Source: Gemmatimonadota bacterium (lineage in GTDB: Bacteria > Gemmatimonadota > Gemmatimonadetes > Palauibacterales > Palauibacteraceae). From it: a DNA stretch of 64,000 bases. Shown piece after piece: positions 1 to 64,000 of the stretch. Every line of letters begins with the position of its first letter. Position 1 is the stretch's first letter. The stretch lies in NCBI GenBank assembly GCA_963666735.1, contig OY762926.1:768001-832000 (forward strand), in the 5' to 3' direction. The translations under genes were made by a program, and so were the position numbers. The notes beneath the pieces were generated by a model, which was given only the letters and a program-made list of their open reading frames with translations, was not told the origin of the DNA and made no database searches.

Positions 1-328
1 CGAGGAAGAGCAGCTGGACGTCGTGGGCCGCCAGTTCGTAGCGGGGCCGGTTGTTGAACTCGTCCGCCCCCTCGCCGGCCGGAGCGTACTTGACCTGGAG
101 CACATGGTCGCCGGATTGCAGCGTCACGCGGTAGGTGCGCTCGCCGGGAAGGCCGCGGGACGGCTGTGCGTCGAGGACCTGGATTTCCCCTTCGCGGAGG
201 ATCCTGTCGATCTCGGCGATGGGGAGGAGGAAGTTCGCGTCCTGGGCCGTCGCCGTTGCCGGCGCCGCCGCGGCGGCCGCCCCCGCGGCGAAGAGCACTG
301 CGCGGAACAGATCGGCGCATCGCATCAT
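1..328 (-). CDS. Secreted hypothetical protein, possibly atypical kinase-like fold (runs off the window edge)
   Basis: ATG at 328 overlaps the TGA of the upstream HK (ATGA). Manual translation MMRCADLFRAVLFAAGAAAAAAPATATAQDANFLLP...VLQVKYAP...FNNRPRYELAAHDVQLLFL has an A-x-A signal peptide. Confidence 0.6.
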   Translation of the reverse strand, partial: MMRCADLFRAVLFAAGAAAAAAPATATAQDANFLLPIAEIDRILREGEIQVLDAQPSRGLPGERTYRVTLQSGDHVLQVKYAPAGEGADEFNNRPRYELAAHDVQLLFL

Positions 329-1137
329 TCCGCAGCCTCCTTCCGTGCGGGACCCGTGGGCTGCCGAAGCGGCAGGCGTACGTCGAACGCCGTCCCCCGG
401 CCCGGTTCGCTCTCGACCGAGATGTCCCCTCCGTGCTGGTGTACGATCTGGAGTGTGATCGCGAGACCCAGCCCCATCCCGATCCGCTCGCCCTTGGTCG
501 TGAATCCGGGTTCGAAGATCTCCCCGATGACGCCGCTCGGGATGCCCCGGCCCGTGTCGGCGATGCGGATGCGCGCGCGGTCCCCTTCCACGCGCGTCCC
601 GATCGTGAGTACGCCTCCATCCATGGCCTGGGCCGCGTTGTGCACGAGGTTCATGAACACCTGGTTGATCCGGTTCGGATGGCACACCACCAGCGGCAGG
701 TCGCCGAAGTCGCGGACGACCTCGACCTCCTTCAGCTCGTGCCCCAAAAGGGCCAGCGAACCCTCGATGCCTTCGTGAAGGTCTACGGGACGAGGCTCGG
801 AGGTCGTGGGCCGCCCGAAGTTCTTCAGGTTCCGTACGAGGTTCACCATGCGTTCCACGGCGATGCCGTTGGTTCGCAGCACCGATTCGGTCGCGCGCAC
901 GACGCGACGGACCTCATCGAGTTCGTCCGGCGTGACGACTTCATCCTCGAGGATTTCCCCGAGCTTGAGGAGCGCGCGCTCGATGACGTGGTGGTTGCTG
1001 TTCAGGGCTCCCAACGGGGTGTTGAGTTCGTGCGCGATCCCCGCGACCAGCGTGCCCAGCGTCGCGAGGCGAGCCTGCGTGATCTCCCGGGCCGTCGGCC
1101 CCAGTCCCGGCTCGATCACAGGAAGGCCTGGATCCAC
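325..1137 (-). CDS. Cytoplasmic sensor histidine kinase (HisKA + HATPase_c, no input domain)
   Basis: H-box AGIAHELNTP, N-box QVFMNLVHNA, G1 DTGRGI, F-box FEPGFTTK, G2 GMGLGL. Start taken as GTG 1137. Confidence 0.9.
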   Translation of the reverse strand: MDPGLPVIEPGLGPTAREITQARLATLGTLVAGIAHELNTPLGALNSNHHVIERALLKLGEILEDEVVTPDELDEVRRVVRATESVLRTNGIAVERMVNLVRNLKNFGRPTTSEPRPVDLHEGIEGSLALLGHELKEVEVVRDFGDLPLVVCHPNRINQVFMNLVHNAAQAMDGGVLTIGTRVEGDRARIRIADTGRGIPSGVIGEIFEPGFTTKGERIGMGLGLAITLQIVHQHGGDISVESEPGRGTAFDVRLPLRQPTGPARKEAAE

Positions 1138-1601
1138 CGCTGCCGGAGTCCGGCGAGTTCGTCGTGCGCCGCCTCGAGTTCGGCCATGCGTTCGGTCAGG
1201 GCGCTGAAGAGAAGGCTTCGCTCGACCCCGTTGCGGATGGCGAAGGCGAGCGCGTCGTTGTTCCACGGCTTCTCAAGGTACTGGTAGAGGCCGGCCTCGT
1301 TGATGGCCAGGATGGCGTTCTCCTTGTCGGCGTAGCCTGTGAGCAGGATCCGGGTCGCCTCCGGCCGCATCTTGCGGGCTCTCGTAAGGAACTGCACGCC
1401 GTCGAGGTCCGGCATCATGAGGTCGGCCACGATCGCGTGGACGGGTTCCTTCTCGAGGTGGGCGAGGGCGGCGCGCGCGGATGTGAAGGGGCGCACCAAG
1501 TGGTCCGTTTCCAGCTCCAGGAACCCCTGAATGGCATCGACGACCATGTCCTCGTCGTCGACGACCATCACGGTGCCGGCGTCAGGTCTGATCTCATCCA
1601 T
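1116..1601 (-). CDS. Response regulator (REC domain + C-terminal coiled-coil tail)
   Basis: VMVVDDE, ADLMMPDLDG, LLTGY, YLEKPW motifs. Confidence 0.92.
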   Translation of the reverse strand: MDEIRPDAGTVMVVDDEDMVVDAIQGFLELETDHLVRPFTSARAALAHLEKEPVHAIVADLMMPDLDGVQFLTRARKMRPEATRILLTGYADKENAILAINEAGLYQYLEKPWNNDALAFAIRNGVERSLLFSALTERMAELEAAHDELAGLRQRWIQAFL

Positions 1602-1607
1602 GTCGGA

Positions 1608-4600
1608 TCATGTCATCGCCAGGCCGCGAACGCGACTCGCGAGTCCGCGAAGCAGGTCGAGGCCGAGTTCGGGGTGGTCGATGAGAAGGTCGCGAAAGTC
1701 CTCGCTGGTGATGCGCAGCACGCGGGTGGGTTCGACGGCGTGCGCTTCGACGAGACTGGGATGTTCGTCGATCAGGGCCCACGTCCCGAACGCCTCTCCA
1801 TCCGTGAGGGAAATCGATTCCTCTCCCGCCCCCTCGAGTGAGACTTCGCCGTGGATCACGAGGTAGAGCGCGTCCGTCGGCTCCCCCCTGCGGATGAAGA
1901 CGGCGTCCGGCCGCACCTCGACCTCCCTCGCGATGGAGGCGAGGAGCGCGAGTTGCCGACTTTTCACGCCCGAGAGGAGATCCACGCTCTGCAGGCGAAA
2001 CACCTTTTCGATCAGTTCCATCTCTTCCTCGTCTCGCTCGTCCCCCGGATCCTGTGCGGGGGTCTCGGCCCGCCGCCCAAGGCGGTGGGCCACACGCGCC
2101 AGCGCCGGTTCCGCCGGCCCAAAACCGCGGAGGGCCTCTGCCATCGCGTCGCGGTCGATTTCGAAGGAGGTCCGGAGCGCACACCTCGCGATCCAGGCAT
2201 CCTCATCGTCCCACAGCTCCCGCAGGACCTCTCCCGCCTCGCGCGCAGGCTCCCGCGGGGCCTCCTCCGCCAGCACCGGTCTGAGGTCGGAGAACGTGCG
2301 GTGTCCGACCGTGGTCTCGATCCACTCCAGGGCGTTCGCCCGCCGGCGCGGCCGTCCACTCTCGATGGCCAGGTAGCTGCGCCTCATCGGCTGCTCGGGA
2401 TATACGAGCCCCAGCCACCGAAAGACACTCGCCCGCCGATCCCGCCTCGCCTCATCGAGCGCTCGGAGGAGCAGCGTCCGGGGCATCGACGCCGGCACAC
2501 CCTCGAGTGCGGTGGCGGCGCGTGCGTAGCGCAGGGACGCGCGAACCTCGCGCTCCACGGCCTCCAGCACCCGCTCCGCCGGAAAAGTGAGGTGCTCATG
2601 CTGTGTGCGCAGCCGGTGGAGCGATACGAGGGCCTGGTCGTCGAGCGCCTGTTCGGTTTCCGGCAGCAGGTAGGAGGTGACGAGGGCATCGATCGTCGCA
2701 GGGGTCGCGATCTCGCCGAGTACGCTCGCGACGCCCCGGCGTACCCAGGGGTCGGCGGCCGGGTCGGAAAGTGCCGCAAGCAGAGGCGTGACGATCTCCT
2801 CGCCCCGCCCCGCCAGGCCGTCGCGCGCCGCGCTCCGGGTCCGCGGGATCGCGAGAGATGCGATGGCCGCCCGCACGAGGGCCGGCTGGGGGAGCCGGGC
2901 TGCGCTCCGCGCGGCCGCCGCCGCGACATCATCGCGGGGGTGGGCGACGAGTTCCGGAAGAACCCCCTCCACCGCGGGGTGCCCGGGGACGAGGCCCGCC
3001 GCCATCGCCAACTCCCGGGCGCCGGATCCTTCGAGTGCGCCCCTCTCATGTTCCCGCAGCAGGTGTTCGAAGCGGGGGGTCGCGATGCGTTCGGCCCGGC
3101 TGGCGCCAAAGTCGCTGAACAGGCAGTCGAACGCGGCCGAGCGGGCGTTCGTCGACTTCGAGTCGAGGAGGGGGATGAGAACATCGCGCGCCCGCGGCGC
3201 CGCCTTCAGGGCGAGGAGCCGGGCGGCGGCGCGCCGCACGGCCGAATCCGGATCCTCGAGCCGGGCCCGCACCGCCTCCTCGTTTGAGAGGCCGGGGGCC
3301 CGGGAAAGCGATCGCAGCGCCCGCGCCCGGAGGCCGGGGTTCTCATGCTCAAGGAGGCCGTACAGTTCCGGCGAAAGCGCCTCGATGTCCTCCGGCGTGG
3401 CACCGCGCAGCAAGTCGAAGGCGAACGCGACCCTCAGCGGCCGCTCATCCCGCAGCGCGTCGCGCGCGAGCGCGAGCGCGCCCACGTCCGCCATCGACAC
3501 GAAGGTCCCGCGCAGGCTCGCGAAGCGTCCCTCGAAGGACTGAGCCAGGCTCGTGACGTACGACTTTCGCACTTTGAGGAAGGCGAGCAGCAGGACGCCC
3601 GCCAGACCGACGCCGACGACCCCGAGGATCATGAGCCGGCCCGTGATCGAAAGGCCGGCGAGAGCGAGCGAAGGGATTGCGATGAGCACCCCGGAGAGCG
3701 CCTTCCCCAACCCTTTCTCCACCGCCACGTCGATGTACGACTTCGCCTTGAGCTTGATGTCGTCCGGGACGGGGACGTAGAGGATCTCGCGGCCCGTGCG
3801 CTCGGCGGAATAACGGAACGTCTTCTCCGTCGTCCGGGCCCCGACGGCGACGGCGAGCGCGGCGGCGGACAGCCACACGGCGGCGGCGAGAGCCCCGGTC
3901 GCGAGGATCACGGCCACGGGGAAGATGATGACGGCGACCCCGGCGCCCCAGCGGCGCAGGACCGGACGCAGCGCGAGGAGGACGACGATCGGGAGCCATT
4001 GCGTGAGGACATCGACGAAGGCCAGAAAGCCCGCGATCGCGCCCAGGTCGGTGAAGACCTCGCGCGTGAGCGTGTTGTACTGGTAGTCGATGAACTGTTT
4101 GACGACGATCGTCAGGAGCACCGTGGCCGCGATGAGCCGCACCTGAGGGTGCGCCGCCATGCGCCGCAGGTCGCTGCGCTCAAGTTCGGGATCTTCCGCG
4201 TACGCGTGCTCCGGCGGCGGCGCCGGCGGCTCCCGCGACCAAATGAGAGCGAGGCCGCCCGCCAGCACGAGGAGCGCGGCGCCCGCCACGAGAAGCAGGT
4301 TCTCCGACGGTCCTCCGCCCGAGGCGAAGACGGTCGTGAGGAGCGCCCCGAGCGTGGCCCCGACCGAACTCGAGGCGATGACGACCGGATAGGCGCGCTT
4401 CGCATCGCGAGCGTTGTAGAAGACCTGCGTCGCCATGTAGAAGTGCGTGACGAGCGAGGCCGCCAACACGTCGTACCACCCGTAGAAGACGAACCCGAAC
4501 CACGCCGCTCCCGGTTGGTAGATGAGGCGGAAGGCGACCATGCTCAGGGCGAAGAACGCCGCCGTAAGCGGGATGAGGCGGCGCCACGAGATGCGGTCCG

Positions 4601-4811
4601 AGAGGTAGTTGTAGAACGGAGCGACGACCACCACGGCCGCGCTGATGAAGTACACCTGGTAGAAATCGCCCGCGGCGAGTCCCGAGAGAGCGAAGGCGCT
4701 GCGCAGCGGACGCAGGATCCCGATGACGAAGAGGACGAGCGCCGCCAACCCCATCATGGCGAGCAGCTTCCCCGCCCCGGCTCTCCGCGCGAAGACCCCG
4801 CCGAGCCTCAC
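1608..4811 (-). CDS. NTT/Npt-like (ATP/ADP translocase-type) MFS transporter fused to HEAT repeats and a C-terminal cNMP-binding domain
   Basis: ~12 TM N-terminus with RDAKRAYP, RYSAERTGREILYVPV and KAKSYIDVAV motifs, helical HEAT-like middle, C-terminal LQSVDLL...GEAFGTWAL cNMP domain. GTG start with GAAGGAG RBS. Confidence 0.82.
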   Translation of the reverse strand: MRLGGVFARRAGAGKLLAMMGLAALVLFVIGILRPLRSAFALSGLAAGDFYQVYFISAAVVVVAPFYNYLSDRISWRRLIPLTAAFFALSMVAFRLIYQPGAAWFGFVFYGWYDVLAASLVTHFYMATQVFYNARDAKRAYPVVIASSSVGATLGALLTTVFASGGGPSENLLLVAGAALLVLAGGLALIWSREPPAPPPEHAYAEDPELERSDLRRMAAHPQVRLIAATVLLTIVVKQFIDYQYNTLTREVFTDLGAIAGFLAFVDVLTQWLPIVVLLALRPVLRRWGAGVAVIIFPVAVILATGALAAAVWLSAAALAVAVGARTTEKTFRYSAERTGREILYVPVPDDIKLKAKSYIDVAVEKGLGKALSGVLIAIPSLALAGLSITGRLMILGVVGVGLAGVLLLAFLKVRKSYVTSLAQSFEGRFASLRGTFVSMADVGALALARDALRDERPLRVAFAFDLLRGATPEDIEALSPELYGLLEHENPGLRARALRSLSRAPGLSNEEAVRARLEDPDSAVRRAAARLLALKAAPRARDVLIPLLDSKSTNARSAAFDCLFSDFGASRAERIATPRFEHLLREHERGALEGSGARELAMAAGLVPGHPAVEGVLPELVAHPRDDVAAAAARSAARLPQPALVRAAIASLAIPRTRSAARDGLAGRGEEIVTPLLAALSDPAADPWVRRGVASVLGEIATPATIDALVTSYLLPETEQALDDQALVSLHRLRTQHEHLTFPAERVLEAVEREVRASLRYARAATALEGVPASMPRTLLLRALDEARRDRRASVFRWLGLVYPEQPMRRSYLAIESGRPRRRANALEWIETTVGHRTFSDLRPVLAEEAPREPAREAGEVLRELWDDEDAWIARCALRTSFEIDRDAMAEALRGFGPAEPALARVAHRLGRRAETPAQDPGDERDEEEMELIEKVFRLQSVDLLSGVKSRQLALLASIAREVEVRPDAVFIRRGEPTDALYLVIHGEVSLEGAGEESISLTDGEAFGTWALIDEHPSLVEAHAVEPTRVLRITSEDFRDLLIDHPELGLDLLRGLASRVRGLAMT

Positions 4812-4868
4812 GTCTTCTCCTTCGCCGGGGTGGCTTCGACCTCCCGGGCGGCCCATCTTTCGGGACTT

Positions 4869-4942
4869 CGGGGCGTGGCGCAGTCCGGTAGCGCACCTGC
4901 TTTGGGAGCAGGGGGTCGCCGGTTCAAATCCGGCCGCCCCGA
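4869..4942 (+). tRNA. tRNA-Pro (TGG)
   Basis: CGGGGCG/CGCCCCG acceptor stem, anticodon arm CCTGC-TTTGGGA-GCAGG, GGTTCAAATCC T-arm, CCA not encoded. Confidence 0.96.
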
Positions 4943-5571
4943 TTCCGCAGGACTTCCCTTTCGATCCATCCCCTGGCCCGCCGGACCGCCTTCGCTCGAT
5001 GGCTGGTCGCCGTCTTCACCGCGGCGGGCAGCTCCGCGTACGTGCGGTCGTGGCCCTCCGGCACGAAGAGCGGGTCGTAGCCGAAGCCTCCCGAGCCGCC
5101 CGGCCGGCACGCGATTCGGCCGCGCACGATGCCCTCGACCACTTCATGGCACAGATCGTCGGTGAGCGCGACCGCGCAGCGATAGTGGGCCCCGCGGCGT
5201 TCCTCCCCGACGCTCTCCAGCTGTTCGAGCAGCCAGCGATTGTTCGCTTCGTCCCGCCCCCGGCGCGCGACCAGCTCCGGCGGAGCGAAGCGCCGGGTTC
5301 GCACGCCCGGGCCGCCCCCGAGGGCGTCCACGCAGAGGCCGGAATCATCCGCGAGCACGGGCAGGCCGGACCGGCGGTGAAAGTACTTCGCCTTCGACAG
5401 GGCGTTGCGCGCGAAGGTATCGAAGGGTTCGAGATCTCCCTCTTCCTCGCGCTCGGGAAGACCGAGGTCCTCCGGGCCCAGCAGCCGGACCGGAAGGTCG
5501 GCGAGGAGGCCGCGGATTTCGCGGAGTTTGTGGGCGCTGCGCGTGGCGACGAGCACCGGAGGCGGGTTCAA
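4924..5571 (-). CDS. rdgB: Non-canonical purine NTP pyrophosphatase (RdgB/HAM1)
   Basis: VATRSAHK, LADDSGL, GFGYDPLF, SHRAKA motifs. TTG start overlaps the upstream stop. Confidence 0.92.
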   Translation of the reverse strand: MNPPPVLVATRSAHKLREIRGLLADLPVRLLGPEDLGLPEREEEGDLEPFDTFARNALSKAKYFHRRSGLPVLADDSGLCVDALGGGPGVRTRRFAPPELVARRGRDEANNRWLLEQLESVGEERRGAHYRCAVALTDDLCHEVVEGIVRGRIACRPGGSGGFGYDPLFVPEGHDRTYAELPAAVKTATSHRAKAVRRARGWIEREVLRNRGGRI

Positions 5572-6530
5572 TCCGCCCAAAGACTCTCCGCCGCGAGACT
5601 TTCCGCGAACTCCGGGTAGACCTTCCACAGGTATCCGCCCATGACAAGCGCCGCGAGGATGTTGCCGACGAGAATCGACCACCAGGCGAGTTCATCGAGA
5701 ATCCAGCCGCCCAGCATCGCGACCATGGCGACGAAGAAGACCTCGAAGACGACGAACAGCACGATGATGCCGAGGGCGAGCGGGGGGAACCGGGACACCT
5801 GTCTCGCGAGGCCGGAGACCGCGACGCCGAACAACACGAAGAACGCGAAGTGGGCGAGCGTGTAGCCGAGGATCGGCGCGAAGGAGATCTCGACCGCGGC
5901 CGGCGTGGGAGCGCCGCGGAAGAGCACCGTCGCCAGCGCCGCCGGCGTATAGAGGGGCTGCCGGAGCATGGTGTCGATGATGAGGAACCAGAGTGCGACG
6001 ACGAGGGCGCCGAGGAGCCCCGCGTAGATGCCGTGCCGCGTCACCCGGTGCGTCTGGAGGAAGTTCATCATCCCCACGATGCCGGGTTCGGAGCTCACCC
6101 AGTGCATGTGGGTGAACATCACGACCCCGGCGAGCGCGTTCCCGAAGAAGACGGCGGGCCACCCCGGCGCGGACATCACGAGTCCGGAAGGCGCCCGGAT
6201 GAGGCCGATGTAGAACGCGAGCGAGCACACGAAGAGCCCGTACAGCGCGCCGATGAACACGTTTCGGGGGAGGCCCGCCCACTGGACGAGCGCCGCGGCC
6301 AGCATCCCGAGCCCGGCCCAGGCGGTGAAGTGGATGAAGGTGAAGCCCACGATGATCCCGGTCGTGGCCTCGACCTCCGCGCGGCTGATGATCGCCCCCC
6401 AGAGGAAGGCCGGCGTCTGAAGCGGGGTCCCCTGCCCGAGGTCGTAGAAGTAGAAGAGCACGGCGAGAACGACCCCCCCCAGCAGCCCTCCGGCGAGCCC
6501 GGCCCGGATCCTGCGCCTCAGCGTCAGCAT
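5568..6530 (-). CDS. Hypothetical integral membrane protein made of two homologous halves
   Basis: ~8 TM segments. Halves share G-x3-GLLG...P(LQ/LY)TPA...HF. Last gene of the oxidase run. Confidence 0.75.
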   Translation of the reverse strand: MLTLRRRIRAGLAGGLLGGVVLAVLFYFYDLGQGTPLQTPAFLWGAIISRAEVEATTGIIVGFTFIHFTAWAGLGMLAAALVQWAGLPRNVFIGALYGLFVCSLAFYIGLIRAPSGLVMSAPGWPAVFFGNALAGVVMFTHMHWVSSEPGIVGMMNFLQTHRVTRHGIYAGLLGALVVALWFLIIDTMLRQPLYTPAALATVLFRGAPTPAAVEISFAPILGYTLAHFAFFVLFGVAVSGLARQVSRFPPLALGIIVLFVVFEVFFVAMVAMLGGWILDELAWWSILVGNILAALVMGGYLWKVYPEFAESLAAESLWAD

Positions 6531-6534
6531 GGCG

Positions 6535-6777
6535 TCAGCACGCGGAGTCCACGTCGGCCGCGCGGGCCTCCTCCCATTCGCGCTGCTCTTCCAGGGCTCT
6601 CTCGACCTCTTGCTGGCGCTGCCGGCGGCGCGCCCGGAAGATCCCGCCTCCGATCACGATCAGAAGCAGGTAGGGCATCGCCGCCATGAAGACGAACATC
6701 AGGACGTATCCCGCCTGTTCGTCCGGCGTATGCTGCATCTGCGGGGCCGCCGCGAGGGCGGCGAAAGTGTTCGGCAC
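6535..6777 (-). CDS. Small single-TM protein associated with the oxidase operon
   Basis: One TM segment (YVLMFVFMAAMPYLLLIVIGGGIF) followed by a charged tail. Fills the gap between ctaB and the next gene. Start uncertain. Confidence 0.55.
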   Translation of the reverse strand: MPNTFAALAAAPQMQHTPDEQAGYVLMFVFMAAMPYLLLIVIGGGIFRARRRQRQQEVERALEEQREWEEARAADVDSAC

Positions 6778-6782
6778 GGCTG

Positions 6783-7706
6783 CTACAGCTTGTCGAGGAC
6801 GAGGACCGCCATGAGCAATGGAAGATACAGGATCGAGGCCCGGAACAGACCTCGGGCGCTCGCCGGCGTCGCGGAGCGGGCAAACCGGAACGCGGTCCAC
6901 AGGAAGAAACCCCCGAGGCCAAGCGCGACCGCGAAGTAGACGACGCCCGTGAGACCGAGGACGCTCGGCAGCAGGCTCACCGGAATGAGGGTCAGCGCGT
7001 AGAGCAGCGCCTGGTGACGCGTCTGCCGACCCTCGAAGTCGCCGACGGAGAGCATGCGCAGCCCCGCCGCCCGGTAATCGTCGCGGAGCAGCCAGGCCAG
7101 GGCGAGAAAGTGCGGCAACTGCCAGAGGAAGAGGATCGCGAACAGAGCCCAGCCGCCGGGAGCGAGCTGCCCGGTCGCGGCGGTCCAGCCGCCGAGGATC
7201 GGCAGCGCGCCGGGCACCGCCCCCACGACGGTGGAAAGCGAATGCACCCGCTTGAGCGGCGTGTAGACGAAGTCGTAGGAGATGAAGGTGGCGAGCGCGA
7301 GGCCCGCGGTGATCGGATTGACCGCGATCCACAGCCACGCGATCCCCGCCGCCGCCAGGACCCCGGAGACGACGGCGGCCGGTGGCGTCGCGATCCGGCC
7401 GGCGGGCAGGGGACGCGCGCGCGTTCGGCCCATGAGCGCGTCCACATCCCGCTCCAGCACCTGGTTCATCGCACTCGTCCCGGAGGCGACGAGCGCCACG
7501 CCGGCCATGGCGTGCGCGAACAGAATGAAATCGAAGCTGGCCGCGCCGAGGAGGAAGCCGGCCGCCGCGGTCGCGACCACGAGCGCCGTGATGCGCGGCT
7601 TCGTGAGCTCGAGGTACGAGGGAAGCGTCCCGCGAATCGAGTGGACCCGTCTCGAGATCCCGCCGAGCGGCATCCCGCGGGCCTTCAGCAGACTTCCGGC
7701 TTCCAC
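6783..7706 (-). CDS. ctaB: Protoheme IX farnesyltransferase (heme o synthase)
   Basis: LTKPRI, NQVLERDVDALMGRTRARPLP, YTPLKR, WQLPHF. Confidence 0.95.
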   Translation of the reverse strand: MEAGSLLKARGMPLGGISRRVHSIRGTLPSYLELTKPRITALVVATAAAGFLLGAASFDFILFAHAMAGVALVASGTSAMNQVLERDVDALMGRTRARPLPAGRIATPPAAVVSGVLAAAGIAWLWIAVNPITAGLALATFISYDFVYTPLKRVHSLSTVVGAVPGALPILGGWTAATGQLAPGGWALFAILFLWQLPHFLALAWLLRDDYRAAGLRMLSVGDFEGRQTRHQALLYALTLIPVSLLPSVLGLTGVVYFAVALGLGGFFLWTAFRFARSATPASARGLFRASILYLPLLMAVLVLDKL

Positions 7707-7719
7707 GGCGGCGGCGGCG

Positions 7720-8025
7720 CTACACGTACTCCATCATGATCGCGATGATCATGATGGCCACCGCCGGCAGCGGCGCCAGCGCCACGAGCCGCAGGCGGTT
7801 GGGTTCGAACTTCAGATGCATGTAGTAGAGCGCGACCAGCAGCGCCTTCCAGACGGCCATGACGAGCAGCGACACCACGATCATCCACTTCGGGATCGCG
7901 AGGAACGCGACGAATACCTCCGCGATCGTGAGGATGGCCAGGTACAGCCAGATGAGCATGTACTTCGGCTGCTCGTGCGCATGATCGTCCGCGGCGCTCG
8001 CCGCGTGTCCTCCGGCTTCACTCAT
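7720..8025 (-). CDS. Cytochrome c oxidase subunit IV family protein
   Basis: 3 TM segments, KALLVALYYMHLKFE motif, position in cox operon. Confidence 0.88.
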   Translation of the reverse strand: MSEAGGHAASAADDHAHEQPKYMLIWLYLAILTIAEVFVAFLAIPKWMIVVSLLVMAVWKALLVALYYMHLKFEPNRLRLVALAPLPAVAIMIIAIMMEYV

Positions 8026-8067
8026 TCGTTCGCTCCGTAGCTCTCGGCGCCAACCGCCCCGGCGCGG

Positions 8068-8682
8068 CTAGATCAGGTATACGATCGTGAACAGGATGAT
8101 CCACACGAGGTCGACGAAGTGCCAGTAGAGGCCGAGCACTTCGATCCCGTGCGTGTTGTCCGCGCCCCAGTGCCCCCTGTAGGCGCGGATCGTGGCCCAT
8201 GCAAGGCAGATCACGCCGAGCAGGACGTGGAAGCCGTGAAAGCCCGTCATCGTGAAGAAGGTGGCCCCGTACAGCCCGGCGGCGGGCGTGAACCCGTGGC
8301 TGCCTTCCCAGGACTGGTGCAGCACGAGTTCCGTGTACTCGTAGATCTGCACGCCGAGGAAGGTGGCTCCCAGGAGTGTCGTCAACAGGAGCCAGAGCCG
8401 AATGCCCCGCTGGTCCCCCGCCTGCGCGGCCGCGAACGCCTTCACCATCGTCACGGAACTGCAGATGAGAAGGAACGTGTTGATCGCGGTCACCGTAACG
8501 TTCAATACGTCGCCGGGTTCCGCCCACGTGTCGGCGGCCCCGAACCGGAGCACGACGTACGAGCCGATGAGGCCCGCGAAGAACATCACCTCCGAGCACA
8601 GAAACACCCACATTCCCACCTTCTGGGTGTAGACATCGAGCCCTCTCTCGGGGACCCGGCCCGCGGTCGCGGCGTGTGCCAT
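8068..8682 (-). CDS. ctaE: Cytochrome c oxidase subunit III
   Basis: GMWVFLCSEVMFF, TGFHGFHV, YWHFVDLVW. Confidence 0.95.
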   Translation of the reverse strand: MAHAATAGRVPERGLDVYTQKVGMWVFLCSEVMFFAGLIGSYVVLRFGAADTWAEPGDVLNVTVTAINTFLLICSSVTMVKAFAAAQAGDQRGIRLWLLLTTLLGATFLGVQIYEYTELVLHQSWEGSHGFTPAAGLYGATFFTMTGFHGFHVLLGVICLAWATIRAYRGHWGADNTHGIEVLGLYWHFVDLVWIILFTIVYLI

Positions 8683-8711
8683 CTCGTCAGTTCCCTTCTG
8701 TGTCTATGCGA

Positions 8712-10478
8712 TTAGTGGCTGCCGGCGGCCGGGCTCACGACATCCGGCCGTTCGTTCTGCGCCAGCCAGTCCTTGTCCTCCACATCCGGATGGCTGTACT
8801 CGTGCGGACCGTGGTAGACGACCGGGATCTCCTCCCAGTTGCCGTGCTGGGGCGGCGAGGGGGTCTGCCACTCCAGCGTCGTCGCGTTCCACGGGTTCGC
8901 CCCGGCCTTCCTGCCCTTCTTCAGGCTCCAGAAGAAGTTGAACGCGAACAGGAAGCCGGACGCGAAGAGGATGAACGCGGACCAGGAGATGAGCGCGTTC
9001 GTGTCCTCGATACCCTGCAGGTGGGCGTAGCCGGTGGAGTCGTAGATGCGCCGCATCATCCCCACCATCCCCACGCCGTGCATGGGGAAGAAGACCAGGT
9101 TGAAGAAGACGAAGGTGAGCCAGAAATGGATCTTGCCCATCGTCTCGTTCATCATCCGGCCGAACATCTTCGGGTACCAGAAGTAGATCGCTCCGAAGAG
9201 CGCGAACAGGCTTCCTCCGAAGAGCACATAGTGGATGTGCGCCACGATGAAGTACGTATCGTGGATGTAGATATCGACCGGCGTCGAGGCCATGAAGACC
9301 CCCGACAGGCCCCCGATCGCGAACATCGCCACGAACCCGATCGCGAACAGCATCGCGGTGTGCAACTGGAGGTTCCCGCGCCACATGGTGCCCATCCAGT
9401 TGAACGTCTTGATCGCCGAAGGCACGGCGATGAAGAGCGTCGACACCGTGAAGGTGAGCCCCAGCATCGGATTCATCCCGCTCTGGAACATGTGGTGGCC
9501 CCACACGATGAAGCCGAGGAAGGCGATCGAGACGAGCGCCAGCACCATCGCCTTGTACCCGAACACCGGCTTCCGCGAGCCCACGGAGAGGATCTCGGAC
9601 GTGAAGCCCATGGCCGGGAGGATGAGGATGTAGACCTCCGGATGGCCGAAGAACCAGAACAGGTGCTGCCACAGGAGCGGCTGTCCGCCCCCCTCGGGGA
9701 GGAAGAAGCTCGTTCCGATCGTCTGGTCGAAGATGAGCATGATCCCCGCGGCCGAGAGCACCGGCATGGCGAGGAGCGCGAGGATGGCCGTGATGAACAG
9801 CGACCAAATCGTGAGCGGCATGCGCATCCAGGTCATTCCGGGCGCGCGCATGTTGATCGTCGTCGTGATGTAGTTCACCGAGCCCAGGATCGAGGAAAGC
9901 CCGATGAAGACGAGCGCCGCCAGCCACATGATCTGGCCCAGTCCGACCCCGGTGAGGTCGGGACGCGCGCTGAGCGGCGCGTAGAGCGTCCAGCCCGCCC
10001 CCGCGGCGCCCCCAACGACGAAGAAACTGGCCAGCGTGAGGATGCCGGCGGGCACCATCGCCCAGAAGGAGAGCATGTTCAGCCGCGGGAACGCCATGTC
10101 GTGCGTCCCGAGCTGCAGCGGGATGAGGTAGTTCGCCCACACGCCCACGAGCATCGGCATGATGGCGAGGAACACCATCACCGAGCCGTGCATCGTGACG
10201 AGGGCATTGTAGAACTCCGGCAGGATGTACCCGCTTGCCACCATCGACTCCGGGAAGATCCCGCCCAGTGGCAACTCGCCCCGCGCCGGCCACGCGATCT
10301 GGTATCGCATGAGCATCGCGAGCAGTCCCCCGATCATCAGGAAGAAGAGCGTGTAGATCAGGAACTGGATCGCGATGACCTTGTGGTCGGTCGAGAAGAT
10401 GTACTTGCGCAGGAACGACTGCTCGTGTTCCTCGTGCAGGATCGCCTGCCCGGTCGCCTCCGCTACGATCGTCGCCAT
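8712..10478 (-). CDS. ctaD: Heme-copper oxidase subunit I, A1 type
   Basis: STDHK, TMHG, FFGHPEVY (A1 signature), WGHHMF, AHIHYV, MMRRIY. Confidence 0.97.
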   Translation of the reverse strand: MATIVAEATGQAILHEEHEQSFLRKYIFSTDHKVIAIQFLIYTLFFLMIGGLLAMLMRYQIAWPARGELPLGGIFPESMVASGYILPEFYNALVTMHGSVMVFLAIMPMLVGVWANYLIPLQLGTHDMAFPRLNMLSFWAMVPAGILTLASFFVVGGAAGAGWTLYAPLSARPDLTGVGLGQIMWLAALVFIGLSSILGSVNYITTTINMRAPGMTWMRMPLTIWSLFITAILALLAMPVLSAAGIMLIFDQTIGTSFFLPEGGGQPLLWQHLFWFFGHPEVYILILPAMGFTSEILSVGSRKPVFGYKAMVLALVSIAFLGFIVWGHHMFQSGMNPMLGLTFTVSTLFIAVPSAIKTFNWMGTMWRGNLQLHTAMLFAIGFVAMFAIGGLSGVFMASTPVDIYIHDTYFIVAHIHYVLFGGSLFALFGAIYFWYPKMFGRMMNETMGKIHFWLTFVFFNLVFFPMHGVGMVGMMRRIYDSTGYAHLQGIEDTNALISWSAFILFASGFLFAFNFFWSLKKGRKAGANPWNATTLEWQTPSPPQHGNWEEIPVVYHGPHEYSHPDVEDKDWLAQNERPDVVSPAAGSH

Positions 10479-10516
10479 ATCAGCCTTTCTCGATCACTGG
10501 TCGGTCACTGGGTCGA

Positions 10517-11188
10517 TCACTGGGCGGTCGCCGACGCCTGGCTGGCCTGCCAGGCGTCGAAGTCCGCCGCGCTGTGCACGGTTACGCTCGCCATCATGTA
10601 GTAGTGGCCCAGGCCACACAGCTCGGCGCACGCGATCTCGAAGTCCCCGGTCTGGGTCGCGTCGAACCACACCGGGATGGTCATGCCCGGAACCGCGTCC
10701 TGCTTCACGCGGAGTTCGGGGATGAAGAAGGAGTGAATCACGTCCTCGGACTCGAGCAGGATCGTGATGTCCTCGTTCACCGGGAAGTGGAACTGGTTGC
10801 GGACGGTGAAGTCGTCCCCCGTCCCCAGCGTCTCGTCGACTCCGGGATAGGTGATGTTCCATTCGAACTGCTTGCCCACGACGAGGAACTCGAGCGCGTC
10901 CTCCGGCCGGTTGGAGCTCCCCTTGATGTCGTCCCAGACCATGGCCGAATAGCCGCCGAGGATCGCGATGATGATGGCCGGGATCACCGTCCAGATGATC
11001 TCCAGCCGGTTCGAGCCGTGCGTGTAATGCGCCCTGGCTCCCTCGCGTGCCCGGTACTTGATGCAGAACCAGAGGATGCCGCCCTCCACGAGCAGGAAGG
11101 CGATGCCGGTAATGACGAGGATGATCCAGAACAACTGGTCGATCACGACGCCGAATGTCGAGTAGTTCGGGGGCAGCGCCCAATCCAC
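10517..11188 (-). CDS. ctaC: Cytochrome c oxidase subunit II (CuA, no fused cytochrome c)
   Basis: LEIIWT, DVIHSF, CAELCGLGHYYM CuA motif. Confidence 0.95.
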   Translation of the reverse strand: MDWALPPNYSTFGVVIDQLFWIILVITGIAFLLVEGGILWFCIKYRAREGARAHYTHGSNRLEIIWTVIPAIIIAILGGYSAMVWDDIKGSSNRPEDALEFLVVGKQFEWNITYPGVDETLGTGDDFTVRNQFHFPVNEDITILLESEDVIHSFFIPELRVKQDAVPGMTIPVWFDATQTGDFEIACAELCGLGHYYMMASVTVHSAADFDAWQASQASATAQ

Positions 11189-11278
11189 GAGCTATCTCCT
11201 TCCAGGTGACCCTTCGGATGAATGGGAACGCGAGCGGAACCGGGCGGCCGTTCCGGCCACCGGGCCCCGCCCCTGGAA

Positions 11279-12136
11279 TTACTGTGTGCGCTCCACCCGG
11301 ATGCGGTTCGTTCCGTGCTCGATGACGAGGGCGTCGGCCATGGGGACGTCGGCGCCCATCATCTCGCCGTTGTAGTCGAACGAGGCCTCGGCCATGCCGC
11401 CCGCCGTGACGGTCACGCTCGCCGTCATCGTGCCGAACTCCTCGTGCCACGCCGTCATCGTGTAGTCGCCGGCCGGGACGTTGGCGATCGAGTAGCTTCC
11501 GTCGGCGCCCGTCACCGCGAAGTACGGGTGATCGACGACGCCGATGTACGCCTGCATCCAGCCGTGCACGTCGCAGCGTACCGGCACCATGACTTCCGCC
11601 ACCTGGAAACGCTGCGTGCTCGTGATCCCCGCCCGGGGCTGGCTGATGTTGAAGCCGCGGTTCTCGGTCGGGGTGGCGTTGATGTTGTGGAGCAGGTTGT
11701 CGCTGTTCGAGATCTCGATGTCCTGCCCGCTCTGCACGCCCAGCACGTGCGGCGTGTAGCGGCAGTTCTCCTGGTCGAGTTCGGCGGCGCCCGACGCGGC
11801 CGGAGCGCCGGAGACGCCCTCGCTCAGGTAGACGAACACGTTGGCGAGGCCGCCGCCGGACACGAGGACGTTCTGGGCCATGGGCCCGTCCGCGCCATAG
11901 CCGGCGGCGCAATCCGCCTCCGCGGACATGTCGATGGCCTCCATCGCCGGGACCATTCCGCCGAAGTTGGCCGTGCCCGAGATCGTACCCACCGTGGACG
12001 GATCCACCGCGGCGGCGGCCGGCGCCGCTTCGCCCGCGTCGTCCGCCGCGCCTTCGGACGATCCGCCGCCGCCACAAGCGGCCATCGCTGCGACGGCCAG
12101 CAGGGCGGCCGAGCGGTTCCAGAAATGCGATCGCAT
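11279..12136 (-). CDS. Lipoprotein with cupredoxin-like and carboxypeptidase-regulatory-like domains
   Basis: Lipobox AMAAC, DQENCRYTPHV, LLHNI...CDVHGWM, C-terminal GADGSYSIANVPAGDY. Confidence 0.75.
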   Translation of the reverse strand: MRSHFWNRSAALLAVAAMAACGGGGSSEGAADDAGEAAPAAAAVDPSTVGTISGTANFGGMVPAMEAIDMSAEADCAAGYGADGPMAQNVLVSGGGLANVFVYLSEGVSGAPAASGAAELDQENCRYTPHVLGVQSGQDIEISNSDNLLHNINATPTENRGFNISQPRAGITSTQRFQVAEVMVPVRCDVHGWMQAYIGVVDHPYFAVTGADGSYSIANVPAGDYTMTAWHEEFGTMTASVTVTAGGMAEASFDYNGEMMGADVPMADALVIEHGTNRIRVERTQ

Positions 12137-12212
12137 TGACTTACCTCCGTACGAGAAGCTGTTGCGCTATCGGCTGTTGAGAGCCCTTCCCCACCTCTTC
12201 GTCATCGCTTCG

Positions 12213-13772
12213 TCAATCCCTCCGACGGTCCTGGGCCCGGCGCACGAGAACGAGACCGAAGGCCCCCGTCAAGAGCATGGCCAGCAGGGGCGTCACGACG
12301 ACCGTGCTGGATGCCGGAGGTTCGAGGAGAATGTAGTACCACGTGCTCACGGAACTGCGCTTCCCGACCTCGGCGCTGGATCCGTCCCAGGCCTGGAAGG
12401 CGATGGGCGTCGGAGTGCCCTCGGCGAAGTCGAGGCCGTCGCTTTCGACCTCGATCGGACGGCGGACATAAAGCGTCCAGCGTCCCTCCTCCCACCTCGC
12501 TTCCCCGGTGACCGGGTCCTCCGTGAGCGGTTCGACCGAGCCCAGGCCCCGGCCGCGCGCGGCGCCGACACCCGCCTCCGAATCCCACGTCCAGAGATAG
12601 ACCGGCTCGCGGGTGTCCCCCATGAGGAAATACGGCCGGTCGGTGCCCTCCGGCATTTCGAAGGGGAACTGGAGGAGCACCGCGTCGGGGGGTCTCACGG
12701 CCGGCGCGCCGGCGCTGTCGAGGGCGATGGGGTCCGCGCCGTCGAGGTCGAGCGCGGCCGTGATCTTCTCCTGCCACTCGTCCCAATTCGGGTCCGGACT
12801 CATCGATGGGTCGTTCCACCGTACGCGCAGCGCGACATCGGTTCCGTCGTGAAGCCCCTGAACCCAGAGCCCGTCGACCGTCGGCGCGAAATTGCGCGGC
12901 GTCTGGACGATCTGCCCCGACATCGGGAAGTAGAATGCCTCGACGCCCGCCCAGGCCTCCTCGCCGCCATCGGCAGGGAGTCCGCTCTCGGCGCGCCCCA
13001 CGCGGACCACGTCCCGCAGCGGCGGCATCTCGCGCGGTCCGAACGAGGCAAGGTAGTGCGCCAGTTGCCACACCTCGTCCGGAGAGACGACGCCCGAGTT
13101 CATGGCGTCGATCGCCGACGGCATCGGAGTTCCGTCCAGCCCGGTCAGCATCCTCGTATGCATGTCCTCGACGCTGCTGCCGCCGTTCAGAACCCACGCT
13201 TCCGTGAGGTCCGCCGCGCGAATGGGCAGCCCCCGCCAGTCCTCGAGCGTCGGGGCCGAGGTACCGTCGCCCCGGCCGGAAAGGCCGTGGCACTCCTCGC
13301 ACAACATCGTGAGATAGGCCGCCGCCCCCGCCTCGATCGCCGCGGCGCCCCCGCCCGGATCGGATCCGAAATCCAGCGGCTCGGGCGCCGGGCCCTGGCC
13401 GAAGAACCTCGAGAAGCTCTTCAGGTAGACGATGACGTCGTCGATCTCCCGGTCCGTGAGATTGGGCCAGCCCGGCATCGTCGTGCCGGGGAGCCCGTTC
13501 TCGATCGCGAACCGGATGTCCGCGTCCGTCGGGAGCTGTCCGCTCCCGGTGGTGCGGACCTGGTAGAGCGCCTGCGTGAAATCGCGCGGCCGCGGCAGCA
13601 TCGAAGCGGCGGCCGAGCCATCCCCCTGCCCGGTCTCGCCGTGACATTCCGCGCACCAGCGGTCGTACACGACCTTGCCGGCGGCGGCCGCATCTTCCTG
13701 CCCCGCCAGCGCCGGCGAAGTGCCCGCGAACAGGGCGAGCAGCACGATTGCCGTCCGGCGCGTCGCCCTCAT
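12213..13772 (-). CDS. Diheme cytochrome c fused to an ethylbenzene-dehydrogenase-gamma (DOMON-like) domain, with C-terminal TM anchor
   Basis: Signal peptide MRATRRT..., CAECH and CEECH, RWNDPS...PDAVLLQFP...FLMGD...AFQAWDG. ATG overlaps the upstream stop. Confidence 0.85.
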   Translation of the reverse strand: MRATRRTAIVLLALFAGTSPALAGQEDAAAAGKVVYDRWCAECHGETGQGDGSAAASMLPRPRDFTQALYQVRTTGSGQLPTDADIRFAIENGLPGTTMPGWPNLTDREIDDVIVYLKSFSRFFGQGPAPEPLDFGSDPGGGAAAIEAGAAAYLTMLCEECHGLSGRGDGTSAPTLEDWRGLPIRAADLTEAWVLNGGSSVEDMHTRMLTGLDGTPMPSAIDAMNSGVVSPDEVWQLAHYLASFGPREMPPLRDVVRVGRAESGLPADGGEEAWAGVEAFYFPMSGQIVQTPRNFAPTVDGLWVQGLHDGTDVALRVRWNDPSMSPDPNWDEWQEKITAALDLDGADPIALDSAGAPAVRPPDAVLLQFPFEMPEGTDRPYFLMGDTREPVYLWTWDSEAGVGAARGRGLGSVEPLTEDPVTGEARWEEGRWTLYVRRPIEVESDGLDFAEGTPTPIAFQAWDGSSAEVGKRSSVSTWYYILLEPPASSTVVVTPLLAMLLTGAFGLVLVRRAQDRRRD

Positions 13773-14566
13773 TCGTGCCCCCCTTCCCCTTCTTCTTCCC
13801 AAGTGCGCGGCGTGAACCCCGTCTGGTCGTAGAGATAGAGGATCACCGCCCAGATCTCGTCCTGCTCGAGGATCGACTCCCAGGCCGGCATGGCCGAATC
13901 CCACGGCGTCCCCTCGCGCGGGAGGCCGGGACCGCCCTTGACGATGCGCCAGAACACGTAGCTCTCCGTGAGCTGCGGCAGGTTGCCCGAACTCGTGAAA
14001 TCGGCGGGAACCGGGTTGAAGGCCTGCGCGTAGTGGCCCTGGCCGTCGAGCAGGTCGCCGTGGCAGGGCACGCAGTTGCGGACGTAGACCCGCTTCCCGG
14101 CCGCCATGTGCTCCTCCATGGAGCCTTCCTCGCGCAGCGGGTTCTCGAGCCCCGTCAATTCGATCGACTCGCCGCGGAAGGTGAGCTGGTTCGGCGGCGC
14201 GGGGTGTACGGCGCGCAACGTGGCCGGCGCGGCGTAGCTCGGCTTCACCCGTTCGTAGGCGAGCCAGCCGATGAGAACCGGGATCGCCACCATCAGAATC
14301 CCGCGCAGCGTCCGCCGGCCGGGCTGCACCATCGTGGCCTGGATGGGTTCGCGGAAGCGCTGCCAGCGTTCTTCGTCCGCGCTCATGTAGAGGAGGATGC
14401 CGACGAGGACGATGAGCATGTACTCCACGATGACGGAACTCGGGACCGGCGCGCTCGCCACGCCGACCACCGGAAGCACGTATCCGATCACGTACTCGAA
14501 CGCGACATATGACGCGACGACCACGATCGCACCCTGCCAGAACGGGTGGGACAGGTAACGTCTCAT
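13769..14566 (-). CDS. Membrane-anchored monoheme cytochrome c
   Basis: 3 N-terminal TM segments, CVPCH, distal SAMPAW. Confidence 0.88.
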   Translation of the reverse strand: MRRYLSHPFWQGAIVVVASYVAFEYVIGYVLPVVGVASAPVPSSVIVEYMLIVLVGILLYMSADEERWQRFREPIQATMVQPGRRTLRGILMVAIPVLIGWLAYERVKPSYAAPATLRAVHPAPPNQLTFRGESIELTGLENPLREEGSMEEHMAAGKRVYVRNCVPCHGDLLDGQGHYAQAFNPVPADFTSSGNLPQLTESYVFWRIVKGGPGLPREGTPWDSAMPAWESILEQDEIWAVILYLYDQTGFTPRTWEEEGEGGHE

Positions 14567-15399
14567 CGGCCACCTCCCGCGCTGTCGGCCGGCGATTCCG
14601 CCGGATCGCCCGGAGCCTCCGCGCCGGATCCCGCGCCTCCGACGAAGAAGTTCACGAGGACATCCAGTTCCACCGGAGACATGAGATCCCCGAAGATCGT
14701 CGGCATCGTGCCGGCGAAGGCGGAGTACTCCTCGTTGATCGTCGCCATCGGATTCACGATCCCTTCGAGGACGACGGCGGGATCCTGTCCCCGCAACTCC
14801 TCGAAGGGCGGGGCGACCATGCCGCCCTCCCCGCCGAGCTGGTGGCAGGCGAGACAGCCCTGCGCCGTGATCAGGGCGACCGCGTCGACCTGGCTCGGGT
14901 CGGTGACGGCGGCGGGTGGCGGAGCGGACTCGGCCGCATCATCGGCGGCCAGCGCCGCGGCGAAGTCATCCGCGTTCACGGTGATCTCGCCACCCTGCGA
15001 CTCCAGGAAGGCGACGAGCGTCCACAGCTCGGCCTGCGACGAAGTGATGCTCTGATCGATCATGATGGGCTCGAAGCCCTCCACGATGTAGGCCGTCGGG
15101 CTGGTGAGAGACTCCCACAGGTAGTCCTTGCAGCTCTGCCCGGGTACGCGCGTGGCGCACACGCTGCCCGCCACCCCGACGAGATCCGGGGCGCGAGTGC
15201 CGAGGCCATGGCACGCCGTGCAGCCGCCCGCCCCCGCGTAGATCTCCTCGCCGATCGCCGCGAGCTCCTCGGGCGGCATGTCCGCGCTGAGCACGACCTC
15301 CCTGGGCACTGCCGACTGTACCTGCGGGATCACGTTCGCCACGAAGGTGAACACCGCCAGCGTCGCCACGACCGTGAACAGGATCTTCAGGTTCGTCAT
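14563..15399 (-). CDS. Membrane-anchored diheme cytochrome c
   Basis: N-terminal TM segment, CTACH and CLACH. Confidence 0.88.
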   Translation of the reverse strand: MTNLKILFTVVATLAVFTFVANVIPQVQSAVPREVVLSADMPPEELAAIGEEIYAGAGGCTACHGLGTRAPDLVGVAGSVCATRVPGQSCKDYLWESLTSPTAYIVEGFEPIMIDQSITSSQAELWTLVAFLESQGGEITVNADDFAAALAADDAAESAPPPAAVTDPSQVDAVALITAQGCLACHQLGGEGGMVAPPFEELRGQDPAVVLEGIVNPMATINEEYSAFAGTMPTIFGDLMSPVELDVLVNFFVGGAGSGAEAPGDPAESPADSAGGGR

Positions 15400-17157
15400 C
15401 TATTTCTCGCCTCCCGCCTCGGTTTCCTGATAGACGGAACGTTCGGCCAGGCCGCCGAGCCAGAAGATGAACCCGACGAGCGCGAAGAAGATGAGCACGC
15501 AGATGCTGATGATCGTCGCCGCCGGACCCAGCGCCGGGGTGAAGGCTTGCTCGCTCGTGTCGCGGATCACTTCGTAGACGTGCCAGTGCTGCCGGATCCC
15601 GCTGCGGGCGAAGCCCATCAGCCCCATGAGCCACGTAAACGTGACGGCGAGGATGAGGAGCGCGTACTGCGACCGATCCGGCATCTTCCCCCACCGGATC
15701 TCGCCCCGCGACTTGGCGCCCCGCAGCATCACCATGTCGATCCCGATGACGAACAGGATCGTCGCCAGGACCGCGAGCACCTGGTAGACGGAGAAGCCGA
15801 TCCGCACGATCGCCGTCACGAAGTAGCCGTACACCCCGTAAAAGACGACGACGACGGCGGAGAGCGCGAAGGCCGCCCCCTGCAGCATCGTCCCCGCCCG
15901 GACCCACGGTACCACGGGATCCTTGTTCGCCCTCCGGTACATGAGGAAGGAGAGGAACGTCGTCAGGATCATCAGGTTGACGGCGGTATTCTTCGCGCTC
16001 ATCACGCCGAGCACCTGCAGGAAGGGGTGCCGGATTCCTCCCATGGCCGCGATCTCGTCGCGGTCGGCGATCATCGTGTTGGGCGTGGCCCACACGATGA
16101 CTCCCAGGACCAGCACGAGCAGCATCCACTTGATGTAGGGCTGAAATCGTTCGGCTCCGGGGATCCGTCCCATCCCGATCCACAGGTAGTAGTTGCCCGC
16201 GAGGAAGAGGATGCCGATGAGGAAGGCCTGGATGATCCAGAGCCAGCTCATGAAACCGCCCATCATCGTGATGCCCATCTGCTGGCTGAACTCGTAGATC
16301 TCGCGGCCGAGCCAGTAGCCGGCGAAGGGGAGGACGATGAGGGCGCCGATCGCGATCAGGTTGCCGGTATAGCCCATCCAGTCGTAATGGGCGCGTTCCT
16401 CGTCGGTCTTGCTCGTGAGGAAGCGGTACGCGGCGTAGGCGCCGACCACCGCGCCGCCGAACACCACGTTCGCGAGCAGCCGGTGGATGTTGATCGGCAT
16501 CCAGGTCGCGTTGTTGATCGCGCTCCACAGCTGAACGGTCTGGGGCGCCGTGTCCGCCGTGAGTCCCTCGGGCGGGCTCATCATGTAGGTGAGCCACCCG
16601 TTCGCGATGAACATGACGATCGTGCCCCAGATGTTGAGCATGATCCCCAGGCACCAGTGGGCCTTCTTCGCGGCGCCCTTCTTCCACGCGTCCCACCCGT
16701 AGTAGTAGAGGTAGAGCGTGAACGACTCGAGGAAGAAGAGGCCCGCGTACACCCACATCGACGGGGCGAAGATCGCCGTCAGGTACGCCCAGAAACGCGG
16801 GTAGAGGGTCGAGAGGAAGAAGACGAGGATCGCACCCCAGATCGCGGTCGCGCTGTACGCCACGAGCAGGAGGCGGGTAAATTCCTTCGCGAGCTTGTCG
16901 TACTTCTCGTCCCCCCCGAACATCCCGATCGCCTCGATGACGACGGCGAACATGGGCACGCCGAGTACGAAGGCCGCGAACAGCAGGTGGAGCTGGGCCG
17001 CGATCCAGACCGCGCCGCGGCGGTCGAGCCCGAGGAAGTTGAACTCACCGTAGTCGGGCCCCGGAGCCTGCGCGAGGAGCGGCAGCGCGACCGCCAGCGC
17101 GAGAGCGGCCAGCAGTACGCCGCGGGCCACGACACCACGGGTCATCCAGCGCTTCAT
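15400..17157 (-). CDS. Divergent cytochrome bd subunit I (CydA)-like protein
   Basis: QLHLLFAAFVLG, FFLESFT, ANGWLTYMMSP, NIHRLLA, MGFARSGIRQHWHVY (vs canonical GRQPW). No Q-loop. ATG 17157 overlaps the upstream stop. Confidence 0.85.
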   Translation of the reverse strand: MKRWMTRGVVARGVLLAALALAVALPLLAQAPGPDYGEFNFLGLDRRGAVWIAAQLHLLFAAFVLGVPMFAVVIEAIGMFGGDEKYDKLAKEFTRLLLVAYSATAIWGAILVFFLSTLYPRFWAYLTAIFAPSMWVYAGLFFLESFTLYLYYYGWDAWKKGAAKKAHWCLGIMLNIWGTIVMFIANGWLTYMMSPPEGLTADTAPQTVQLWSAINNATWMPINIHRLLANVVFGGAVVGAYAAYRFLTSKTDEERAHYDWMGYTGNLIAIGALIVLPFAGYWLGREIYEFSQQMGITMMGGFMSWLWIIQAFLIGILFLAGNYYLWIGMGRIPGAERFQPYIKWMLLVLVLGVIVWATPNTMIADRDEIAAMGGIRHPFLQVLGVMSAKNTAVNLMILTTFLSFLMYRRANKDPVVPWVRAGTMLQGAAFALSAVVVVFYGVYGYFVTAIVRIGFSVYQVLAVLATILFVIGIDMVMLRGAKSRGEIRWGKMPDRSQYALLILAVTFTWLMGLMGFARSGIRQHWHVYEVIRDTSEQAFTPALGPAATIISICVLIFFALVGFIFWLGGLAERSVYQETEAGGEK

Positions 17158-18566
17158 CGCTTTTCTCCCCGCCCCGCGCTCCGCCGGTTCCGGGCGAAGA
17201 AGGGCATCCGTTTCGAAAAGTCCACCGGCATGGCCCGGCGGACCTCGGTCATCACCTCGAGCGTCACTTCGGTGTCCCCGCGCTCGCGCGCGAACTTTTC
17301 CACCCGCTGCGCCACCACGCCGCGCACGAAGCTGGGGATGGCGTTGAGCCGTGCGTCGGCTTCGCGGCTCCACGGGAGCTTCTGCTCTGCCGCCGAGCCG
17401 TACGTGACCGGCTGGCGCGGCTCGATCGCCTGCGCGATGCCGGGGGCCGGCTCGTAGGCGCAGGAAGGATCGGGACCGAGCAGGTCTCCGTCCACCGCAT
17501 AGGCGCGGGCGCGACAGCCGCCGCACAGCGCCCGATACTCGCAGCGTCCGCACTTCCCGCCCGGTTCGCCGTCCCGCAGCAGACGGAAGACGGTCGCCTC
17601 GCGCCAGATCTCGCCGAACGAGGCATCGGAAAGATCGCCGGCCACCTCCGGCATGTACGGGCACGGCGTCACCTTGCCCTCGGGCGTGATGCGGCAGTAC
17701 TGGACACCGCAGGGGCAGCGCGTGCGGTAGTTGAGGAGCGGCGAGGCCGGATCCCGTTCGTACACGTGCCGCATGAGTTGCGGCTGGCACTTGGAGCGGA
17801 TCATGAGCCGGCCCCGGTATTCGCGCTGGAGTTCGGCGAGCCGGGCCACGAGCTCGTCGTTCTCCTCGGGCTCGAGGCCGCGCATTCCCGCTCCCCTCCC
17901 CGTCTCGACGAGAAAATAGACGTTGAGGCAGACGGCGCCCTTCGCGTCCGCCCAGGCCGCGATGGCATCGAGTTCGTCCCGGTTTCCGCGCGTCACGCTG
18001 AACTGGATGAGGAAGTCGAGCCGATGCTCCCGGAGGCGGCCGACCGCGGCGAGGGTGTCTTCGAGAGCGCCCTCTCCGTGCCGGAAGCGGTCGTGATAGC
18101 GCGGGTTGAGGGAGTCCACGCTGAGCGCCACGCCCTGCACCCCGGCCGCCTTCAAGGAGGTGATGCGCTCGTCCGTGAGGCCGGTGCCGTTCGTGCCGAC
18201 CGTCACCGTCGCGCCGCGCTCGGAGGCGTAGGCCGCGATCTCCTCGAGATCGGAGCGCACCAGCGGCTCTCCTCCGCTGAGGATGAGAAGCGGCGACGAA
18301 CTCACTTCGAGGATCTGATCGATTACGCGGAAACAGGCCGCGGTATCGAGTTCGTTCGCGGCCGCGTGCCAGGACCCCGCCGAAATGTAGCAGTGGGCGC
18401 AGGCGAGGTTGCAGCGGCGCGTGAGGTTCCAGGCGACGACGTGAGGGATGGCGACATCGGGGTCGGCGCCCGGAGACGCGGCGGCGGGGGCGCCGTCCAG
18501 GAGCGACCCGGGCACGGCGGGGGTCCGGTGCGCGACAGCTCCCGCGGCCAGCGGGGCCCCGGTCAC
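17154..18566 (-). CDS. Radical SAM/SPASM enzyme (AhbC/AhbD/NirJ-like) with C-terminal PCP_red-like domain
   Basis: WNLTRRCNLACAHC, SGGEP, SPASM CPCG..C..PCP..CGRCEYRALCGGCRARA..DPSC, C-terminal WSREADARLNAIPSFVRG. Confidence 0.88.
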   Translation of the reverse strand: MTGAPLAAGAVAHRTPAVPGSLLDGAPAAASPGADPDVAIPHVVAWNLTRRCNLACAHCYISAGSWHAAANELDTAACFRVIDQILEVSSSPLLILSGGEPLVRSDLEEIAAYASERGATVTVGTNGTGLTDERITSLKAAGVQGVALSVDSLNPRYHDRFRHGEGALEDTLAAVGRLREHRLDFLIQFSVTRGNRDELDAIAAWADAKGAVCLNVYFLVETGRGAGMRGLEPEENDELVARLAELQREYRGRLMIRSKCQPQLMRHVYERDPASPLLNYRTRCPCGVQYCRITPEGKVTPCPYMPEVAGDLSDASFGEIWREATVFRLLRDGEPGGKCGRCEYRALCGGCRARAYAVDGDLLGPDPSCAYEPAPGIAQAIEPRQPVTYGSAAEQKLPWSREADARLNAIPSFVRGVVAQRVEKFARERGDTEVTLEVMTEVRRAMPVDFSKRMPFFARNRRSAGRGEKR

Positions 18567-20824
18567 TTCGCGCGCGATCCCTGCTCCGAAGCGGGACCCG
18601 CTTTCGCCCCTGCTTCCCCCGCATCCCCCTGCTCCGCTCCCGACTCGTCTCCCAGTTCCGTGCGCGCGAACTGCTCGACGGCGGCGCGGGCGTCGTCGGG
18701 CGAGACCATCTTGAAGTCGACGGGACAGTCCTCCGCCTGTTGTTCGATGTCGCGGATCGGACAGCGCGTCACGCCGGAGGCCTTCGCTTCCTCGATGAAA
18801 CGCTTCATCTCCTCGCTCATCCCGTCGACGCCGGCGGCCTCGGCCCGTGCCTGCTTCGCCTTCAACTCGTTGAACATCACGAGCATCGTGTCGAGGTCGA
18901 ACTCGTCGGCCGCGATCATCGCGTCCTTGTTCTCGTCCATCACGAGCGTGGTCACGCGCCACATGCCCTGGTCGCGGGCAAAGCGCTCCACCGTATTCCG
19001 GGCGAGGGGCCGCGCGATGAGCGGCACGCGGCCCAGGCGGTCAAATGCCTCGTGCGTCCAGACGATCGGGTCGGCGGCCGTGCGGTCGCGAGGGATCTGG
19101 TTGTCCGTCACCGGGCACTTCGCCATCACGGGGAGCGGGGCCTCGAAGGCGTCGGCGTCGCTCGTCTCCACGACGGTCCGCTTCATCGCCTCGCCCGCCT
19201 TCACCTCGGCGAGGGCGAGTTCCTCCGCATCGCCGATGCCCATCACGAGCTGCATGTGGGTCGGGAGGAGCTTCTTGATCGCCTCGTCGAGACGTTCGTT
19301 CGTCACGACGGGCAGCTGGTCGCGGTTCCAGAGTTCCGCCTTCTCGCCGTTCCCGCGGCCGTTACCGGCCTGTCCGACCTCGGCGATCGAGGGGGCGGCC
19401 CCGGTCTCGAGCGCTTCGCGCGCCACCTGCGCCGTGCCGTTGGTCGCGGTCTCGGGTGCCCGGTACTTCTTCTCGTCCTTCGGGTTCGGCACGAAGGCGG
19501 CCGCGTAACGGCTGCCGGGTCCGTAGTGTTCGAGGACGAACTCCTCGACGGCCTTGCGCGCGATCCCGAGCGCGAACGGCGGCACGCGCAGGATCCTCAC
19601 CTCCGCCTCGGGCGCCCACTCGAGCCCGGCCTCCCCGTCCTCTTCGATCCAGGGGATCTCCTCCGGCCGCACCTGCTCGGTCCCGATGAGGAGCACGTTC
19701 GCGTCGGAGAGGTGGACGAGGTTGTCGGCCTGCGACCCCAGATCGGTGCCCTCGATGCGGTGCGAGCCGTGGCGGGCCACGACGATGAGGGAGGGATCGA
19801 TCTCTTCGGCCCACTTGAGGAGGGCGTCGAACGGCTTCCCGATGAGGACCTGCGTCTCGATTTCGACTTCTGGGTATTCGCTCGCCATCACCTCGGCCCG
19901 CTTGATGTTCGCCTTGCAGAGGCGGAGAAGGCCCTTGTCGATGATGTTGTTATGGAGTTCTTCCTGTTCCTCGAACTTGAACACCTTCGAGGCCTGGACC
20001 GAGAGCACGTCCTTGATGTTGTGGAAGACGACGTGGTGGTACTGCACGTCGAACGCGCTCGCGATGTAGACTTTGGCCCCGTATTCGCGGGCCATGTCGA
20101 GCGCGATGCGCAGCCCCTTGTAGGCGTAGGCGGAGCCGTCCACGCCCACGAGCCACTTGCCGCCTTCGAGCGTCCGGTCGTTGCGGATGATGAGCGCGTC
20201 CTTCTCGATCCCGCGCAACGCACGCGCGACCACGCCGCCGAGGCGGCTCCGCTCCTGCCGTCCGAGACCGTGGGCGCCGATCGTCACGAGGTCGTAATCG
20301 CGCCCGGAGGTGCCCGCGAGCTTGTCCTCCTGTTCCTCATCCTCGGCCACCAGGCGGCCGCCCTCGCCCAGCTTGACGTCCGTCCGCTGCTTTTCGCTGC
20401 CGTCGTAGTTGTGGGCGATGTTCGGATCGAAGCCGATGAGGCTCGGGAGACGTCCGCCGCCGCGGTTCGCCTCGTTGATGATCTCCTCGTAGTTGATGCC
20501 CTCGAGGAGCTGCCGCGTGACGGTCACTCCGGCTTCGGCACAGCGGCGGTGGAGCTGGTCCAGGAAGCTGTCGGAGATGAGCTGCAGCCCCTTCTCGATC
20601 AGCTTGTCGTGGATCTTCCGCTGCCTGCGGATCTCGGCCGGTTCCTGGAACTGGGCCGGAAGCCCGATCTCGAGCTGGCGGAACCGGATGTCGTGGAGGC
20701 GCGCGGCGTAGACGTGGGAGCCGGTGACGCGGCCCCCGAAGCGAGCGCAGAGTTCGATGGCGCGGTCGACGGCCCAGTCCGACTCGCGCGAGTTATCGAC
20801 CGGGACAAATACCTCTCGATACAT
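18563..20824 (-). CDS. Tandem universal stress protein domains + two PCP_red-like domains
   Basis: VFVPVDNS..GAHG..LGGV and LVGVDGS..ARHG..LGSQA USP motifs, then WAPEAEVRILRVPPF and WTHEAFDRLGRVPLIAR. Confidence 0.85.
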   Translation of the reverse strand: MYREVFVPVDNSRESDWAVDRAIELCARFGGRVTGSHVYAARLHDIRFRQLEIGLPAQFQEPAEIRRQRKIHDKLIEKGLQLISDSFLDQLHRRCAEAGVTVTRQLLEGINYEEIINEANRGGGRLPSLIGFDPNIAHNYDGSEKQRTDVKLGEGGRLVAEDEEQEDKLAGTSGRDYDLVTIGAHGLGRQERSRLGGVVARALRGIEKDALIIRNDRTLEGGKWLVGVDGSAYAYKGLRIALDMAREYGAKVYIASAFDVQYHHVVFHNIKDVLSVQASKVFKFEEQEELHNNIIDKGLLRLCKANIKRAEVMASEYPEVEIETQVLIGKPFDALLKWAEEIDPSLIVVARHGSHRIEGTDLGSQADNLVHLSDANVLLIGTEQVRPEEIPWIEEDGEAGLEWAPEAEVRILRVPPFALGIARKAVEEFVLEHYGPGSRYAAAFVPNPKDEKKYRAPETATNGTAQVAREALETGAAPSIAEVGQAGNGRGNGEKAELWNRDQLPVVTNERLDEAIKKLLPTHMQLVMGIGDAEELALAEVKAGEAMKRTVVETSDADAFEAPLPVMAKCPVTDNQIPRDRTAADPIVWTHEAFDRLGRVPLIARPLARNTVERFARDQGMWRVTTLVMDENKDAMIAADEFDLDTMLVMFNELKAKQARAEAAGVDGMSEEMKRFIEEAKASGVTRCPIRDIEQQAEDCPVDFKMVSPDDARAAVEQFARTELGDESGAEQGDAGEAGAKAGPASEQGSRAK

Positions 20825-21038
20825 GGCGCTCCGTTGGACGGCGTACTGCGGCCGGTTTTACGCTGCTCGCCCCAGCCTCGCCCGGGTGCGAAGCCCGGAT
20901 GTACGCAGTCCGCGCAGATCGGCCACGGACGAGGAATTCGGCGACGCTGGTCCAAGGTTGTCGAGGCTTCCGAAAGGTCCGGGGCCCCGCTTATGCGCCA
21001 AGAAGTTGCGGCTGCCCACGGGGAAAGTCAAACGCCCT

Positions 21039-21746
21039 CTAGGGAGTCCGCGGCCAACGGAGGCGGCGGCTCCAATCCGCGGCGAAAATCGCGGCCCCGA
21101 AGGTGAAGCCGGCCGCGACGAGAAGGCTGCGGAGCCAGACGGAAGCGTCTATCGGAATCCCGCTTGCGCCTGCCGAGAGGGCCGCCTGAAGCGGGGTGTA
21201 CGGATTCCACTCGGCGGCGAGGGAGGCCCAGCCCGGAGCCGGGGTCCGGAAGAAGCCGGCGAAGTGCAGGAGAAGGAGGGAGAGCGCGGCCGAGGCGAGG
21301 GCCGCTTCCGCGAGCGAGCGCACCGCTGCCGCCACGAGCGGGCCGAGGAGGTTCGCGAACCACAGCGTGGCGAGGACGGACGGGAGGACGACGGATCCCG
21401 CCCCGAGACCATCGGCCGACCACAGGAGGATGAGGACCGCGGGCGCGAGTTGGAGCGCGTCGATCGTCATGCCCGCGAGGGTGCGCTCGAGGAGCCAGCG
21501 GGGCGCGGAGTAACCGGCGCGGAGGATCTCATCGAGCCAGCCGTCGCGGGCGTCGCGCACGGCGGGGATGGCTGAGCCGAAGGCTCCGAAGAAGACGATG
21601 AAGACGCCGAACACGGCGACCCGGTGCGGCGCCGCGGCCGCGCTGAGGGCGACGGGCGTCAGGAGGAGGAGCGGGACCGCCACGTTCCACAGGAACAACC
21701 GCCGACGCCGGAGGGCCGTGCGCCATGCCAGCCGCCAGATCGTCAC
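21039..21746 (-). CDS. ABC-2-type exporter permease
   Basis: ~6 TM segments, RDARDGWLD and WNPYT motifs, GTG overlaps the ATPase stop. Confidence 0.75.
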   Translation of the reverse strand: MTIWRLAWRTALRRRRLFLWNVAVPLLLLTPVALSAAAAPHRVAVFGVFIVFFGAFGSAIPAVRDARDGWLDEILRAGYSAPRWLLERTLAGMTIDALQLAPAVLILLWSADGLGAGSVVLPSVLATLWFANLLGPLVAAAVRSLAEAALASAALSLLLLHFAGFFRTPAPGWASLAAEWNPYTPLQAALSAGASGIPIDASVWLRSLLVAAGFTFGAAIFAADWSRRLRWPRTP

Positions 21747-22690
21747 CGGCCCTCCTCTTCCAGGCGGCGGCCCGTCAGCGCCACGAACACGTCCGCGAGT
21801 CCGGGTTTCCGGATGTCGACGGAAGCCACGGGAACGCCGCCGCGCAGGATCCAGGCCAGCGTCTCGGGCAGGGCTCGGCTCGGATCCCGGACTTCGAGGG
21901 TGACCGTGCTCTCGTCCCCCGTCGAGGTACGTACGCCTTCCGGGGCGGGGCCGAGGGTGTCCGGGTCGGGACTCAGCCCCGCGGCGAACCGGATCTCGAC
22001 GCGGGGACGGGCGCCGACGCGCTCGAGGAGGCGGGCCGGGGTGTCCGCCACCGCACAGCGTCCGTCGACGATGAACGCGACGCGGTCGCACTGGGACGCG
22101 GCGAAGTCCGGATCATGGGCGGAGAGCACCGCGGTCCCCCCTGCGGCGCGGTGGCCGGCGAGCGCGTCGGCGAGGGCGGCCCGGCCGCCGGGGTCCAGCC
22201 CGGCCAACGGCTCGTCGAGGAGGAGGAGCGGGGCCGCGGTTGCGAACGCCGCCGCGAGGGCGAGCCGCCGCCGCATGCCGCTCGAGTAGGTGCCGGCGGG
22301 GCGGTCCGCGTCGACGTCCAGCCCGAAGCGCCCGAGCCAGGCGTCCGCCGCGGCGCGCGCTTGCCCGGACCGGGCGCCGTGGAGTTCGAGCAGGACGACC
22401 GCATTCTCGCGCCCGCTGAGCCAGGTGCGGAAAGCGGGCTGGTCGGGGGCAAGCCAGCGCCGTCCGGCGTCATCGACCCGAGGGTCCCGGCGGATTCCCG
22501 GGACATCGTCGCCGCCCAGGAGGCGCAGGAAGGTGGATTTTCCCGATCCGTTCGGGCCGAGGAGCGCCAGGCGTTCCCCCTCCCGGACGTCGAGCGAGAG
22601 GTCCCGGAGGGCGGGACTACCATCGGGATAGTCGTAGGCGAGGGCTTCCGCCGTTACGAGCGGCGGCTCCGGCCGCGGGCCGGGGTTCAC
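21743..22690 (-). CDS. ABC transporter ATP-binding protein (exporter type)
   Basis: GPNGSGKST, YSSGM, LLLLDEP, C-terminal PGLADVF. Confidence 0.9.
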   Translation of the reverse strand: MNPGPRPEPPLVTAEALAYDYPDGSPALRDLSLDVREGERLALLGPNGSGKSTFLRLLGGDDVPGIRRDPRVDDAGRRWLAPDQPAFRTWLSGRENAVVLLELHGARSGQARAAADAWLGRFGLDVDADRPAGTYSSGMRRRLALAAAFATAAPLLLLDEPLAGLDPGGRAALADALAGHRAAGGTAVLSAHDPDFAASQCDRVAFIVDGRCAVADTPARLLERVGARPRVEIRFAAGLSPDPDTLGPAPEGVRTSTGDESTVTLEVRDPSRALPETLAWILRGGVPVASVDIRKPGLADVFVALTGRRLEEEGR

Positions 22691-22986
22691 GGGACGATCT
22701 CGACCCCGTCTTCGCTGACGGTGATCGCATCGACCGGACAGGACGCACACGCCTCGATGAAACGCTTCCGCGAGGCATGTTCCGGTCCGGTGAACACCGC
22801 CACCCCATCCTCGTCGAGGTCGAAGGCCTCCGGTGCTTCCTCGATGCAGTCCCCGAAGCCGACGCACAGGTCGCGGTCGATGACGGCTCGGAGTCCGTGG
22901 ACTTCCCTTTCCATCAACGGGTCCGGAGCCCGCGCCGCTTCTCCGGCTTCTCCCGCATCTCCCATCCGTCCGCCACCGTCCGTCAC
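22687..22986 (-). CDS. Single-cluster ferredoxin (probably 3Fe-4S)
   Basis: IDRDLCVGFGDC...CASCPVDAI. Start uncertain. Confidence 0.85.
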   Translation of the reverse strand: MTDGGGRMGDAGEAGEAARAPDPLMEREVHGLRAVIDRDLCVGFGDCIEEAPEAFDLDEDGVAVFTGPEHASRKRFIEACASCPVDAITVSEDGVEIVP

Positions 22987-22992
22987 CGGCGG

Positions 22993-23436
22993 TTACATGC
23001 CTTCCAGTCCGAGATCGGACCGGGCACGGTCCATGACGGCGGGCGTCATCTCCTCGATCCCGCGCTCCCGGGCGTATTCGTTGTAGATCTTCTTCACCAT
23101 GCCCCGCACGAAGGAGGGCACCTGACCGAGCCGCTCCACCGCGTCCACGCTCCAGCGTACGGGGCCGGGGTTCGTCAACGGGGGCGCGGGCAGGGCCTCG
23201 TCGCGCGCCTGTTCCACGCCGGCGCGGATGCCCTCGAAGTTCTCGTCGGGCACGGTCCGGCCTCCCACCTTCACGCCGAGCGAGCTCACGAGTTGGGTCT
23301 CCATGGGGTTGGCGAGCATCGCGGTCTTGCGCCCGCAGGCGGGACACCTGAATACGGCGGCCATCGTGCCGTCTCCCGGCACGGCCCGCTCGTCGAAGGC
23401 CATCTGCCGGTCGCAATCGACGCAGAGGAACTTCAT
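22993..23436 (-). CDS. Zn-ribbon/rubredoxin-like + PCP_red-like domain protein
   Basis: MKFLCVDC...FRCPACG, C-terminal WSVDAVERLGQVPSFVRGMVKK. ATG overlaps the Mrp stop. Confidence 0.82.
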   Translation of the reverse strand: MKFLCVDCDRQMAFDERAVPGDGTMAAVFRCPACGRKTAMLANPMETQLVSSLGVKVGGRTVPDENFEGIRAGVEQARDEALPAPPLTNPGPVRWSVDAVERLGQVPSFVRGMVKKIYNEYARERGIEEMTPAVMDRARSDLGLEGM

Positions 23437-24323
23437 GGCGCCCCGGACCCCGCGCGAAGGGCGTCGGCCATCTGCCGCAGGGCCTCCGCCGCCCCCCCCC
23501 CGCCGGCCAGCCACCCTTCGAGCCGCCCCTCGTCGGCTGCGGCTCCCAACGCCGCGTCGAAGGGGAGGCGTGCGAGCAGGGGCGTCCGAAAGCGGCGCGC
23601 CAACTCGGCTCCGGCGTCTCCGGCGTGCAGCGGGGCGAGGGCTCCGCAGGCATCGCAGCGAACCCCCGCGAGGTTCTCCACGAGTCCCAGGATGGGGAGG
23701 TCGCGCCGCCGGGTGAGATCGAGCGAACGGGCTACGGCATCGCGGGAGGCCGCGCTCGGGATCGTGACCGCGACGATGCCCGCCAGTCCGGGGACGAGCG
23801 CGTGAAGTTCGGCGAGCCGCTGGGTGCCCGGCGGCAGGTCGACGAGGAGCACGTCCAGCTCTCCCCAGGCGACATCCGAAAGAAATTCGCGCAGGGCCCC
23901 GCGTTCCTGGGCGCCCCGCCACACGAAACCGGCGTCGGCGGGCTCACGCCAGGTGAGGGCGCGGCCGGACTCCACGAGGAGCGCCATCGACATGACGCGA
24001 ACCCCGGCCCGTGAGGAGGGTGGCGCAAATCCGTCCGGGGATTCGGCGAGGATCCCCGGCTCGATGCCGAGAAGGCGCGGTACGCTGGGGCCGTTCAGGT
24101 CCGCGTCGATCAGACCCACGCGATCCCCGCGGCGGGCAAACGCCGTCGCCAGGAGAGCGGAAACGAGACTCTTCCCCACTCCGCCCTTGCCGCTCATCAC
24201 CGCGATCACGCGCGCCACGGAGGCGAGGCGCACGGACACGCGCTCGTCCCCGGCCGCGATCTGATCGGGGAGATCGGAGCGCAGTTCGTCCACTTCGTGG
24301 TAGGTGCGGAATCCGGAGTTCAT
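23433..24323 (-). CDS. Mrp/NBP35/ApbC-family P-loop ATPase (Fe-S carrier)
   Basis: SGKGGVGKS, DADLNGP, VDLPPGT, ENL..RCDACG. Confidence 0.9.
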   Translation of the reverse strand: MNSGFRTYHEVDELRSDLPDQIAAGDERVSVRLASVARVIAVMSGKGGVGKSLVSALLATAFARRGDRVGLIDADLNGPSVPRLLGIEPGILAESPDGFAPPSSRAGVRVMSMALLVESGRALTWREPADAGFVWRGAQERGALREFLSDVAWGELDVLLVDLPPGTQRLAELHALVPGLAGIVAVTIPSAASRDAVARSLDLTRRRDLPILGLVENLAGVRCDACGALAPLHAGDAGAELARRFRTPLLARLPFDAALGAAADEGRLEGWLAGGGGAAEALRQMADALRAGSGAP

Positions 24324-24451
24324 CGGGGATGGAAGCTCCCACCGGGCCGGGAGAGGGTCAACAGGCGCCGTAGACGAAGTTTCGGCGGGCTTCCCGCCAT
24401 CGTACGATGTTCGGGAGGGTGGCCGTAGTCCATCGTGAATCGGAACGTCCC

Positions 24452-24679
24452 ATGTCGATCATCGGGTTTCACCGTTTCCTCATCGCAACCGCTATCGTCT
24501 TCTGCGCCGTCTTCGCCGCGTGGGAGTTCAGGATCTTCGCGAGCGCCGGCGGCTTCGGAGCGCTCGCGATCGGCGTGATCTTCGCGTTCGCGGCGGCGGC
24601 GCTGGCCTACTATCTCGCCAACCTGACCAGGTTCCTGAGCGGCACGTCGCACGACTCTCCATGGCGCCGGGGGCGGTGA
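24452..24679 (+). CDS. Small 2-TM membrane protein
   Basis: MSIIGFHRFLIATAIVFC..., two hydrophobic helices, stop overlaps the next GTG. Confidence 0.65.
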   Translation: MSIIGFHRFLIATAIVFCAVFAAWEFRIFASAGGFGALAIGVIFAFAAAALAYYLANLTRFLSGTSHDSPWRRGR

Positions 24680-25305
24680 GGCGCGAGGAACGGGTGGGCG
24701 GAGGCCGGCCGGTTGCGCTGTACGTCGCGGGCGCCGTGTTCCTGCTCATCATCGCCGTCGTCGTGGCCGGCTCGTTCGTGAGACCCGATCCCCTGACCTT
24801 CGTCCCCACGCCCGCCGCCCCGCAGTCTCCCATGGACGGGTTCGTGGTGGACACCGTGACGATCGATGCGCGGGACGGCTCGCGGTGGGTCCACTTCGAT
24901 TTCGACAAGGGGAGCGCGGTCGATGGACCGCTCGCCGGATGGGATCTCGCGCTCAACCGGTACCACGTCGTCGTTAACGGCGGGACCGGCTACCCGGGAG
25001 CCGGCGGGGCCATCGCCACCACTACGCCGTGGGAGGCCGTGACCGAGGCCCCCGCGTCCGGTTACGCGACGACGGAGGGGGCGCTGGAGGATGGCCCGGC
25101 GACGCCCGGACTCGAACGCTGGTATCAGTACGGGTTCTTCTCGCACCTTCTCGAACCGAAGGATGAGACGTACGTGATCCGGACGGCGGAGGGGCGCTAC
25201 GCGAAGTTGAGGATCCTGAGCTACTACTGCCCGCAGGCGACGCCCGGGTGCGTGACCCTCATGTACGGATATCAGGGGGACGGCTCGCGCCGCCTCACGG
25301 GCTGA
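24676..25305 (+). CDS. HmuY-family heme-binding protein (N-terminal anchor)
   Basis: WVHFDF, GWDLA, WYQY, YVIRTAEGRYAKLRILSYY motifs typical of HmuY. Confidence 0.8.
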   Translation: MRREERVGGGRPVALYVAGAVFLLIIAVVVAGSFVRPDPLTFVPTPAAPQSPMDGFVVDTVTIDARDGSRWVHFDFDKGSAVDGPLAGWDLALNRYHVVVNGGTGYPGAGGAIATTTPWEAVTEAPASGYATTEGALEDGPATPGLERWYQYGFFSHLLEPKDETYVIRTAEGRYAKLRILSYYCPQATPGCVTLMYGYQGDGSRRLTG

Positions 25306-26251
25306 ACCCGCGGGCGCGGTCGACGAGTTCGGCCGCGCCGGCCGCCAGCATGCGGCGTGCGAGGCGAAGGCCCACGTCTTCCGCCTCCGGGGCCGGGCCC
25401 TCCGCGGCATCGGCGACGGGCGCGCCACCCTCCACGTCGTAGACGGCCGCGCGCAGGCGGAGATCCTGCCCCTCCACCGACGCCCGGGCCGCAATCGGCA
25501 CGCGGCAGCCGCCTTCGAGCGCCGCGAGGAGTCCTCGTTCGGCGGTGACCTCGGCTCGGGCGACTGGATCGTCCAGCGCCCGGACGCGCGCGCCCACGCC
25601 GTCTTCAGCGGCGCGACACTGCACCGCGAGCGCACCCTGACCGGGGGCGGGCAGCCAGCCCTCGTTCATGGCGAACGCGCCGGCGGGCCACAGGCCCAGG
25701 CGCCGCAGCCCGGCCGCCGCCAGAACGAGGGCCTCGAAACGCCCCTCCTCCAGCTTTCGGAGCCGCGTGTCCACGTTGCCCCGGACCGGCCGGGGCTCGA
25801 GATCGGCCCGCGTCGCGCGCACCTGCGCCGCGCGGCGCAGCGATGACGTGCCCACGCGCGCGCCGGCGGGCAACCGCCGCAAGATCTCCGGTCCGCCGCC
25901 TTCCGCCACGGTGGAGACCCGGGAGTCCCGGACCACGAGCGCGTCGCGGGGGTCTTCGCGGAGCGGGATGGCGGCCAGCGAGAGTCCGGCGGGCGAGTCG
26001 ACCGGGAGGTCCTTGAGCGAGTGGACGGCGATGTCGATGCGGCCCCTTCGAAGGGCGCGCTCGAGGTCCTCCGTGAACAGGCCCTTGGCGCCGATGGCCG
26101 GGAGCGGCGTGTGAGGGTCGCGGTCTCCGCCGGTCGAAATGAAGCGGTAGTCGACGGAAAGACCGGGCCAGCGTTCCTCCAGCCGGTCTCCCACCCACGT
26201 CGCCTGCGCCCGGGAGAGCGGCGACCGCCGGGCCCCGATGACAAACTTCAA
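25295..26251 (-). CDS. hemC: Hydroxymethylbilane synthase
   Basis: KGLFT, AVHSLKD, GTSSLRR, RGNVDTRL, GGCRVP. TTG start. Confidence 0.95.
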   Translation of the reverse strand: MKFVIGARRSPLSRAQATWVGDRLEERWPGLSVDYRFISTGGDRDPHTPLPAIGAKGLFTEDLERALRRGRIDIAVHSLKDLPVDSPAGLSLAAIPLREDPRDALVVRDSRVSTVAEGGGPEILRRLPAGARVGTSSLRRAAQVRATRADLEPRPVRGNVDTRLRKLEEGRFEALVLAAAGLRRLGLWPAGAFAMNEGWLPAPGQGALAVQCRAAEDGVGARVRALDDPVARAEVTAERGLLAALEGGCRVPIAARASVEGQDLRLRAAVYDVEGGAPVADAAEGPAPEAEDVGLRLARRMLAAGAAELVDRARGFSP

Positions 26252-26670
26252 CCGACCATGGAGGAGTAGGTCCCCCGCCCGACCGCGCAGAGGCGGCCCT
26301 TGTCGTCGTGCACGTCCACATCCGACACGGAGATGGTGCGTCCGTAGCGCCGGAGGCGGGCCGTGGCGCGCAGCCACGGACCGGTGCAGGGGCGCAGATA
26401 GTCGACCCGCAGCGAGATCGTGGGGACCCCGCCTCCCGCTCTCACCGCAACGGCCATGTCCCCCGCGATGTCGATCAGCGAGGCGACCGGACCGCCATGA
26501 TAGATCGTGCCGTCGCGGGTCAGCCCGGGCCGCATGATCATCCGAAGGACGACGGTGTCCTCGTCCTCGCTCATCTCCGCCAGGCTGACGCCGAGCGCGA
26601 CGATGGCCTCGGATCCGGCGAGTATCGACTCGACCAGGATCCAGGCGGGCGAAGCTCTGTTCGACTCCAC
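26248..26670 (-). CDS. PaaI-family thioesterase
   Basis: YHGGPVASLID, DYLRP hotdog-fold motifs. Confidence 0.85.
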   Translation of the reverse strand: MESNRASPAWILVESILAGSEAIVALGVSLAEMSEDEDTVVLRMIMRPGLTRDGTIYHGGPVASLIDIAGDMAVAVRAGGGVPTISLRVDYLRPCTGPWLRATARLRRYGRTISVSDVDVHDDKGRLCAVGRGTYSSMVG

Positions 26671-26680
26671 GCCGACTCGC

Positions 26681-28378
26681 CTACCGCGCGTAATAGAGGA
26701 GCAGGAAGAGTCCGAGCAGGATGGCGACCCAGATCACGGAGGTGCCGGTGGGCCAGGTGCGGGCGAGGACGCCGCTGGGGCCCATGTAGCGCCGCGCCGA
26801 GGCGATCGCGTCCCCGGCCGCGGACACGGTGCGCGCCGCCGCGGCGTCCCGCAGCCGCCACGCAACGTTCCCGACCGCGAGCGCGACGCCCCTGCCGAGG
26901 CGGCGGTAGAGCCAGTCCGCGTCGAGGTTCGCCGACCGCAACTCGTGCGGTTCGCGGTCCGACAGCCTCAGCCACACGAACGCCAGAACGGCGAAGAAGA
27001 GCAGCTGCAACTGGGTGATCACGTGCGCGCGGGTGAACGGCACGTACGCCACCTCGTACGGCAGGTTCGGATAGAGGAACAGCGTCGGGAACGACCCGTT
27101 GAAGACGCACAGGAAGGCGGCCATGCCCATCGCGATGAGCATGCTCGCCGGGGCCTCCTTCGTGCGGATGCCGGAATCGGGCCCGAAGAAGCCGTAGAAC
27201 GGGATCTTGATGCCCGCGTGGTGGAGCACGCCGGCGGATGCGAAGAGGAGGAAGAGCCAGACGATGTCGAGGTTCTGCTCCAGCGCGGCCGCCATCACCA
27301 TCGACTTGCTCACGAAGCCGCTGAACAGCGGGAAGGCCGAGATCGACGCGGCCCCGATCAGGCAGAGCGCCGCCGTCTTCGGCATGCTCTTGTAGAGTCC
27401 GCCCAGCTCGCTGCACTTCGTCGTGCCCGTGCGGTAGAGCAGCGCCCCCGTCGACATGAACAGGAGTCCCTTGAAGAGCACGTCGTTGAAGGCGTGCGCG
27501 ACCGCCCCGTTCACGGCCAATTCGGTGCCGATCCCGACGCCGCACACCATGAAGCCGATCTGGTTGATCATGCTGTAGCCGAGCACCCGGCGCAGATCGT
27601 TCTCGATCACGGCGTAGAAGATCGGGAACAGCGTCATGAGGACGCCGACGTAGATGAGCAGCTCCTCCCCCTGGTATCCCCGCGCCAGAGCGTAGACGGC
27701 GACCTTGGTCGTGAACGCGCTCAGGAAGACGGCGCCGCTGTACGTGGCCTCCGGATACGCGTCCGTGAGCCAGGTGTGCAGGAGGGGGAACGCCGCCTTG
27801 ATCCCGATCCCGAGCAGGATGAGGTTCGTGCCCAGCGTGCCGGTCTCCATGGGCCCGAAAGCGATGGACCCGGCCGCCCGCGCGTGGGCGATGATCCCTG
27901 CCAGGAGCACGACGCCCGACCCGACCTGCACGATGAGGTAGCGGATCCCCGCCCGGTAGGAACGTTCCGTGCCGCGCGCCCACACGAGGAAGACGGAACT
28001 CAGGGCCAGAAGCTCCCAGAAGACGAAGAGCGTGATCAGGTCGCCGGCCTGGACCGCCCCGGTCGCGGCGCCTGCGTAGACCAGTGCCGAGGCGTCCTCG
28101 AGCGCGCTTCCTCCGCGCCGGGCGAAGATGAGCCCGATGAGGGCGGCGATGTGGAAGAGCCATCCGAAGATCCGGCTCAGCCCGTCGATGCGGACGAGCG
28201 TGAGATCGTAGGAGAAGAACGAGACCTGCCCGAACTCTCCTTCGCCCAGCGCGAGGAGCGCGGCGAGGCTCGCGACGGGCAGGAGGAGCACCCACCCCGT
28301 ACGCGCGCGGCCGCGTAGCAGCGGAACGAAGAGCGCCCCGAGGATCATCACCGCGGCGGGAGGGAGGCTACCGATCAT
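26681..28378 (-). CDS. mrpD: Mrp-type Na+/H+ antiporter subunit D-like (third copy)
   Basis: FWELLA, KAAFPLLHTWLTDAYPEA, Proton_antipo_M pattern. Confidence 0.88.
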   Translation of the reverse strand: MIGSLPPAAVMILGALFVPLLRGRARTGWVLLLPVASLAALLALGEGEFGQVSFFSYDLTLVRIDGLSRIFGWLFHIAALIGLIFARRGGSALEDASALVYAGAATGAVQAGDLITLFVFWELLALSSVFLVWARGTERSYRAGIRYLIVQVGSGVVLLAGIIAHARAAGSIAFGPMETGTLGTNLILLGIGIKAAFPLLHTWLTDAYPEATYSGAVFLSAFTTKVAVYALARGYQGEELLIYVGVLMTLFPIFYAVIENDLRRVLGYSMINQIGFMVCGVGIGTELAVNGAVAHAFNDVLFKGLLFMSTGALLYRTGTTKCSELGGLYKSMPKTAALCLIGAASISAFPLFSGFVSKSMVMAAALEQNLDIVWLFLLFASAGVLHHAGIKIPFYGFFGPDSGIRTKEAPASMLIAMGMAAFLCVFNGSFPTLFLYPNLPYEVAYVPFTRAHVITQLQLLFFAVLAFVWLRLSDREPHELRSANLDADWLYRRLGRGVALAVGNVAWRLRDAAAARTVSAAGDAIASARRYMGPSGVLARTWPTGTSVIWVAILLGLFLLLYYAR

Positions 28379-28679
28379 AGTAGTCCTCGTCCCGCATCAC
28401 GCCCTTCCGGAGCAGCTTGGCGGTGTAAACGATCGCCGTGTAGGCGAGGAACCCGTAAGCGGCGTAGAAGGGCGGCAGTCCCTCCCAGTCGCGCTCGGGG
28501 TGGCGCAACTCGGACCATCCCATCCGCAGCTGCAGGAAGTTCACGAAGTCGAGCGCCAGCAGCACGCCGCACACCACGAACAGGATCGCAATCAGGCGCT
28601 TCCAGCGCTTCGGGTCGTCGAAGTAGTGCCTGCCCGAATCTTCCGGCCGTCCGCCCATGCCGTGCTTGTCAGAGGCCAT
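28368..28679 (-). CDS. Small membrane protein in the mrp operon
   Basis: 2 TM segments, FYAAYGF...VMRDEDYYD. Confidence 0.75.
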   Translation of the reverse strand: MASDKHGMGGRPEDSGRHYFDDPKRWKRLIAILFVVCGVLLALDFVNFLQLRMGWSELRHPERDWEGLPPFYAAYGFLAYTAIVYTAKLLRKGVMRDEDYYDR

Positions 28680-28682
28680 GGC

Positions 28683-30146
28683 TTACCCTCCGCCCAGGGG
28701 AACGAGCAGGCGATACACGTCGTCCGCGAGGAAGAAGAGGACGATGCAGCCGACCGCCGTGAACGAGAGCGCAGCCACGCAGAATGCCGGCGCCTCCTTG
28801 AAGCGCGGCGGGTCCGACCCATCGGCGGGCTTCGAGAAGAACGCCCGGATGGGGATCGGGACGAGGTACGCGATGTTCAGCAGCGAACTGATCATGAGGA
28901 CGGCGACGAAGAGGATCTGCCCGGCGTCCAGCGCGCCGAGCGCGAGATACCACTTGCTCCAGCTCCCGCCGAGGGGCGGAACGCCGATGACGCTGAGGGC
29001 TCCGATGAGGAAGGCCGCCATCGTGATCGGCATGGCGCGGCCCAGCCCGCGCATGTCGCTGATCTCCGTCTTGTGCGCCGCGACGTAGATCGCCCCGGCG
29101 CAGAAGAAGAGGGTGATCTTGCCGAAGGCGTGCATCGCGATGTGCATGCTGCCGCCGACCACGCCCCAGGCGTTCGCGAGCGCCGCGCCGAGGACGATGT
29201 ACGAGAGCTGGCTCACCGTGGAGTAGGCGAGGCGCCGCTTGAGGTTGTCCTGCGCCATGGCGACGAGCGAGCCCGCGATGATCGTGAAGCCGGCGGCGTA
29301 CATGAGCCACTCGCTGGCCCCGGTCGTGGTCAGCAGATCGAGGCCGAAGACGTAGATGACGACCTTCATGATCGTGAACACGCCGGCCTTCACGACCGCG
29401 ACCGCGTGCAGGAGCGCGCTCACCGGCGTCGGCGCGACCATGGCGGCGGGCAGCCAGCGGTGCACCGGCATGAGGGCCGCCTTCCCCGTCCCGAAGACGA
29501 AGAGGGCGAGCAGGACGAGGAGGACGCCGTCGCTCGCCCGGCCGGCCAGGATCCCCCCGGCGCGGAAGTCGAGCGTGCCCGCAAGGACCCACGTCCACGC
29601 CACCGCGAGGAGAAGGAAGGCGACGGATGTCGTGACGAGGATCCCCAGGTACGTGCGGGCGCCCTTCATCGCCTTCCGCGTTCCGTGGTGCGAGACGAGC
29701 GGGTAGGTCGAGAGCGTCAGCACCTCGTAGAAGAGGAACAGCGTGAGCAGGTTGCCCGCGAGCGCCACCCCCATGGCGGCGCAGATGGAGACCGCGAAGC
29801 AGACGTAGAATCGCGTCTGGTGCGCCTCCCCGTGACCCCGCATGTAGCCGATCGAATAGAGCGAGGTGACGATCCAGAGGCCGGAGGCCACGAGGGCGAA
29901 GAGCATGCCGAGAGGCTCGAGCCGCAGCACCAGAGGGAGGCTGGGGAGCAGCCACACCAGCACGATGCCGGGGTTCGCCCCCGCGAGGACGTGGGGCAGG
30001 AGCGACGTGACGAACCCGAGGAGCGCGACGCCCGTGCCGAGCGTGACGGCTTCCCGAAGGTTGGGCCAGCGGCCGACGGTCGCGATGAGCACGGCGCCGG
30101 CGAGCGGAATCACCAGCGCCCAGTACATCGGAACCATGCCGCTCAC
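28683..30146 (-). CDS. mrpD: Mrp-type antiporter subunit D-like (second copy)
   Basis: KAALMPVHRWLPAAMVAPTPVSALLH, KRRLAYST. GTG overlaps the upstream stop. Confidence 0.9.
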   Translation of the reverse strand: MSGMVPMYWALVIPLAGAVLIATVGRWPNLREAVTLGTGVALLGFVTSLLPHVLAGANPGIVLVWLLPSLPLVLRLEPLGMLFALVASGLWIVTSLYSIGYMRGHGEAHQTRFYVCFAVSICAAMGVALAGNLLTLFLFYEVLTLSTYPLVSHHGTRKAMKGARTYLGILVTTSVAFLLLAVAWTWVLAGTLDFRAGGILAGRASDGVLLVLLALFVFGTGKAALMPVHRWLPAAMVAPTPVSALLHAVAVVKAGVFTIMKVVIYVFGLDLLTTTGASEWLMYAAGFTIIAGSLVAMAQDNLKRRLAYSTVSQLSYIVLGAALANAWGVVGGSMHIAMHAFGKITLFFCAGAIYVAAHKTEISDMRGLGRAMPITMAAFLIGALSVIGVPPLGGSWSKWYLALGALDAGQILFVAVLMISSLLNIAYLVPIPIRAFFSKPADGSDPPRFKEAPAFCVAALSFTAVGCIVLFFLADDVYRLLVPLGGG

Positions 30147-31633
30147 TGGAGCCCCCCGAGCACGGCCTCGGCGGCCTGTCGCGCGACGCCCGCCGAGTAC
30201 GTCGTGAAGATGCCGAAGAACACCGTCGCCCCCAGCAGCACCCAGGTCGGAATGAGCATGGCGAGCGGCGCCTCGCGCGCCTCGCGCGCCCGCTCGCTCG
30301 GTTCGCGGAAGAAGGCGGTCTCGACCACGCGCCACACGTAGACGAGCGCGAGGAGCGAACTGAGGAGCAGGAGGACGGCGACGACGAGGCTGTTCTGTTC
30401 GAGCGCCGCCTCGATGAGGTACCACTTGCTGATGAAGCCGGCCGTCGCCGGGACCCCGATGAGGCCGAGGCCTCCGAGGACCCATGCGGCCATCGTCCAC
30501 GGCATCGTGCGCCCGATCCCGGCCATGTCATCGAGGTCGACCGAGTGCAGCCGCAGCATCACGCACCCCATCGCCATGAAGAGCCCGCCCTTGATGAGCG
30601 CGTGGTTGAACAGGTGGACGATGCCGCCCGTGAGCCCCGCCGCAGTCGCGAAACTGATGCCGAGCACCATGTAGCCGACCTGCGCCACCGAGGAGTAGGC
30701 GAGCATGCGTTTCACGTTGCGCTGGAAGATCGCCACCGTGGAGGCCACGAAGATCCCGGCGAGGGCCAGCGGCATGAGCGCGCGGCCGAGTTCGAGATGC
30801 TCGAAGGAGAACTCGAGGCCGAACACGCTGAACATGAAGCGCAGCAGGATGTAGACCGAGACTTTCGTGGCGGTCGCCGCAATGAAGGCGCTCACCACCG
30901 ATGGCGCGTACGCGTAGGCGTTCGGGAGCCAGACGTGGAGCGGGAAAAGCGCCATCTTGAGGCCGATTCCCACGGTGAGGAACGCAAACGCGACGAGCGC
31001 CGTGCGGATCCCCTCGGCAGCCGGCAACCGGGCCGCCATGTCCGCCATGTTCAGCGTCCCGGTCATCTGGTACATGAGACCGATGCCGATGAGGATGAAC
31101 GTGGCTCCGATCGTGCCCATCACCAGGTACTGGAATGCCGCGGGCAGGGCCTGCCGGCGGCCTCCGAGCGCGATGAGGGCGTACGACGACAGCGCCGAGA
31201 TCTCGAGGAAGACGAAGACGTTGAACAGGTCTCCGGTGATCGCGATGCCGAGCAGCCCCGTGAGGCAGAGGAGATACAGGGTGCAGAAGAGATAGTGCCG
31301 GCTGGCCGGCACCTCGTCGGTGAGGCTGCGCGGCGCGTAGGTCAGGACGAGCGCGGCGACCCCGGACACGAAGAGCAGGACGAAGGCGCTGAGCGCGTCG
31401 ACCCGGTACTCGATCCCCCACGGCGCGGCCCATCCCCCCAGGGCGTAGCTGATGACGCCGGCCTCGAGCACGTCGCCGAGGAGGGCGGCGGAGACCAGGA
31501 AGGTGAGCCAGCACACGCCCATCGCGAACGGGAGAACCAGCGAGCGCCGCCGCAGGATGATGCAGAGGGGCGCCGCGAGAAGCGGGATCACGACCTGCAG
31601 GACCGGCAATTGCGCCTGGATCGCCTGGCTCAT
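30143..31633 (-). CDS. mrpD: Mrp-type antiporter subunit D
   Basis: DLFNVFVFLE, KMALFPLHVWLP, KRMLAYSS. Confidence 0.9.
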   Translation of the reverse strand: MSQAIQAQLPVLQVVIPLLAAPLCIILRRRSLVLPFAMGVCWLTFLVSAALLGDVLEAGVISYALGGWAAPWGIEYRVDALSAFVLLFVSGVAALVLTYAPRSLTDEVPASRHYLFCTLYLLCLTGLLGIAITGDLFNVFVFLEISALSSYALIALGGRRQALPAAFQYLVMGTIGATFILIGIGLMYQMTGTLNMADMAARLPAAEGIRTALVAFAFLTVGIGLKMALFPLHVWLPNAYAYAPSVVSAFIAATATKVSVYILLRFMFSVFGLEFSFEHLELGRALMPLALAGIFVASTVAIFQRNVKRMLAYSSVAQVGYMVLGISFATAAGLTGGIVHLFNHALIKGGLFMAMGCVMLRLHSVDLDDMAGIGRTMPWTMAAWVLGGLGLIGVPATAGFISKWYLIEAALEQNSLVVAVLLLLSSLLALVYVWRVVETAFFREPSERAREAREAPLAMLIPTWVLLGATVFFGIFTTYSAGVARQAAEAVLGGLQ

Positions 31634-32001
31634 CGAGCCTCGTCCTGCTCGTAGATCTCATCCTCCTCGATCGTCTCGTACGCCTCCCGAATGCGCACGA
31701 CGAGCGAGAGCGCCACCGCGGTCGTCGCCACGCCCACGACGATCGCCGTCAGGATGAGCACGCTGGGGAGCGGGTTGCTGTAGACCTCGATCCCCTCGGC
31801 GACGGTCGGCGCCGTCCCCCCGCTCACCTTCCCGACGGTGATGTAGAGGAGGAAGACGGAGGTCTGGAAGATGTTGAGCCCGATGACCTTCTTGATGAGG
31901 TTGCCGCGCGAAATGACGATGTAGAAGCCCATCATCATCAGGAAGATGACGACCCAGTAGTTGTACAGGCCGAGCGCGGTGTCGAGGAAGCTCCCAGTCA
32001 T
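31630..32001 (-). CDS. mrpC: Mrp antiporter subunit C
   Basis: NLIKKVIGL, NPLPSVLILTAIVVG. Confidence 0.92.
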   Translation of the reverse strand: MTGSFLDTALGLYNYWVVIFLMMMGFYIVISRGNLIKKVIGLNIFQTSVFLLYITVGKVSGGTAPTVAEGIEVYSNPLPSVLILTAIVVGVATTAVALSLVVRIREAYETIEEDEIYEQDEAR

Positions 32002-32420
32002 GCGCGCCCTCGTCCGGCGAAGGTCGAATAGACCGCGATCATCACCGCCGCGACGGTCATCCCGACGCCGAGTTCGACGACGAGGATGCCGTAGTGCTGC
32101 CCGGTCGAGGGGTGCGCGGCGTACAGGACGCCGTAGTCGAGGAAGTTCCCGCCCATGAGCATCGTCGCGACCCCGGTGCCCGCGTACACGAGCACGCCGG
32201 TCGCGATGACCAGTTCGACCATGCGGGCCGGGGCGACGCGGCGCACCGCGGTGAGCCCGAAGATGAGCCCGTAGAGCACGAAGCCGGCCGCGAAGATCAC
32301 GCCCGCCTGGAAGCCGCCGCCCGGTCCGTAATCGCCGTGGAACTGCACGTAGAGAGCGAAGAGGAGGACGTACGGCAGCAGGAGCTTGCTGACGACGCGC
32401 AGAATCGTGTGGTCCGTCAT
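31998..32420 (-). CDS. mrpB: Mrp antiporter subunit B
   Basis: HGDYGPGGGFQAG. Confidence 0.92.
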   Translation of the reverse strand: MTDHTILRVVSKLLLPYVLLFALYVQFHGDYGPGGGFQAGVIFAAGFVLYGLIFGLTAVRRVAPARMVELVIATGVLVYAGTGVATMLMGGNFLDYGVLYAAHPSTGQHYGILVVELGVGMTVAAVMIAVYSTFAGRGRA

Positions 32421-32995
32421 CCCGCGTCCTCCCCTCCCCCGCCCGTGGGCCGGCGCTTGCGGCTCCCGCGCAGCAGAACCAGCACGGCGATCCCGGCCGT
32501 GAAGATCACGACGGTCTCGCCGAGCGTGTCGTAGCCCCGATAGCTCGCCAGTACCGCCGTGACCACGTTCGGCACGTGGATGTCGTGCTCCGTGCGCTCG
32601 ACGTAGGACGGGTGCGGATAGTTGCTGGCCGGCGCCTCCGGGTCGCCGAAGTGCGGCATGTCCAGCGTCCCGTACACGAGCGCCGCCCCCGTGACGATGA
32701 CGATGAGCAGCGGCAGTGCGGGCCGCCGGACCGGGGCCTTGGCCTTGCGCGTCGTCAACGCGAGGGTGGCGAGCGCGAGAATGGTCGAGATCCCGGCGCC
32801 GACCGAGGCCTCCGTGAAGGCGACATCGGGAGCATCGAGCAGGAGCATCCAGGAGGCGCCGAGGAAACTGTAGATCCCCATCAGCATGACGGCGGCGAAC
32901 AGGCCGCGCATGCGCACGACCGCGACGGCCGTCGCGCACAGAAGCGTGAGCAGGAGCGCCGTGACGATCTGGACCTCGAGGGCTACGAACTCGAT
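32417..32995 (-). CDS. DUF4040/MnhB-like subunit (equivalent to the MrpA C-terminal part)
   Basis: APDVAFTEA, NVVTAVLASYRGYDTLGE. Start placed at a putative non-canonical ATC (see findings). Confidence 0.85.
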   Translation of the reverse strand: MEFVALEVQIVTALLLTLLCATAVAVVRMRGLFAAVMLMGIYSFLGASWMLLLDAPDVAFTEASVGAGISTILALATLALTTRKAKAPVRRPALPLLIVIVTGAALVYGTLDMPHFGDPEAPASNYPHPSYVERTEHDIHVPNVVTAVLASYRGYDTLGETVVIFTAGIAVLVLLRGSRKRRPTGGGGEDAG

Positions 32996-33306
32996 GCCGC
33001 CTCCTCCGTCTCATCGACGTGTGGCTGGAGTCCGGTCTCGAGCGCCGCGTTGGCGAGCGTGTGGGTGGCCGTCGGACTCGTAATCCAGAGCAGGAGGAGG
33101 ATCGCGACGAGCTTCACCGTCACGACCCAGTGGGGTGAGAGGAACATGAGCCCCGTCAGAATCAACGCCGCCCCGAGCGTATCCGTGATCCCCGCCCCGT
33201 GGATGCGACAGAAGAAATCGGGCAGACGGACGATCCCGATCCCGCCGATGACCGCGAAGATCGCGCCGGCGATCAGGAGCACGGCACTCACGGTCTCGAG
33301 GATCAC
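32983..33306 (-). CDS. mrpG: Mrp antiporter subunit G
   Basis: RLPDFFCRIH, TSPTATH. Confidence 0.92.
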   Translation of the reverse strand: MILETVSAVLLIAGAIFAVIGGIGIVRLPDFFCRIHGAGITDTLGAALILTGLMFLSPHWVVTVKLVAILLLLWITSPTATHTLANAALETGLQPHVDETEEAASSS

Positions 33307-33584
33307 GACAGTCTCTCGCGGTCCGGGTCCGCGAAGTTCCCGTACTTGGAGAACCTCAGCACCGCGATGACGCCGATGAAGTTGATGAGAGCGTACACGA
33401 GTCCGACATCGAGGAAGTCCGGCCGGTCCGTCACGAACCCGATCACGGCGATGAGGAGGACCGTCTTCGTGCCGAACATGTTCAGGGCGAGAATGCGGTC
33501 GAAGACCGTCGGCCCCCTCCCCGCCCGCACGAGCGCGAGACCCATGGTGACGATGATCGCGGCGACCACGGCGGCGAGGATCAT
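33303..33584 (-). CDS. mrpF: Mrp antiporter subunit F
   Basis: GPTVFDRILA. Confidence 0.92.
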   Translation of the reverse strand: MILAAVVAAIIVTMGLALVRAGRGPTVFDRILALNMFGTKTVLLIAVIGFVTDRPDFLDVGLVYALINFIGVIAVLRFSKYGNFADPDRERLS

Positions 33585-34060
33585 CCGCGCCCCTCGACCC
33601 GCGTGACCCGCCGGTCCATCTCGCCCGTGAGGACGCCGTCGGCCGCCTCCTCCGTCAGGGCGTGGACCGTGATGTGGTCGCCCTCCGTATCGATCGTCAC
33701 GGTGCCGGGCGTGAGCGTGATCGAGTTGGCATGGATGACCCGGCCGACATCCGTGCGCTGCCCCGCCCGCACGCGGATGACGCGGGGACGGATCGGCAGG
33801 CCCGGCCTCACGATACGCAGGGCGACATCGATGTTCGCCTTCACGATCTCGACGACGAGCCAGGGGAGGTAACGGACCAGCCCAGCCGGGAGCTGGATCG
33901 GCAGGCCTTCGTCATCGACGATCCGCATGCGCAGGGAAATCAGGGCGACGAACGCGACCGACGCGGCGCCGAGCCCCAGAAGCAGCGGCTTGTCGAAGTA
34001 CCCCGACAGCAGGAGCCAGACGGCCGCCAGGCTGGCGACGAGACCGGCGGCGTACGTCAC
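33581..34060 (-). CDS. mrpE: Mrp antiporter subunit E
   Basis: ANSITLTPGT. Confidence 0.92.
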   Translation of the reverse strand: MTYAAGLVASLAAVWLLLSGYFDKPLLLGLGAASVAFVALISLRMRIVDDEGLPIQLPAGLVRYLPWLVVEIVKANIDVALRIVRPGLPIRPRVIRVRAGQRTDVGRVIHANSITLTPGTVTIDTEGDHITVHALTEEAADGVLTGEMDRRVTRVEGRG

Positions 34061-34235
34061 AGGTTTCGCGTGGCGGGTCGAGCGGCTTGCGGCATGTTGG
34101 CGCCCGGACGTTGAGTTAACGTGATCGGCCCTCGTTATCGGGCCTCGTCGAACGATCGACCACAGGATGGCGAACCTGTCGCGCGGGCGCGAGAGGTTCC
34201 CGCGGGAGAGCTCCCCGCAGTCGACGCCGGTCAGT

Positions 34236-34748
34236 CTACCACTGCGATTGCGCCCCGTCGACGATCTGCTGGACGAGGTTCTCGAGCGCGACGATCAGGG
34301 CCTGGTCCTCGGTTTCGTTTCCCGGTTCGTATTCCCCGGTTCCGGTCAGGCTCTGATTGCCCCAGATGATGAGGTTCTCGGCCACATCCAGGATCTCCAC
34401 GGAGACGCTGACGGTCACGCGACGCTGGAAGACATCCGCGCCGACGCCGCCGACGGCGTCGAAGTTGACCGCCTCATCGGCATAGCGCCGGATCTGCGCG
34501 CTGATGACCGCGTCGGCTTCCCCCTCGGAGGCGAGCCGGAGCCCCAGGCGCTGCCGGGACGCCGTGAGGAGTTCGTCCATCAGGGATTCCGCGATGCCGA
34601 ACTGCGTGCTCTCGTTCTCGATCGGGGCGACGTAGACGGTGCGCATGTGGCTGGGCAGCCCTCCGCCGCCGGAGAAACTGTAGCACCCCGCCAGCGCCGT
34701 GAGCATCACGATCGCGGCCATCGCTCCGGCGCGGAATCGGCAAGACAT
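34236..34748 (-). CDS. lptE: LptE-family LPS assembly lipoprotein
   Basis: GAGGA RBS, lipobox LAGC, YSFSGGG-LPSH..TVYVAPIENES, ends in W. Confidence 0.8.
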   Translation of the reverse strand: MSCRFRAGAMAAIVMLTALAGCYSFSGGGGLPSHMRTVYVAPIENESTQFGIAESLMDELLTASRQRLGLRLASEGEADAVISAQIRRYADEAVNFDAVGGVGADVFQRRVTVSVSVEILDVAENLIIWGNQSLTGTGEYEPGNETEDQALIVALENLVQQIVDGAQSQW

Positions 34749-35409
34749 AGTGTTCCTCATCATATGGCTGTGATTGAACCGTTGCGCTCCGTAACTCCCA
34801 ATGTACCCCGCTCGAGTCCGCGATGTCCCGGTACCGGGCCTCCCGGGGCCAACGGGGATCGCTGCCCCACTCGAGTTCGATCCATCTCTCGCGCCGGCCG
34901 CCCCGCCGCTCGTCGAGCCGCGTGAGGCGTCCGCCGTCAAGATAATAGCTTCGCGTCGCGCCTCCCTCGACCGCGAACTCGAGGACGCTGAGCCCGGCGA
35001 TCTCGGAGCCCCGGGCGGGAGGCATGTCGCCGGGCCGAAACACGCCCGCCATGGCGTAGAGGAAGACGGTCGGCGGCAGCTCGACGCCCTGGAGGTTGCC
35101 GGACGTGGCCAGGACGCCGTCGACGAGCGTGGCCTGGAGGCTCCCCTCCCCCGTCGAGAAGAGGTCGAGGCGAAAGCGGTCCGGCGGGTTCACCCGGGCA
35201 GCGCCGTCACCGCGGAAACTCCCGCTCTCACCCGCGTATTCCCACCTGAAGATGACGTGCATCGGTTGCTCCGTGCCCGAGCTTGCGCGCGCCCGCCGAG
35301 CGACCTCCTCCGCATCGGGCATCGGGGTCCCGCGCTCGAAACCCCCGCCGCAGGCGGTGAACAGGAGGAGGAGCGGCCAGGGGGTGCGGCGCGCCGGAAA
35401 CCGACTCAC
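34474..35409 (-). CDS. Hypothetical lipoprotein (possibly LolA/LolB-like beta fold)
   Basis: Lipobox FTAC, PPDRFRLDLF motif, GTG overlaps the upstream stop. The 3' end overlaps lptE by ~275 nt. Confidence 0.6.
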   Translation of the reverse strand: MSRFPARRTPWPLLLLFTACGGGFERGTPMPDAEEVARRARASSGTEQPMHVIFRWEYAGESGSFRGDGAARVNPPDRFRLDLFSTGEGSLQATLVDGVLATSGNLQGVELPPTVFLYAMAGVFRPGDMPPARGSEIAGLSVLEFAVEGGATRSYYLDGGRLTRLDERRGGRRERWIELEWGSDPRWPREARYRDIADSSGVHWELRSATVQSQPYDEEHYVLPIPRRSDGRDRDAHGAGGVLQFLRRRRAAQPHAHRLRRPDREREHAVRHRGIPDGRTPHGVPAAPGAPARLRGGSRRGHQRADPALCR

Positions 35410-35849
35410 GTGGCGGAGCGTGGGGCGGCGGCGGTCGGGAGGGATTCCAGTTGCCGCTTGACGGCGTCCGGAAACCGGTGGGGGCGGCCCCGCGCATCGG
35501 TACACACGAGGGCGGTGCGAGCGCGCGCAAGCGTCGCGTCGTCGGACGCGCGGGCAATCCGGTAGCCGAACACGACCTCGCGGCTTCGGACGCGTTCCAC
35601 GCCCGTGTGAATGCGGATGAGTTCGTCGTACTCAACCGGGCTCCGGTATTCGACTTCGACCCGCGAAACGGGGAGCCAGAGGCCCCCGCGCTCGAGTTCC
35701 GCGTAGGACACGCCGCGCTCGCGCATGAGCGCCGTGCGCCCGAGTTCGCACCACACGAGGTAGTGGCGGTGGTGCGCACGCCCCATCTGGTCGGTCTCGG
35801 CATACCGCACGCGCACTTCCGTCATTCCGACTCCGCTTGCGTCTTCCAT
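35406..35849 (-). CDS. Acyl-CoA thioesterase (YbgC/4HBT family)
   Basis: RVRYAETDQMGRAHH..YLVWCELGR. Confidence 0.9.
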   Translation of the reverse strand: MEDASGVGMTEVRVRYAETDQMGRAHHRHYLVWCELGRTALMRERGVSYAELERGGLWLPVSRVEVEYRSPVEYDELIRIHTGVERVRSREVVFGYRIARASDDATLARARTALVCTDARGRPHRFPDAVKRQLESLPTAAAPRSAT

Positions 35850-35961
35850 GCCCCCAATATGCTCCCGCGACGCACCGGGTGTCGAACTATTTCGGTGACG
35901 GGTTCGCCGCGGGCGGCCGCAGAGTTTGACGCGCCGCGCCCGGCGCGCCGAGCTTCGGCCC

Positions 35962-36828
35962 ATGCCCGAACGCACCGTCGTCGTGTCCGACATCCACCTC
36001 GGGGCCGTTGCCGAGGAGAACGCGCGCGCCTTTCTCGCCTTCCTCGAGGAGGCGGACCGCTGGGGCGACGAACTCCTCATCAACGGCGACCTGTTCGACT
36101 TCTGGTTCGAATACGGCCAGGTGATCCCGCGCGGCCAGCTCGACGCGCTCGCACGCCTGCGGAGACTCGTGGAGGGCGGCATGCCGATCCTCTTCATGGG
36201 CGGGAACCACGACGCGTGGGGGGGGAGTTTCCTCCGCGACGAGGTCGGCATCGAGATCCTCCATGAGCCGGCGCGGCGACGCATCGGAGGGCGGCGTGCA
36301 CACATCGCGCACGGCGATGGACTCGGGGCGGCGGACTGGGGCTACCGGATTCTGCGCCGGGCCGCCCGCAGTCCGTTGGGACGCGGACTGTTTCGGTGGG
36401 TGCATCCCGACCTCGGGCTCCCTCTCGCACGGCTCGCCAGCGGGACGCGGCGCGCCCAGGCGGCAGGGGCCGGTAACGAGTCGCCCCGCGCTTCGCTCCT
36501 CGCGCGGCACGCGGCCGAGGTGCTGGCCGCTCACGAGGATGTGGACCTCGTCGTGTTCGGGCACTCGCACCGGCCGGAAGTCGCCGAACTCGCCCCGGGG
36601 AAGTTCTACCTCAACTCCGGAGACTGGCTCCACCACAACAGCTTCGCCGTCGTGACACCGGACGAGATCCGCCTGGAGTCATACCCGGGACCCGGCGAAG
36701 GCCGGTTCCGGCGGCGGGACGATGCGCCGGTCTCTTCAGGGAAAATCGACCTTGAAACCGAGGGCGATCCCGACGGACCCGTCGGCGGGGGGGCCGATCG
36801 AGGGCTCGAAATCCCAGAACTGGGTTGA
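35962..36828 (+). CDS. lpxH: UDP-2,3-diacylglucosamine diphosphatase
   Basis: SDIHLG, GDLFDFW, GNHD, HGD, FGHSH, NSGDW. Confidence 0.85.
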   Translation: MPERTVVVSDIHLGAVAEENARAFLAFLEEADRWGDELLINGDLFDFWFEYGQVIPRGQLDALARLRRLVEGGMPILFMGGNHDAWGGSFLRDEVGIEILHEPARRRIGGRRAHIAHGDGLGAADWGYRILRRAARSPLGRGLFRWVHPDLGLPLARLASGTRRAQAAGAGNESPRASLLARHAAEVLAAHEDVDLVVFGHSHRPEVAELAPGKFYLNSGDWLHHNSFAVVTPDEIRLESYPGPGEGRFRRRDDAPVSSGKIDLETEGDPDGPVGGGADRGLEIPELG

Positions 36829-37362
36829 CACCCATGCGTCGAGACCGCTCAGGAAGGCGATGAACCCGGCGAGGACGATCCAGTTCTCCCGTTGCCCCGT
36901 ACGGTTGGAGATCCGCTCTTCGTTCGGCGGCAGTTCTTCCTTGGCCGCGGAGAGCCGCGCATCGGACTTGAAGACCATGAACAGGAAGACGGACTCCGCG
37001 GCGAAGTAGAAGGCGCCGCGCGCCGGGCGTCCGACCTCCAGTTGTCCCCAGCCCGGGAGGATCAGGGAGCGCCCGAAGGCGCCCAGCGGGGAGATGGGGG
37101 GTTGCCGGCCGGTCGTGTCGGCCACGGCGCGGTCCTCGGCGGACGCCGAATCGGGGACCGCCGCGGGAGGCGGAGGGTCCTGCGCCCGCAACGGCGCCGG
37201 GGCCGGGGCGGGACCGAGCAGAAGCCAGACCGCGAGCGCGAAGATGGCGGGAACGTGTGGGAATCGAACCCACCCGGGACGCGCGAACGCCCCGTAACGG
37301 TTTTGAAGACCGCAGGCGACACCAGTCACCATCCGCTCCCGATCATCCGGTTCGTTTCTCAT
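36736..37362 (-). CDS. Hypothetical membrane/exported protein (DUF5683-like); true start uncertain because the ORF runs through tRNA-Sec
   Basis: SPLGAFGRSLILPGWGQL motif, LSGLDAWV. Confidence 0.65.
   Translation of the reverse strand: MRNEPDDRERMVTGVACGLQNRYGAFARPGWVRFPHVPAIFALAVWLLLGPAPAPAPLRAQDPPPPAAVPDSASAEDRAVADTTGRQPPISPLGAFGRSLILPGWGQLEVGRPARGAFYFAAESVFLFMVFKSDARLSAAKEELPPNEERISNRTGQRENWIVLAGFIAFLSGLDAWVSTQFWDFEPSIGPPADGSVGIALGFKVDFP
37245..37340 (-). tRNA. selC: tRNA-Sec (TCA)
   Basis: 96 nt, 6-bp D-stem with 4-nt loop, anticodon loop CT-TCA-AA, long variable arm, GTGGG-TTCGATT-CCCAC T-arm, G discriminator + CCA. Confidence 0.95.
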
Positions 37363-37769
37363 CCCGATCCGAGATCTCGGGAGGCCGGCCGCGCTCGGCC
37401 GATCACTTCGATCTCGACTCGGGCCCCCAGCGGCAGCGCACCCACGGCGACCGTCGAGCGCGCGGGATACGGGGGCTCGAAGTGGCGGGCGTAGACCTCG
37501 TTCACGGCGCCGAAGTCTCCCATGTCGGCAAGAAAGATCGTCGTCTTCACGACATCTCCGAGGGCAAGCCCCGCCTCGTGCAGCACGGCCGCCAGGTTCG
37601 TCATCACGCGCTCCGCCTGGGAAACAACGTCGGCGCCCACGAGTTGGCCGGTGGACGGGACCAGGCCCACCTGCCCTGCGGAGTAAAACAGCTCACCGGC
37701 CCAGTACCCCTGGGAGTAGGGGCCGACGGCGGCGGGTGCATGGTCGGTGTGGACCGGTCCGGTCTGCAT
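37359..37769 (-). CDS. ridA: RidA-family reactive-imine deaminase
   Basis: APAAVGPYSQG, VVKTTIFL, PARSTVAV, VEIE. Confidence 0.92.
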   Translation of the reverse strand: MQTGPVHTDHAPAAVGPYSQGYWAGELFYSAGQVGLVPSTGQLVGADVVSQAERVMTNLAAVLHEAGLALGDVVKTTIFLADMGDFGAVNEVYARHFEPPYPARSTVAVGALPLGARVEIEVIGRARPASRDLGSG

Positions 37770-37977
37770 GGATGGAGGCTCCTTTCAGGGACGGGCGACC
37801 GGCCGCCGCGACCGGGCAGGACGCGGCGCATGGGCGGGTCGCCGTTGCCTTGCATCGGATCGGTGGGAGCCGGTAACCTCGCCCGTACGCCTCATCGCTG
37901 GAGGCGAATGGTTGCGTTCGAACGCGTTCTGGCGGTCGGGCGAACATACTTCGATCCCCGGGAGAGCGCCAAAGATC

Positions 37978-38808
37978 GTGCCCGTAGGCTCCGCCCGCCG
38001 TTCTGCCGCAAGACTCGCCCGCGATGCCGTGTTCCGCATGGCCCTCGCGGTCGAGGCCTATTGCCGTCTTCTCGTACGCGTGTTGAAGGCCTCTCTGAGT
38101 CAGCCCTTCTACCGCGGCGATCTCGTTCAGCAGATGGACACGATCGGCGTCGCCTCGATCTTCATCGTCATGCTGACGGGCCTTTTCACGGGGATGGTGC
38201 TCGCCCTCCAGGCCGCCGTGGAAATGGAACGGTTCGGGGCCACGGTCTACATCGGCCGTCTCGTGGGAGCCAGCACGATACGCGAACTCGGCCCCGTTCT
38301 CACGGCGCTCATCGTCACCGGCCGCGCGGGCGCCGGCATGGCGGCCGCCCTGGGCGCGATGCGGGTCACGGAGCAGGTCGACGCGCTCCGCACGATGGGC
38401 GTGGACCCGATCCGGAAACTCGTCGTGCCGCGTTTTCTCGCCGCCCTCGTGATGCTCCCCGTGGTCACGATCATCGGCGATTTCCTGGCCATCCTGGGCG
38501 GGCTTCTCATCGCGGTGCTGACGCTGGACTTCACGGCTCAGCTGTATATCACCTCCGTGTGGGAAACCCTCGCCCAGAGCGGCTTCGTGCTCAAGGTCGT
38601 CCCCATCGACCTGATCCAGGGATTGGTCAAGCCCTTCGCGTTCGGCGGGATCATCGCCCTCACGAGCTGCTTCCACGGGCTTCGGGCCGAGGGTGGCACG
38701 GAAGGCGTCGGACGGGCGACGACGAGGGCCGTGGTGACCTCGTCCATCCTCATTCTCGCGGTGGATTTCTTCCTCACCCAGATCCTGCTCGCCATGTTCC
38801 AATGGTGA
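37978..38808 (+). CDS. mlaE: MlaE-family ABC permease
   Basis: RELGPVLTA, EQVDAL, GVGRATT. Start uncertain. Confidence 0.9.
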   Translation: MPVGSARRSAARLARDAVFRMALAVEAYCRLLVRVLKASLSQPFYRGDLVQQMDTIGVASIFIVMLTGLFTGMVLALQAAVEMERFGATVYIGRLVGASTIRELGPVLTALIVTGRAGAGMAAALGAMRVTEQVDALRTMGVDPIRKLVVPRFLAALVMLPVVTIIGDFLAILGGLLIAVLTLDFTAQLYITSVWETLAQSGFVLKVVPIDLIQGLVKPFAFGGIIALTSCFHGLRAEGGTEGVGRATTRAVVTSSILILAVDFFLTQILLAMFQW

Positions 38809-38827
38809 GCGGGGATCCGGATCCACC

Positions 38828-39670
38828 ATGAGCGACCGCACGCCCGCCGGCGCACCGCAGCCGGGAAGCGAGGCCTTCGAGGCGGAGTTGCGGGACGAAA
38901 TCCGCCGCGAACTGGAAACGCACGGGAGCGGATCCGGGCAACCCGACATCGTCGAACTCCGGGACGCGTGGCTCTCGTTCGGGGACCGCGAGGTGCTGCG
39001 CGGCGTTTCGCTGGGCGTCGCGCGGGGCGGGACGCTTTGCATCCTCGGGGGGTCGGGAGTCGGGAAGTCGACGATCCTGCGTCTGATGCTCCGGCTCATC
39101 CTCCCCGACCGCGGCGAAGTCCTCATCGAGGGACGCGACATCAGTGCGGTTTCCCGTCCGGAGGCGCTGGCCCTGCGGGAACGGATGGGGATGGTGTTCC
39201 AGGGATCGGCGCTCTTCGATTCCCTGAACGTGTTCGACAACGTCGCCTTTCCGCTCTACGAGCATTCGAGTCTGGGAGACGAGGAAATCCGGGAGCGCGT
39301 CGAGGAGGTGCTGTCCTTCGTGGACCTCGATCCGGCCGTGGTTCTCCATCTGCTTCCCTCCGCGCTGTCCGGCGGTATGCGCAAGCGCGTGGCCATCGCG
39401 CGGGCGATCGTGCACAGGCCGCCGATCCTCCTCTTCGACGAACCGACAAGCGGACTCGACCCCATCACGACGCGGAGGATCGACGAACTGATCCTGAAAC
39501 TGCGGCGGGAACTCCACGTCTGCGTCGTCGTAGTGACCCACGATGTGCGGTCCGCGGCGAGAATCGCGACCGAGACCGCGCTCCTCAGGGACGGGGAGAT
39601 TATCTTCAACGGAACGCCGGAGGAGATGCACGCCACGGACGACCGCTATGTTCGGGCCTTCCGCGGCTAA
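38828..39670 (+). CDS. mlaF: MlaF-family ABC ATPase
   Basis: GGSGVGKS, LSGGMRKRVAIARA, FDEPTSGLDP. Confidence 0.92.
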   Translation: MSDRTPAGAPQPGSEAFEAELRDEIRRELETHGSGSGQPDIVELRDAWLSFGDREVLRGVSLGVARGGTLCILGGSGVGKSTILRLMLRLILPDRGEVLIEGRDISAVSRPEALALRERMGMVFQGSALFDSLNVFDNVAFPLYEHSSLGDEEIRERVEEVLSFVDLDPAVVLHLLPSALSGGMRKRVAIARAIVHRPPILLFDEPTSGLDPITTRRIDELILKLRRELHVCVVVVTHDVRSAARIATETALLRDGEIIFNGTPEEMHATDDRYVRAFRG

Positions 39671-39706
39671 CCGCCAACCGGTCCGACAGGAGGGCAGAAG
39701 GCAACG

Positions 39707-40687
39707 ATGCGACGATCCGAGCCGATCACATGGGACCAGATGCGCGTGGGGTTCGTCCTCATCGTCTCGCTCGTCCTGCTCGCCCTGTGCGCACTGTTCG
39801 TAGGCCGGATCGGGGATGTGTTCGGCGAGCGCTATCAGCTCGTTGCGCTCATGGAATCCGCTTCGGGGCTGCGCCCCGGGGCCCCCGTGCAGGTGGCCGG
39901 GCGGGGCGTCGGCCAGGTGGAGCGCGTGGAGTTCATCGACCCGGAAGACCGCGGTGACTCCGAAGCGGCCGTCGCGGTCTGGATGGGGGTTAACGTGGGC
40001 GTCCGGGAGCAGATCCGGCGCGGCTCACGAGCCCGCGTGCGGACGCAGGGGCTGCTCGGCGACCGTCTCATCGACATCGAACCGGGATCTCCCGATTCGG
40101 CCATCCTCGTTCCGGGAGACACCATCGGAACGGCGCCGGCGCTGAGCTATGACGAACTACTCGGCCAGGCGGCCGACGCCGTCCTCGGTCTCACGCAGCT
40201 CTCGAACGATCTTTCCGCAACGCTGGCCCGCGTCTCGAGTGGCGAGGGCTCGCTTGGACGCCTCCTCGTGGACGAGGCGCTCTACGATGGCCTCGTCGAC
40301 CTCAACCGGAACCTCTCGGCCGTGCTGGGGCCGATCGCGGACGGGGAAGGCTCGCTGGCCCGCTTGCTCGAGGATCCGGAATTGTACGACCACCTCGTCT
40401 CTCTCACCGCGCGCCTCGACACGGTGACGGGGGGACTGGCAGCCGGCGAAGGAACGCTCGGGCGTCTGCTGGCGTCGGACTCCCTTTATCGTGCGATCGC
40501 CTCATCCGCGACCCGGGCCAATTCCATCCTCGACCTCATCGAGGGCGGCGAAGGGGCGGTCGGGCAGCTCGTCAACGACGAGACCCTGTACGAGGAGTTC
40601 CTCAAGGTCGTGGTGGACCTGAACGCGTTCCTCGCCGAGGTGCGGGCCAACCCCGGCAAGTTCATCCCGCCGATCCGGGTCTTCTAG
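39707..40687 (+). CDS. mlaD: MlaD/MCE-family protein
   Basis: GLRPGAPVQVAG, GLLGDRLIDIEPG, repeated GEG(S/T)LGRLL helical units. Confidence 0.9.
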   Translation: MRRSEPITWDQMRVGFVLIVSLVLLALCALFVGRIGDVFGERYQLVALMESASGLRPGAPVQVAGRGVGQVERVEFIDPEDRGDSEAAVAVWMGVNVGVREQIRRGSRARVRTQGLLGDRLIDIEPGSPDSAILVPGDTIGTAPALSYDELLGQAADAVLGLTQLSNDLSATLARVSSGEGSLGRLLVDEALYDGLVDLNRNLSAVLGPIADGEGSLARLLEDPELYDHLVSLTARLDTVTGGLAAGEGTLGRLLASDSLYRAIASSATRANSILDLIEGGEGAVGQLVNDETLYEEFLKVVVDLNAFLAEVRANPGKFIPPIRVF

Positions 40688-40850
40688 TGTGGTGTCGCAG
40701 GAGTCCGCGAGCCACCGAGAGCGTCGAGGCGCCGAGTACTGCAAGGCGCTCCGGCGAGGAATAGCAGAGCTATTGCGAGGAGGAGCAACGCCGCAGGGGC
40801 GGATGCATCGGCGCTCGAATGGCCGTGGAATTTCTGCGACACCACACTAG
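40684..40850. mobile_element. 167-bp palindromic MITE/REP-like element bounded by CTAG
   Basis: Perfect 17-bp inverted ends ctagtgtggtgtcgcag (40684-40700) / ctgcgacaccacactag (40834-40850), imperfect internal symmetry, central aatagc-aga-gctatt hairpin. Confidence 0.75.
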
Positions 40851-40883
40851 CCCCGCGTCGCGTCGGCCGCGGAATCTGCGGCG

Positions 40884-41351
40884 CTAGAGATCGTGCAACG
40901 TCTCGAAATCGACGACCTCGAACTCGCGCGCCCCGGCGGGGAGCCTCACGCTCACGAGTGCGCCCTTCCTCTTCCCGAGGAGCGCGCGGCCGATGGGCGA
41001 TTCCATCGAGATGTCGTTGTTCTCGATGTCGACGTCGTCGCCGATCGTGAGGTTGAAGGACTCGATCTCGTCGTCCTCCAGGTCGCGCACCGCGACCTTC
41101 GACCCGAACCCGACCCGATCCGTCGGGATGTTCTCGATATCGAGTTCCCCGAGCTGCGACATGCGGCGAGCCAGGTAGTCGAGCCGCGCACGCACGAACC
41201 CCTGCCGCTCCAGGGCGGCGGTATACTCGGAGTTCTCCCGCAAATCGCCCTGGGCGACGGCCTTCTCGATCTCTCTCGGAAGGATGACGTTCAGCTCGTG
41301 GAGGAGCGTCTCCGCTTCGTCCCCGATCTTGCGCTGCAGTTCTTCGATCAT
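40884..41351 (-). CDS. greA: GreA/GreB transcription elongation factor
   Basis: GDLRENSEY, VGFGSKV, ISMESPIGRALLG. Confidence 0.92.
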   Translation of the reverse strand: MIEELQRKIGDEAETLLHELNVILPREIEKAVAQGDLRENSEYTAALERQGFVRARLDYLARRMSQLGELDIENIPTDRVGFGSKVAVRDLEDDEIESFNLTIGDDVDIENNDISMESPIGRALLGKRKGALVSVRLPAGAREFEVVDFETLHDL

Positions 41352-41385
41352 CCGGAACCTCCTCGGCCCGTCGACGGGCCGGCCG

Positions 41386-41426
41386 AAAAAAAAGCCGAGG
41401 CGCTCCCGGAAAGGGAGGCGCCCCGG
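41386..41426 (-). terminator. Rho-independent terminator after tmRNA
   Basis: GC-rich hairpin ccggggcgcctccc/gggagcgcctcgg followed by a T8 run on the minus strand. Confidence 0.75.
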
Positions 41427-41453
41427 GCGGAGCACAGCGATCCTGCACTTTAG

Positions 41454-41821
41454 TGGAGGCGGCGGGAATCGAACCCGCGTCCGCGAGCCCATCCGCCACG
41501 GCATCTACGTGCGTAGTTCGCGATCGACTCTCATCCCGCGAGGGTTCACGAACAACCCCTTACGAAACCAGCCGTGCGCGCGGCTTTCGCCGTGCTCTCG
41601 TCACCCGCGGCTCACGGCGCGCCTGGGCGACCAGCCCGATTCATCGACGTCCGTCGGGAGATCCTCGGGCCCGGATCTCTCGGGGACGGGCTACGCAGGT
41701 TTACGCAGCCAGAGCCAAACCGTCGTTGGCACCTAAAGGTTTCCCGGTGTTTAACGAGGCCCCGGGCACCTCGGCACGCTTCCGCAGCTTCCAGTTCACG
41801 CGTCGAAGCCGTGTCGCCCCC
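41454..41821 (-). ncRNA. ssrA: tmRNA; tag peptide ANDGLALAA*
   Basis: 5' GGGGGCGAC..TTCGAC, 3' GGTTCGATTCCCGCCGCCTCCA with a G3-U pair, tag ORF 41730-41701. Confidence 0.96.
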
Positions 41822-42014
41822 CTGATACTCGCAAAGGCTACCCCATACGGTCGTTTATCCTCGCGCGCGGCGCAAGTTCGGCGAGCGGCTCCGGAGGTTC
41901 TTTGACAGCCGGAAACCGGCACGGGTATACTCGGAGTCTCCCGGGGCCCCGCCGAGTCGGTTCCCGTTGATTCGATATGCGCCCCGCATTCGCGGGGAGG
42001 AGATATGGATCCAA

Positions 42015-42467
42015 GTGCAGCTTCGCGAATTGTTCGTTCCGTCCGCCATCAACCTCGATCTGGCGGCGGAGACGAAGGATGAGGCCCTGAAAGAACTTGT
42101 GTCGTGTCTGGGCCTCGACGGAAAGTCCGAAGGAATCCTCTACAAGATGTTGAAGCGGCGGGAGAATCTCGGCTCGACCGGGATCGGCCGCGGCATCGCG
42201 ATCCCCCACTGCCGTTCGCTCGTCGTGACCCGGCTGCGGGTCGCGTTCGGCCGAAAGCTCTCCGGCCTCGACTTCAAGGCGATCGACGAGAAACCCGTGC
42301 GGTACGTCTTTCTCATCGTGGCGCCGCCGCTGGAGGTCTCGAATCAGTATCTGCCGGTGCTTGGCAAGATCGCGCAGTTCGGCAAGGAGGCCGACGTCCC
42401 TGAATCGCTCGCGGAAATCTCGAGCCCCGAGCAGTTCATCGAGTTGCTCGAAGCGAAGGATCTCTAG
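42015..42467 (+). CDS. ptsN: PTS EIIA fructose/mannitol/Ntr-type protein
   Basis: RENLGSTGIGRGIAIPHCR. Confidence 0.88.
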   Translation: MQLRELFVPSAINLDLAAETKDEALKELVSCLGLDGKSEGILYKMLKRRENLGSTGIGRGIAIPHCRSLVVTRLRVAFGRKLSGLDFKAIDEKPVRYVFLIVAPPLEVSNQYLPVLGKIAQFGKEADVPESLAEISSPEQFIELLEAKDL

Positions 42468-42823
42468 TGGACCAGCAACTTGAATTGCTCCTCGAGATCC
42501 AGGACCTGAGAATGCAGCGCCGAGGCCTCTCGGACGGGACGCTCACGGACCTTGAGACGGAGGTCTTCGACATCAAGATCGAGGACGCGATCCGATCGCT
42601 CGACGAGAAAGTCGAGGAACTGGAGCAGAGGCTGACACGCGGGATCCGGGAGCGCTACCGCCGCATCGCCGACAAGGCGCCGAGGGTCGTTGCGCCGGTC
42701 ATCAACGGCATCTGCTACGGCTGCTTCGTGGCGCTTTCCACTGCCCGCGCCTCCGAGGCGGATCGCAATCTTCGCGTCGAGTCGTGCGAGTACTGCGGCT
42801 GCTTCCTCTACCACGTCGGCTGA
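42467..42823 (+). CDS. Short coiled-coil protein with a C4 zinc ribbon
   Basis: CYGC...CEYCGCFLY. Confidence 0.8.
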   Translation: MDQQLELLLEIQDLRMQRRGLSDGTLTDLETEVFDIKIEDAIRSLDEKVEELEQRLTRGIRERYRRIADKAPRVVAPVINGICYGCFVALSTARASEADRNLRVESCEYCGCFLYHVG

Positions 42824-42857
42824 ACTCCGCCTGAGCGCCGCCCGACCGGCATGAAGC

Positions 42858-44756
42858 TCAGCCGGGCGGGCGGGCGAGGACTCTTCCTTCCGTCGTTCGC
42901 CGGGTCACGCCTTGCCGGTCCAGGTATTCGAGGAGCGGGATCAGGTACTTCCGGGAGAGCCCGAACGTCTCCTTGAACCGCGCGGGAGGGGCCGGCGCGC
43001 CATCGGCGAGAAGCTCCCTTACTCGCGCTTCCATGGTCTCGAGGGCCGCGGCGGCGACGTGCAGTTCGGGTGTGACCGCCTTCGTCATGCCGGAATCCTG
43101 CAGCAGGCGCAGCAGGTCATCGAGCACGGCGCGGTCCAGACGCAGCGTCCTCCCCAGTTCCGTGACGAGCGGTGGCTGCAATCCGGCAGCCTCTATCGTC
43201 CCGGCGAGGTGCGCGCGCCCCTCTTCCTCCTGAGGGGTGAGGCGGGGCGCGTGGTCCGGAAGCGCGAGCCGCGGCCCGCTCTCGAGGAGGCGGCGATCGG
43301 CGAGGAGTTGGCGGACGGCGGTCTCCGCCAGCTCGAGGTCGCAGTGCGGCGCCATGGCGGAGCGCACGGCCTCCTTCGACACGCCGGGGGCGCGGCGGTC
43401 CGCGGCGTGCAGGCGGGCCATGCTCTCTTCCACCGCCTCCATGGCCTCCGCCACGGCATCGGCCGCGAACCAGCGGCCGCCGATGCGCACGCAGCCGGCC
43501 TCCGCCGCGGCCGCTTCGAGCGTGGGGTTGCGCCGTCCAAGGAGGATCGATGACGCTGCGGCGGGGAGTCCCCGCAGCCCCTCCAGGGCGACCGCCGCGG
43601 CGACCGCCTCCGGTGGGGCGCCATCGAGAATCTGCCGCCAGGCTTCCGTTCGCCCCGGCCAGTCGGGCGGCGGGTTCAACTCCGCCACGCGTATCCCGCC
43701 GATCGTCGTCACGGGCGAGTAGAACCGGAGGATGGCCCGGTCACGGGCCCGGGCGAGGAGCGGCGCCTCGAGTGCGAGCACGGCCCAGGCGGTCGCTCCG
43801 GGTGCGATGGATCGGCGATCCGCCGTCTGCAGCCGGGCCATGACCTCGCGGGTCCCCAGGTAGACCCTCAGACGCTGTCCATGAAGCAGGGCCCGATCGC
43901 GGCCCCCGAGTGCCCGTACGCGGACGCCGAGACGTTCGCTCGACGTCCACTCCGACGGGTCGGCGAGCACGCTGCCGCGCTCCACGGAGGCGGGGGCGAT
44001 GCCGACGAGCGCGACGGCGCACCGGCGGCCGGCGGTGACGCGGGGACGCGGGTCCTCGTGCACCTGGAGCGCGCGCACGCGGGCCGAATCCCCACCGGGG
44101 AAGACGCTCACGGTGTCCCCGACGCTGACGGACCCGCTCCACACGGTGCCGGTCACCACGGTGCCGGTGCCCCGGATCGAGAAGGACCGGTCGACGGGGA
44201 GCCTGAAGCGGTCGTCGACGCGGCGCGCGCGGATTCCCGCCGTCGATTCGCGCAGCGCTTCCCGCAGCGGCTCGATCCCATCGCCCGTCAGGGCGGAGAC
44301 CGGCACGATCTCCCATGACGTCCGGACGGGATCCTCGTCCAGCAGTTCGCGGGTCGTCTCGCTCGCGAGCTCGAGCCACTCCTCGTCCACCCGGTCGCTC
44401 TTGGTGAGTGCGACGACCCCGCGCCGAATGTCGAGGAGGCGCGCGATCGCAAGGTGCTCGTGAGTCTGCGGCATCGGTCCCTCGTCCGCCGCCACGACGA
44501 GGAGAAGAATGTCGATGCCCGTGGCCCCGGCGAGCATGTTCTTGAGAAAGTCCTCGTGCCCCGGGACGTCGACGATGCCCGTCTCCAAGCCGGGATCGAG
44601 GTCGAGCCGCGCGAAGCCCAGATCTATCGTGAGCCCCCGCTTCCGCTCCTCCAGCCAGCGGTCCGTCTCGACCCCCGTCAATGCCCGGACGAGGGCGGTC
44701 TTGCCGTGATCCACGTGGCCGGCGGTTCCGATCACGATCCCGCGTCGATCGCTCAC
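42858..44756 (-). CDS. selB: Selenocysteine-specific elongation factor
   Basis: [27 protein letters not shown]-terminal [14 protein letters not shown] winged helix. Alternative start 44792. Confidence 0.96.
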
Positions 44757-44810
44757 GCCTTCGCTCGCAGTGTGCTCACCCAGTGTGCTCACCGGTCGTC
44801 CACGGGCCGC

Positions 44811-45542
44811 TCAGTCCAGCCGGCTCAGGAAGGGCAGAGACTTCAACTGTGCCCCCTCCGCCACGTGGTGCCGGATGAACTCGGCCAGCCAGCGGCCCTG
44901 GCGGCCGTGGACGCGACTCCGGGCCGCCGGCCCGCCCGACACGAGGATCCGCAGGGCGTCGAGCTCTCCGGGATCGAGTTCGGGCCCGACCGGGCCGCAC
45001 GAGGCGCAGCGCAGACCGCCTGCCTCGAAGTCGAAGCGAGCGCCCGTGGCCCCGATGAGGCTCCGGCAGCCGACGCAACGTTCCATCTCGGGGCGGAAGC
45101 CCAGGGCGCTCACCACACCCCAGACGTACTCGAGCCCGCCGGCCGGGGCCCGCTCCCGCACTCGGCCGTGAAGTCCGTCGAGACCAGCCGTCAGCGTGCG
45201 GTACAACTCCGCATCGCGGTGTTCCGGGGCGAGGCGCATCACGAGTTCGCAGAGGACGGACGCGACGGTGAAGAGCCTGATCGAACGGTCGAGTCCTCTC
45301 CGGTCATGGAGCAGTTCGAAATTGGAGAGGGTATGCAGGTCTCGCCCCTCCCGACTGTAGAAAGTCGCCTCCCCCTCCACGAAGGGCTCCAGCAGGCCGC
45401 CGAAGCGACTTCGAGGACGCAACGCCCCGCGGGCGAGCGCGGAACAGGGGCCGAGCTCCCACGTCATCAGGCGCAGGATCTTGCTGGTTTCGCTGTACCG
45501 GTACGTTTGGAGGACCACCGCCCGGGTCGTTACGAGTCCCAC
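44811..45542 (-). CDS. recO: DNA repair protein RecO
   Basis: YSETSKIL, ARGALRPRSRF, CVGC..CASC zinc finger. Confidence 0.92.
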   Translation of the reverse strand: MGLVTTRAVVLQTYRYSETSKILRLMTWELGPCSALARGALRPRSRFGGLLEPFVEGEATFYSREGRDLHTLSNFELLHDRRGLDRSIRLFTVASVLCELVMRLAPEHRDAELYRTLTAGLDGLHGRVRERAPAGGLEYVWGVVSALGFRPEMERCVGCRSLIGATGARFDFEAGGLRCASCGPVGPELDPGELDALRILVSGGPAARSRVHGRQGRWLAEFIRHHVAEGAQLKSLPFLSRLD

Positions 45543-45566
45543 GCGCCCCCCCGACCCCGGGCGCGG

Positions 45567-46706
45567 TCAGCTGGGACGAAGCAGGATATCGGTCGTTCCC
45601 GCCCCGACCGGCGCCTCGTCGATGAACTCGCCCGTAGCCGAAAGGAGAACGAGACGTCCCTGGCCCGCGGTCACGTAGGTGGCGCAGAGCAACTGCCCGT
45701 CCAGAAATGCGGCGGCGACCCGGCAGTTGAGATTCGAGCCGTCGCGGTCGCGCGGCTGGATCGGATTCTCCGGCCCGTTTACCCATGCCCGAACCGCAAA
45801 GCTGAACGTCAGCACGTCCGTGTCCGTCGCGTCGACGCCCTTCGTGCGCACGATGTAGACGAGCCCGTCCCGCCCGGCCTCCATGGCGATCCCGTTCCCG
45901 CCGAGGGAGTTCACGTCCTGCACGGCCCGGGCCGTCATGTCGATCTCGACGAGATTCCCGTCCCCCAGCGGAGCCGAGGCCAGCGGATCGACCCCGCCGC
46001 CGGCCAACAGGAGCATCTTGTCTTCGAGCACGATGGCCTCGGTGACCCCTACGGTGCTTTCCGGGAGCCTCAACTCGTCGAAGTAACTGCCGCTGATGAA
46101 CTCGTGGAGAACGATGCGAGGAGGGCCGAGCGGCTCTCGTCCGCCGTCCTCGTCGTCGAGGTTGCCGTCGACGGAGACGAGGAACTGTCCCGCCGGGATC
46201 ACCCTCTCCACGAACGTGCCCACCCCCTCCACGGCAACCTGCGCCATCGGAGTGCCGGGGAAGGTCACATACACCGCATCCAGCGCCCGGGCGGGGATGA
46301 GCGCGCCCACCGTACCGCCGGCATCGAAGATCACGGTGGGTTTACCGGGGTCCGCGATGGCGTTGTTCGGGAAAACGGCCATCGTCTGTTCGTCGGTGGA
46401 GAAGGACCCGAAGAGGATCTTGCTCCCCTCCGGAGTGTCCCACGCCGTGACCCACAGATCCTGAATGAAATCCGCCGCCTCGCCCTTGAAGTCCGCCCCC
46501 AGTTGAATGTCACGCCCGAAGGGGACGATCTCGCCGTCGATCCGGTTGAACTGCTGCAGGGTCCCGGAGATGGAGTTGAGAACGGCGAATTCCGATTGTT
46601 CGGGACGTACGACGCCGGGGCCATCCGGCCCCGTCCCGTTCGAATCACCGCACCCGGCGAGAAAGACCGCCAGTGCCCCGACCCGTATCCAGCTGCGTCT
46701 CCGCAT
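45567..46706 (-). CDS. Beta-propeller-like lipoprotein downstream of the B12 ABC genes
   Basis: AGAGGAG RBS, lipobox LAGC, repeated short beta-strand pattern. Confidence 0.65.
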   Translation of the reverse strand: MRRRSWIRVGALAVFLAGCGDSNGTGPDGPGVVRPEQSEFAVLNSISGTLQQFNRIDGEIVPFGRDIQLGADFKGEAADFIQDLWVTAWDTPEGSKILFGSFSTDEQTMAVFPNNAIADPGKPTVIFDAGGTVGALIPARALDAVYVTFPGTPMAQVAVEGVGTFVERVIPAGQFLVSVDGNLDDEDGGREPLGPPRIVLHEFISGSYFDELRLPESTVGVTEAIVLEDKMLLLAGGGVDPLASAPLGDGNLVEIDMTARAVQDVNSLGGNGIAMEAGRDGLVYIVRTKGVDATDTDVLTFSFAVRAWVNGPENPIQPRDRDGSNLNCRVAAAFLDGQLLCATYVTAGQGRLVLLSATGEFIDEAPVGAGTTDILLRPS

Positions 46707-46878
46707 GATTTTTCTCCTCTGGTGCCCAACCTGTTCGGTTCGCGGCCCATCGCCGCCCGGGCGGCGGCCGCGCACCGCCGGTTGGGTGCTTCCCGGCAAG
46801 GTCCGCTCCCGGCTCATGTACGGCAAGCGGATGCCGCACCCCCTGTCCGGGGCCGGCGGGCTTCCGCCAGAACAACGT

Positions 46879-47742
46879 TTAGAGAGCCCGTACCGGCGAC
46901 GCCGCGTCGCGTGGCGCTCCGCGCGGGCGCGCCCGCACCGGGAGCACGGAGTGCCCGAGATCGCCCAGCGGTTCGACTCGGACGTCGCAGCCATAGGTCG
47001 AGGCCAGAGCCGGCGATCCGAGCACCTCGCCCGGTGGGCCGGCTGCCACCGCCTCTCCTGCCGCGAGCAGGATCATTCGATCGGCGTAGCGGCTCGCGAG
47101 CTGCATGTCGTGCGTAATGCAAATGACGGTGAGGGCGCGGTCGCGCACGCGCTGCCGCAGCGCATCGAAGATCCACAGTGCGTGCCTGAAGTCGAGGTGG
47201 GCGGAGGGTTCATCCAGGATCAGGATTCCGGGCTCCTGTACGATGGCACGGGCGAGCTTGGCGCGCTGGCGCTCGCCCCCCGACAGCTCCGCGAGCGGCC
47301 GGTTCGCGAGGTGCTCGAGGCCGGCCCAGGCCAGGGCGTTCCCGATCACTTCCCGATCCCGGCGCGCGAGGGGCGCCCACGGACTCACGTACGGGTTTCG
47401 GCCCAGTTCGACGTACCCGTGGAGGCTTACTCGCAGGGCTTCGGGGGGAGCGTCCTGCGATACGACGGCCGTGCGCCGGGCGAGCGCCGGCCGGTCCCAG
47501 GAGACGAGCGGCCGGCCATCGAGGCGCACCGACCCCCCGGATGGATCGAGAATGCCTCCCAGCAGGCGCACGAGGGTGCTCTTCCCCGCTCCGTTGGGCC
47601 CAATGACCACCGTGAAGGCGGCCGCCCCGAATTCGAGGGACAGGCCCTTGAGAGCCGGAGCGAAGGCCGACGGATAGCGGTACGTGACGTCCTCGAGTCG
47701 GTAGGCCGCCGCGTCCCCCCGGTCACCGGCGGACTCAGGCAT
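46879..47742 (-). CDS. Cobalamin/Fe-chelate ABC ATPase (BtuD/FepC-like)
   Basis: GPNGAGKST, LSGGERQR, LDEPSAHLD. Confidence 0.9.
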   Translation of the reverse strand: MPESAGDRGDAAAYRLEDVTYRYPSAFAPALKGLSLEFGAAAFTVVIGPNGAGKSTLVRLLGGILDPSGGSVRLDGRPLVSWDRPALARRTAVVSQDAPPEALRVSLHGYVELGRNPYVSPWAPLARRDREVIGNALAWAGLEHLANRPLAELSGGERQRAKLARAIVQEPGILILDEPSAHLDFRHALWIFDALRQRVRDRALTVICITHDMQLASRYADRMILLAAGEAVAAGPPGEVLGSPALASTYGCDVRVEPLGDLGHSVLPVRARPRGAPRDAASPVRAL

Positions 47743-48724
47743 GGCTCCTCCTCAGCAGTACGAGGAAGAGCGGCACGCCGAGCAGGGCCGTCACCACGCC
47801 CACCGGGAGTTCAAGAGGCCGGAGCGCGACCCGCGCCACCGTATCGGCGAACACGAGCGCGGCGGCGCCGCCAAGGGCGCCGAGCGGCAGGAGGCGCCGG
47901 TGGTCGCTGCCCCAGATCATGCGTGCGCCGTGGGGGATGACGAGACCCACGAAACCGATGACGCCCGCGGTACTCACCGCCACGGCGGCGAGGAGTGAAG
48001 CGATGAAGTACGCGCTGCGCCTGACCACTTCGACCCGCGCCCCGAGGTAGGCCGCCGCTTCCTCTCCCAGAGCGAGCGCATTCAGGTGGCGGGAAAGCGC
48101 AAACGCCACGGCGCCGCCCGCCGCAGCCGCGAGCCCGAGGGCGAGCGTGGATTCCCACCCCGCCCGCTCGAGACTCCCCATGGTCCACAGGACCGCGGCC
48201 CGTGTGGCGTCCGGTTCGGCGAGCGAGAGAAGGAGCATCACGCCGGCCCCGAAGAAGGCCGCCACGACGACTCCCGCCAGGATCAGGACATGCGTGTCGA
48301 GACGACCCACGGCGAGCGCGACGCGAAACACGATGGCGATGGCGGCCAGACCTCCGGCGAGGGCAAAGCCGACGGTACCGAGGTATCCCAGCACCCCTCC
48401 GAACGCGGTGAGCGCGAGCACGGCGCCGAGCGCCGCCCCCGAGGAAACGCCGAGGAGATAAGGTTCGGCAAGCGGGTTTCGGAGCAGAGCCTGGAACAGG
48501 GTTCCGGAGATCGTGAGCGCGATGCCCGTGAGCGCGGCCGCCGCGACGCGGGGGAGGCGAAGGGAGAGGACGATGGTGCGCGCGGACGGATCCGTTTCCT
48601 GGCCCGTGAGCGCCCGCCACACCTCCGCGGGGGCGACATTCGCCGCGCCCAGCAGGAGGCCGGCGGCCGCCGAGACGACGAGAAGCAACACCAGCAGGAG
48701 CGCTCCACGGCCGGTCCGGGTCAC
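47735..48724 (-). CDS. FecCD/BtuC-family permease
   Basis: LRLPR, RNPLAEPYLLGVSSGA, IGFVGLVIPH. Confidence 0.92.
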   Translation of the reverse strand: MTRTGRGALLLVLLLVVSAAAGLLLGAANVAPAEVWRALTGQETDPSARTIVLSLRLPRVAAAALTGIALTISGTLFQALLRNPLAEPYLLGVSSGAALGAVLALTAFGGVLGYLGTVGFALAGGLAAIAIVFRVALAVGRLDTHVLILAGVVVAAFFGAGVMLLLSLAEPDATRAAVLWTMGSLERAGWESTLALGLAAAAGGAVAFALSRHLNALALGEEAAAYLGARVEVVRRSAYFIASLLAAVAVSTAGVIGFVGLVIPHGARMIWGSDHRRLLPLGALGGAAALVFADTVARVALRPLELPVGVVTALLGVPLFLVLLRRSHA

Positions 48725-49656
48725 GAGGAGCAGGAGGCCACGGCCGGTTCCGGGGCGGTGGCCGGAAGTTCTCCGTGCAGCGCCTCCGCGATCGAACGCG
48801 CCGCCTCCGGCACCCGCGGGCCGAGGCGGCTCACGACATCTCGATCCAGCGTGGAGATCCGGCCGGCCGCGACTGCGGGGATCCGTTCCCACCCGTGGCG
48901 CATCCCGAGATCCGGAGGCCGGTGCAGCGCTGCCCGGGCCACCGAGACGAGGATTCGCTCCGGATCGCGGTCGATGATGGCCTCGAGACTCACCCGCGGC
49001 GCCGCCGGCGCGAGATCGCCGAACACGTTGGCCCCGCCGGCGATCGTGAGCAGCGAGTCGATGAAACTGCCGCCGCCGATCGTCATCGGCGGCTCGGCCC
49101 AGGCGTCGTAATAGACTCCGACGCGCGGGCGGCCCTCCGTCGCCCGGGAGACGGCGGCGAGTTCGCGAGCAATCCGGTCGGCGAGCGCACTCCCGCCGTC
49201 CGCACAGCCGACAAGCTCGCCGAGGCGGAGGATATTGCGGCGCAGATCTTCAAGCGTGTCGTGTCGAAGCGCCAGCGTCGCGACGCCGAGCCGCTGCAGC
49301 CTCTCCCGGCTTTCCCGGTTCGTGTCCCCATCGTAGAGGACCACGAGATCGGGGTCCCGGGCGAGCACGGCCTCCAAAGACGGGTGGATGCCGTCACCGA
49401 CGTCGGGAATTCGTCGGGCCGCGGGCGGATGGATCCCCCATCGAGTGCGGCCCACGAGCCGGTCGCCGGCGCCGAGATGGAAGAAGATCTCCGTCACCGC
49501 CGGAATGAGAGAGACGATCCGTCGCGGCTCGGACCGCACTGCCACTTCCCGGCTCGGTGCGTCGCCGCGGTCCCCGCCGCCGCCACCGGGCGCGCCGCAG
49601 GCCGTCGCGAGCGCCGCGGCGAGGAGGGCGAGCGATGGGGCCATGTTTTTCGACAT
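48721..49656 (-). CDS. BtuF-like substrate-binding lipoprotein
   Basis: Lipobox ATAC, RIVSLIPAVTE, SFIDSLL, RLGPR. Confidence 0.9.
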   Translation of the reverse strand: MSKNMAPSLALLAAALATACGAPGGGGGDRGDAPSREVAVRSEPRRIVSLIPAVTEIFFHLGAGDRLVGRTRWGIHPPAARRIPDVGDGIHPSLEAVLARDPDLVVLYDGDTNRESRERLQRLGVATLALRHDTLEDLRRNILRLGELVGCADGGSALADRIARELAAVSRATEGRPRVGVYYDAWAEPPMTIGGGSFIDSLLTIAGGANVFGDLAPAAPRVSLEAIIDRDPERILVSVARAALHRPPDLGMRHGWERIPAVAAGRISTLDRDVVSRLGPRVPEAARSIAEALHGELPATAPEPAVASCSS

Positions 49657-49765
49657 CTATCCCCCGCTTCCGGTCCGAACGGGGGAGCGCGCCGGAACCC
49701 GGCGCGACGGAGGGCCCCGCTCTTCCCGCGAAGAGCATGCGTTGGCAGCGGCGTGCTGCCGAGGG

Positions 49766-49875
49766 CATGGAGGAACACGTCTCCTGGCTCGAGGCCCTTG
49801 CCGTCCGCTTCGCCGGGCCTCTCACAGTGGCGGGGCCGCGCCGGATTCTCACCGACTTCCGTTTGCCCCTCCATG
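49766..49875 (-). promoter_or_regulatory. Cobalamin riboswitch (compact)
   Basis: CGGAAGTCGGTGAGAATCCGGC..CCCGCCACTGTGA..GAGCCAGGAGAC core, closed by a perfect CATGGAGG/CCTCCATG stem, upstream of btuF-like gene. Confidence 0.92.
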
Positions 49876-49948
49876 TCCGCGCGTCGCCGCCAAGATGGGC
49901 GCGGCCGTCCGCGACGCGCAAGAAACCGCTCGCCGCTCCGCGGGCCCT

Positions 49949-50488
49949 TCAGGGCTCGAAGCGGCCGAAGTCCTCGGGGTCCAGTCCCTTGAGGTAGTCG
50001 CTCAGCGGCTCGTCCGGGGCGCGGGACGGCCCGGCCTCGGGAGGCAGCGATTCTCCTTCCTCCACCCCGGTCTCGTCGATCTCGAACGCGCTCGCTTCAA
50101 GGAGGCTCTCCGCCGCATGGATCGGGATCCCGGCGCGGAGAGCCAGCGCGATGCTGTCGCTGGGACGGGCATCGATGGAGATGAATTCGTCCTCTCGCCG
50201 AAACACGAGTGACGCGTAGTAGGTGTTGTCGACGACCTTCGTGATCAGTACGCGGACGAGAGTGCTGTCCAATCCGCGCACCACGGCGTTGAAGAGGTCG
50301 TGTGTGAGGGGACGCGTGAACTGAATTCCCGCGAGTTCCATCGCGATCGCCGAGGCCTCGCCGGGTCCGATCCAGATCGGGAGGAAGCGATCGCCGTCCT
50401 TCTCCCTGAGAATCACGACGGGAGCGCCCGTCGTCTTGTCGAGCCCGAGGCTGGCCACGGCAACCTCCCGCATCCCGGACTCCGTCAT
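49949..50488 (-). CDS. Bifunctional nuclease family protein (DUF151)
   Basis: LPIWIG..EA, RPLTHDL, DARPSDSIALA. Confidence 0.9.
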   Translation of the reverse strand: MTESGMREVAVASLGLDKTTGAPVVILREKDGDRFLPIWIGPGEASAIAMELAGIQFTRPLTHDLFNAVVRGLDSTLVRVLITKVVDNTYYASLVFRREDEFISIDARPSDSIALALRAGIPIHAAESLLEASAFEIDETGVEEGESLPPEAGPSRAPDEPLSDYLKGLDPEDFGRFEP

Positions 50489-50521
50489 CCCGGCTCCTTC
50501 CGTAACCTTCCGGGGCGCCGC

Positions 50522-51664
50522 CTATCCGGCGAGGGCATCGATCCGATCGGTCCGCTCCCATGTGAAACCATCGCCGTCGGGCTCGCGGCCGAAGTGTCCG
50601 TAGGCGGCCGTCCGGCGGTAGATCGGTTTGCGGAGTCCGAGCCGCTCGATGATCGCCCGCGGCCGAAGATCGAAGACCTCCGTCACGCGACGGGCGAGTG
50701 CCTCGTCCGGCCGGCGACCGGTGCCGAAGGTGTCGACCCTCACGCTGACCGGCTCGTCGACCCCGATGGCGTAGGCGAGCTGGACCTCGGCCCGCCGCGC
50801 AAGTTCCGCCGCGACGAGGTTCTTGGCGATCCAGCGCGCCGCGTAGGCCGCGGAGCGGTCGACCTTCGACGGATCCTTCCCCGAAAACGCGCCGCCGCCG
50901 TGCCGGCCCACGCCGCCGTACGTATCCACGATGATCTTCCGCCCCGTGAGGCCCGCATCGCCCTGCGGTCCGCCGATCTCGAAACGGCCCGTGGGGTTGA
51001 TGTGGCACTGCGCCCGGTCTTCGTCGTAGAGCTCGCCCGGCAGCACGGGCCCGATGACCTTTTCCCTGATCGCCGCCTCGATCTCATCCGGTGCGACGTC
51101 CCCGTCGTGCTGGGCCGCAACGACCACCGTCGTGATCCGGGCCGGTTCCCCATCACGGTATTCGACCGACACCTGCGCCTTCCCGTCCGGCCGCAGCCAG
51201 GCGATCCCGCCGGACCGCCGCACGTCCGCCAGACGCTTCACCAGCGCGTGCGCCAGCATGATGGGGCGGGGCATCAGCTCCGGGGTCTCATCGGTCGCGT
51301 ATCCGAACATCATCCCCTGATCGCCGGCGCCGCCGACGTCCACGCCCTGGGCGATGTTCGCCGACTGCTCGTCGATCGCGGTGAGGACGCTGCACGTGTC
51401 CCACCGGATGCCGTGTTCCGCGCGCGTATAGCCGATGTCGCGCAGCACTTCCCGGGCGACGGACGCGATGTCGATCCTGGCGGCCGTCGTGATCTCGCCG
51501 GTCACGAGGACGAGGCCCGTCGTCACGAGTGTCTCGCAGGCGACACGGCCCCGGTCGTCTTCCGCGAGGATGCGGTCGAGCACGGCGTCCGAGATCTGGT
51601 CCGCGATCTTGTCGGGGTGTCCCTCGGTCACGGATTCCGAGGAAAACGGTTGTATCCCCTTCAC
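50522..51664 (-). CDS. metK: S-adenosylmethionine synthetase
   Basis: [26 protein letters not shown]. Confidence 0.97.
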
Positions 51665-51770
51665 GAGGCTGATTCTCCCGGCTGGAGGTTCGCGGCGGAG
51701 CGCCGCAGGAGGCGTAGCGGCCAAGATAGTGGCCGCCCGGCGGGGCGGAGGCAACGTCCCCGCCGCGGGA

Positions 51771-53510
51771 TCAGGAGACGTACAGCGGCGACGGCTCCAC
51801 CGGCATCGCGTCCTCCAGCCGCGCGACGAGTTCCAGCGGCATCCCGGACGGGGAGTCCGCGCGGTTCCAGAGTTCCGACAACTCCGCCACGGAGAGCAGC
51901 CCCACCAGCTCTCTCACCTCGGGGATCGACGCGGGCGCGAGACTGAAATCCCGATAGCCGAGGGCGAGCAGGAGGGCGAGCCCCACCGGTTCCGCGGCGA
52001 GATCGCCGCAAACGCCGATGTCGAGATCGAGGGCGCTGGCCGTGTTGAAGATCCGCTCGTAGCTGCGGAGCAGCGCCGGATGCATGGGGTTCGAGAGATG
52101 CTGAAGCCTGGCGTTGCCGCGGTCCACGGCCAGGGAGTATTGCGTCAGGTCGTTCGTGCCGAGGCTGATGAAATCCAGGTGCCGTCCCACGAGATCGAGC
52201 GTGTCCGCAAGCGCGGGCGTCTCCACCATCACGCCGAAGGAGACGGGTTCGGTCTGACCCAACTCGCGACCGACCTCGGCCACGATCTCCTTCGTGCGCA
52301 CGATCTCGGTCTCACAGATGACGAACGGAACCAGGATCCGCATGCGGGCCTGCGGTCCGCCGGCCCGGATCGCGGCGCGCAACTGGTTGCGGAAGAGTTG
52401 CGGCCGGTCGAGGCAGACGCGGATGGCGCGCCAACCCAGATAGGGGTTTTCCTCCGGAGGAAGGTCGAGGAAGAGCGGGAACTTGTCGCCGCCGATATCG
52501 AACGTGCGGAGCGTCACCGGCTGGTTCGGGAACCCGTCCACGACCTCGCGATAGGCTTCGAACTGCTCCTCCTCGCTCGGGATCACCCTCCGTCCGATGA
52601 CGAGGAATTCGGATCTGAAGAGTCCGACCCCCTCGGCCCCCACGCGGCGGGCCGCCGGCACATCGTGCGGTTGATCGATGTTGGCGCGAAGGTGGACGCG
52701 GACCCCGTCGGCGGTCCGCAAGGGAGCGGGTGCGCGCGCGGGATCGGCCGCGGGACGCCGGGCAAGGCGGCGGACCATCCGCAGGTGTGCCGCCCTCTCG
52801 GCGTCCGTGGGCTCGATCAGGATCCGGCCGTTGCCTCCGTCGAGCAGAACCGTCGTTCCGTCTTCGATCTTCGCGAGGTCGCTGCCGAGTCCGACGACGG
52901 CCGGGATACACAGCGAGCGGGCGACGAGCGTGCTGTGCGAGGTCCGGGACCCGGATCCGCTCGCCACGCCGAGGACGAGTTCCGGGTCGAGGCGCACCGC
53001 GAAGCTGGGCGTGAGGTCGTCGACGGCGATCAGCCCGGGCTCCTTCGGGAAGGCAAGCGGATCCTCGTCGCGGCCGGTAAGCCGCGCGAGCACGCGCGAC
53101 CGAATGTCGCGCAGGTCGGCCAGCCGATCGACGACCATGAAGTGCCCCGCATCGATGATCGCCGTCCGAAGCTCGGTCAGGCGCCAGTCGAAGGCTCGCT
53201 CCGCGGAGAGGAAGTTCTCGCGGATATAACGGATGGTGCCGGCGACGAGGTCCGGATCCGAAAGGATGAGAATCTGCGGGTCGAAGATGTTCGCTTCCAC
53301 CTCGCCCAGCGAGCGGGCGGCCTGTTCGCGCGTGTCCCGGACGCGGTCGGCGGCCCAGGCCCGTGCCTCCTCGAAACGCGCGACCTCGCGCTCCACGGCG
53401 TCGAACGGGATCGTCCGGTGCTCCGGCCGCCACTCGTGACGCTTGAGTCGCCGAGCCACGCCGAGAGCGCGCCCCGGGGCGGCCCCGATCCCATGGATGA
53501 CCTCGCTCAC
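51771..53510 (-). CDS. ptsI: PTS enzyme I
   Basis: RTSHS phospho-His motif, [20 protein letters not shown]. Confidence 0.95.
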
Positions 53511-53809
53511 GCCAGCCCTCCCGCGTCCACGTCCGGAGCGAGTTCCTCGCTGAACCCCGACAGGACGAGTTCGGTGAGGGAATCCACGGCGTTCTCCGCG
53601 TCGGACCCCATGGCCCGGATGCGGATGGAGGCGCCGGCCTCCGCCGCGAGCATCATCACGCCCATGATGCTCTTCCCGTTCACTTCCATCTGATCCTTCT
53701 CCACCCACACTTCGGCCCGGAACCGGCTCGCCAGCTTAACGAACTCGGCGGCCGGCCGGGCATGCAGCCCCAGCCGGTTCCGAATACGTACCGCTGCTTC
53801 ATGTCGCAT
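53507..53809 (-). CDS. ptsH: HPr phosphocarrier
   Basis: GLHARPAA, NGKSIMGVM. Confidence 0.95.
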   Translation of the reverse strand: MRHEAAVRIRNRLGLHARPAAEFVKLASRFRAEVWVEKDQMEVNGKSIMGVMMLAAEAGASIRIRAMGSDAENAVDSLTELVLSGFSEELAPDVDAGGLA

Positions 53810-53894
53810 CGTCACGGGAACCCTCCGCTCCGGTCGAGCGAACGATCGGGGCCGGGCCGTGCGTCGCCGCAGGCTGCACCGCCTGTCGGGACGC

Positions 53895-54623
53895 TCACAG
53901 GAGCCGCACCGCGCATGCGGCAAGCAGGCTGGCCATGGCGACCGCCGAGATGTGTCGGGGAACAAGATAACCCATCAGCGCCACCATGACTGCACCGCCG
54001 TCCCTCCAGGGAAGGTGGCCGGTTCCCGGAAGCCGGCCGATGAGCAGCGTGGCGAGCACCCCGATGAGCACCTGGTTTGCCGCCACGAGCCCCCTCTCGA
54101 TTTTTCGCAGAGGCGCGCGCTTCAGCGCGGAGGCCACCGACCGGCCCGATCTCCAGCCACAGCGCAGTCCCCAGACGCGGAGGGCGAGGTGGCCGGCATT
54201 GTACAGGAGGAGAAAAGCGCCGGCGGCGAACAGGGGGTCGAGTCCAAGCACGAACGCGATGGCGGCGGCGGACGCGCAGAAGGGCCGCCATCCGGCCCAC
54301 GCGACGCCGTCGCCCAGCGCCCCCAGGGGCGCGCGGAGCGCGGAACGGAAGCGAGACAGGGTGTCGGCGTCGACCCCATCGAATTCGAGGCGAGCGAGGG
54401 CCCCGATCGCCACGGGAGCCAGGTACGGATGCGCGTTGAACGCTCGCGAGTGGCGCTGGACGGCCCGCTGGAGGACGGCGGGATCGTCCGCGTGAATGCG
54501 CGCCAGCAGCGGCGCGAGCGCATGCGCCATCCCGGGTCCCGTCATCGTTCGGTCGTTCCACGAGCCCTGGATGGAGAAACTGCGCAGGATGGCGCGCACG
54601 AAATCCCTCCCGCGCGGCCTCAT
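53895..54623 (-). CDS. PTS mannose-class IID
   Basis: IQGSWN, FNAHP, PLGALGD. Confidence 0.88.
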   Translation of the reverse strand: MRPRGRDFVRAILRSFSIQGSWNDRTMTGPGMAHALAPLLARIHADDPAVLQRAVQRHSRAFNAHPYLAPVAIGALARLEFDGVDADTLSRFRSALRAPLGALGDGVAWAGWRPFCASAAAIAFVLGLDPLFAAGAFLLLYNAGHLALRVWGLRCGWRSGRSVASALKRAPLRKIERGLVAANQVLIGVLATLLIGRLPGTGHLPWRDGGAVMVALMGYLVPRHISAVAMASLLAACAVRLL

Positions 54624-55318
54624 GCGACGAACCGGGCGAGCAGGGTACCCAGAAGACAGCCCGCTGCAAGCGCGGGCCAGCCGCGGCCCCGCGCGCCGAG
54701 CCCGCGCGCCGCGACGCCCGCGGCTCCGGCGAGTCCGAACCCCGCGACAAGGGGCCACCACGCGGCGCCCGCCGCCCCGGAAGGCTGCGTCGACAGCAAA
54801 CGAACGAACAGCACGGACGGCACGAACAGCGCGGCGACGAGGAGTCCGGCGCGCAAGCCGTCCAGGGCGATCGCCAGCCTGTGGCGTCGCGCGAGGGCGG
54901 CCGCTCCCCCGCGGAAGCCCTCGGGCCGCGAAACAAGGCCCGGTGTCACGCGCCGGAGGAGCGTCACCGAGTACGCACCCGTCCACCCGATCGCCCAGCC
55001 GACCGCGACCGCGGCGACGATGCCGGCCGGTGCGCCGCCGCCGGCGACTGCGTACGCGGCCCCCGCCGTGAAGGAGGCGGGTCCGGTCTCGGGGTGCCGC
55101 GCGCCGCCGAAGGGGGGATGCCGGGACAGGACGAGTTCCAGCCAGACTCCGACCAGGCAACCCGCGGCGGGAGCCCCGAAGAGCATCCCACCCAGCGTGC
55201 CCGCCACGATGGGCCGGGACCACATGGCCTGAGGCCAGGACACTCCGTCGACCCCGATGACCGCACCGAACAGGCAGGCCAGCGCCCAGCCTCCGGCCGA
55301 AAGCTCCACCGCGGTCAT
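54620..55318 (-). CDS. PTS mannose-class IIC
   Basis: QAMWSRPIVAG, hydrophobic, operon position. Confidence 0.85.
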   Translation of the reverse strand: MTAVELSAGGWALACLFGAVIGVDGVSWPQAMWSRPIVAGTLGGMLFGAPAAGCLVGVWLELVLSRHPPFGGARHPETGPASFTAGAAYAVAGGGAPAGIVAAVAVGWAIGWTGAYSVTLLRRVTPGLVSRPEGFRGGAAALARRHRLAIALDGLRAGLLVAALFVPSVLFVRLLSTQPSGAAGAAWWPLVAGFGLAGAAGVAARGLGARGRGWPALAAGCLLGTLLARFVA

Positions 55319-55794
55319 CGGAGCTTCCGCGCGTCGAGACGGATTTCGGGTGCGGTGGGCAGGTTCCGTGCGTTCACGGATGCATGTTCACCGATCCGCC
55401 GCAGGTCCTCGGCCTCCTCCGGAGAGAGATGGACATAGTCGAGGATCTTCCTTCGCCCCTCCCCGGCATACACGCCTCCGACGTTCACGACCCGCCCGTC
55501 GAGGCATCCCCGCTCGGCCAGCGCCCGCATCGTTCCCGTGTCCCGCGTCAGGAGCGCACCGCGCTCCGCCCGGCGGCTCAGTTCCCCGAAGCGCCGGGCC
55601 GCCTCGTCCACCCCCAGAAACTCCGCGCTTTCCTCGTCGGCGAGCGCGCTGGCCCAGAGTTCCTGCTCCCATTCGCTGGCAGCGAGCGCTTCATCGACAA
55701 CGACGTAGAAGTCGAGGGCGAGAGGACGCCCCCACCCCACGAGTACCTGGCCGTGGATCAGACGCTCATCGATCCGCAGGAGCTCGATCGGCAC
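55315..55794 (-). CDS. PTS mannose-class IIB
   Basis: RIDERLIHGQV. Confidence 0.92.
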   Translation of the reverse strand: MPIELLRIDERLIHGQVLVGWGRPLALDFYVVVDEALAASEWEQELWASALADEESAEFLGVDEAARRFGELSRRAERGALLTRDTGTMRALAERGCLDGRVVNVGGVYAGEGRRKILDYVHLSPEEAEDLRRIGEHASVNARNLPTAPEIRLDARKLR

Positions 55795-55803
55795 GAGTCC
55801 GGC

Positions 55804-56205
55804 TCAGTCGGTCCCGGCCGGCGGGGACGGGTGGGCGCGCTGCCCGGCCTGTCCCTTCCGGAGAAGACGGGGGACGAGCATCTCGACCGGCATCTCTCGA
55901 TGAAAGACGAAGTCGAGCAGCATCGGGAGGTTGACGCCCGTGACCCACGCACAGCCTCGGCTCTCCCGCACATGCTGAAGGCCGGCCAGGCCGCAGCTGC
56001 CGCCTGCCAGGTCCACGAAAAGGATGGCCTGCGTGCCTTCCGCCGCCCTTCCGATGGTCTCGGCGAGTTCGTCGGGCCCCAGGCCTTCGTTGCTCACGGC
56101 ACGTAGAGCACCCCTGACGCCGCTGATGGTCTCGACGGCGGAGACGAGGGCATGTGCCAATTCCGCGTGGGCCACGACGACGCCGCGAACCCGGTTATTC
56201 GTCAT
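55804..56205 (-). CDS. PTS mannose-class IIA
   Basis: VVVAH, VDLAGGSC, GVNLPMLL. Confidence 0.9.
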   Translation of the reverse strand: MTNNRVRGVVVAHAELAHALVSAVETISGVRGALRAVSNEGLGPDELAETIGRAAEGTQAILFVDLAGGSCGLAGLQHVRESRGCAWVTGVNLPMLLDFVFHREMPVEMLVPRLLRKGQAGQRAHPSPPAGTD

Positions 56206-57151
56206 CGGACTCGAGGTAGTCGCGCACCGGCCGCATGCGCTCGATGAGGTCGCGCTCGAAGGCCGCCGCCGGATCTTCGCCGGAATAGCGCAGGAGATGG
56301 TTCATGGCCACGACTTCGGCGATGACGGTGATGTTCTTTCCCGGGTTAAGGGGGATGCGAACCTTCGGCAGCGTTACGCCAAGAATCTCGCACTCCTCCG
56401 CCTCGAGACCGGTGCGATCGTAGTCGTCGCGCTCTCCCCAGACCTCGAGTCCCACGACGACTTCGATCCGCTTCTGCTGGCGCACGGCCCGGATCCCGAA
56501 CATGGCGCGCACATCGATAATGCCCACGCCCCGGATCTCCATGTGGTGGCGCTGGTTTTCGTGCGCGCGCCCGAGCAGGATGTCGCTCTGGCGGCGGTGT
56601 ACGAGGATGAGATCGTCGGCGACGAGGCGGTGGCCTCGCTCCACGAGATCGAGCACGCACTCGCTCTTGCCGATGCCGGACGGCCCGGTGAAGAGGAGGC
56701 CGATCCCGTACACATCCGCAAGAGATCCGTGGAGAGACGTCCGCGGCGCGAACTCTTCCTCGAGATAGGGCTGCAGCCGCCGGTAGAAATCGCCCGTCTT
56801 CAGAGGCGTTTCGAGCACCGCCACGCCGGCCGCCTCCGCGGCGGACAGGAGTTCTTCCGGCGACGCCTGGTTCTTGGTGATGATCGCGCACGGAACGCCG
56901 GACTCGAACACGAACGTGAGGGCGGCGGCGCGTTCGGAGGCGCGAAGGTTCTCGAGATAGGCGACCTCCGTTTCGCCGAAAATGAGCACCCGCTGGGAGA
57001 CGAAACGCTCCCTGTAGCCGGCCAGCGCGAGTCCCGGCGAGGAGACCTCGGGCACTTCGATCGTGCGCTCCAGGCCGGACTCGCCGGCGACCACGGTGAG
57101 CGAAAACGCTTCCTGCTTGCGCCGGAGAAGCGACGCGACCGTGAGGGTCAC
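56195..57151 (-). CDS. hprK: HPr kinase/phosphorylase
   Basis: GPSGIGKSE, LVADD, EIRGVGII. Confidence 0.95.
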   Translation of the reverse strand: MTLTVASLLRRKQEAFSLTVVAGESGLERTIEVPEVSSPGLALAGYRERFVSQRVLIFGETEVAYLENLRASERAAALTFVFESGVPCAIITKNQASPEELLSAAEAAGVAVLETPLKTGDFYRRLQPYLEEEFAPRTSLHGSLADVYGIGLLFTGPSGIGKSECVLDLVERGHRLVADDLILVHRRQSDILLGRAHENQRHHMEIRGVGIIDVRAMFGIRAVRQQKRIEVVVGLEVWGERDDYDRTGLEAEECEILGVTLPKVRIPLNPGKNITVIAEVVAMNHLLRYSGEDPAAAFERDLIERMRPVRDYLESDDE

Positions 57152-57495
57152 CCGGATTTTTCGTCCGCTTCGAACGGATTGCCGAACAGTTCGTCCATCG
57201 GCGGCGCGGAGTGTTCGCTGTACCGGTCGTGGTTACGGCGGAGCTGGTTACCCAGCTTGTCCGCGAGCCGGTCGAGGGCCGTGCGCGGGTCGGGACCCGT
57301 CGCCTCCCCGTGCACGGGACGGGCGCGGTCGACGCTGATCACGGCGGCCGCGCGCACCTGAGTCTTCTCTCCGGTGAATACGACCTCGGCCTTCGACGCG
57401 CGCGGCTCGAAGCGAGTCAGGTTCGTGAAGCGCGTCTCGATGATCTCGCGAATCTCGGAAACATCGGTGTTACGCGCGGTGACGATGGTTCTCAT
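57148..57495 (-). CDS. hpf: Ribosome hibernation factor (HPF/RaiA, short form)
   Basis: IVTARN..., ALDRLADKLGNQLRR. Confidence 0.8.
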   Translation of the reverse strand: MRTIVTARNTDVSEIREIIETRFTNLTRFEPRASKAEVVFTGEKTQVRAAAVISVDRARPVHGEATGPDPRTALDRLADKLGNQLRRNHDRYSEHSAPPMDELFGNPFEADEKSG

Positions 57496-57504
57496 CGGTC
57501 CTCA

Positions 57505-58626
57505 TCAGGGTTCGAGTGACTGGTAAAGGTGCGCTTCCGTCTCATCGGCCGCACGCGACCATGAGAATCGGGCGGCGTGGGCGATCCCGCCCCTTCCGAG
57601 GCGTCTTCGCACCGACGGCTCCCCGAGAACCTCGCGGATCGACGCGGCCCACGCCGCGGCGTCGCCGTGCGGAGCCAGAACTCCCGACTCCCCCGCCGCC
57701 ACCGACTCGCGCAACCCCGGGGAGTCGCTCGCGATCACCGGCGTGCCGCACGCGGCCGCCTCCACGTTCGTCATTCCCCAGCCCTCCTTCGGCGAGGGAT
57801 ATACCACAGCCCAGGCCCGGCGCAGCCAGGCGACCTTCTCCTTCTCGGAGATGTACCCCAGAAAGCGGACCCGGTGCGAGAGGCCCGCGCGGCGCACGAG
57901 TCTTCGAAGGCGAGGCTCGTCGCTACCGCGGCCCGCGATGACCAGCCTCGCGTCCGGCAGCCGGTCGTTCAACCGCGACAGCGCCTCGAACAGCACATCG
58001 AGCCCCTTGTATCGCTTGAGGCGGCCCACATAGAGGAGGGTCGGCGCCTCCGCACGCTCCGTCGCGGGATCGGGACGATAGGTGTCGTGGTCGATGCCGG
58101 GCGGAATGACCGCGATGTCGCGGGCGAGCAGGCCTCGCTTGGTGAGGTCGAGCGCGGTGCTCTCCGAGATCGCCTGGAAGGGACAGTCCCGATAGACGCC
58201 CGGGATCGCCCGTTCCGCAGCCCAGACCGCCGTCGCGAGAGGGATCGACGCCTCCGCGTAGGCCGTGGCCCCGAACAGGTGCGGAACGAGTGCGACGACG
58301 GGGACGCCGGCCCACCGGGGCGAATAGAGCGGGACCTTGTTGATGTCCTCCACGAGCACGTCCGGGGCGAAGTCGCGCACGGCGGCGCGCGCCGCGCTTC
58401 GGGCGCGCCATGCGTAACTGTAGCGGTTTCCGACGCGCTCGAATTCGATGCCATCGAGGATTGCGGACGGGGCCGCGCCCGGCCAGCCGCTCACGACGGC
58501 TCGCGCCGCGTGTCCGCGGGCCGCGAGCCGGCCGAAGATCTCGTGGAGATGCACCTCGGCGCCGCCGGCCTCGGGGTTTTCCCGGTCCTGCCAGTTGAGG
58601 AGGAGGATCCGGAGCGGTCGCGCCAC
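57505..58626 (-). CDS. GT4-family glycosyltransferase
   Basis: NPEAGGAE, VGRLKRYKG, EGWGMTNVEA. Confidence 0.92.
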   Translation of the reverse strand: MARPLRILLLNWQDRENPEAGGAEVHLHEIFGRLAARGHAARAVVSGWPGAAPSAILDGIEFERVGNRYSYAWRARSAARAAVRDFAPDVLVEDINKVPLYSPRWAGVPVVALVPHLFGATAYAEASIPLATAVWAAERAIPGVYRDCPFQAISESTALDLTKRGLLARDIAVIPPGIDHDTYRPDPATERAEAPTLLYVGRLKRYKGLDVLFEALSRLNDRLPDARLVIAGRGSDEPRLRRLVRRAGLSHRVRFLGYISEKEKVAWLRRAWAVVYPSPKEGWGMTNVEAAACGTPVIASDSPGLRESVAAGESGVLAPHGDAAAWAASIREVLGEPSVRRRLGRGGIAHAARFSWSRAADETEAHLYQSLEP

Positions 58627-58634
58627 GGGTTCGT

Positions 58635-59069
58635 TCAGGATCCGGCCTCTCGGGCCTTCAGTACCGCGTCAAGCACGCCGTTGACAAAACGCGGACTGCC
58701 GGGACTGCCATACCGGCGCGCCAGTTTCAGCCCTTCGTGAATCGCGACTTTCGGCGGCACGTCTTCGAACCACAGCAGTTCCGCGATCCCGATCCGCAGG
58801 ATGTTGCGGTCGATGGCGTGCAATCGCTCGATGCGCCAGTTCACGCTGTGATGCGCGATCGTCGCGTCGATATCGGCGAGATGACGGCCTGCGGTTTCGA
58901 TCAGGCGCCGGACATGGGGGCGGTAGCGTCCGGACATCCGGCGATGGACGAGGCTCTGCGCCGCGTGTTCGAGCGGCGTGCCCTCTCCGCCGACCTCCCA
59001 CGCATAGAGGAGGTGCAACGCCCAGCTCCGCGCCCGCGAATGAGCGTGTGTCCGGGCGATCGGGGTCAC
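58635..59069 (-). CDS. nusB: Transcription antitermination factor NusB
   Basis: IDRNILR, FVNGVLD. Confidence 0.92.
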   Translation of the reverse strand: MTPIARTHAHSRARSWALHLLYAWEVGGEGTPLEHAAQSLVHRRMSGRYRPHVRRLIETAGRHLADIDATIAHHSVNWRIERLHAIDRNILRIGIAELLWFEDVPPKVAIHEGLKLARRYGSPGSPRFVNGVLDAVLKAREAGS

Positions 59070-59608
59070 GAGTCGAGCTGTTCGTGAAGGTCGGCCATGC
59101 GGAGCGCCGCGCGGGCAGCCTCCGATCCGGCGTTTCCGAGTTCGCCGCCGGCCCGGGCGAGCGCCTGGTCCCGCGTGTCGGGCGTGAGCACGCCGAGACC
59201 GACGGGCACGCCCGCGTCGAGCTGCACCTTCGCGAGGCCGTCGGTGGCCGTGCGGCTTACGTGATCGAAGTGCGCGGTCTCCCCGCGAATCACGCAGCCC
59301 AGCGCGATGATGGCCGCGTATCCGCGCGCGGCGGCTCGTTGCGCGGCGAGCGGAAGTTCCCAGGCGCCGGGAACATACACGATCTCGAGGTCCTCCTCGG
59401 CCACGCCGCATTCGAGGATCGTCCGCGCGGCGCCTTCCAGCAGACGCCCGGTGACCCCGGAATTGAACCGGCTGACGAGAATACAGACCCTCCGGCCACT
59501 CCCCGCGGCCGCACCCTCATACTTCGTCCCGCGCCCGCGCGCACCGCCCCCGCGACCATCCGGGCCACCCGGGCCATCGCCTCGAGGAGTATTCGATCTG
59601 CTTCTCAC
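59066..59608 (-). CDS. ribH: Lumazine synthase
   Basis: SRFN, VPGAWELP, IRGETAHF. Confidence 0.95.
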   Translation of the reverse strand: MRSRSNTPRGDGPGGPDGRGGGARGRGTKYEGAAAGSGRRVCILVSRFNSGVTGRLLEGAARTILECGVAEEDLEIVYVPGAWELPLAAQRAAARGYAAIIALGCVIRGETAHFDHVSRTATDGLAKVQLDAGVPVGLGVLTPDTRDQALARAGGELGNAGSEAARAALRMADLHEQLDS

Positions 59609-60852
59609 GCGGATCCGGTCAGGTGTCCCAGCTTCTCGCGCTTCGTACGGAGATAGCGGACCAGCCGATCATCGATCTCGCCGAGCTCGAGCGGCACGCG
59701 GTCGCGGATCACGAGGCCGAACCCCTCCAGTCCCGCAAGCTTCTTCGGGTTGTTCGTCATGACCCGTATCGAGTGCAAGCCGAGATCAGCGAGAATCTGG
59801 GCCCCGATGCCGTAGTTCCGCAGGTCGGGAGGAAATCCCAGCGCCTCGTTCGCTTCGACGGTGTCGTGCCCCTCGTCCTGCAGCTCATAGGCGCGGAGCT
59901 TGTTCAGGAGTCCGATCCCCCGCCCTTCCTGATCGAGGTAGACGATGACCCCGGCGTCGGCATCCACGACCATCCGCATCGCGGCCTCGAGTTGGGTACC
60001 GCAATCGCAGCGGTGGGAGTGGAACACATCGCCTGTCAGGCAGCGCGAGTGAACGCGGACGAGGACATCCTCCGCCCCCGCCACGTCGCCGCGCACCAGC
60101 GCGACGTGCTCGCGCCCATCCACCTCGTTCGCGTACCCCACGATGCGGAAATCGCCCCACGGCGTGGGGAGGTCCGCTTCGGCGACGCGCCGTACGAGAC
60201 TCTCCGTGCGCAACCGGTAGGAGACGAGGGCGGCTACCGTGATGAAGGGCAGGTCGTGCTCCGCCGCGAACTTCTCAAGCTCCGGGCGGCGGGCCATGGT
60301 TCCATCCTCGTTCAGGATCTCGCAGATCACGCCCGCGGGGGTGAGCCCGGCCAGGCGAGCGAGGTCGACCGAAGCCTCCGTCTGGCCCACGCGCTGCAGC
60401 ACGCCGCCGGGGCGGGAGCGGAGCGGAAAGATGTGGCCCGGGCGCGTGAGGTCCGTCGGCCGGGTCTGGGGGTCCACCGCGACGCGGATGGTCCGGGCGC
60501 GATCCTGAGCCGAGATCCCCGTCGACACGCCGAAGTCCTGGCGAGCATCGATCGACACGGTGAACGCCGTCTTGTTGGGATCCGCCAGCCGGTCGTCCGT
60601 CATGAGCGGGAGATCGAGGCGATCGGCCATCTCATCGGGCATCGTGAGGCATATGAGCCCGCGGGCGTGCCTGGCCATGAAGTTGATCGTCTCGGGCGTC
60701 GCGAGCGCGGCCGCACAGACGAGATCTCCCTCGTTCTCGCGATCCTCATCGTCCGCGATGATCACGAGTCCGCCGCCGCGGATCCGTTCGATCGCCGCTT
60801 CCACCGTGTCTGCGGGCATGTCCGCCAGCCGAAGTCTCTTTTCGGTTTCCAT
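59605..60852 (-). CDS. ribBA: Bifunctional DHBP synthase / GTP cyclohydrolase II
   Basis: DDEDRENEGD, RPGHIFPL, RVHSRCLTGD, QEGRGIGL. Confidence 0.96.
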   Translation of the reverse strand: METEKRLRLADMPADTVEAAIERIRGGGLVIIADDEDRENEGDLVCAAALATPETINFMARHARGLICLTMPDEMADRLDLPLMTDDRLADPNKTAFTVSIDARQDFGVSTGISAQDRARTIRVAVDPQTRPTDLTRPGHIFPLRSRPGGVLQRVGQTEASVDLARLAGLTPAGVICEILNEDGTMARRPELEKFAAEHDLPFITVAALVSYRLRTESLVRRVAEADLPTPWGDFRIVGYANEVDGREHVALVRGDVAGAEDVLVRVHSRCLTGDVFHSHRCDCGTQLEAAMRMVVDADAGVIVYLDQEGRGIGLLNKLRAYELQDEGHDTVEANEALGFPPDLRNYGIGAQILADLGLHSIRVMTNNPKKLAGLEGFGLVIRDRVPLELGEIDDRLVRYLRTKREKLGHLTGSA

Positions 60853-60868
60853 TCGAACGGGAGCCGAC

Positions 60869-61477
60869 TCAGGAATCCACAGGGGCCACGTGCGGTCGGA
60901 GGGCACGAGCCACATGCTTGCCGATCAGGTCCGCCTCGAGGTTGACCTTCGCGCCGGCCAAGAGGCGCCCCAGCGTGGTGTGGGTCCATGTATATGGGAT
61001 GATGGCGAAGCGCGCGATGGTCCCGGTCAGGCGGTTGACCGTGAGACTCACCCCATCGACCGCAAGGGAGCCCTGCGACACCGACACCCTCTCGAGGCCG
61101 CCGGGCAGTTCGACCTCGAGCACGCCCGACTCGTCTTCCCACCTGGCCGCCGCCACGGTCCCCACCCCATCGATGTGTCCCTGCACCATGTGTCCGCCCA
61201 GCGGATCCCCCGCGCGCAGCGCCGGCTCGAGGTTCACGGGATCCCCGACCCGCCAAGCCCCGATCGTGGTCCGCTCCAGCGTGGCCTCGACGACGTCGAC
61301 ATCGAAGGTCTCCTCCCGGAGGGCGACGACCGTCGTGCATACCCCCGCGAGCGACACCGAGTCCCCGTCCCGGAGCCGCTCGAGGAACGGGACGCGGGCG
61401 ATCGTAAGCCGGAGACCGGCGTTCCGGCGTTCGCGGCCGGCGATCTCACCGACCGCCTGTATGATTCCGGTGAACAC
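60869..61477 (-). CDS. ribE: Riboflavin synthase
   Basis: MFTGII, GGHMVQGH, DGVSLT. Confidence 0.95.
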   Translation of the reverse strand: MFTGIIQAVGEIAGRERRNAGLRLTIARVPFLERLRDGDSVSLAGVCTTVVALREETFDVDVVEATLERTTIGAWRVGDPVNLEPALRAGDPLGGHMVQGHIDGVGTVAAARWEDESGVLEVELPGGLERVSVSQGSLAVDGVSLTVNRLTGTIARFAIIPYTWTHTTLGRLLAGAKVNLEADLIGKHVARALRPHVAPVDS

Positions 61478-61489
61478 GAGTCCGATCGC

Positions 61490-62650
61490 TCAGAGGTTGT
61501 CCAGGGTCTCCTGGAGCTGATGGTGCTCGAACACGATCTGCGTATCCTGTCCGAGCGAATCTCGCTGCACGGGCAGCCAGTCGCCCTGCGTCGACGGCTC
61601 GAGGCCCGGAAACGCCGGCACGCCGTCCCGCCCGTAGAACATGGGGGCGATGAAGACATGGATCCTCTGGATGTGTCCCCCGCGAAGCAAAGACGCGGCG
61701 ACCTGCCCTCCACCCTCGACGAGCACCGAAAGCACGCCGCGGATGGCCATTTCGTTCCAGACGGCGCTCACGTCCAGCCTGTCGTCCTCGCTCCGCGGGA
61801 CTCCGATCACATCCACGCCCGCATCGCGAAGCGGACCCGCCCGCTCGTCGAATCCGTCCGAGTCGGGATCCGCAAAGGCCCACACCGGCGCCTGTGAGGC
61901 CGTGCGCACGAGCTGACTCGAGGGGCGGAGCCTGAGCGTCGTATCCAGGACGGCCCGTACCGGCGGTACCCGCGGCTCGACCTCTCCGCGGGCCGTGAGC
62001 AGAGGATCATCGACCGCGATCGTGTTGGAACCGATCAGGATGGCATCGTGACAGGACCGGAGACGGTGGACCTCGTCCAGCGCCCGTATGCCGGTCACCG
62101 GCGTGCGAACGCTCTCCGCGCCGAGCTTCGCGTCGAGGGAGAGCGCGAGCTTGAGCGACGCGAAGGGCACCCACTGCCGGTGAAACCAGAGGAAGGCCGC
62201 ATTCAGCCGCTTCGCCGCGTTCGCCTCGATCCCGATTTCGACGTCCAGTCCGGCCTGCCGCAACTCCTCCGCCCCCTGGCGCGCCTCCGGATTGGGATCT
62301 CGACAGGCGATCACGACGCGCCGCACGCCGGAGCGGATGATGGCGGCCGTGCACGGGGGCGTCCGACCGGTATGGCGGCACGGCTCCAGAGTGACGTAGA
62401 GCGTTGCGCCCGCCGCGCGCGGCCCGGCCTCCCGCAGCGCCACGACTTCCGCATGGTCGCCGCCGTATTCCGCGTGCCATCCGGTGCCGAAGACCTGGTT
62501 CCCGCGCGCCACGACCGCACCCACGAGCGGGTTGGGCGACACGCGTCCCTGTCCGCGCGGCGCCACCGCCAGCGCCTCGCGCATGTGCCGCAGATCCTCC
62601 GTGCGGCTCGGCGGCGCCCCCGCGATGGGGTCGAATCCCCGCGCGGTCAC
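61490..62650 (-). CDS. ribD: Riboflavin biosynthesis deaminase/reductase
   Basis: PNPLVG, HAE, TLEPC..PPC, VEGG. Confidence 0.95.
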   Translation of the reverse strand: MTARGFDPIAGAPPSRTEDLRHMREALAVAPRGQGRVSPNPLVGAVVARGNQVFGTGWHAEYGGDHAEVVALREAGPRAAGATLYVTLEPCRHTGRTPPCTAAIIRSGVRRVVIACRDPNPEARQGAEELRQAGLDVEIGIEANAAKRLNAAFLWFHRQWVPFASLKLALSLDAKLGAESVRTPVTGIRALDEVHRLRSCHDAILIGSNTIAVDDPLLTARGEVEPRVPPVRAVLDTTLRLRPSSQLVRTASQAPVWAFADPDSDGFDERAGPLRDAGVDVIGVPRSEDDRLDVSAVWNEMAIRGVLSVLVEGGGQVAASLLRGGHIQRIHVFIAPMFYGRDGVPAFPGLEPSTQGDWLPVQRDSLGQDTQIVFEHHQLQETLDNL

Positions 62651-63672
62651 GACCTCTCCAGGTGCACCTTGCCGCTGCCCTCGACGAGTTGACCGCATAT
62701 GAAAGCCTCGCATCCGGAGTCGCGAACCTCCTCGAGCACCTGCCCGGCCTCCTCCTCCCGCACGATCGCGACCATCCCCACGCCCATGTTGAAGGTGGAG
62801 AAGAGTTCCGCCTCGTCCGCCCCGCTTTCCCGCGCGATGACGTCGAACTCGTGCGGGCGCGGCCAACTGCCGGGACGCACCACCGCATCGAGACTCCCGC
62901 CGATGACCCGGTCGACGTTCCCGGGGATTCCGCCTCCCGTGATGTGGGCGAGTGCCCGCACGCGACCCGCCTCGAGGCTGCGCTCGAGGATCGACAGGTA
63001 GCTTCGGTGCGGACGCAGGAGGATGTCCGACACGGAGCCCCCGGCCCCCGGGAAGGGGTCGTGGACCCCGAGTTCGAGGCGGTCGAAGAAGAGGGCGCGC
63101 ACGAAGCTGTAGCCGTTCGTGTGGATGCCGCTCGAGGCGAGTCCGATGAGACGGTCCCCCGGCTTCGGATCTCGACGGGTCAACTCCGGGTAGGCGATCT
63201 CGCCCACCACGAACCCCGCGAGGTCGTATTCCCCCGGCGCGTAGAAATCGGGCATCTCCGCGGTCTCTCCCCCGAGCAGCGCACAGCCGTTCGCGCGACA
63301 GGCGGCGGCGAGGCCCGAGACCACGCGCGTCACGGTGTCCGGGTCAAGCACGCCGCAGGCGACGTAGTCCATGAAGATGAGAGGCCGGGCGCCTTCGACG
63401 AGGATGTCGTTGACGCAGTGGTTCACGAGATCGGCGCCCACCGTGTCGTGCCGGCCGGCCATGAAGGCGATCTTGAGCTTCGTCCCCACGCCATCGGCGC
63501 TCGCCACGAGTTCCCGGCCCGGCGTCGACCGGAACCGTCCTCCGAACGAGCCGAAGTCCGAACTCACGGCATCCGTGCGGGTCCCGTGGACGAGCCGGGA
63601 GAGCCGGGCCTTCGTCGCGCGAGCCGCCTCGAGGTTCACGCCCGCGTCCCTGTACGTCAGTCCGTCGTTCAT
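62647..63672 (-). CDS. purM: Phosphoribosylformylglycinamidine cyclo-ligase
   Basis: YRDAGV, DGVGTK, GGETAEMP, HITGGG, TFNMG. Confidence 0.96.
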   Translation of the reverse strand: MNDGLTYRDAGVNLEAARATKARLSRLVHGTRTDAVSSDFGSFGGRFRSTPGRELVASADGVGTKLKIAFMAGRHDTVGADLVNHCVNDILVEGARPLIFMDYVACGVLDPDTVTRVVSGLAAACRANGCALLGGETAEMPDFYAPGEYDLAGFVVGEIAYPELTRRDPKPGDRLIGLASSGIHTNGYSFVRALFFDRLELGVHDPFPGAGGSVSDILLRPHRSYLSILERSLEAGRVRALAHITGGGIPGNVDRVIGGSLDAVVRPGSWPRPHEFDVIARESGADEAELFSTFNMGVGMVAIVREEEAGQVLEEVRDSGCEAFICGQLVEGSGKVHLERS

Positions 63673-63679
63673 GTTTCCT

Positions 63680-64000
63680 TCATGCTTCCACCCGCGGGGC
63701 TGGAACATCGAATCTCGTGAGCGTCCCGAAGCTTCGCACGCGGTCCTCCACTTCGGCCATGGTGAGCGTCGCCATACGGCGCGCGCCAAACGCTTCGCAC
63801 GCGAAGGAGCCGAGAGCGCAACCATACACGACCGCGCGCCTCAACGCCGGTCCCGTGATCGAACCGCGGCGCGCCAGGTATCCGAGCAGTCCGCCCGCGA
63901 ACGCATCGCCGGCCCCGGTGGGGTCGACCACATCGTCGAGCGGAAAACCGGGGGTGAGAAAGAACCCTTCGCTCGTGAGCAGCACGGCTCCGTGCTCCCC
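63680..64000 (-). CDS. PfkB-family carbohydrate kinase (C-terminal part only)
   Basis: DPTGAGDAFAGG. Confidence 0.88.
   Translation of the reverse strand, partial: GEHGAVLLTSEGFFLTPGFPLDDVVDPTGAGDAFAGGLLGYLARRGSITGPALRRAVVYGCALGSFACEAFGARRMATLTMAEVEDRVRSFGTLTRFDVPAPRVEA

Follow-up and report, generated by a model that had tools for sequence, protein, structure and literature searches.

Which task could be fulfilled by a compact gene group that, in Ca. Palauibacter (Gemmatimonadota; genome of 3.98 Mb), leads into a gene resembling subunit I of the bd oxidases is the question raised by this locus. The window, that is, the whole stretch of 64,000 nucleotides analysed, contains the features listed in Table 1. 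Frame plots and start codons place all the module genes on the minus strand, with five 4-nt stop/start overlaps (Mrp/ZnPCP, Fdx/ABC-ATPase, ATPase/permease, USP/rSAM and rSAM/bd) and a gap of 214 bp (20825-21038) between the permease and USP genes, which bears out the initial annotation of same-strand genes mostly coupled by overlaps. The module appears to be undescribed so far, the literature search having found no paper that describes it, and probably supplies or installs the heme of the neighbouring bd-like respiratory complex; its genes are co-inherited with the bd-like gene.

Table 1. Features of the locus, in positions of the window.
Feature	Positions	Strand	Evidence or remark
Mrp/NBP35-type P-loop ATPase, 296 aa	23433..24323	-	PF10609 206 bits
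Zn-ribbon + PCP_red protein (ZnPCP), 147 aa	22993..23436	-	start overlaps Mrp stop, 4 nt
PCP_red copy in ZnPCP, aa 91-143	23008..23166	-	Pfam, genome scan, PDB sequence search, alignment
Small ferredoxin (Fer4_13)	22687..22986	-	Fer4_13 43 bits; candidate starts 22986, 22965 or 22914
ABC ATPase, DrrA-like, accessory	21743..22690	-	ABC_tran Pfam match
ABC-2 permease, accessory	21039..21746	-	ABC2_membrane 42.9 bits
Tandem USP + 2 PCP_red protein, 753 aa	18563..20824	-	Usp 107.7, PCP_red 53.7 bits
USP protein PCP_red copy 1, truncated, aa 397-449	19478..19636	-	22.4 bits, model positions 1-30
USP protein PCP_red copy 2, aa 585-637	18914..19072	-	43.7 bits
USP protein stretch with three invariant Cys-Pro pairs	18722..19117	-	42-sequence alignment
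Radical SAM/SPASM + PCP_red enzyme, 470 aa, AhbD/NirJ2-like	17154..18566	-	NirJ2 273.6, AhbD 269.2 bits
PCP_red copy in rSAM enzyme, aa 395-447	17226..17384	-	61.8 bits
bd-like subunit I homologue, 585 aa, presumed client	15400..17157	-	Cyt_bd_oxida_I 74 bits
Dihaem cytochrome c	14563..15399	-	CxxCH at residues 60 and 182; Pfam match
Membrane-anchored monohaem cytochrome c	13769..14566	-	CxxCH at residue 165; Pfam match
Dihaem cytochrome c fused to EB_dh (haem b) domain	12213..13772	-	EB_dh 45.5 bits

Three of the proteins share a domain, PCP_red (PF08369), to which a common motif had been assigned from the DNA letters. Its Pfam gathering score (32.5 bits) is exceeded in ZnPCP (48.5-49.8 bits), in the tandem-USP protein (53.7 bits over two stretches) and in the radical SAM (rSAM) enzyme (56.0 bits). 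A scan of the whole genome found four copies, all of them within the module and at the coordinates where four motifs had been marked; three are individually above the cut-off (61.8, 51.9 and 43.7 bits), and the fourth is truncated and below it (22.4 bits, model positions 1-30 of 45). Neither BchB nor further PCP_red copies were found in the 3.98-Mb genome, in agreement with the earlier statement that chlorophyll genes are absent, and membership of DPOR (BchL/BchN/BchB) was rejected, the module's four copies being the only PCP_red matches of the genome. Such clustering is far beyond chance, since the control scan of 14 reference genomes matched the cyanobacterium alone.

In a PDB sequence search, residues 91-143 of ZnPCP matched 2kru, an NMR structure of a stand-alone PCP_red protein, as well as the C-termini of BchB/ChlB (2xdq_B, 3aek_B and 2ynm_D), and the rSAM copy matches residues 450-508 of 2xdq_B. 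An AF2 fragment of USP copy 2 superposes on 2kru with a TM of 0.76 (rmsd 0.8 over 50 columns), and the AF2 model of the rSAM enzyme (pLDDT 84.6) contains PCP_red helices at 401-409, 412-428 and 436-445, with pLDDT of 94-97. As judged from these models, the two modelled copies have the small three-helix fold of the solved domains. In BchB, the part that covers the pigment pocket may, we assume, lie upstream of this 45-residue bundle. In the 150 best representatives, PCP_red is repeatedly fused to USP, rubredoxin-like or radical SAM/SPASM domains, and some proteins carry tandem arrays of 3-6 copies.

The rSAM enzyme has Radical_SAM and SPASM domains above the Pfam cut-offs, together with the CxxxCxxC motif and the auxiliary-cluster cysteines, and eleven cysteines (C52, C56, C59, C284, C286, C291, C339, C342, C348, C351 and C369) are invariant in 69 sequences. 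Its best NCBIfam matches are NirJ2 (TIGR04055, 273.6 bits) and AhbD (TIGR04545, 269.2 bits), followed by TIGR04053 (247 bits), NirJ (174 bits), NirJ1 (156 bits) and AhbC (152 bits). Formal membership of AhbD or NirJ2, whose equivalog cut-offs are both 500 bits, was set aside on these scores, and the enzyme is called AhbD/NirJ2-like. Enzymes of this class act on heme side chains. Thus, the heme-modification role suggested in the initial annotation fits the type of enzyme, although the Mrp-docking mechanism attached to it is not part of the support. A second AhbD-like gene was not found in the genome, the next match reaching 77 bits.

This genome encodes both ChdC (G000:C1:759833-760498) and ferrochelatase, so coproheme, the candidate substrate of the rSAM enzyme, is plausibly available in the host, as judged from these genes; other Ahb enzymes were not found in it. 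ChdC is present in 14/14 sampled genomes bearing the cluster vs 10/47 of those without it. According to the available parts of two reviews (PMC13564367, PMC7242693), AhbD in coproporphyrin-pathway organisms lacking the other Ahb enzymes is an oxygen-independent decarboxylase. The initial annotation had recognised neither the heme b synthase type of the enzyme nor the coproheme route of the genome.

The most conserved accessory protein of the module is USP-PCP_red, kept in 60 of 63 related loci with 61-98% identity. It contains three Cys-Pro pairs, C570-P (19112-19117), C688-P (18758-18763) and C700-P (18722-18727), which are all invariant in an alignment of 42 sequences (columns C74/P75, C192/P193 and C204/P205). 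CP motifs bind heme transiently, as stated in the accessible portion of PMC10377097, and the three pairs could be heme ligands; ligation of an Fe-S cluster is equally possible. The CPVD motif of this protein is also present in the adjoining ferredoxin. With respect to the remaining genes, Mrp scores below the NCBIfam cut-offs (MrpORP 210.5 bits, ApbC 139.5 bits) and conserves, in 42 sequences, C223 and C226 (CxxC) as well as the S44-K51 P-loop (GKGGVGK). In ZnPCP, C5, C8, C31, C34, W95, R102, P107, F109, V110 and R111 are invariant, with Zn_ribbon_4 below threshold in 26 of the 42 members. The ABC ATPase is also below the NCBIfam cut-offs (drrA 143.5 bits, CcmA 89.9 bits).

The presumed client matches PF01654 (Cyt_bd_oxida_I) well above the cut-off (74 vs 26.2 bits), with residues 53-244 alone aligning to solved CydA and H57 aligning with the histidine of 'TVHIIYA' in 5doq_A, a conserved heme ligand. 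Nearby, the EB_dh fusion protein has a match to DMSO_red_II_gam of 80.7 bits, below its cut-off.

Conservation was followed in 63 related genome loci with enough flanking sequence, mostly from one phylum. Mrp and ZnPCP are each kept in 61/63 and are adjacent in 61/63 (with a 4-nt overlap in most of the listed pairs), ferredoxin is kept in 58/63, and the ABC ATPase and permease in 47/63 and 46/63. The bd-like gene is kept in 58 of the 61 loci over which it was counted, with an HmuY-like gene in 39/61 and hemC in 32/61. In Acidobacteriota, in one Myxococcota contig and in many metagenome lineages, the set is kept in other gene orders, on contigs with a G+C of 0.41 to 0.65, and Mrp and ZnPCP are still paired in the Acidobacteriota and metagenome loci. 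In the Myxococcota contig, a USP-PCP_red(x5) gene is flanked by a bd-like/cytochrome c fusion on one side and a cytochrome c gene on the other, and in Myxococcota locus L051 CtaA/CtaB and a DUF2470/CREG protein are encoded next to the rSAM enzyme. In metagenome loci of at least 12 kb, rSAM was found in 22/29, bd in 14/29 and a nearby Mrp in 3/29, USP-PCP_red and rSAM-PCP_red often occurring without Mrp in the vicinity. Among 301 Gemmatimonadota genomes, 86 have the bd-like gene and PCP_red is present in 86/86 of these, a tally including one unpublished genome (G187) positive for both; in PCP_red genomes lacking the bd-like gene, true BchB was above the cut-off in 5/5 tested phototrophic relatives. 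Co-occurrence of the unit with the bd-like gene across phyla, anticipated from this single locus, is therefore what the loci contain; these related genomes are not independent, and physical linkage means that part of the shared presence comes from one island being gained or lost as a whole. Close relatives are represented by RNA-library contigs from three studies that span USP, rSAM and bd as well as the junctions between these genes, a weak kind of evidence, as these are contigs and may stem from carried-over DNA.

Domain identities, gene order and joint inheritance with the bd-like genes are observed; what the enzyme acts on, what Mrp and ferredoxin do and which ligand PCP_red binds are inferred from these data. 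The region would serve as the cytoplasmic arm of a respiratory gene island through which heme is supplied. The rSAM/SPASM enzyme would be an oxygen-independent coproheme decarboxylase (heme b synthase) of the AhbD type, or a chemical relative acting on heme propionates, which under low oxygen would take over from ChdC, the peroxide-dependent enzyme of the coproporphyrin route. Mrp would load its three [4Fe-4S] clusters and ferredoxin would deliver the electron, whereas the ABC exporter would be an optional extra. PCP_red, carried by the enzyme, by the Mrp-coupled Zn-ribbon protein and by the tandem-USP protein (2-5 copies), could be the common module by which these proteins hand over the tetrapyrrole or bind one another, and the new heme would reach the bd-like/cytochrome c/EB_dh complex encoded next door.

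This AhbD-type synthase, serviced by Mrp and ferredoxin and with PCP_red partners passing on the heme, is the best reading, and we give it an even chance. It is suggested by NirJ2 and AhbD scores well above those of NirJ, NirJ1 and AhbC together with the single AhbD-like gene, by the predicted production of coproheme in the host and the distribution of ChdC, by the lone AhbD of coproporphyrin-pathway organisms in the reviewed excerpts, and by the co-inheritance of the module with the bd-like gene. The HmuY-like, hemC and, in L051, CtaA/CtaB and DUF2470/CREG neighbours also point to heme; handling of it by the USP protein is suggested by the Cys-Pro pairs, and tetrapyrrole handling by PCP_red is suggested by the C-terminal helix of BchB, which covers the pigment pocket in the available text of PMC4071322. 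Against this reading, there is no need for a housekeeping heme synthase to be bound to a single respiratory complex, the pocket-covering part of BchB may lie upstream of the PCP_red bundle, the Cys-Pro cysteines could ligate an Fe-S cluster, and a different heme reaction is possible because the enzyme lies so far below the cut-offs.

Alternatively, the active site of the bd-like protein could receive a non-canonical heme made by the enzyme, with altered propionate or vinyl groups, as NirJ does for heme d1, and the PCP_red proteins would segregate it from heme b. The intermediate score of the enzyme, below every equivalog cut-off, the strict link to the bd-like gene across phyla and the coverage of heme b synthesis by ChdC in the same genomes are in line with it, as are the undescribed cofactors of an oxidase family whose function is only inferred in the consulted part of Murali et al. 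(10.1101/2021.01.16.426971). However, both top matches are of the AhbD type, in L051 the enzyme has as neighbours two synthases that consume heme b, those of heme O and heme A, and the cluster has no companion enzymes for further chemistry, so we regard this explanation as quite improbable. BchB works with a SIMIBI ATPase, and PCP_red could instead be a docking tag bringing the Mrp dimer, as a BchL/NifH-like ATP-driven donor of electrons or Fe-S clusters fed by ferredoxin, to several clients. The close pairing of Mrp with ZnPCP, the invariant CxxC, which would suit a bridging cluster, and a radical SAM enzyme with three clusters as a natural client all favour it, but the scarcity of Mrp beside rSAM in metagenome loci (where it may lie elsewhere in the genome), the oddity of 3-6 tandem copies for a single docking site and a literature search that gave no text placing the BchB C-terminus at the BchL interface make it unlikely. 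Ordinary juxtaposition, in which a housekeeping anaerobic AhbD, USP/Zn-ribbon stress regulators and PCP_red domains serving oligomerisation or regulation unrelated to heme share inherited synteny, appears very doubtful: USP domains are general stress modules, some USP-PCP_red relatives sit among housekeeping genes (L098) and one phylum supplies most genome loci, but the set persists through rearrangements in three phyla and across the range of G+C, the four PCP_red copies of the genome are all in one cluster and the same fusion partners recur.

Beyond the AhbD-type reading lies a broader proposal, speculative and rather doubtful, that PCP_red is a cytoplasmic tetrapyrrole hand-off domain which, with the AhbD-like enzyme, forms a dedicated relay making a (perhaps non-canonical) heme and inserting it into bd-like oxidases of the OR-N type. 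If so, Gemmatimonadota, Acidobacteriota and Myxococcota would use the relay, and maybe also Nitrospirota and Pseudomonadota, for which Atlas clusters were seen without gene context. As regards OR-N, the Cyt_bd_oxida_I match of the bd-like protein is limited to the first helices, and the gene lacks CydB and stands beside cytochrome c genes, as described in the consulted part of the preprint of Murali et al. (10.1101/2021.01.16.426971), a likeness resting on described traits and not on a subfamily tree; 'radical SAM' has 0 occurrences in the text of that preprint, supplements aside.

Compared with AhbD and NirJ2 of the siroheme-dependent pathway, the radical SAM core with CxxxCxxC and the SPASM domain are common, whereas the enzyme reaches about 270 bits against 500, adds, past the 339 positions of the AhbD model, a C-terminal PCP_red and a conserved tail (about 95 aa), and has dedicated PCP_red partners as well as a bd-like gene cluster beside it. 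Like AhbD in some coproporphyrin-pathway bacteria (PMC13564367, in part), it occurs in a host that probably makes coproheme and lacks the other Ahb enzymes. Mrp shares GKGGVGKS and the invariant CxxC with the Mrp/NBP35/ApbC Fe-S carriers, and PF10609 is above its cut-off, but it is under both the ApbC and MrpORP equivalog cut-offs and is translationally coupled to a PCP_red protein. With the BchB/ChlB C-terminal domain, 2kru and 2l09, the copies share the Pfam domain, the W, A, R, P and F-V-R positions and the three-helix fold (TM 0.76 to 2kru); the host enzyme of the BchB domain, too, works on a tetrapyrrole and contains Fe-S clusters. Unlike DPOR, the module has no BchN/BchB nitrogenase-like domains and the genome no chlorophyll genes, PCP_red being fused instead to USP, Zn-ribbon or rubredoxin-like and radical SAM proteins, often in tandems of up to 6. 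As a working analogy only, the logic of the relay, if true, would be comparable to the way in which NifB-NifX and NafY handle the nitrogenase cofactor, where, according to the available part of PMC13474568, a small cofactor-handling domain is fused to a radical SAM enzyme (NifB-NifX) or forms separate carriers that transfer the cofactor; in both cases a small domain is found on the radical SAM enzyme and on separate proteins, although fold and cofactor are unrelated between the two and a carrier role of PCP_red is putative.

All domains named in the initial annotation were confirmed by Pfam, and the motif that it had assigned to PCP_red (PF08369), a small domain also located at the C-terminus of BchB/ChlB in dark-operative protochlorophyllide reductase (DPOR), scored 48.5, 53.7 and 56.0 bits in a Pfam search, against a cut-off of 32.5; the original observation is thus confirmed. 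The window belongs to a 3.98-Mb single-contig genome, and a scan of this whole genome found exactly four PCP_red matches, all inside the cluster and one of them truncated (model positions 1-30), and no BchB. A PDB sequence search links the domain to the C-terminus of BchB/ChlB and to the stand-alone NMR structures 2kru and 2l09.

The genes, called from frame plots and start-codon inspection, are collected in the table. The G+C content of the window is 67-73%, and 4-nt stop/start overlaps occur at five junctions of the cluster. No Rfam match was obtained on 12000-26500 at E ≤ 0.1, and a scan of 20700-24700 was uninformative, with no promoter-like site and two terminator-like sites versus 1.6 expected.

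Genes of the PCP_red cluster and the adjoining cytochrome genes
Feature	Position (nt)	Strand
Mrp	23433-24323	minus
Zn-ribbon/PCP_red protein (ZnPCP), 147 aa	22993-23436	minus
Ferredoxin	22687-22986	minus
ABC ATPase	21743-22690	minus
ABC-2 permease	21039-21746	minus
214-bp gap	between ABC-2 permease and tandem-USP gene	
Tandem-USP protein (with PCP_red), 753 aa	18563-20824	minus
Radical SAM/SPASM protein (with PCP_red), 470 aa	17154-18566	minus
bd-like subunit I homologue	15400-17157	minus
Three cytochrome c genes (EB_dh heme b domain fused to the third)	12213-15399	minus

Several other genes surround the cluster. Divergent from Mrp lies an HmuY-like gene of a heme-binding family (60 bits; 24520-25305, plus strand), and of the 61 related loci whose upstream flank reaches 8 kb or more, 39 have it. 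A CarboxypepD_reg-like lipoprotein gene (11279-12166, minus) separates the cytochrome c/EB_dh gene from COX2; it is kept in 58 of 61 loci, also appears in distant metagenome loci and weakly matches an anammox S-layer family. Directly downstream of the cluster, an aa3-type oxidase (COX2, COX1, COX3, COX4) is encoded together with a UbiA-family protein, probably a heme O synthase (6783-11188, minus). A complete Mrp-type cation/proton antiporter operon (26681-34060, minus) is located upstream of a thioesterase gene and of hemC, which is also among the surrounding genes, and a 1082-aa protein (1608-4856, minus) combines an MFS/TLC-like transporter region, HEAT repeats and a cyclic-nucleotide-binding domain.

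The radical SAM protein is closest in NCBIfam to NirJ2 (273.6 bits) and the AhbD heme b synthase (269.2), followed by TIGR04053 (247), and scores far lower with NirJ (174), NirJ1 (156) and AhbC (152). Taking into account that all these scores are below the curated cut-offs, we call the enzyme AhbD/NirJ2-like rather than a member of either family. Its CxxxCxxC motif and SPASM cysteines are shared without exception by 69 relatives. The AlphaFold2 model is confident (pLDDT 84.6, pTM 0.84), and since high confidence extends to the unstructured linker (361-398, pLDDT 90-95) and to the three helices of PCP_red (94-97), it hints that the PCP_red domain packs against the enzyme core. Foldseek with this model retrieved only generic SPASM enzymes (PqqE, SkfB, SuiB, CteB, anSME), and no solved AhbD or NirJ structure was found in the PDB sequence search. 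The fusion itself is common, with 3575 proteins at E ≤ 1e-10 among 8000 scored, and PF08369, PF13186 and PF04055 occur together in all 120 among the matches listed. In public annotation these proteins go by the names 'radical SAM protein', 'AdoMet-dependent heme synthase' and 'PCP reductase family protein'.

The USP protein contains three invariant Cys-Pro pairs (KCPV, RCPI, DCPV), which we take to resemble the yeast HAP1 motif. Cys-Pro motifs are reported to bind heme transiently (PMC10377097); the cysteines of the USP protein could instead be Fe-S cluster ligands. An AlphaFold2 model of the C-terminal half (aa 497-722) has a mean pLDDT of 60.8 and is confident only at residues 41-135, and a Foldseek search of the PDB with it recovered the PCP_red domain alone. 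In both the USP protein (C700-PVDFK, 18722-18727) and the radical SAM enzyme (M446-PVDFSK, region of 17229-17231), PCP_red is followed by an invariant [C/M]-P-V-D-F stretch, a likeness that is weak because a shared 4-mer is expected by chance between two proteins of this size.

The initial annotation had seen these genes as one assembly serving the adjacent respiratory complex, and the neighbourhood survey bears out their co-occurrence with the bd-like gene. A scan of genomes gave 193 relatives, the best 80 loci of which, nearly all from Gemmatimonadota and including Ca. Palauibacter, were searched by tblastn with the window proteins as queries (E ≤ 1e-8). One locus, 99% identical to the window, reveals the source organism. 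In the 63 loci with an upstream flank of 6.5 kb or more, Mrp and ZnPCP were each present in 61, the USP-PCP_red protein in 60, ferredoxin in 58, the ABC ATPase in 47 and the permease in 46, the last two counts making the ABC pair accessory. Downstream, where 61 loci had at least 6.5 kb, the bd-like gene was found in 58, the three cytochromes in 58, 59 and 59, COX2 in 60 and COX1 in 57.

Outside Gemmatimonadota the arrangement varies. Two Acidobacteriota loci show the order bd, cytochrome c, cytochrome c, cytochrome c/EB_dh, USP-PCP_red, an unrelated gene, Mrp, ZnPCP, a toxin-antitoxin insert and the enzyme; toxin-antitoxin or nucleotidyltransferase/HEPN pairs lie between ZnPCP and the enzyme at 7437-9907 of Acidobacteriota locus L049 and 9128-9950 of L060. 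In two further Acidobacteriota genomes, the enzyme shares a contig with the other PCP_red genes at a distance of 18-45 kb, and it is these other genes that the bd-like gene adjoins. On a Myxococcota contig (G003:C485, loci L096/L092), a fusion of the bd-like protein with a C-terminal cytochrome c is directly followed by a gene for a USP protein that carries PCP_red five times, with a cytochrome c gene next in line, the enzyme being located on a different contig next to CtaA and CtaB.

Among 301 Gemmatimonadota genomes, including an unpublished one (G187), PCP_red occurs in 103 and the bd-like gene (E ≤ 1e-30) in 86, all of them within the 103; taking into account that related genomes are not independent and that the genes are linked, these tallies speak for gain and loss of a single island more than for numerous independent events. 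Seventeen genomes have PCP_red without the bd-like gene: in 15 of them the matches number one or two and score high, with true BchB at the site in all five tested, and in the remaining two the matches lie at contig ends. Membership of the cluster in DPOR was considered and rejected, since its four copies are the genome's sole PCP_red matches, BchB is absent, and phototrophic relatives have true BchB above the cut-off (5/5 tested).

A metagenome scan anchored on a distant USP+PCP_red protein, 31-38% identical to that of the window, yielded 78 loci with G+C 0.38-0.66. Of those with at least 12 kb (n = 29), 22 contained the enzyme, 14 the bd-like gene together with the three cytochromes, 3 Mrp with ZnPCP, and 4 none of these. 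One locus of a low-G+C lineage (L098, 10001-12322) encodes a protein with two USP and five PCP_red domains and a rubredoxin-like domain, among housekeeping genes and with no bd-like gene within 10 kb.

More broadly, a PCP_red profile search gave 1714 representative clusters at E ≤ 0.001. Among the best 150, tandem arrays reach six copies, the recurrent partners are USP (35), rubredoxin-like (13), Radical_SAM (8) and SPASM (7), and one cluster is fused to a heme-oxygenase-like domain; a protein Atlas places USP+PCP_red clusters in Pseudomonadota and Nitrospirota too. A putative role of PCP_red in handling tetrapyrroles is supported by the tandem arrays, by the fusion to a heme enzyme and by its host in photosynthesis, which itself acts on a tetrapyrrole and has its pigment pocket covered by the C-terminal helix (PMC4071322). 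Our literature search gave no description of the contacts made in BchB by the 45-residue bundle itself.

A ChdC-family (coproheme decarboxylase) gene is located at G000:C1:759833-760498, some 8 kb ahead of the window, and the genome also has a ferrochelatase and no second AhbD-like gene; heme is therefore probably made via coproheme. ChdC was present in 24 of 61 sampled genomes, namely 14/14 with the cluster and 10/47 without it, and since many relatives have it on the contig of the bd-like gene, often 9-25 kb away from that gene, the island may reach ChdC. In two reviews, AhbD is reported in coproporphyrin-pathway organisms as an oxygen-independent alternative to ChdC (PMC13564367, PMC7242693).

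It is proposed, with about an even chance of being right, that the enzyme would decarboxylate coproheme to heme b without oxygen, that Mrp, which has an invariant CxxC, and ferredoxin would service the clusters of the enzyme, and that the PCP_red proteins would carry the product to the bd-like complex. A bolder version, with PCP_red as a cytoplasmic domain for tetrapyrrole hand-off in a heme relay, seems to us rather doubtful. The initial annotation had viewed PCP_red as a docking tag recruiting Mrp to several clients, a role that we regard as unlikely, although Mrp and ZnPCP evidently belong together. The predicted complex of an Mrp dimer with ZnPCP, two ATP and one 4Fe-4S cluster scored 0.31, 0.31 and 0.32, the mark being 0.32 and the controls 0.00, and speaks neither for nor against binding. 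The strict tie of the module to bd-like genes may mean either a low-oxygen island where the peroxide-dependent ChdC cannot work or a special heme made for the complex, the latter being quite improbable in our judgement.

RNA-library contigs of relatives (90-99% likeness; three studies, two on sponges and one marine) cover the cytochrome, bd-like, enzyme and USP genes and span the enzyme/bd and USP/enzyme junctions, with 21340-24441 (Mrp to ABC) mostly thin or uncovered, which is no evidence of silence. Given that these contigs come from relatives and that the libraries may contain DNA, they give only a hint that the cluster is expressed.

Our literature search found no paper linking PCP_red with radical SAM enzymes, USP proteins or bd-like oxidases, and nothing on bd-like cytochromes in Gemmatimonadota; 'universal stress' and 'radical SAM' are both absent from a Nitrospirales comparison paper, and the latter from the text of a bd-superfamily preprint (10.1101/2021.01.16.426971), whose supplements may list neighbouring genes. 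In our view, an enzyme of the AhbD type is joined here by an accessory module for which we know of no description. Nitrite oxidisers and many uncultured groups are presumed to use the bd-like (OR-N) oxidases as terminal oxidases, and we know of no measurement of the cofactors or function of these oxidases; to our knowledge, heme delivery to membrane oxidases within bacteria is also largely undescribed. The module offers a concrete handle, with one enzyme as a candidate for coproheme as substrate and three small soluble proteins as candidates for heme or partner binding, provides a first functional context for many non-photosynthetic 'PCP reductase family' proteins, and brings Gram-negative phyla into the known distribution of AhbD-type enzymes among organisms with the coproporphyrin pathway. 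Among known systems, the NifB-NifX/NafY arrangement (PMC13474568) is a useful analogy for this module.
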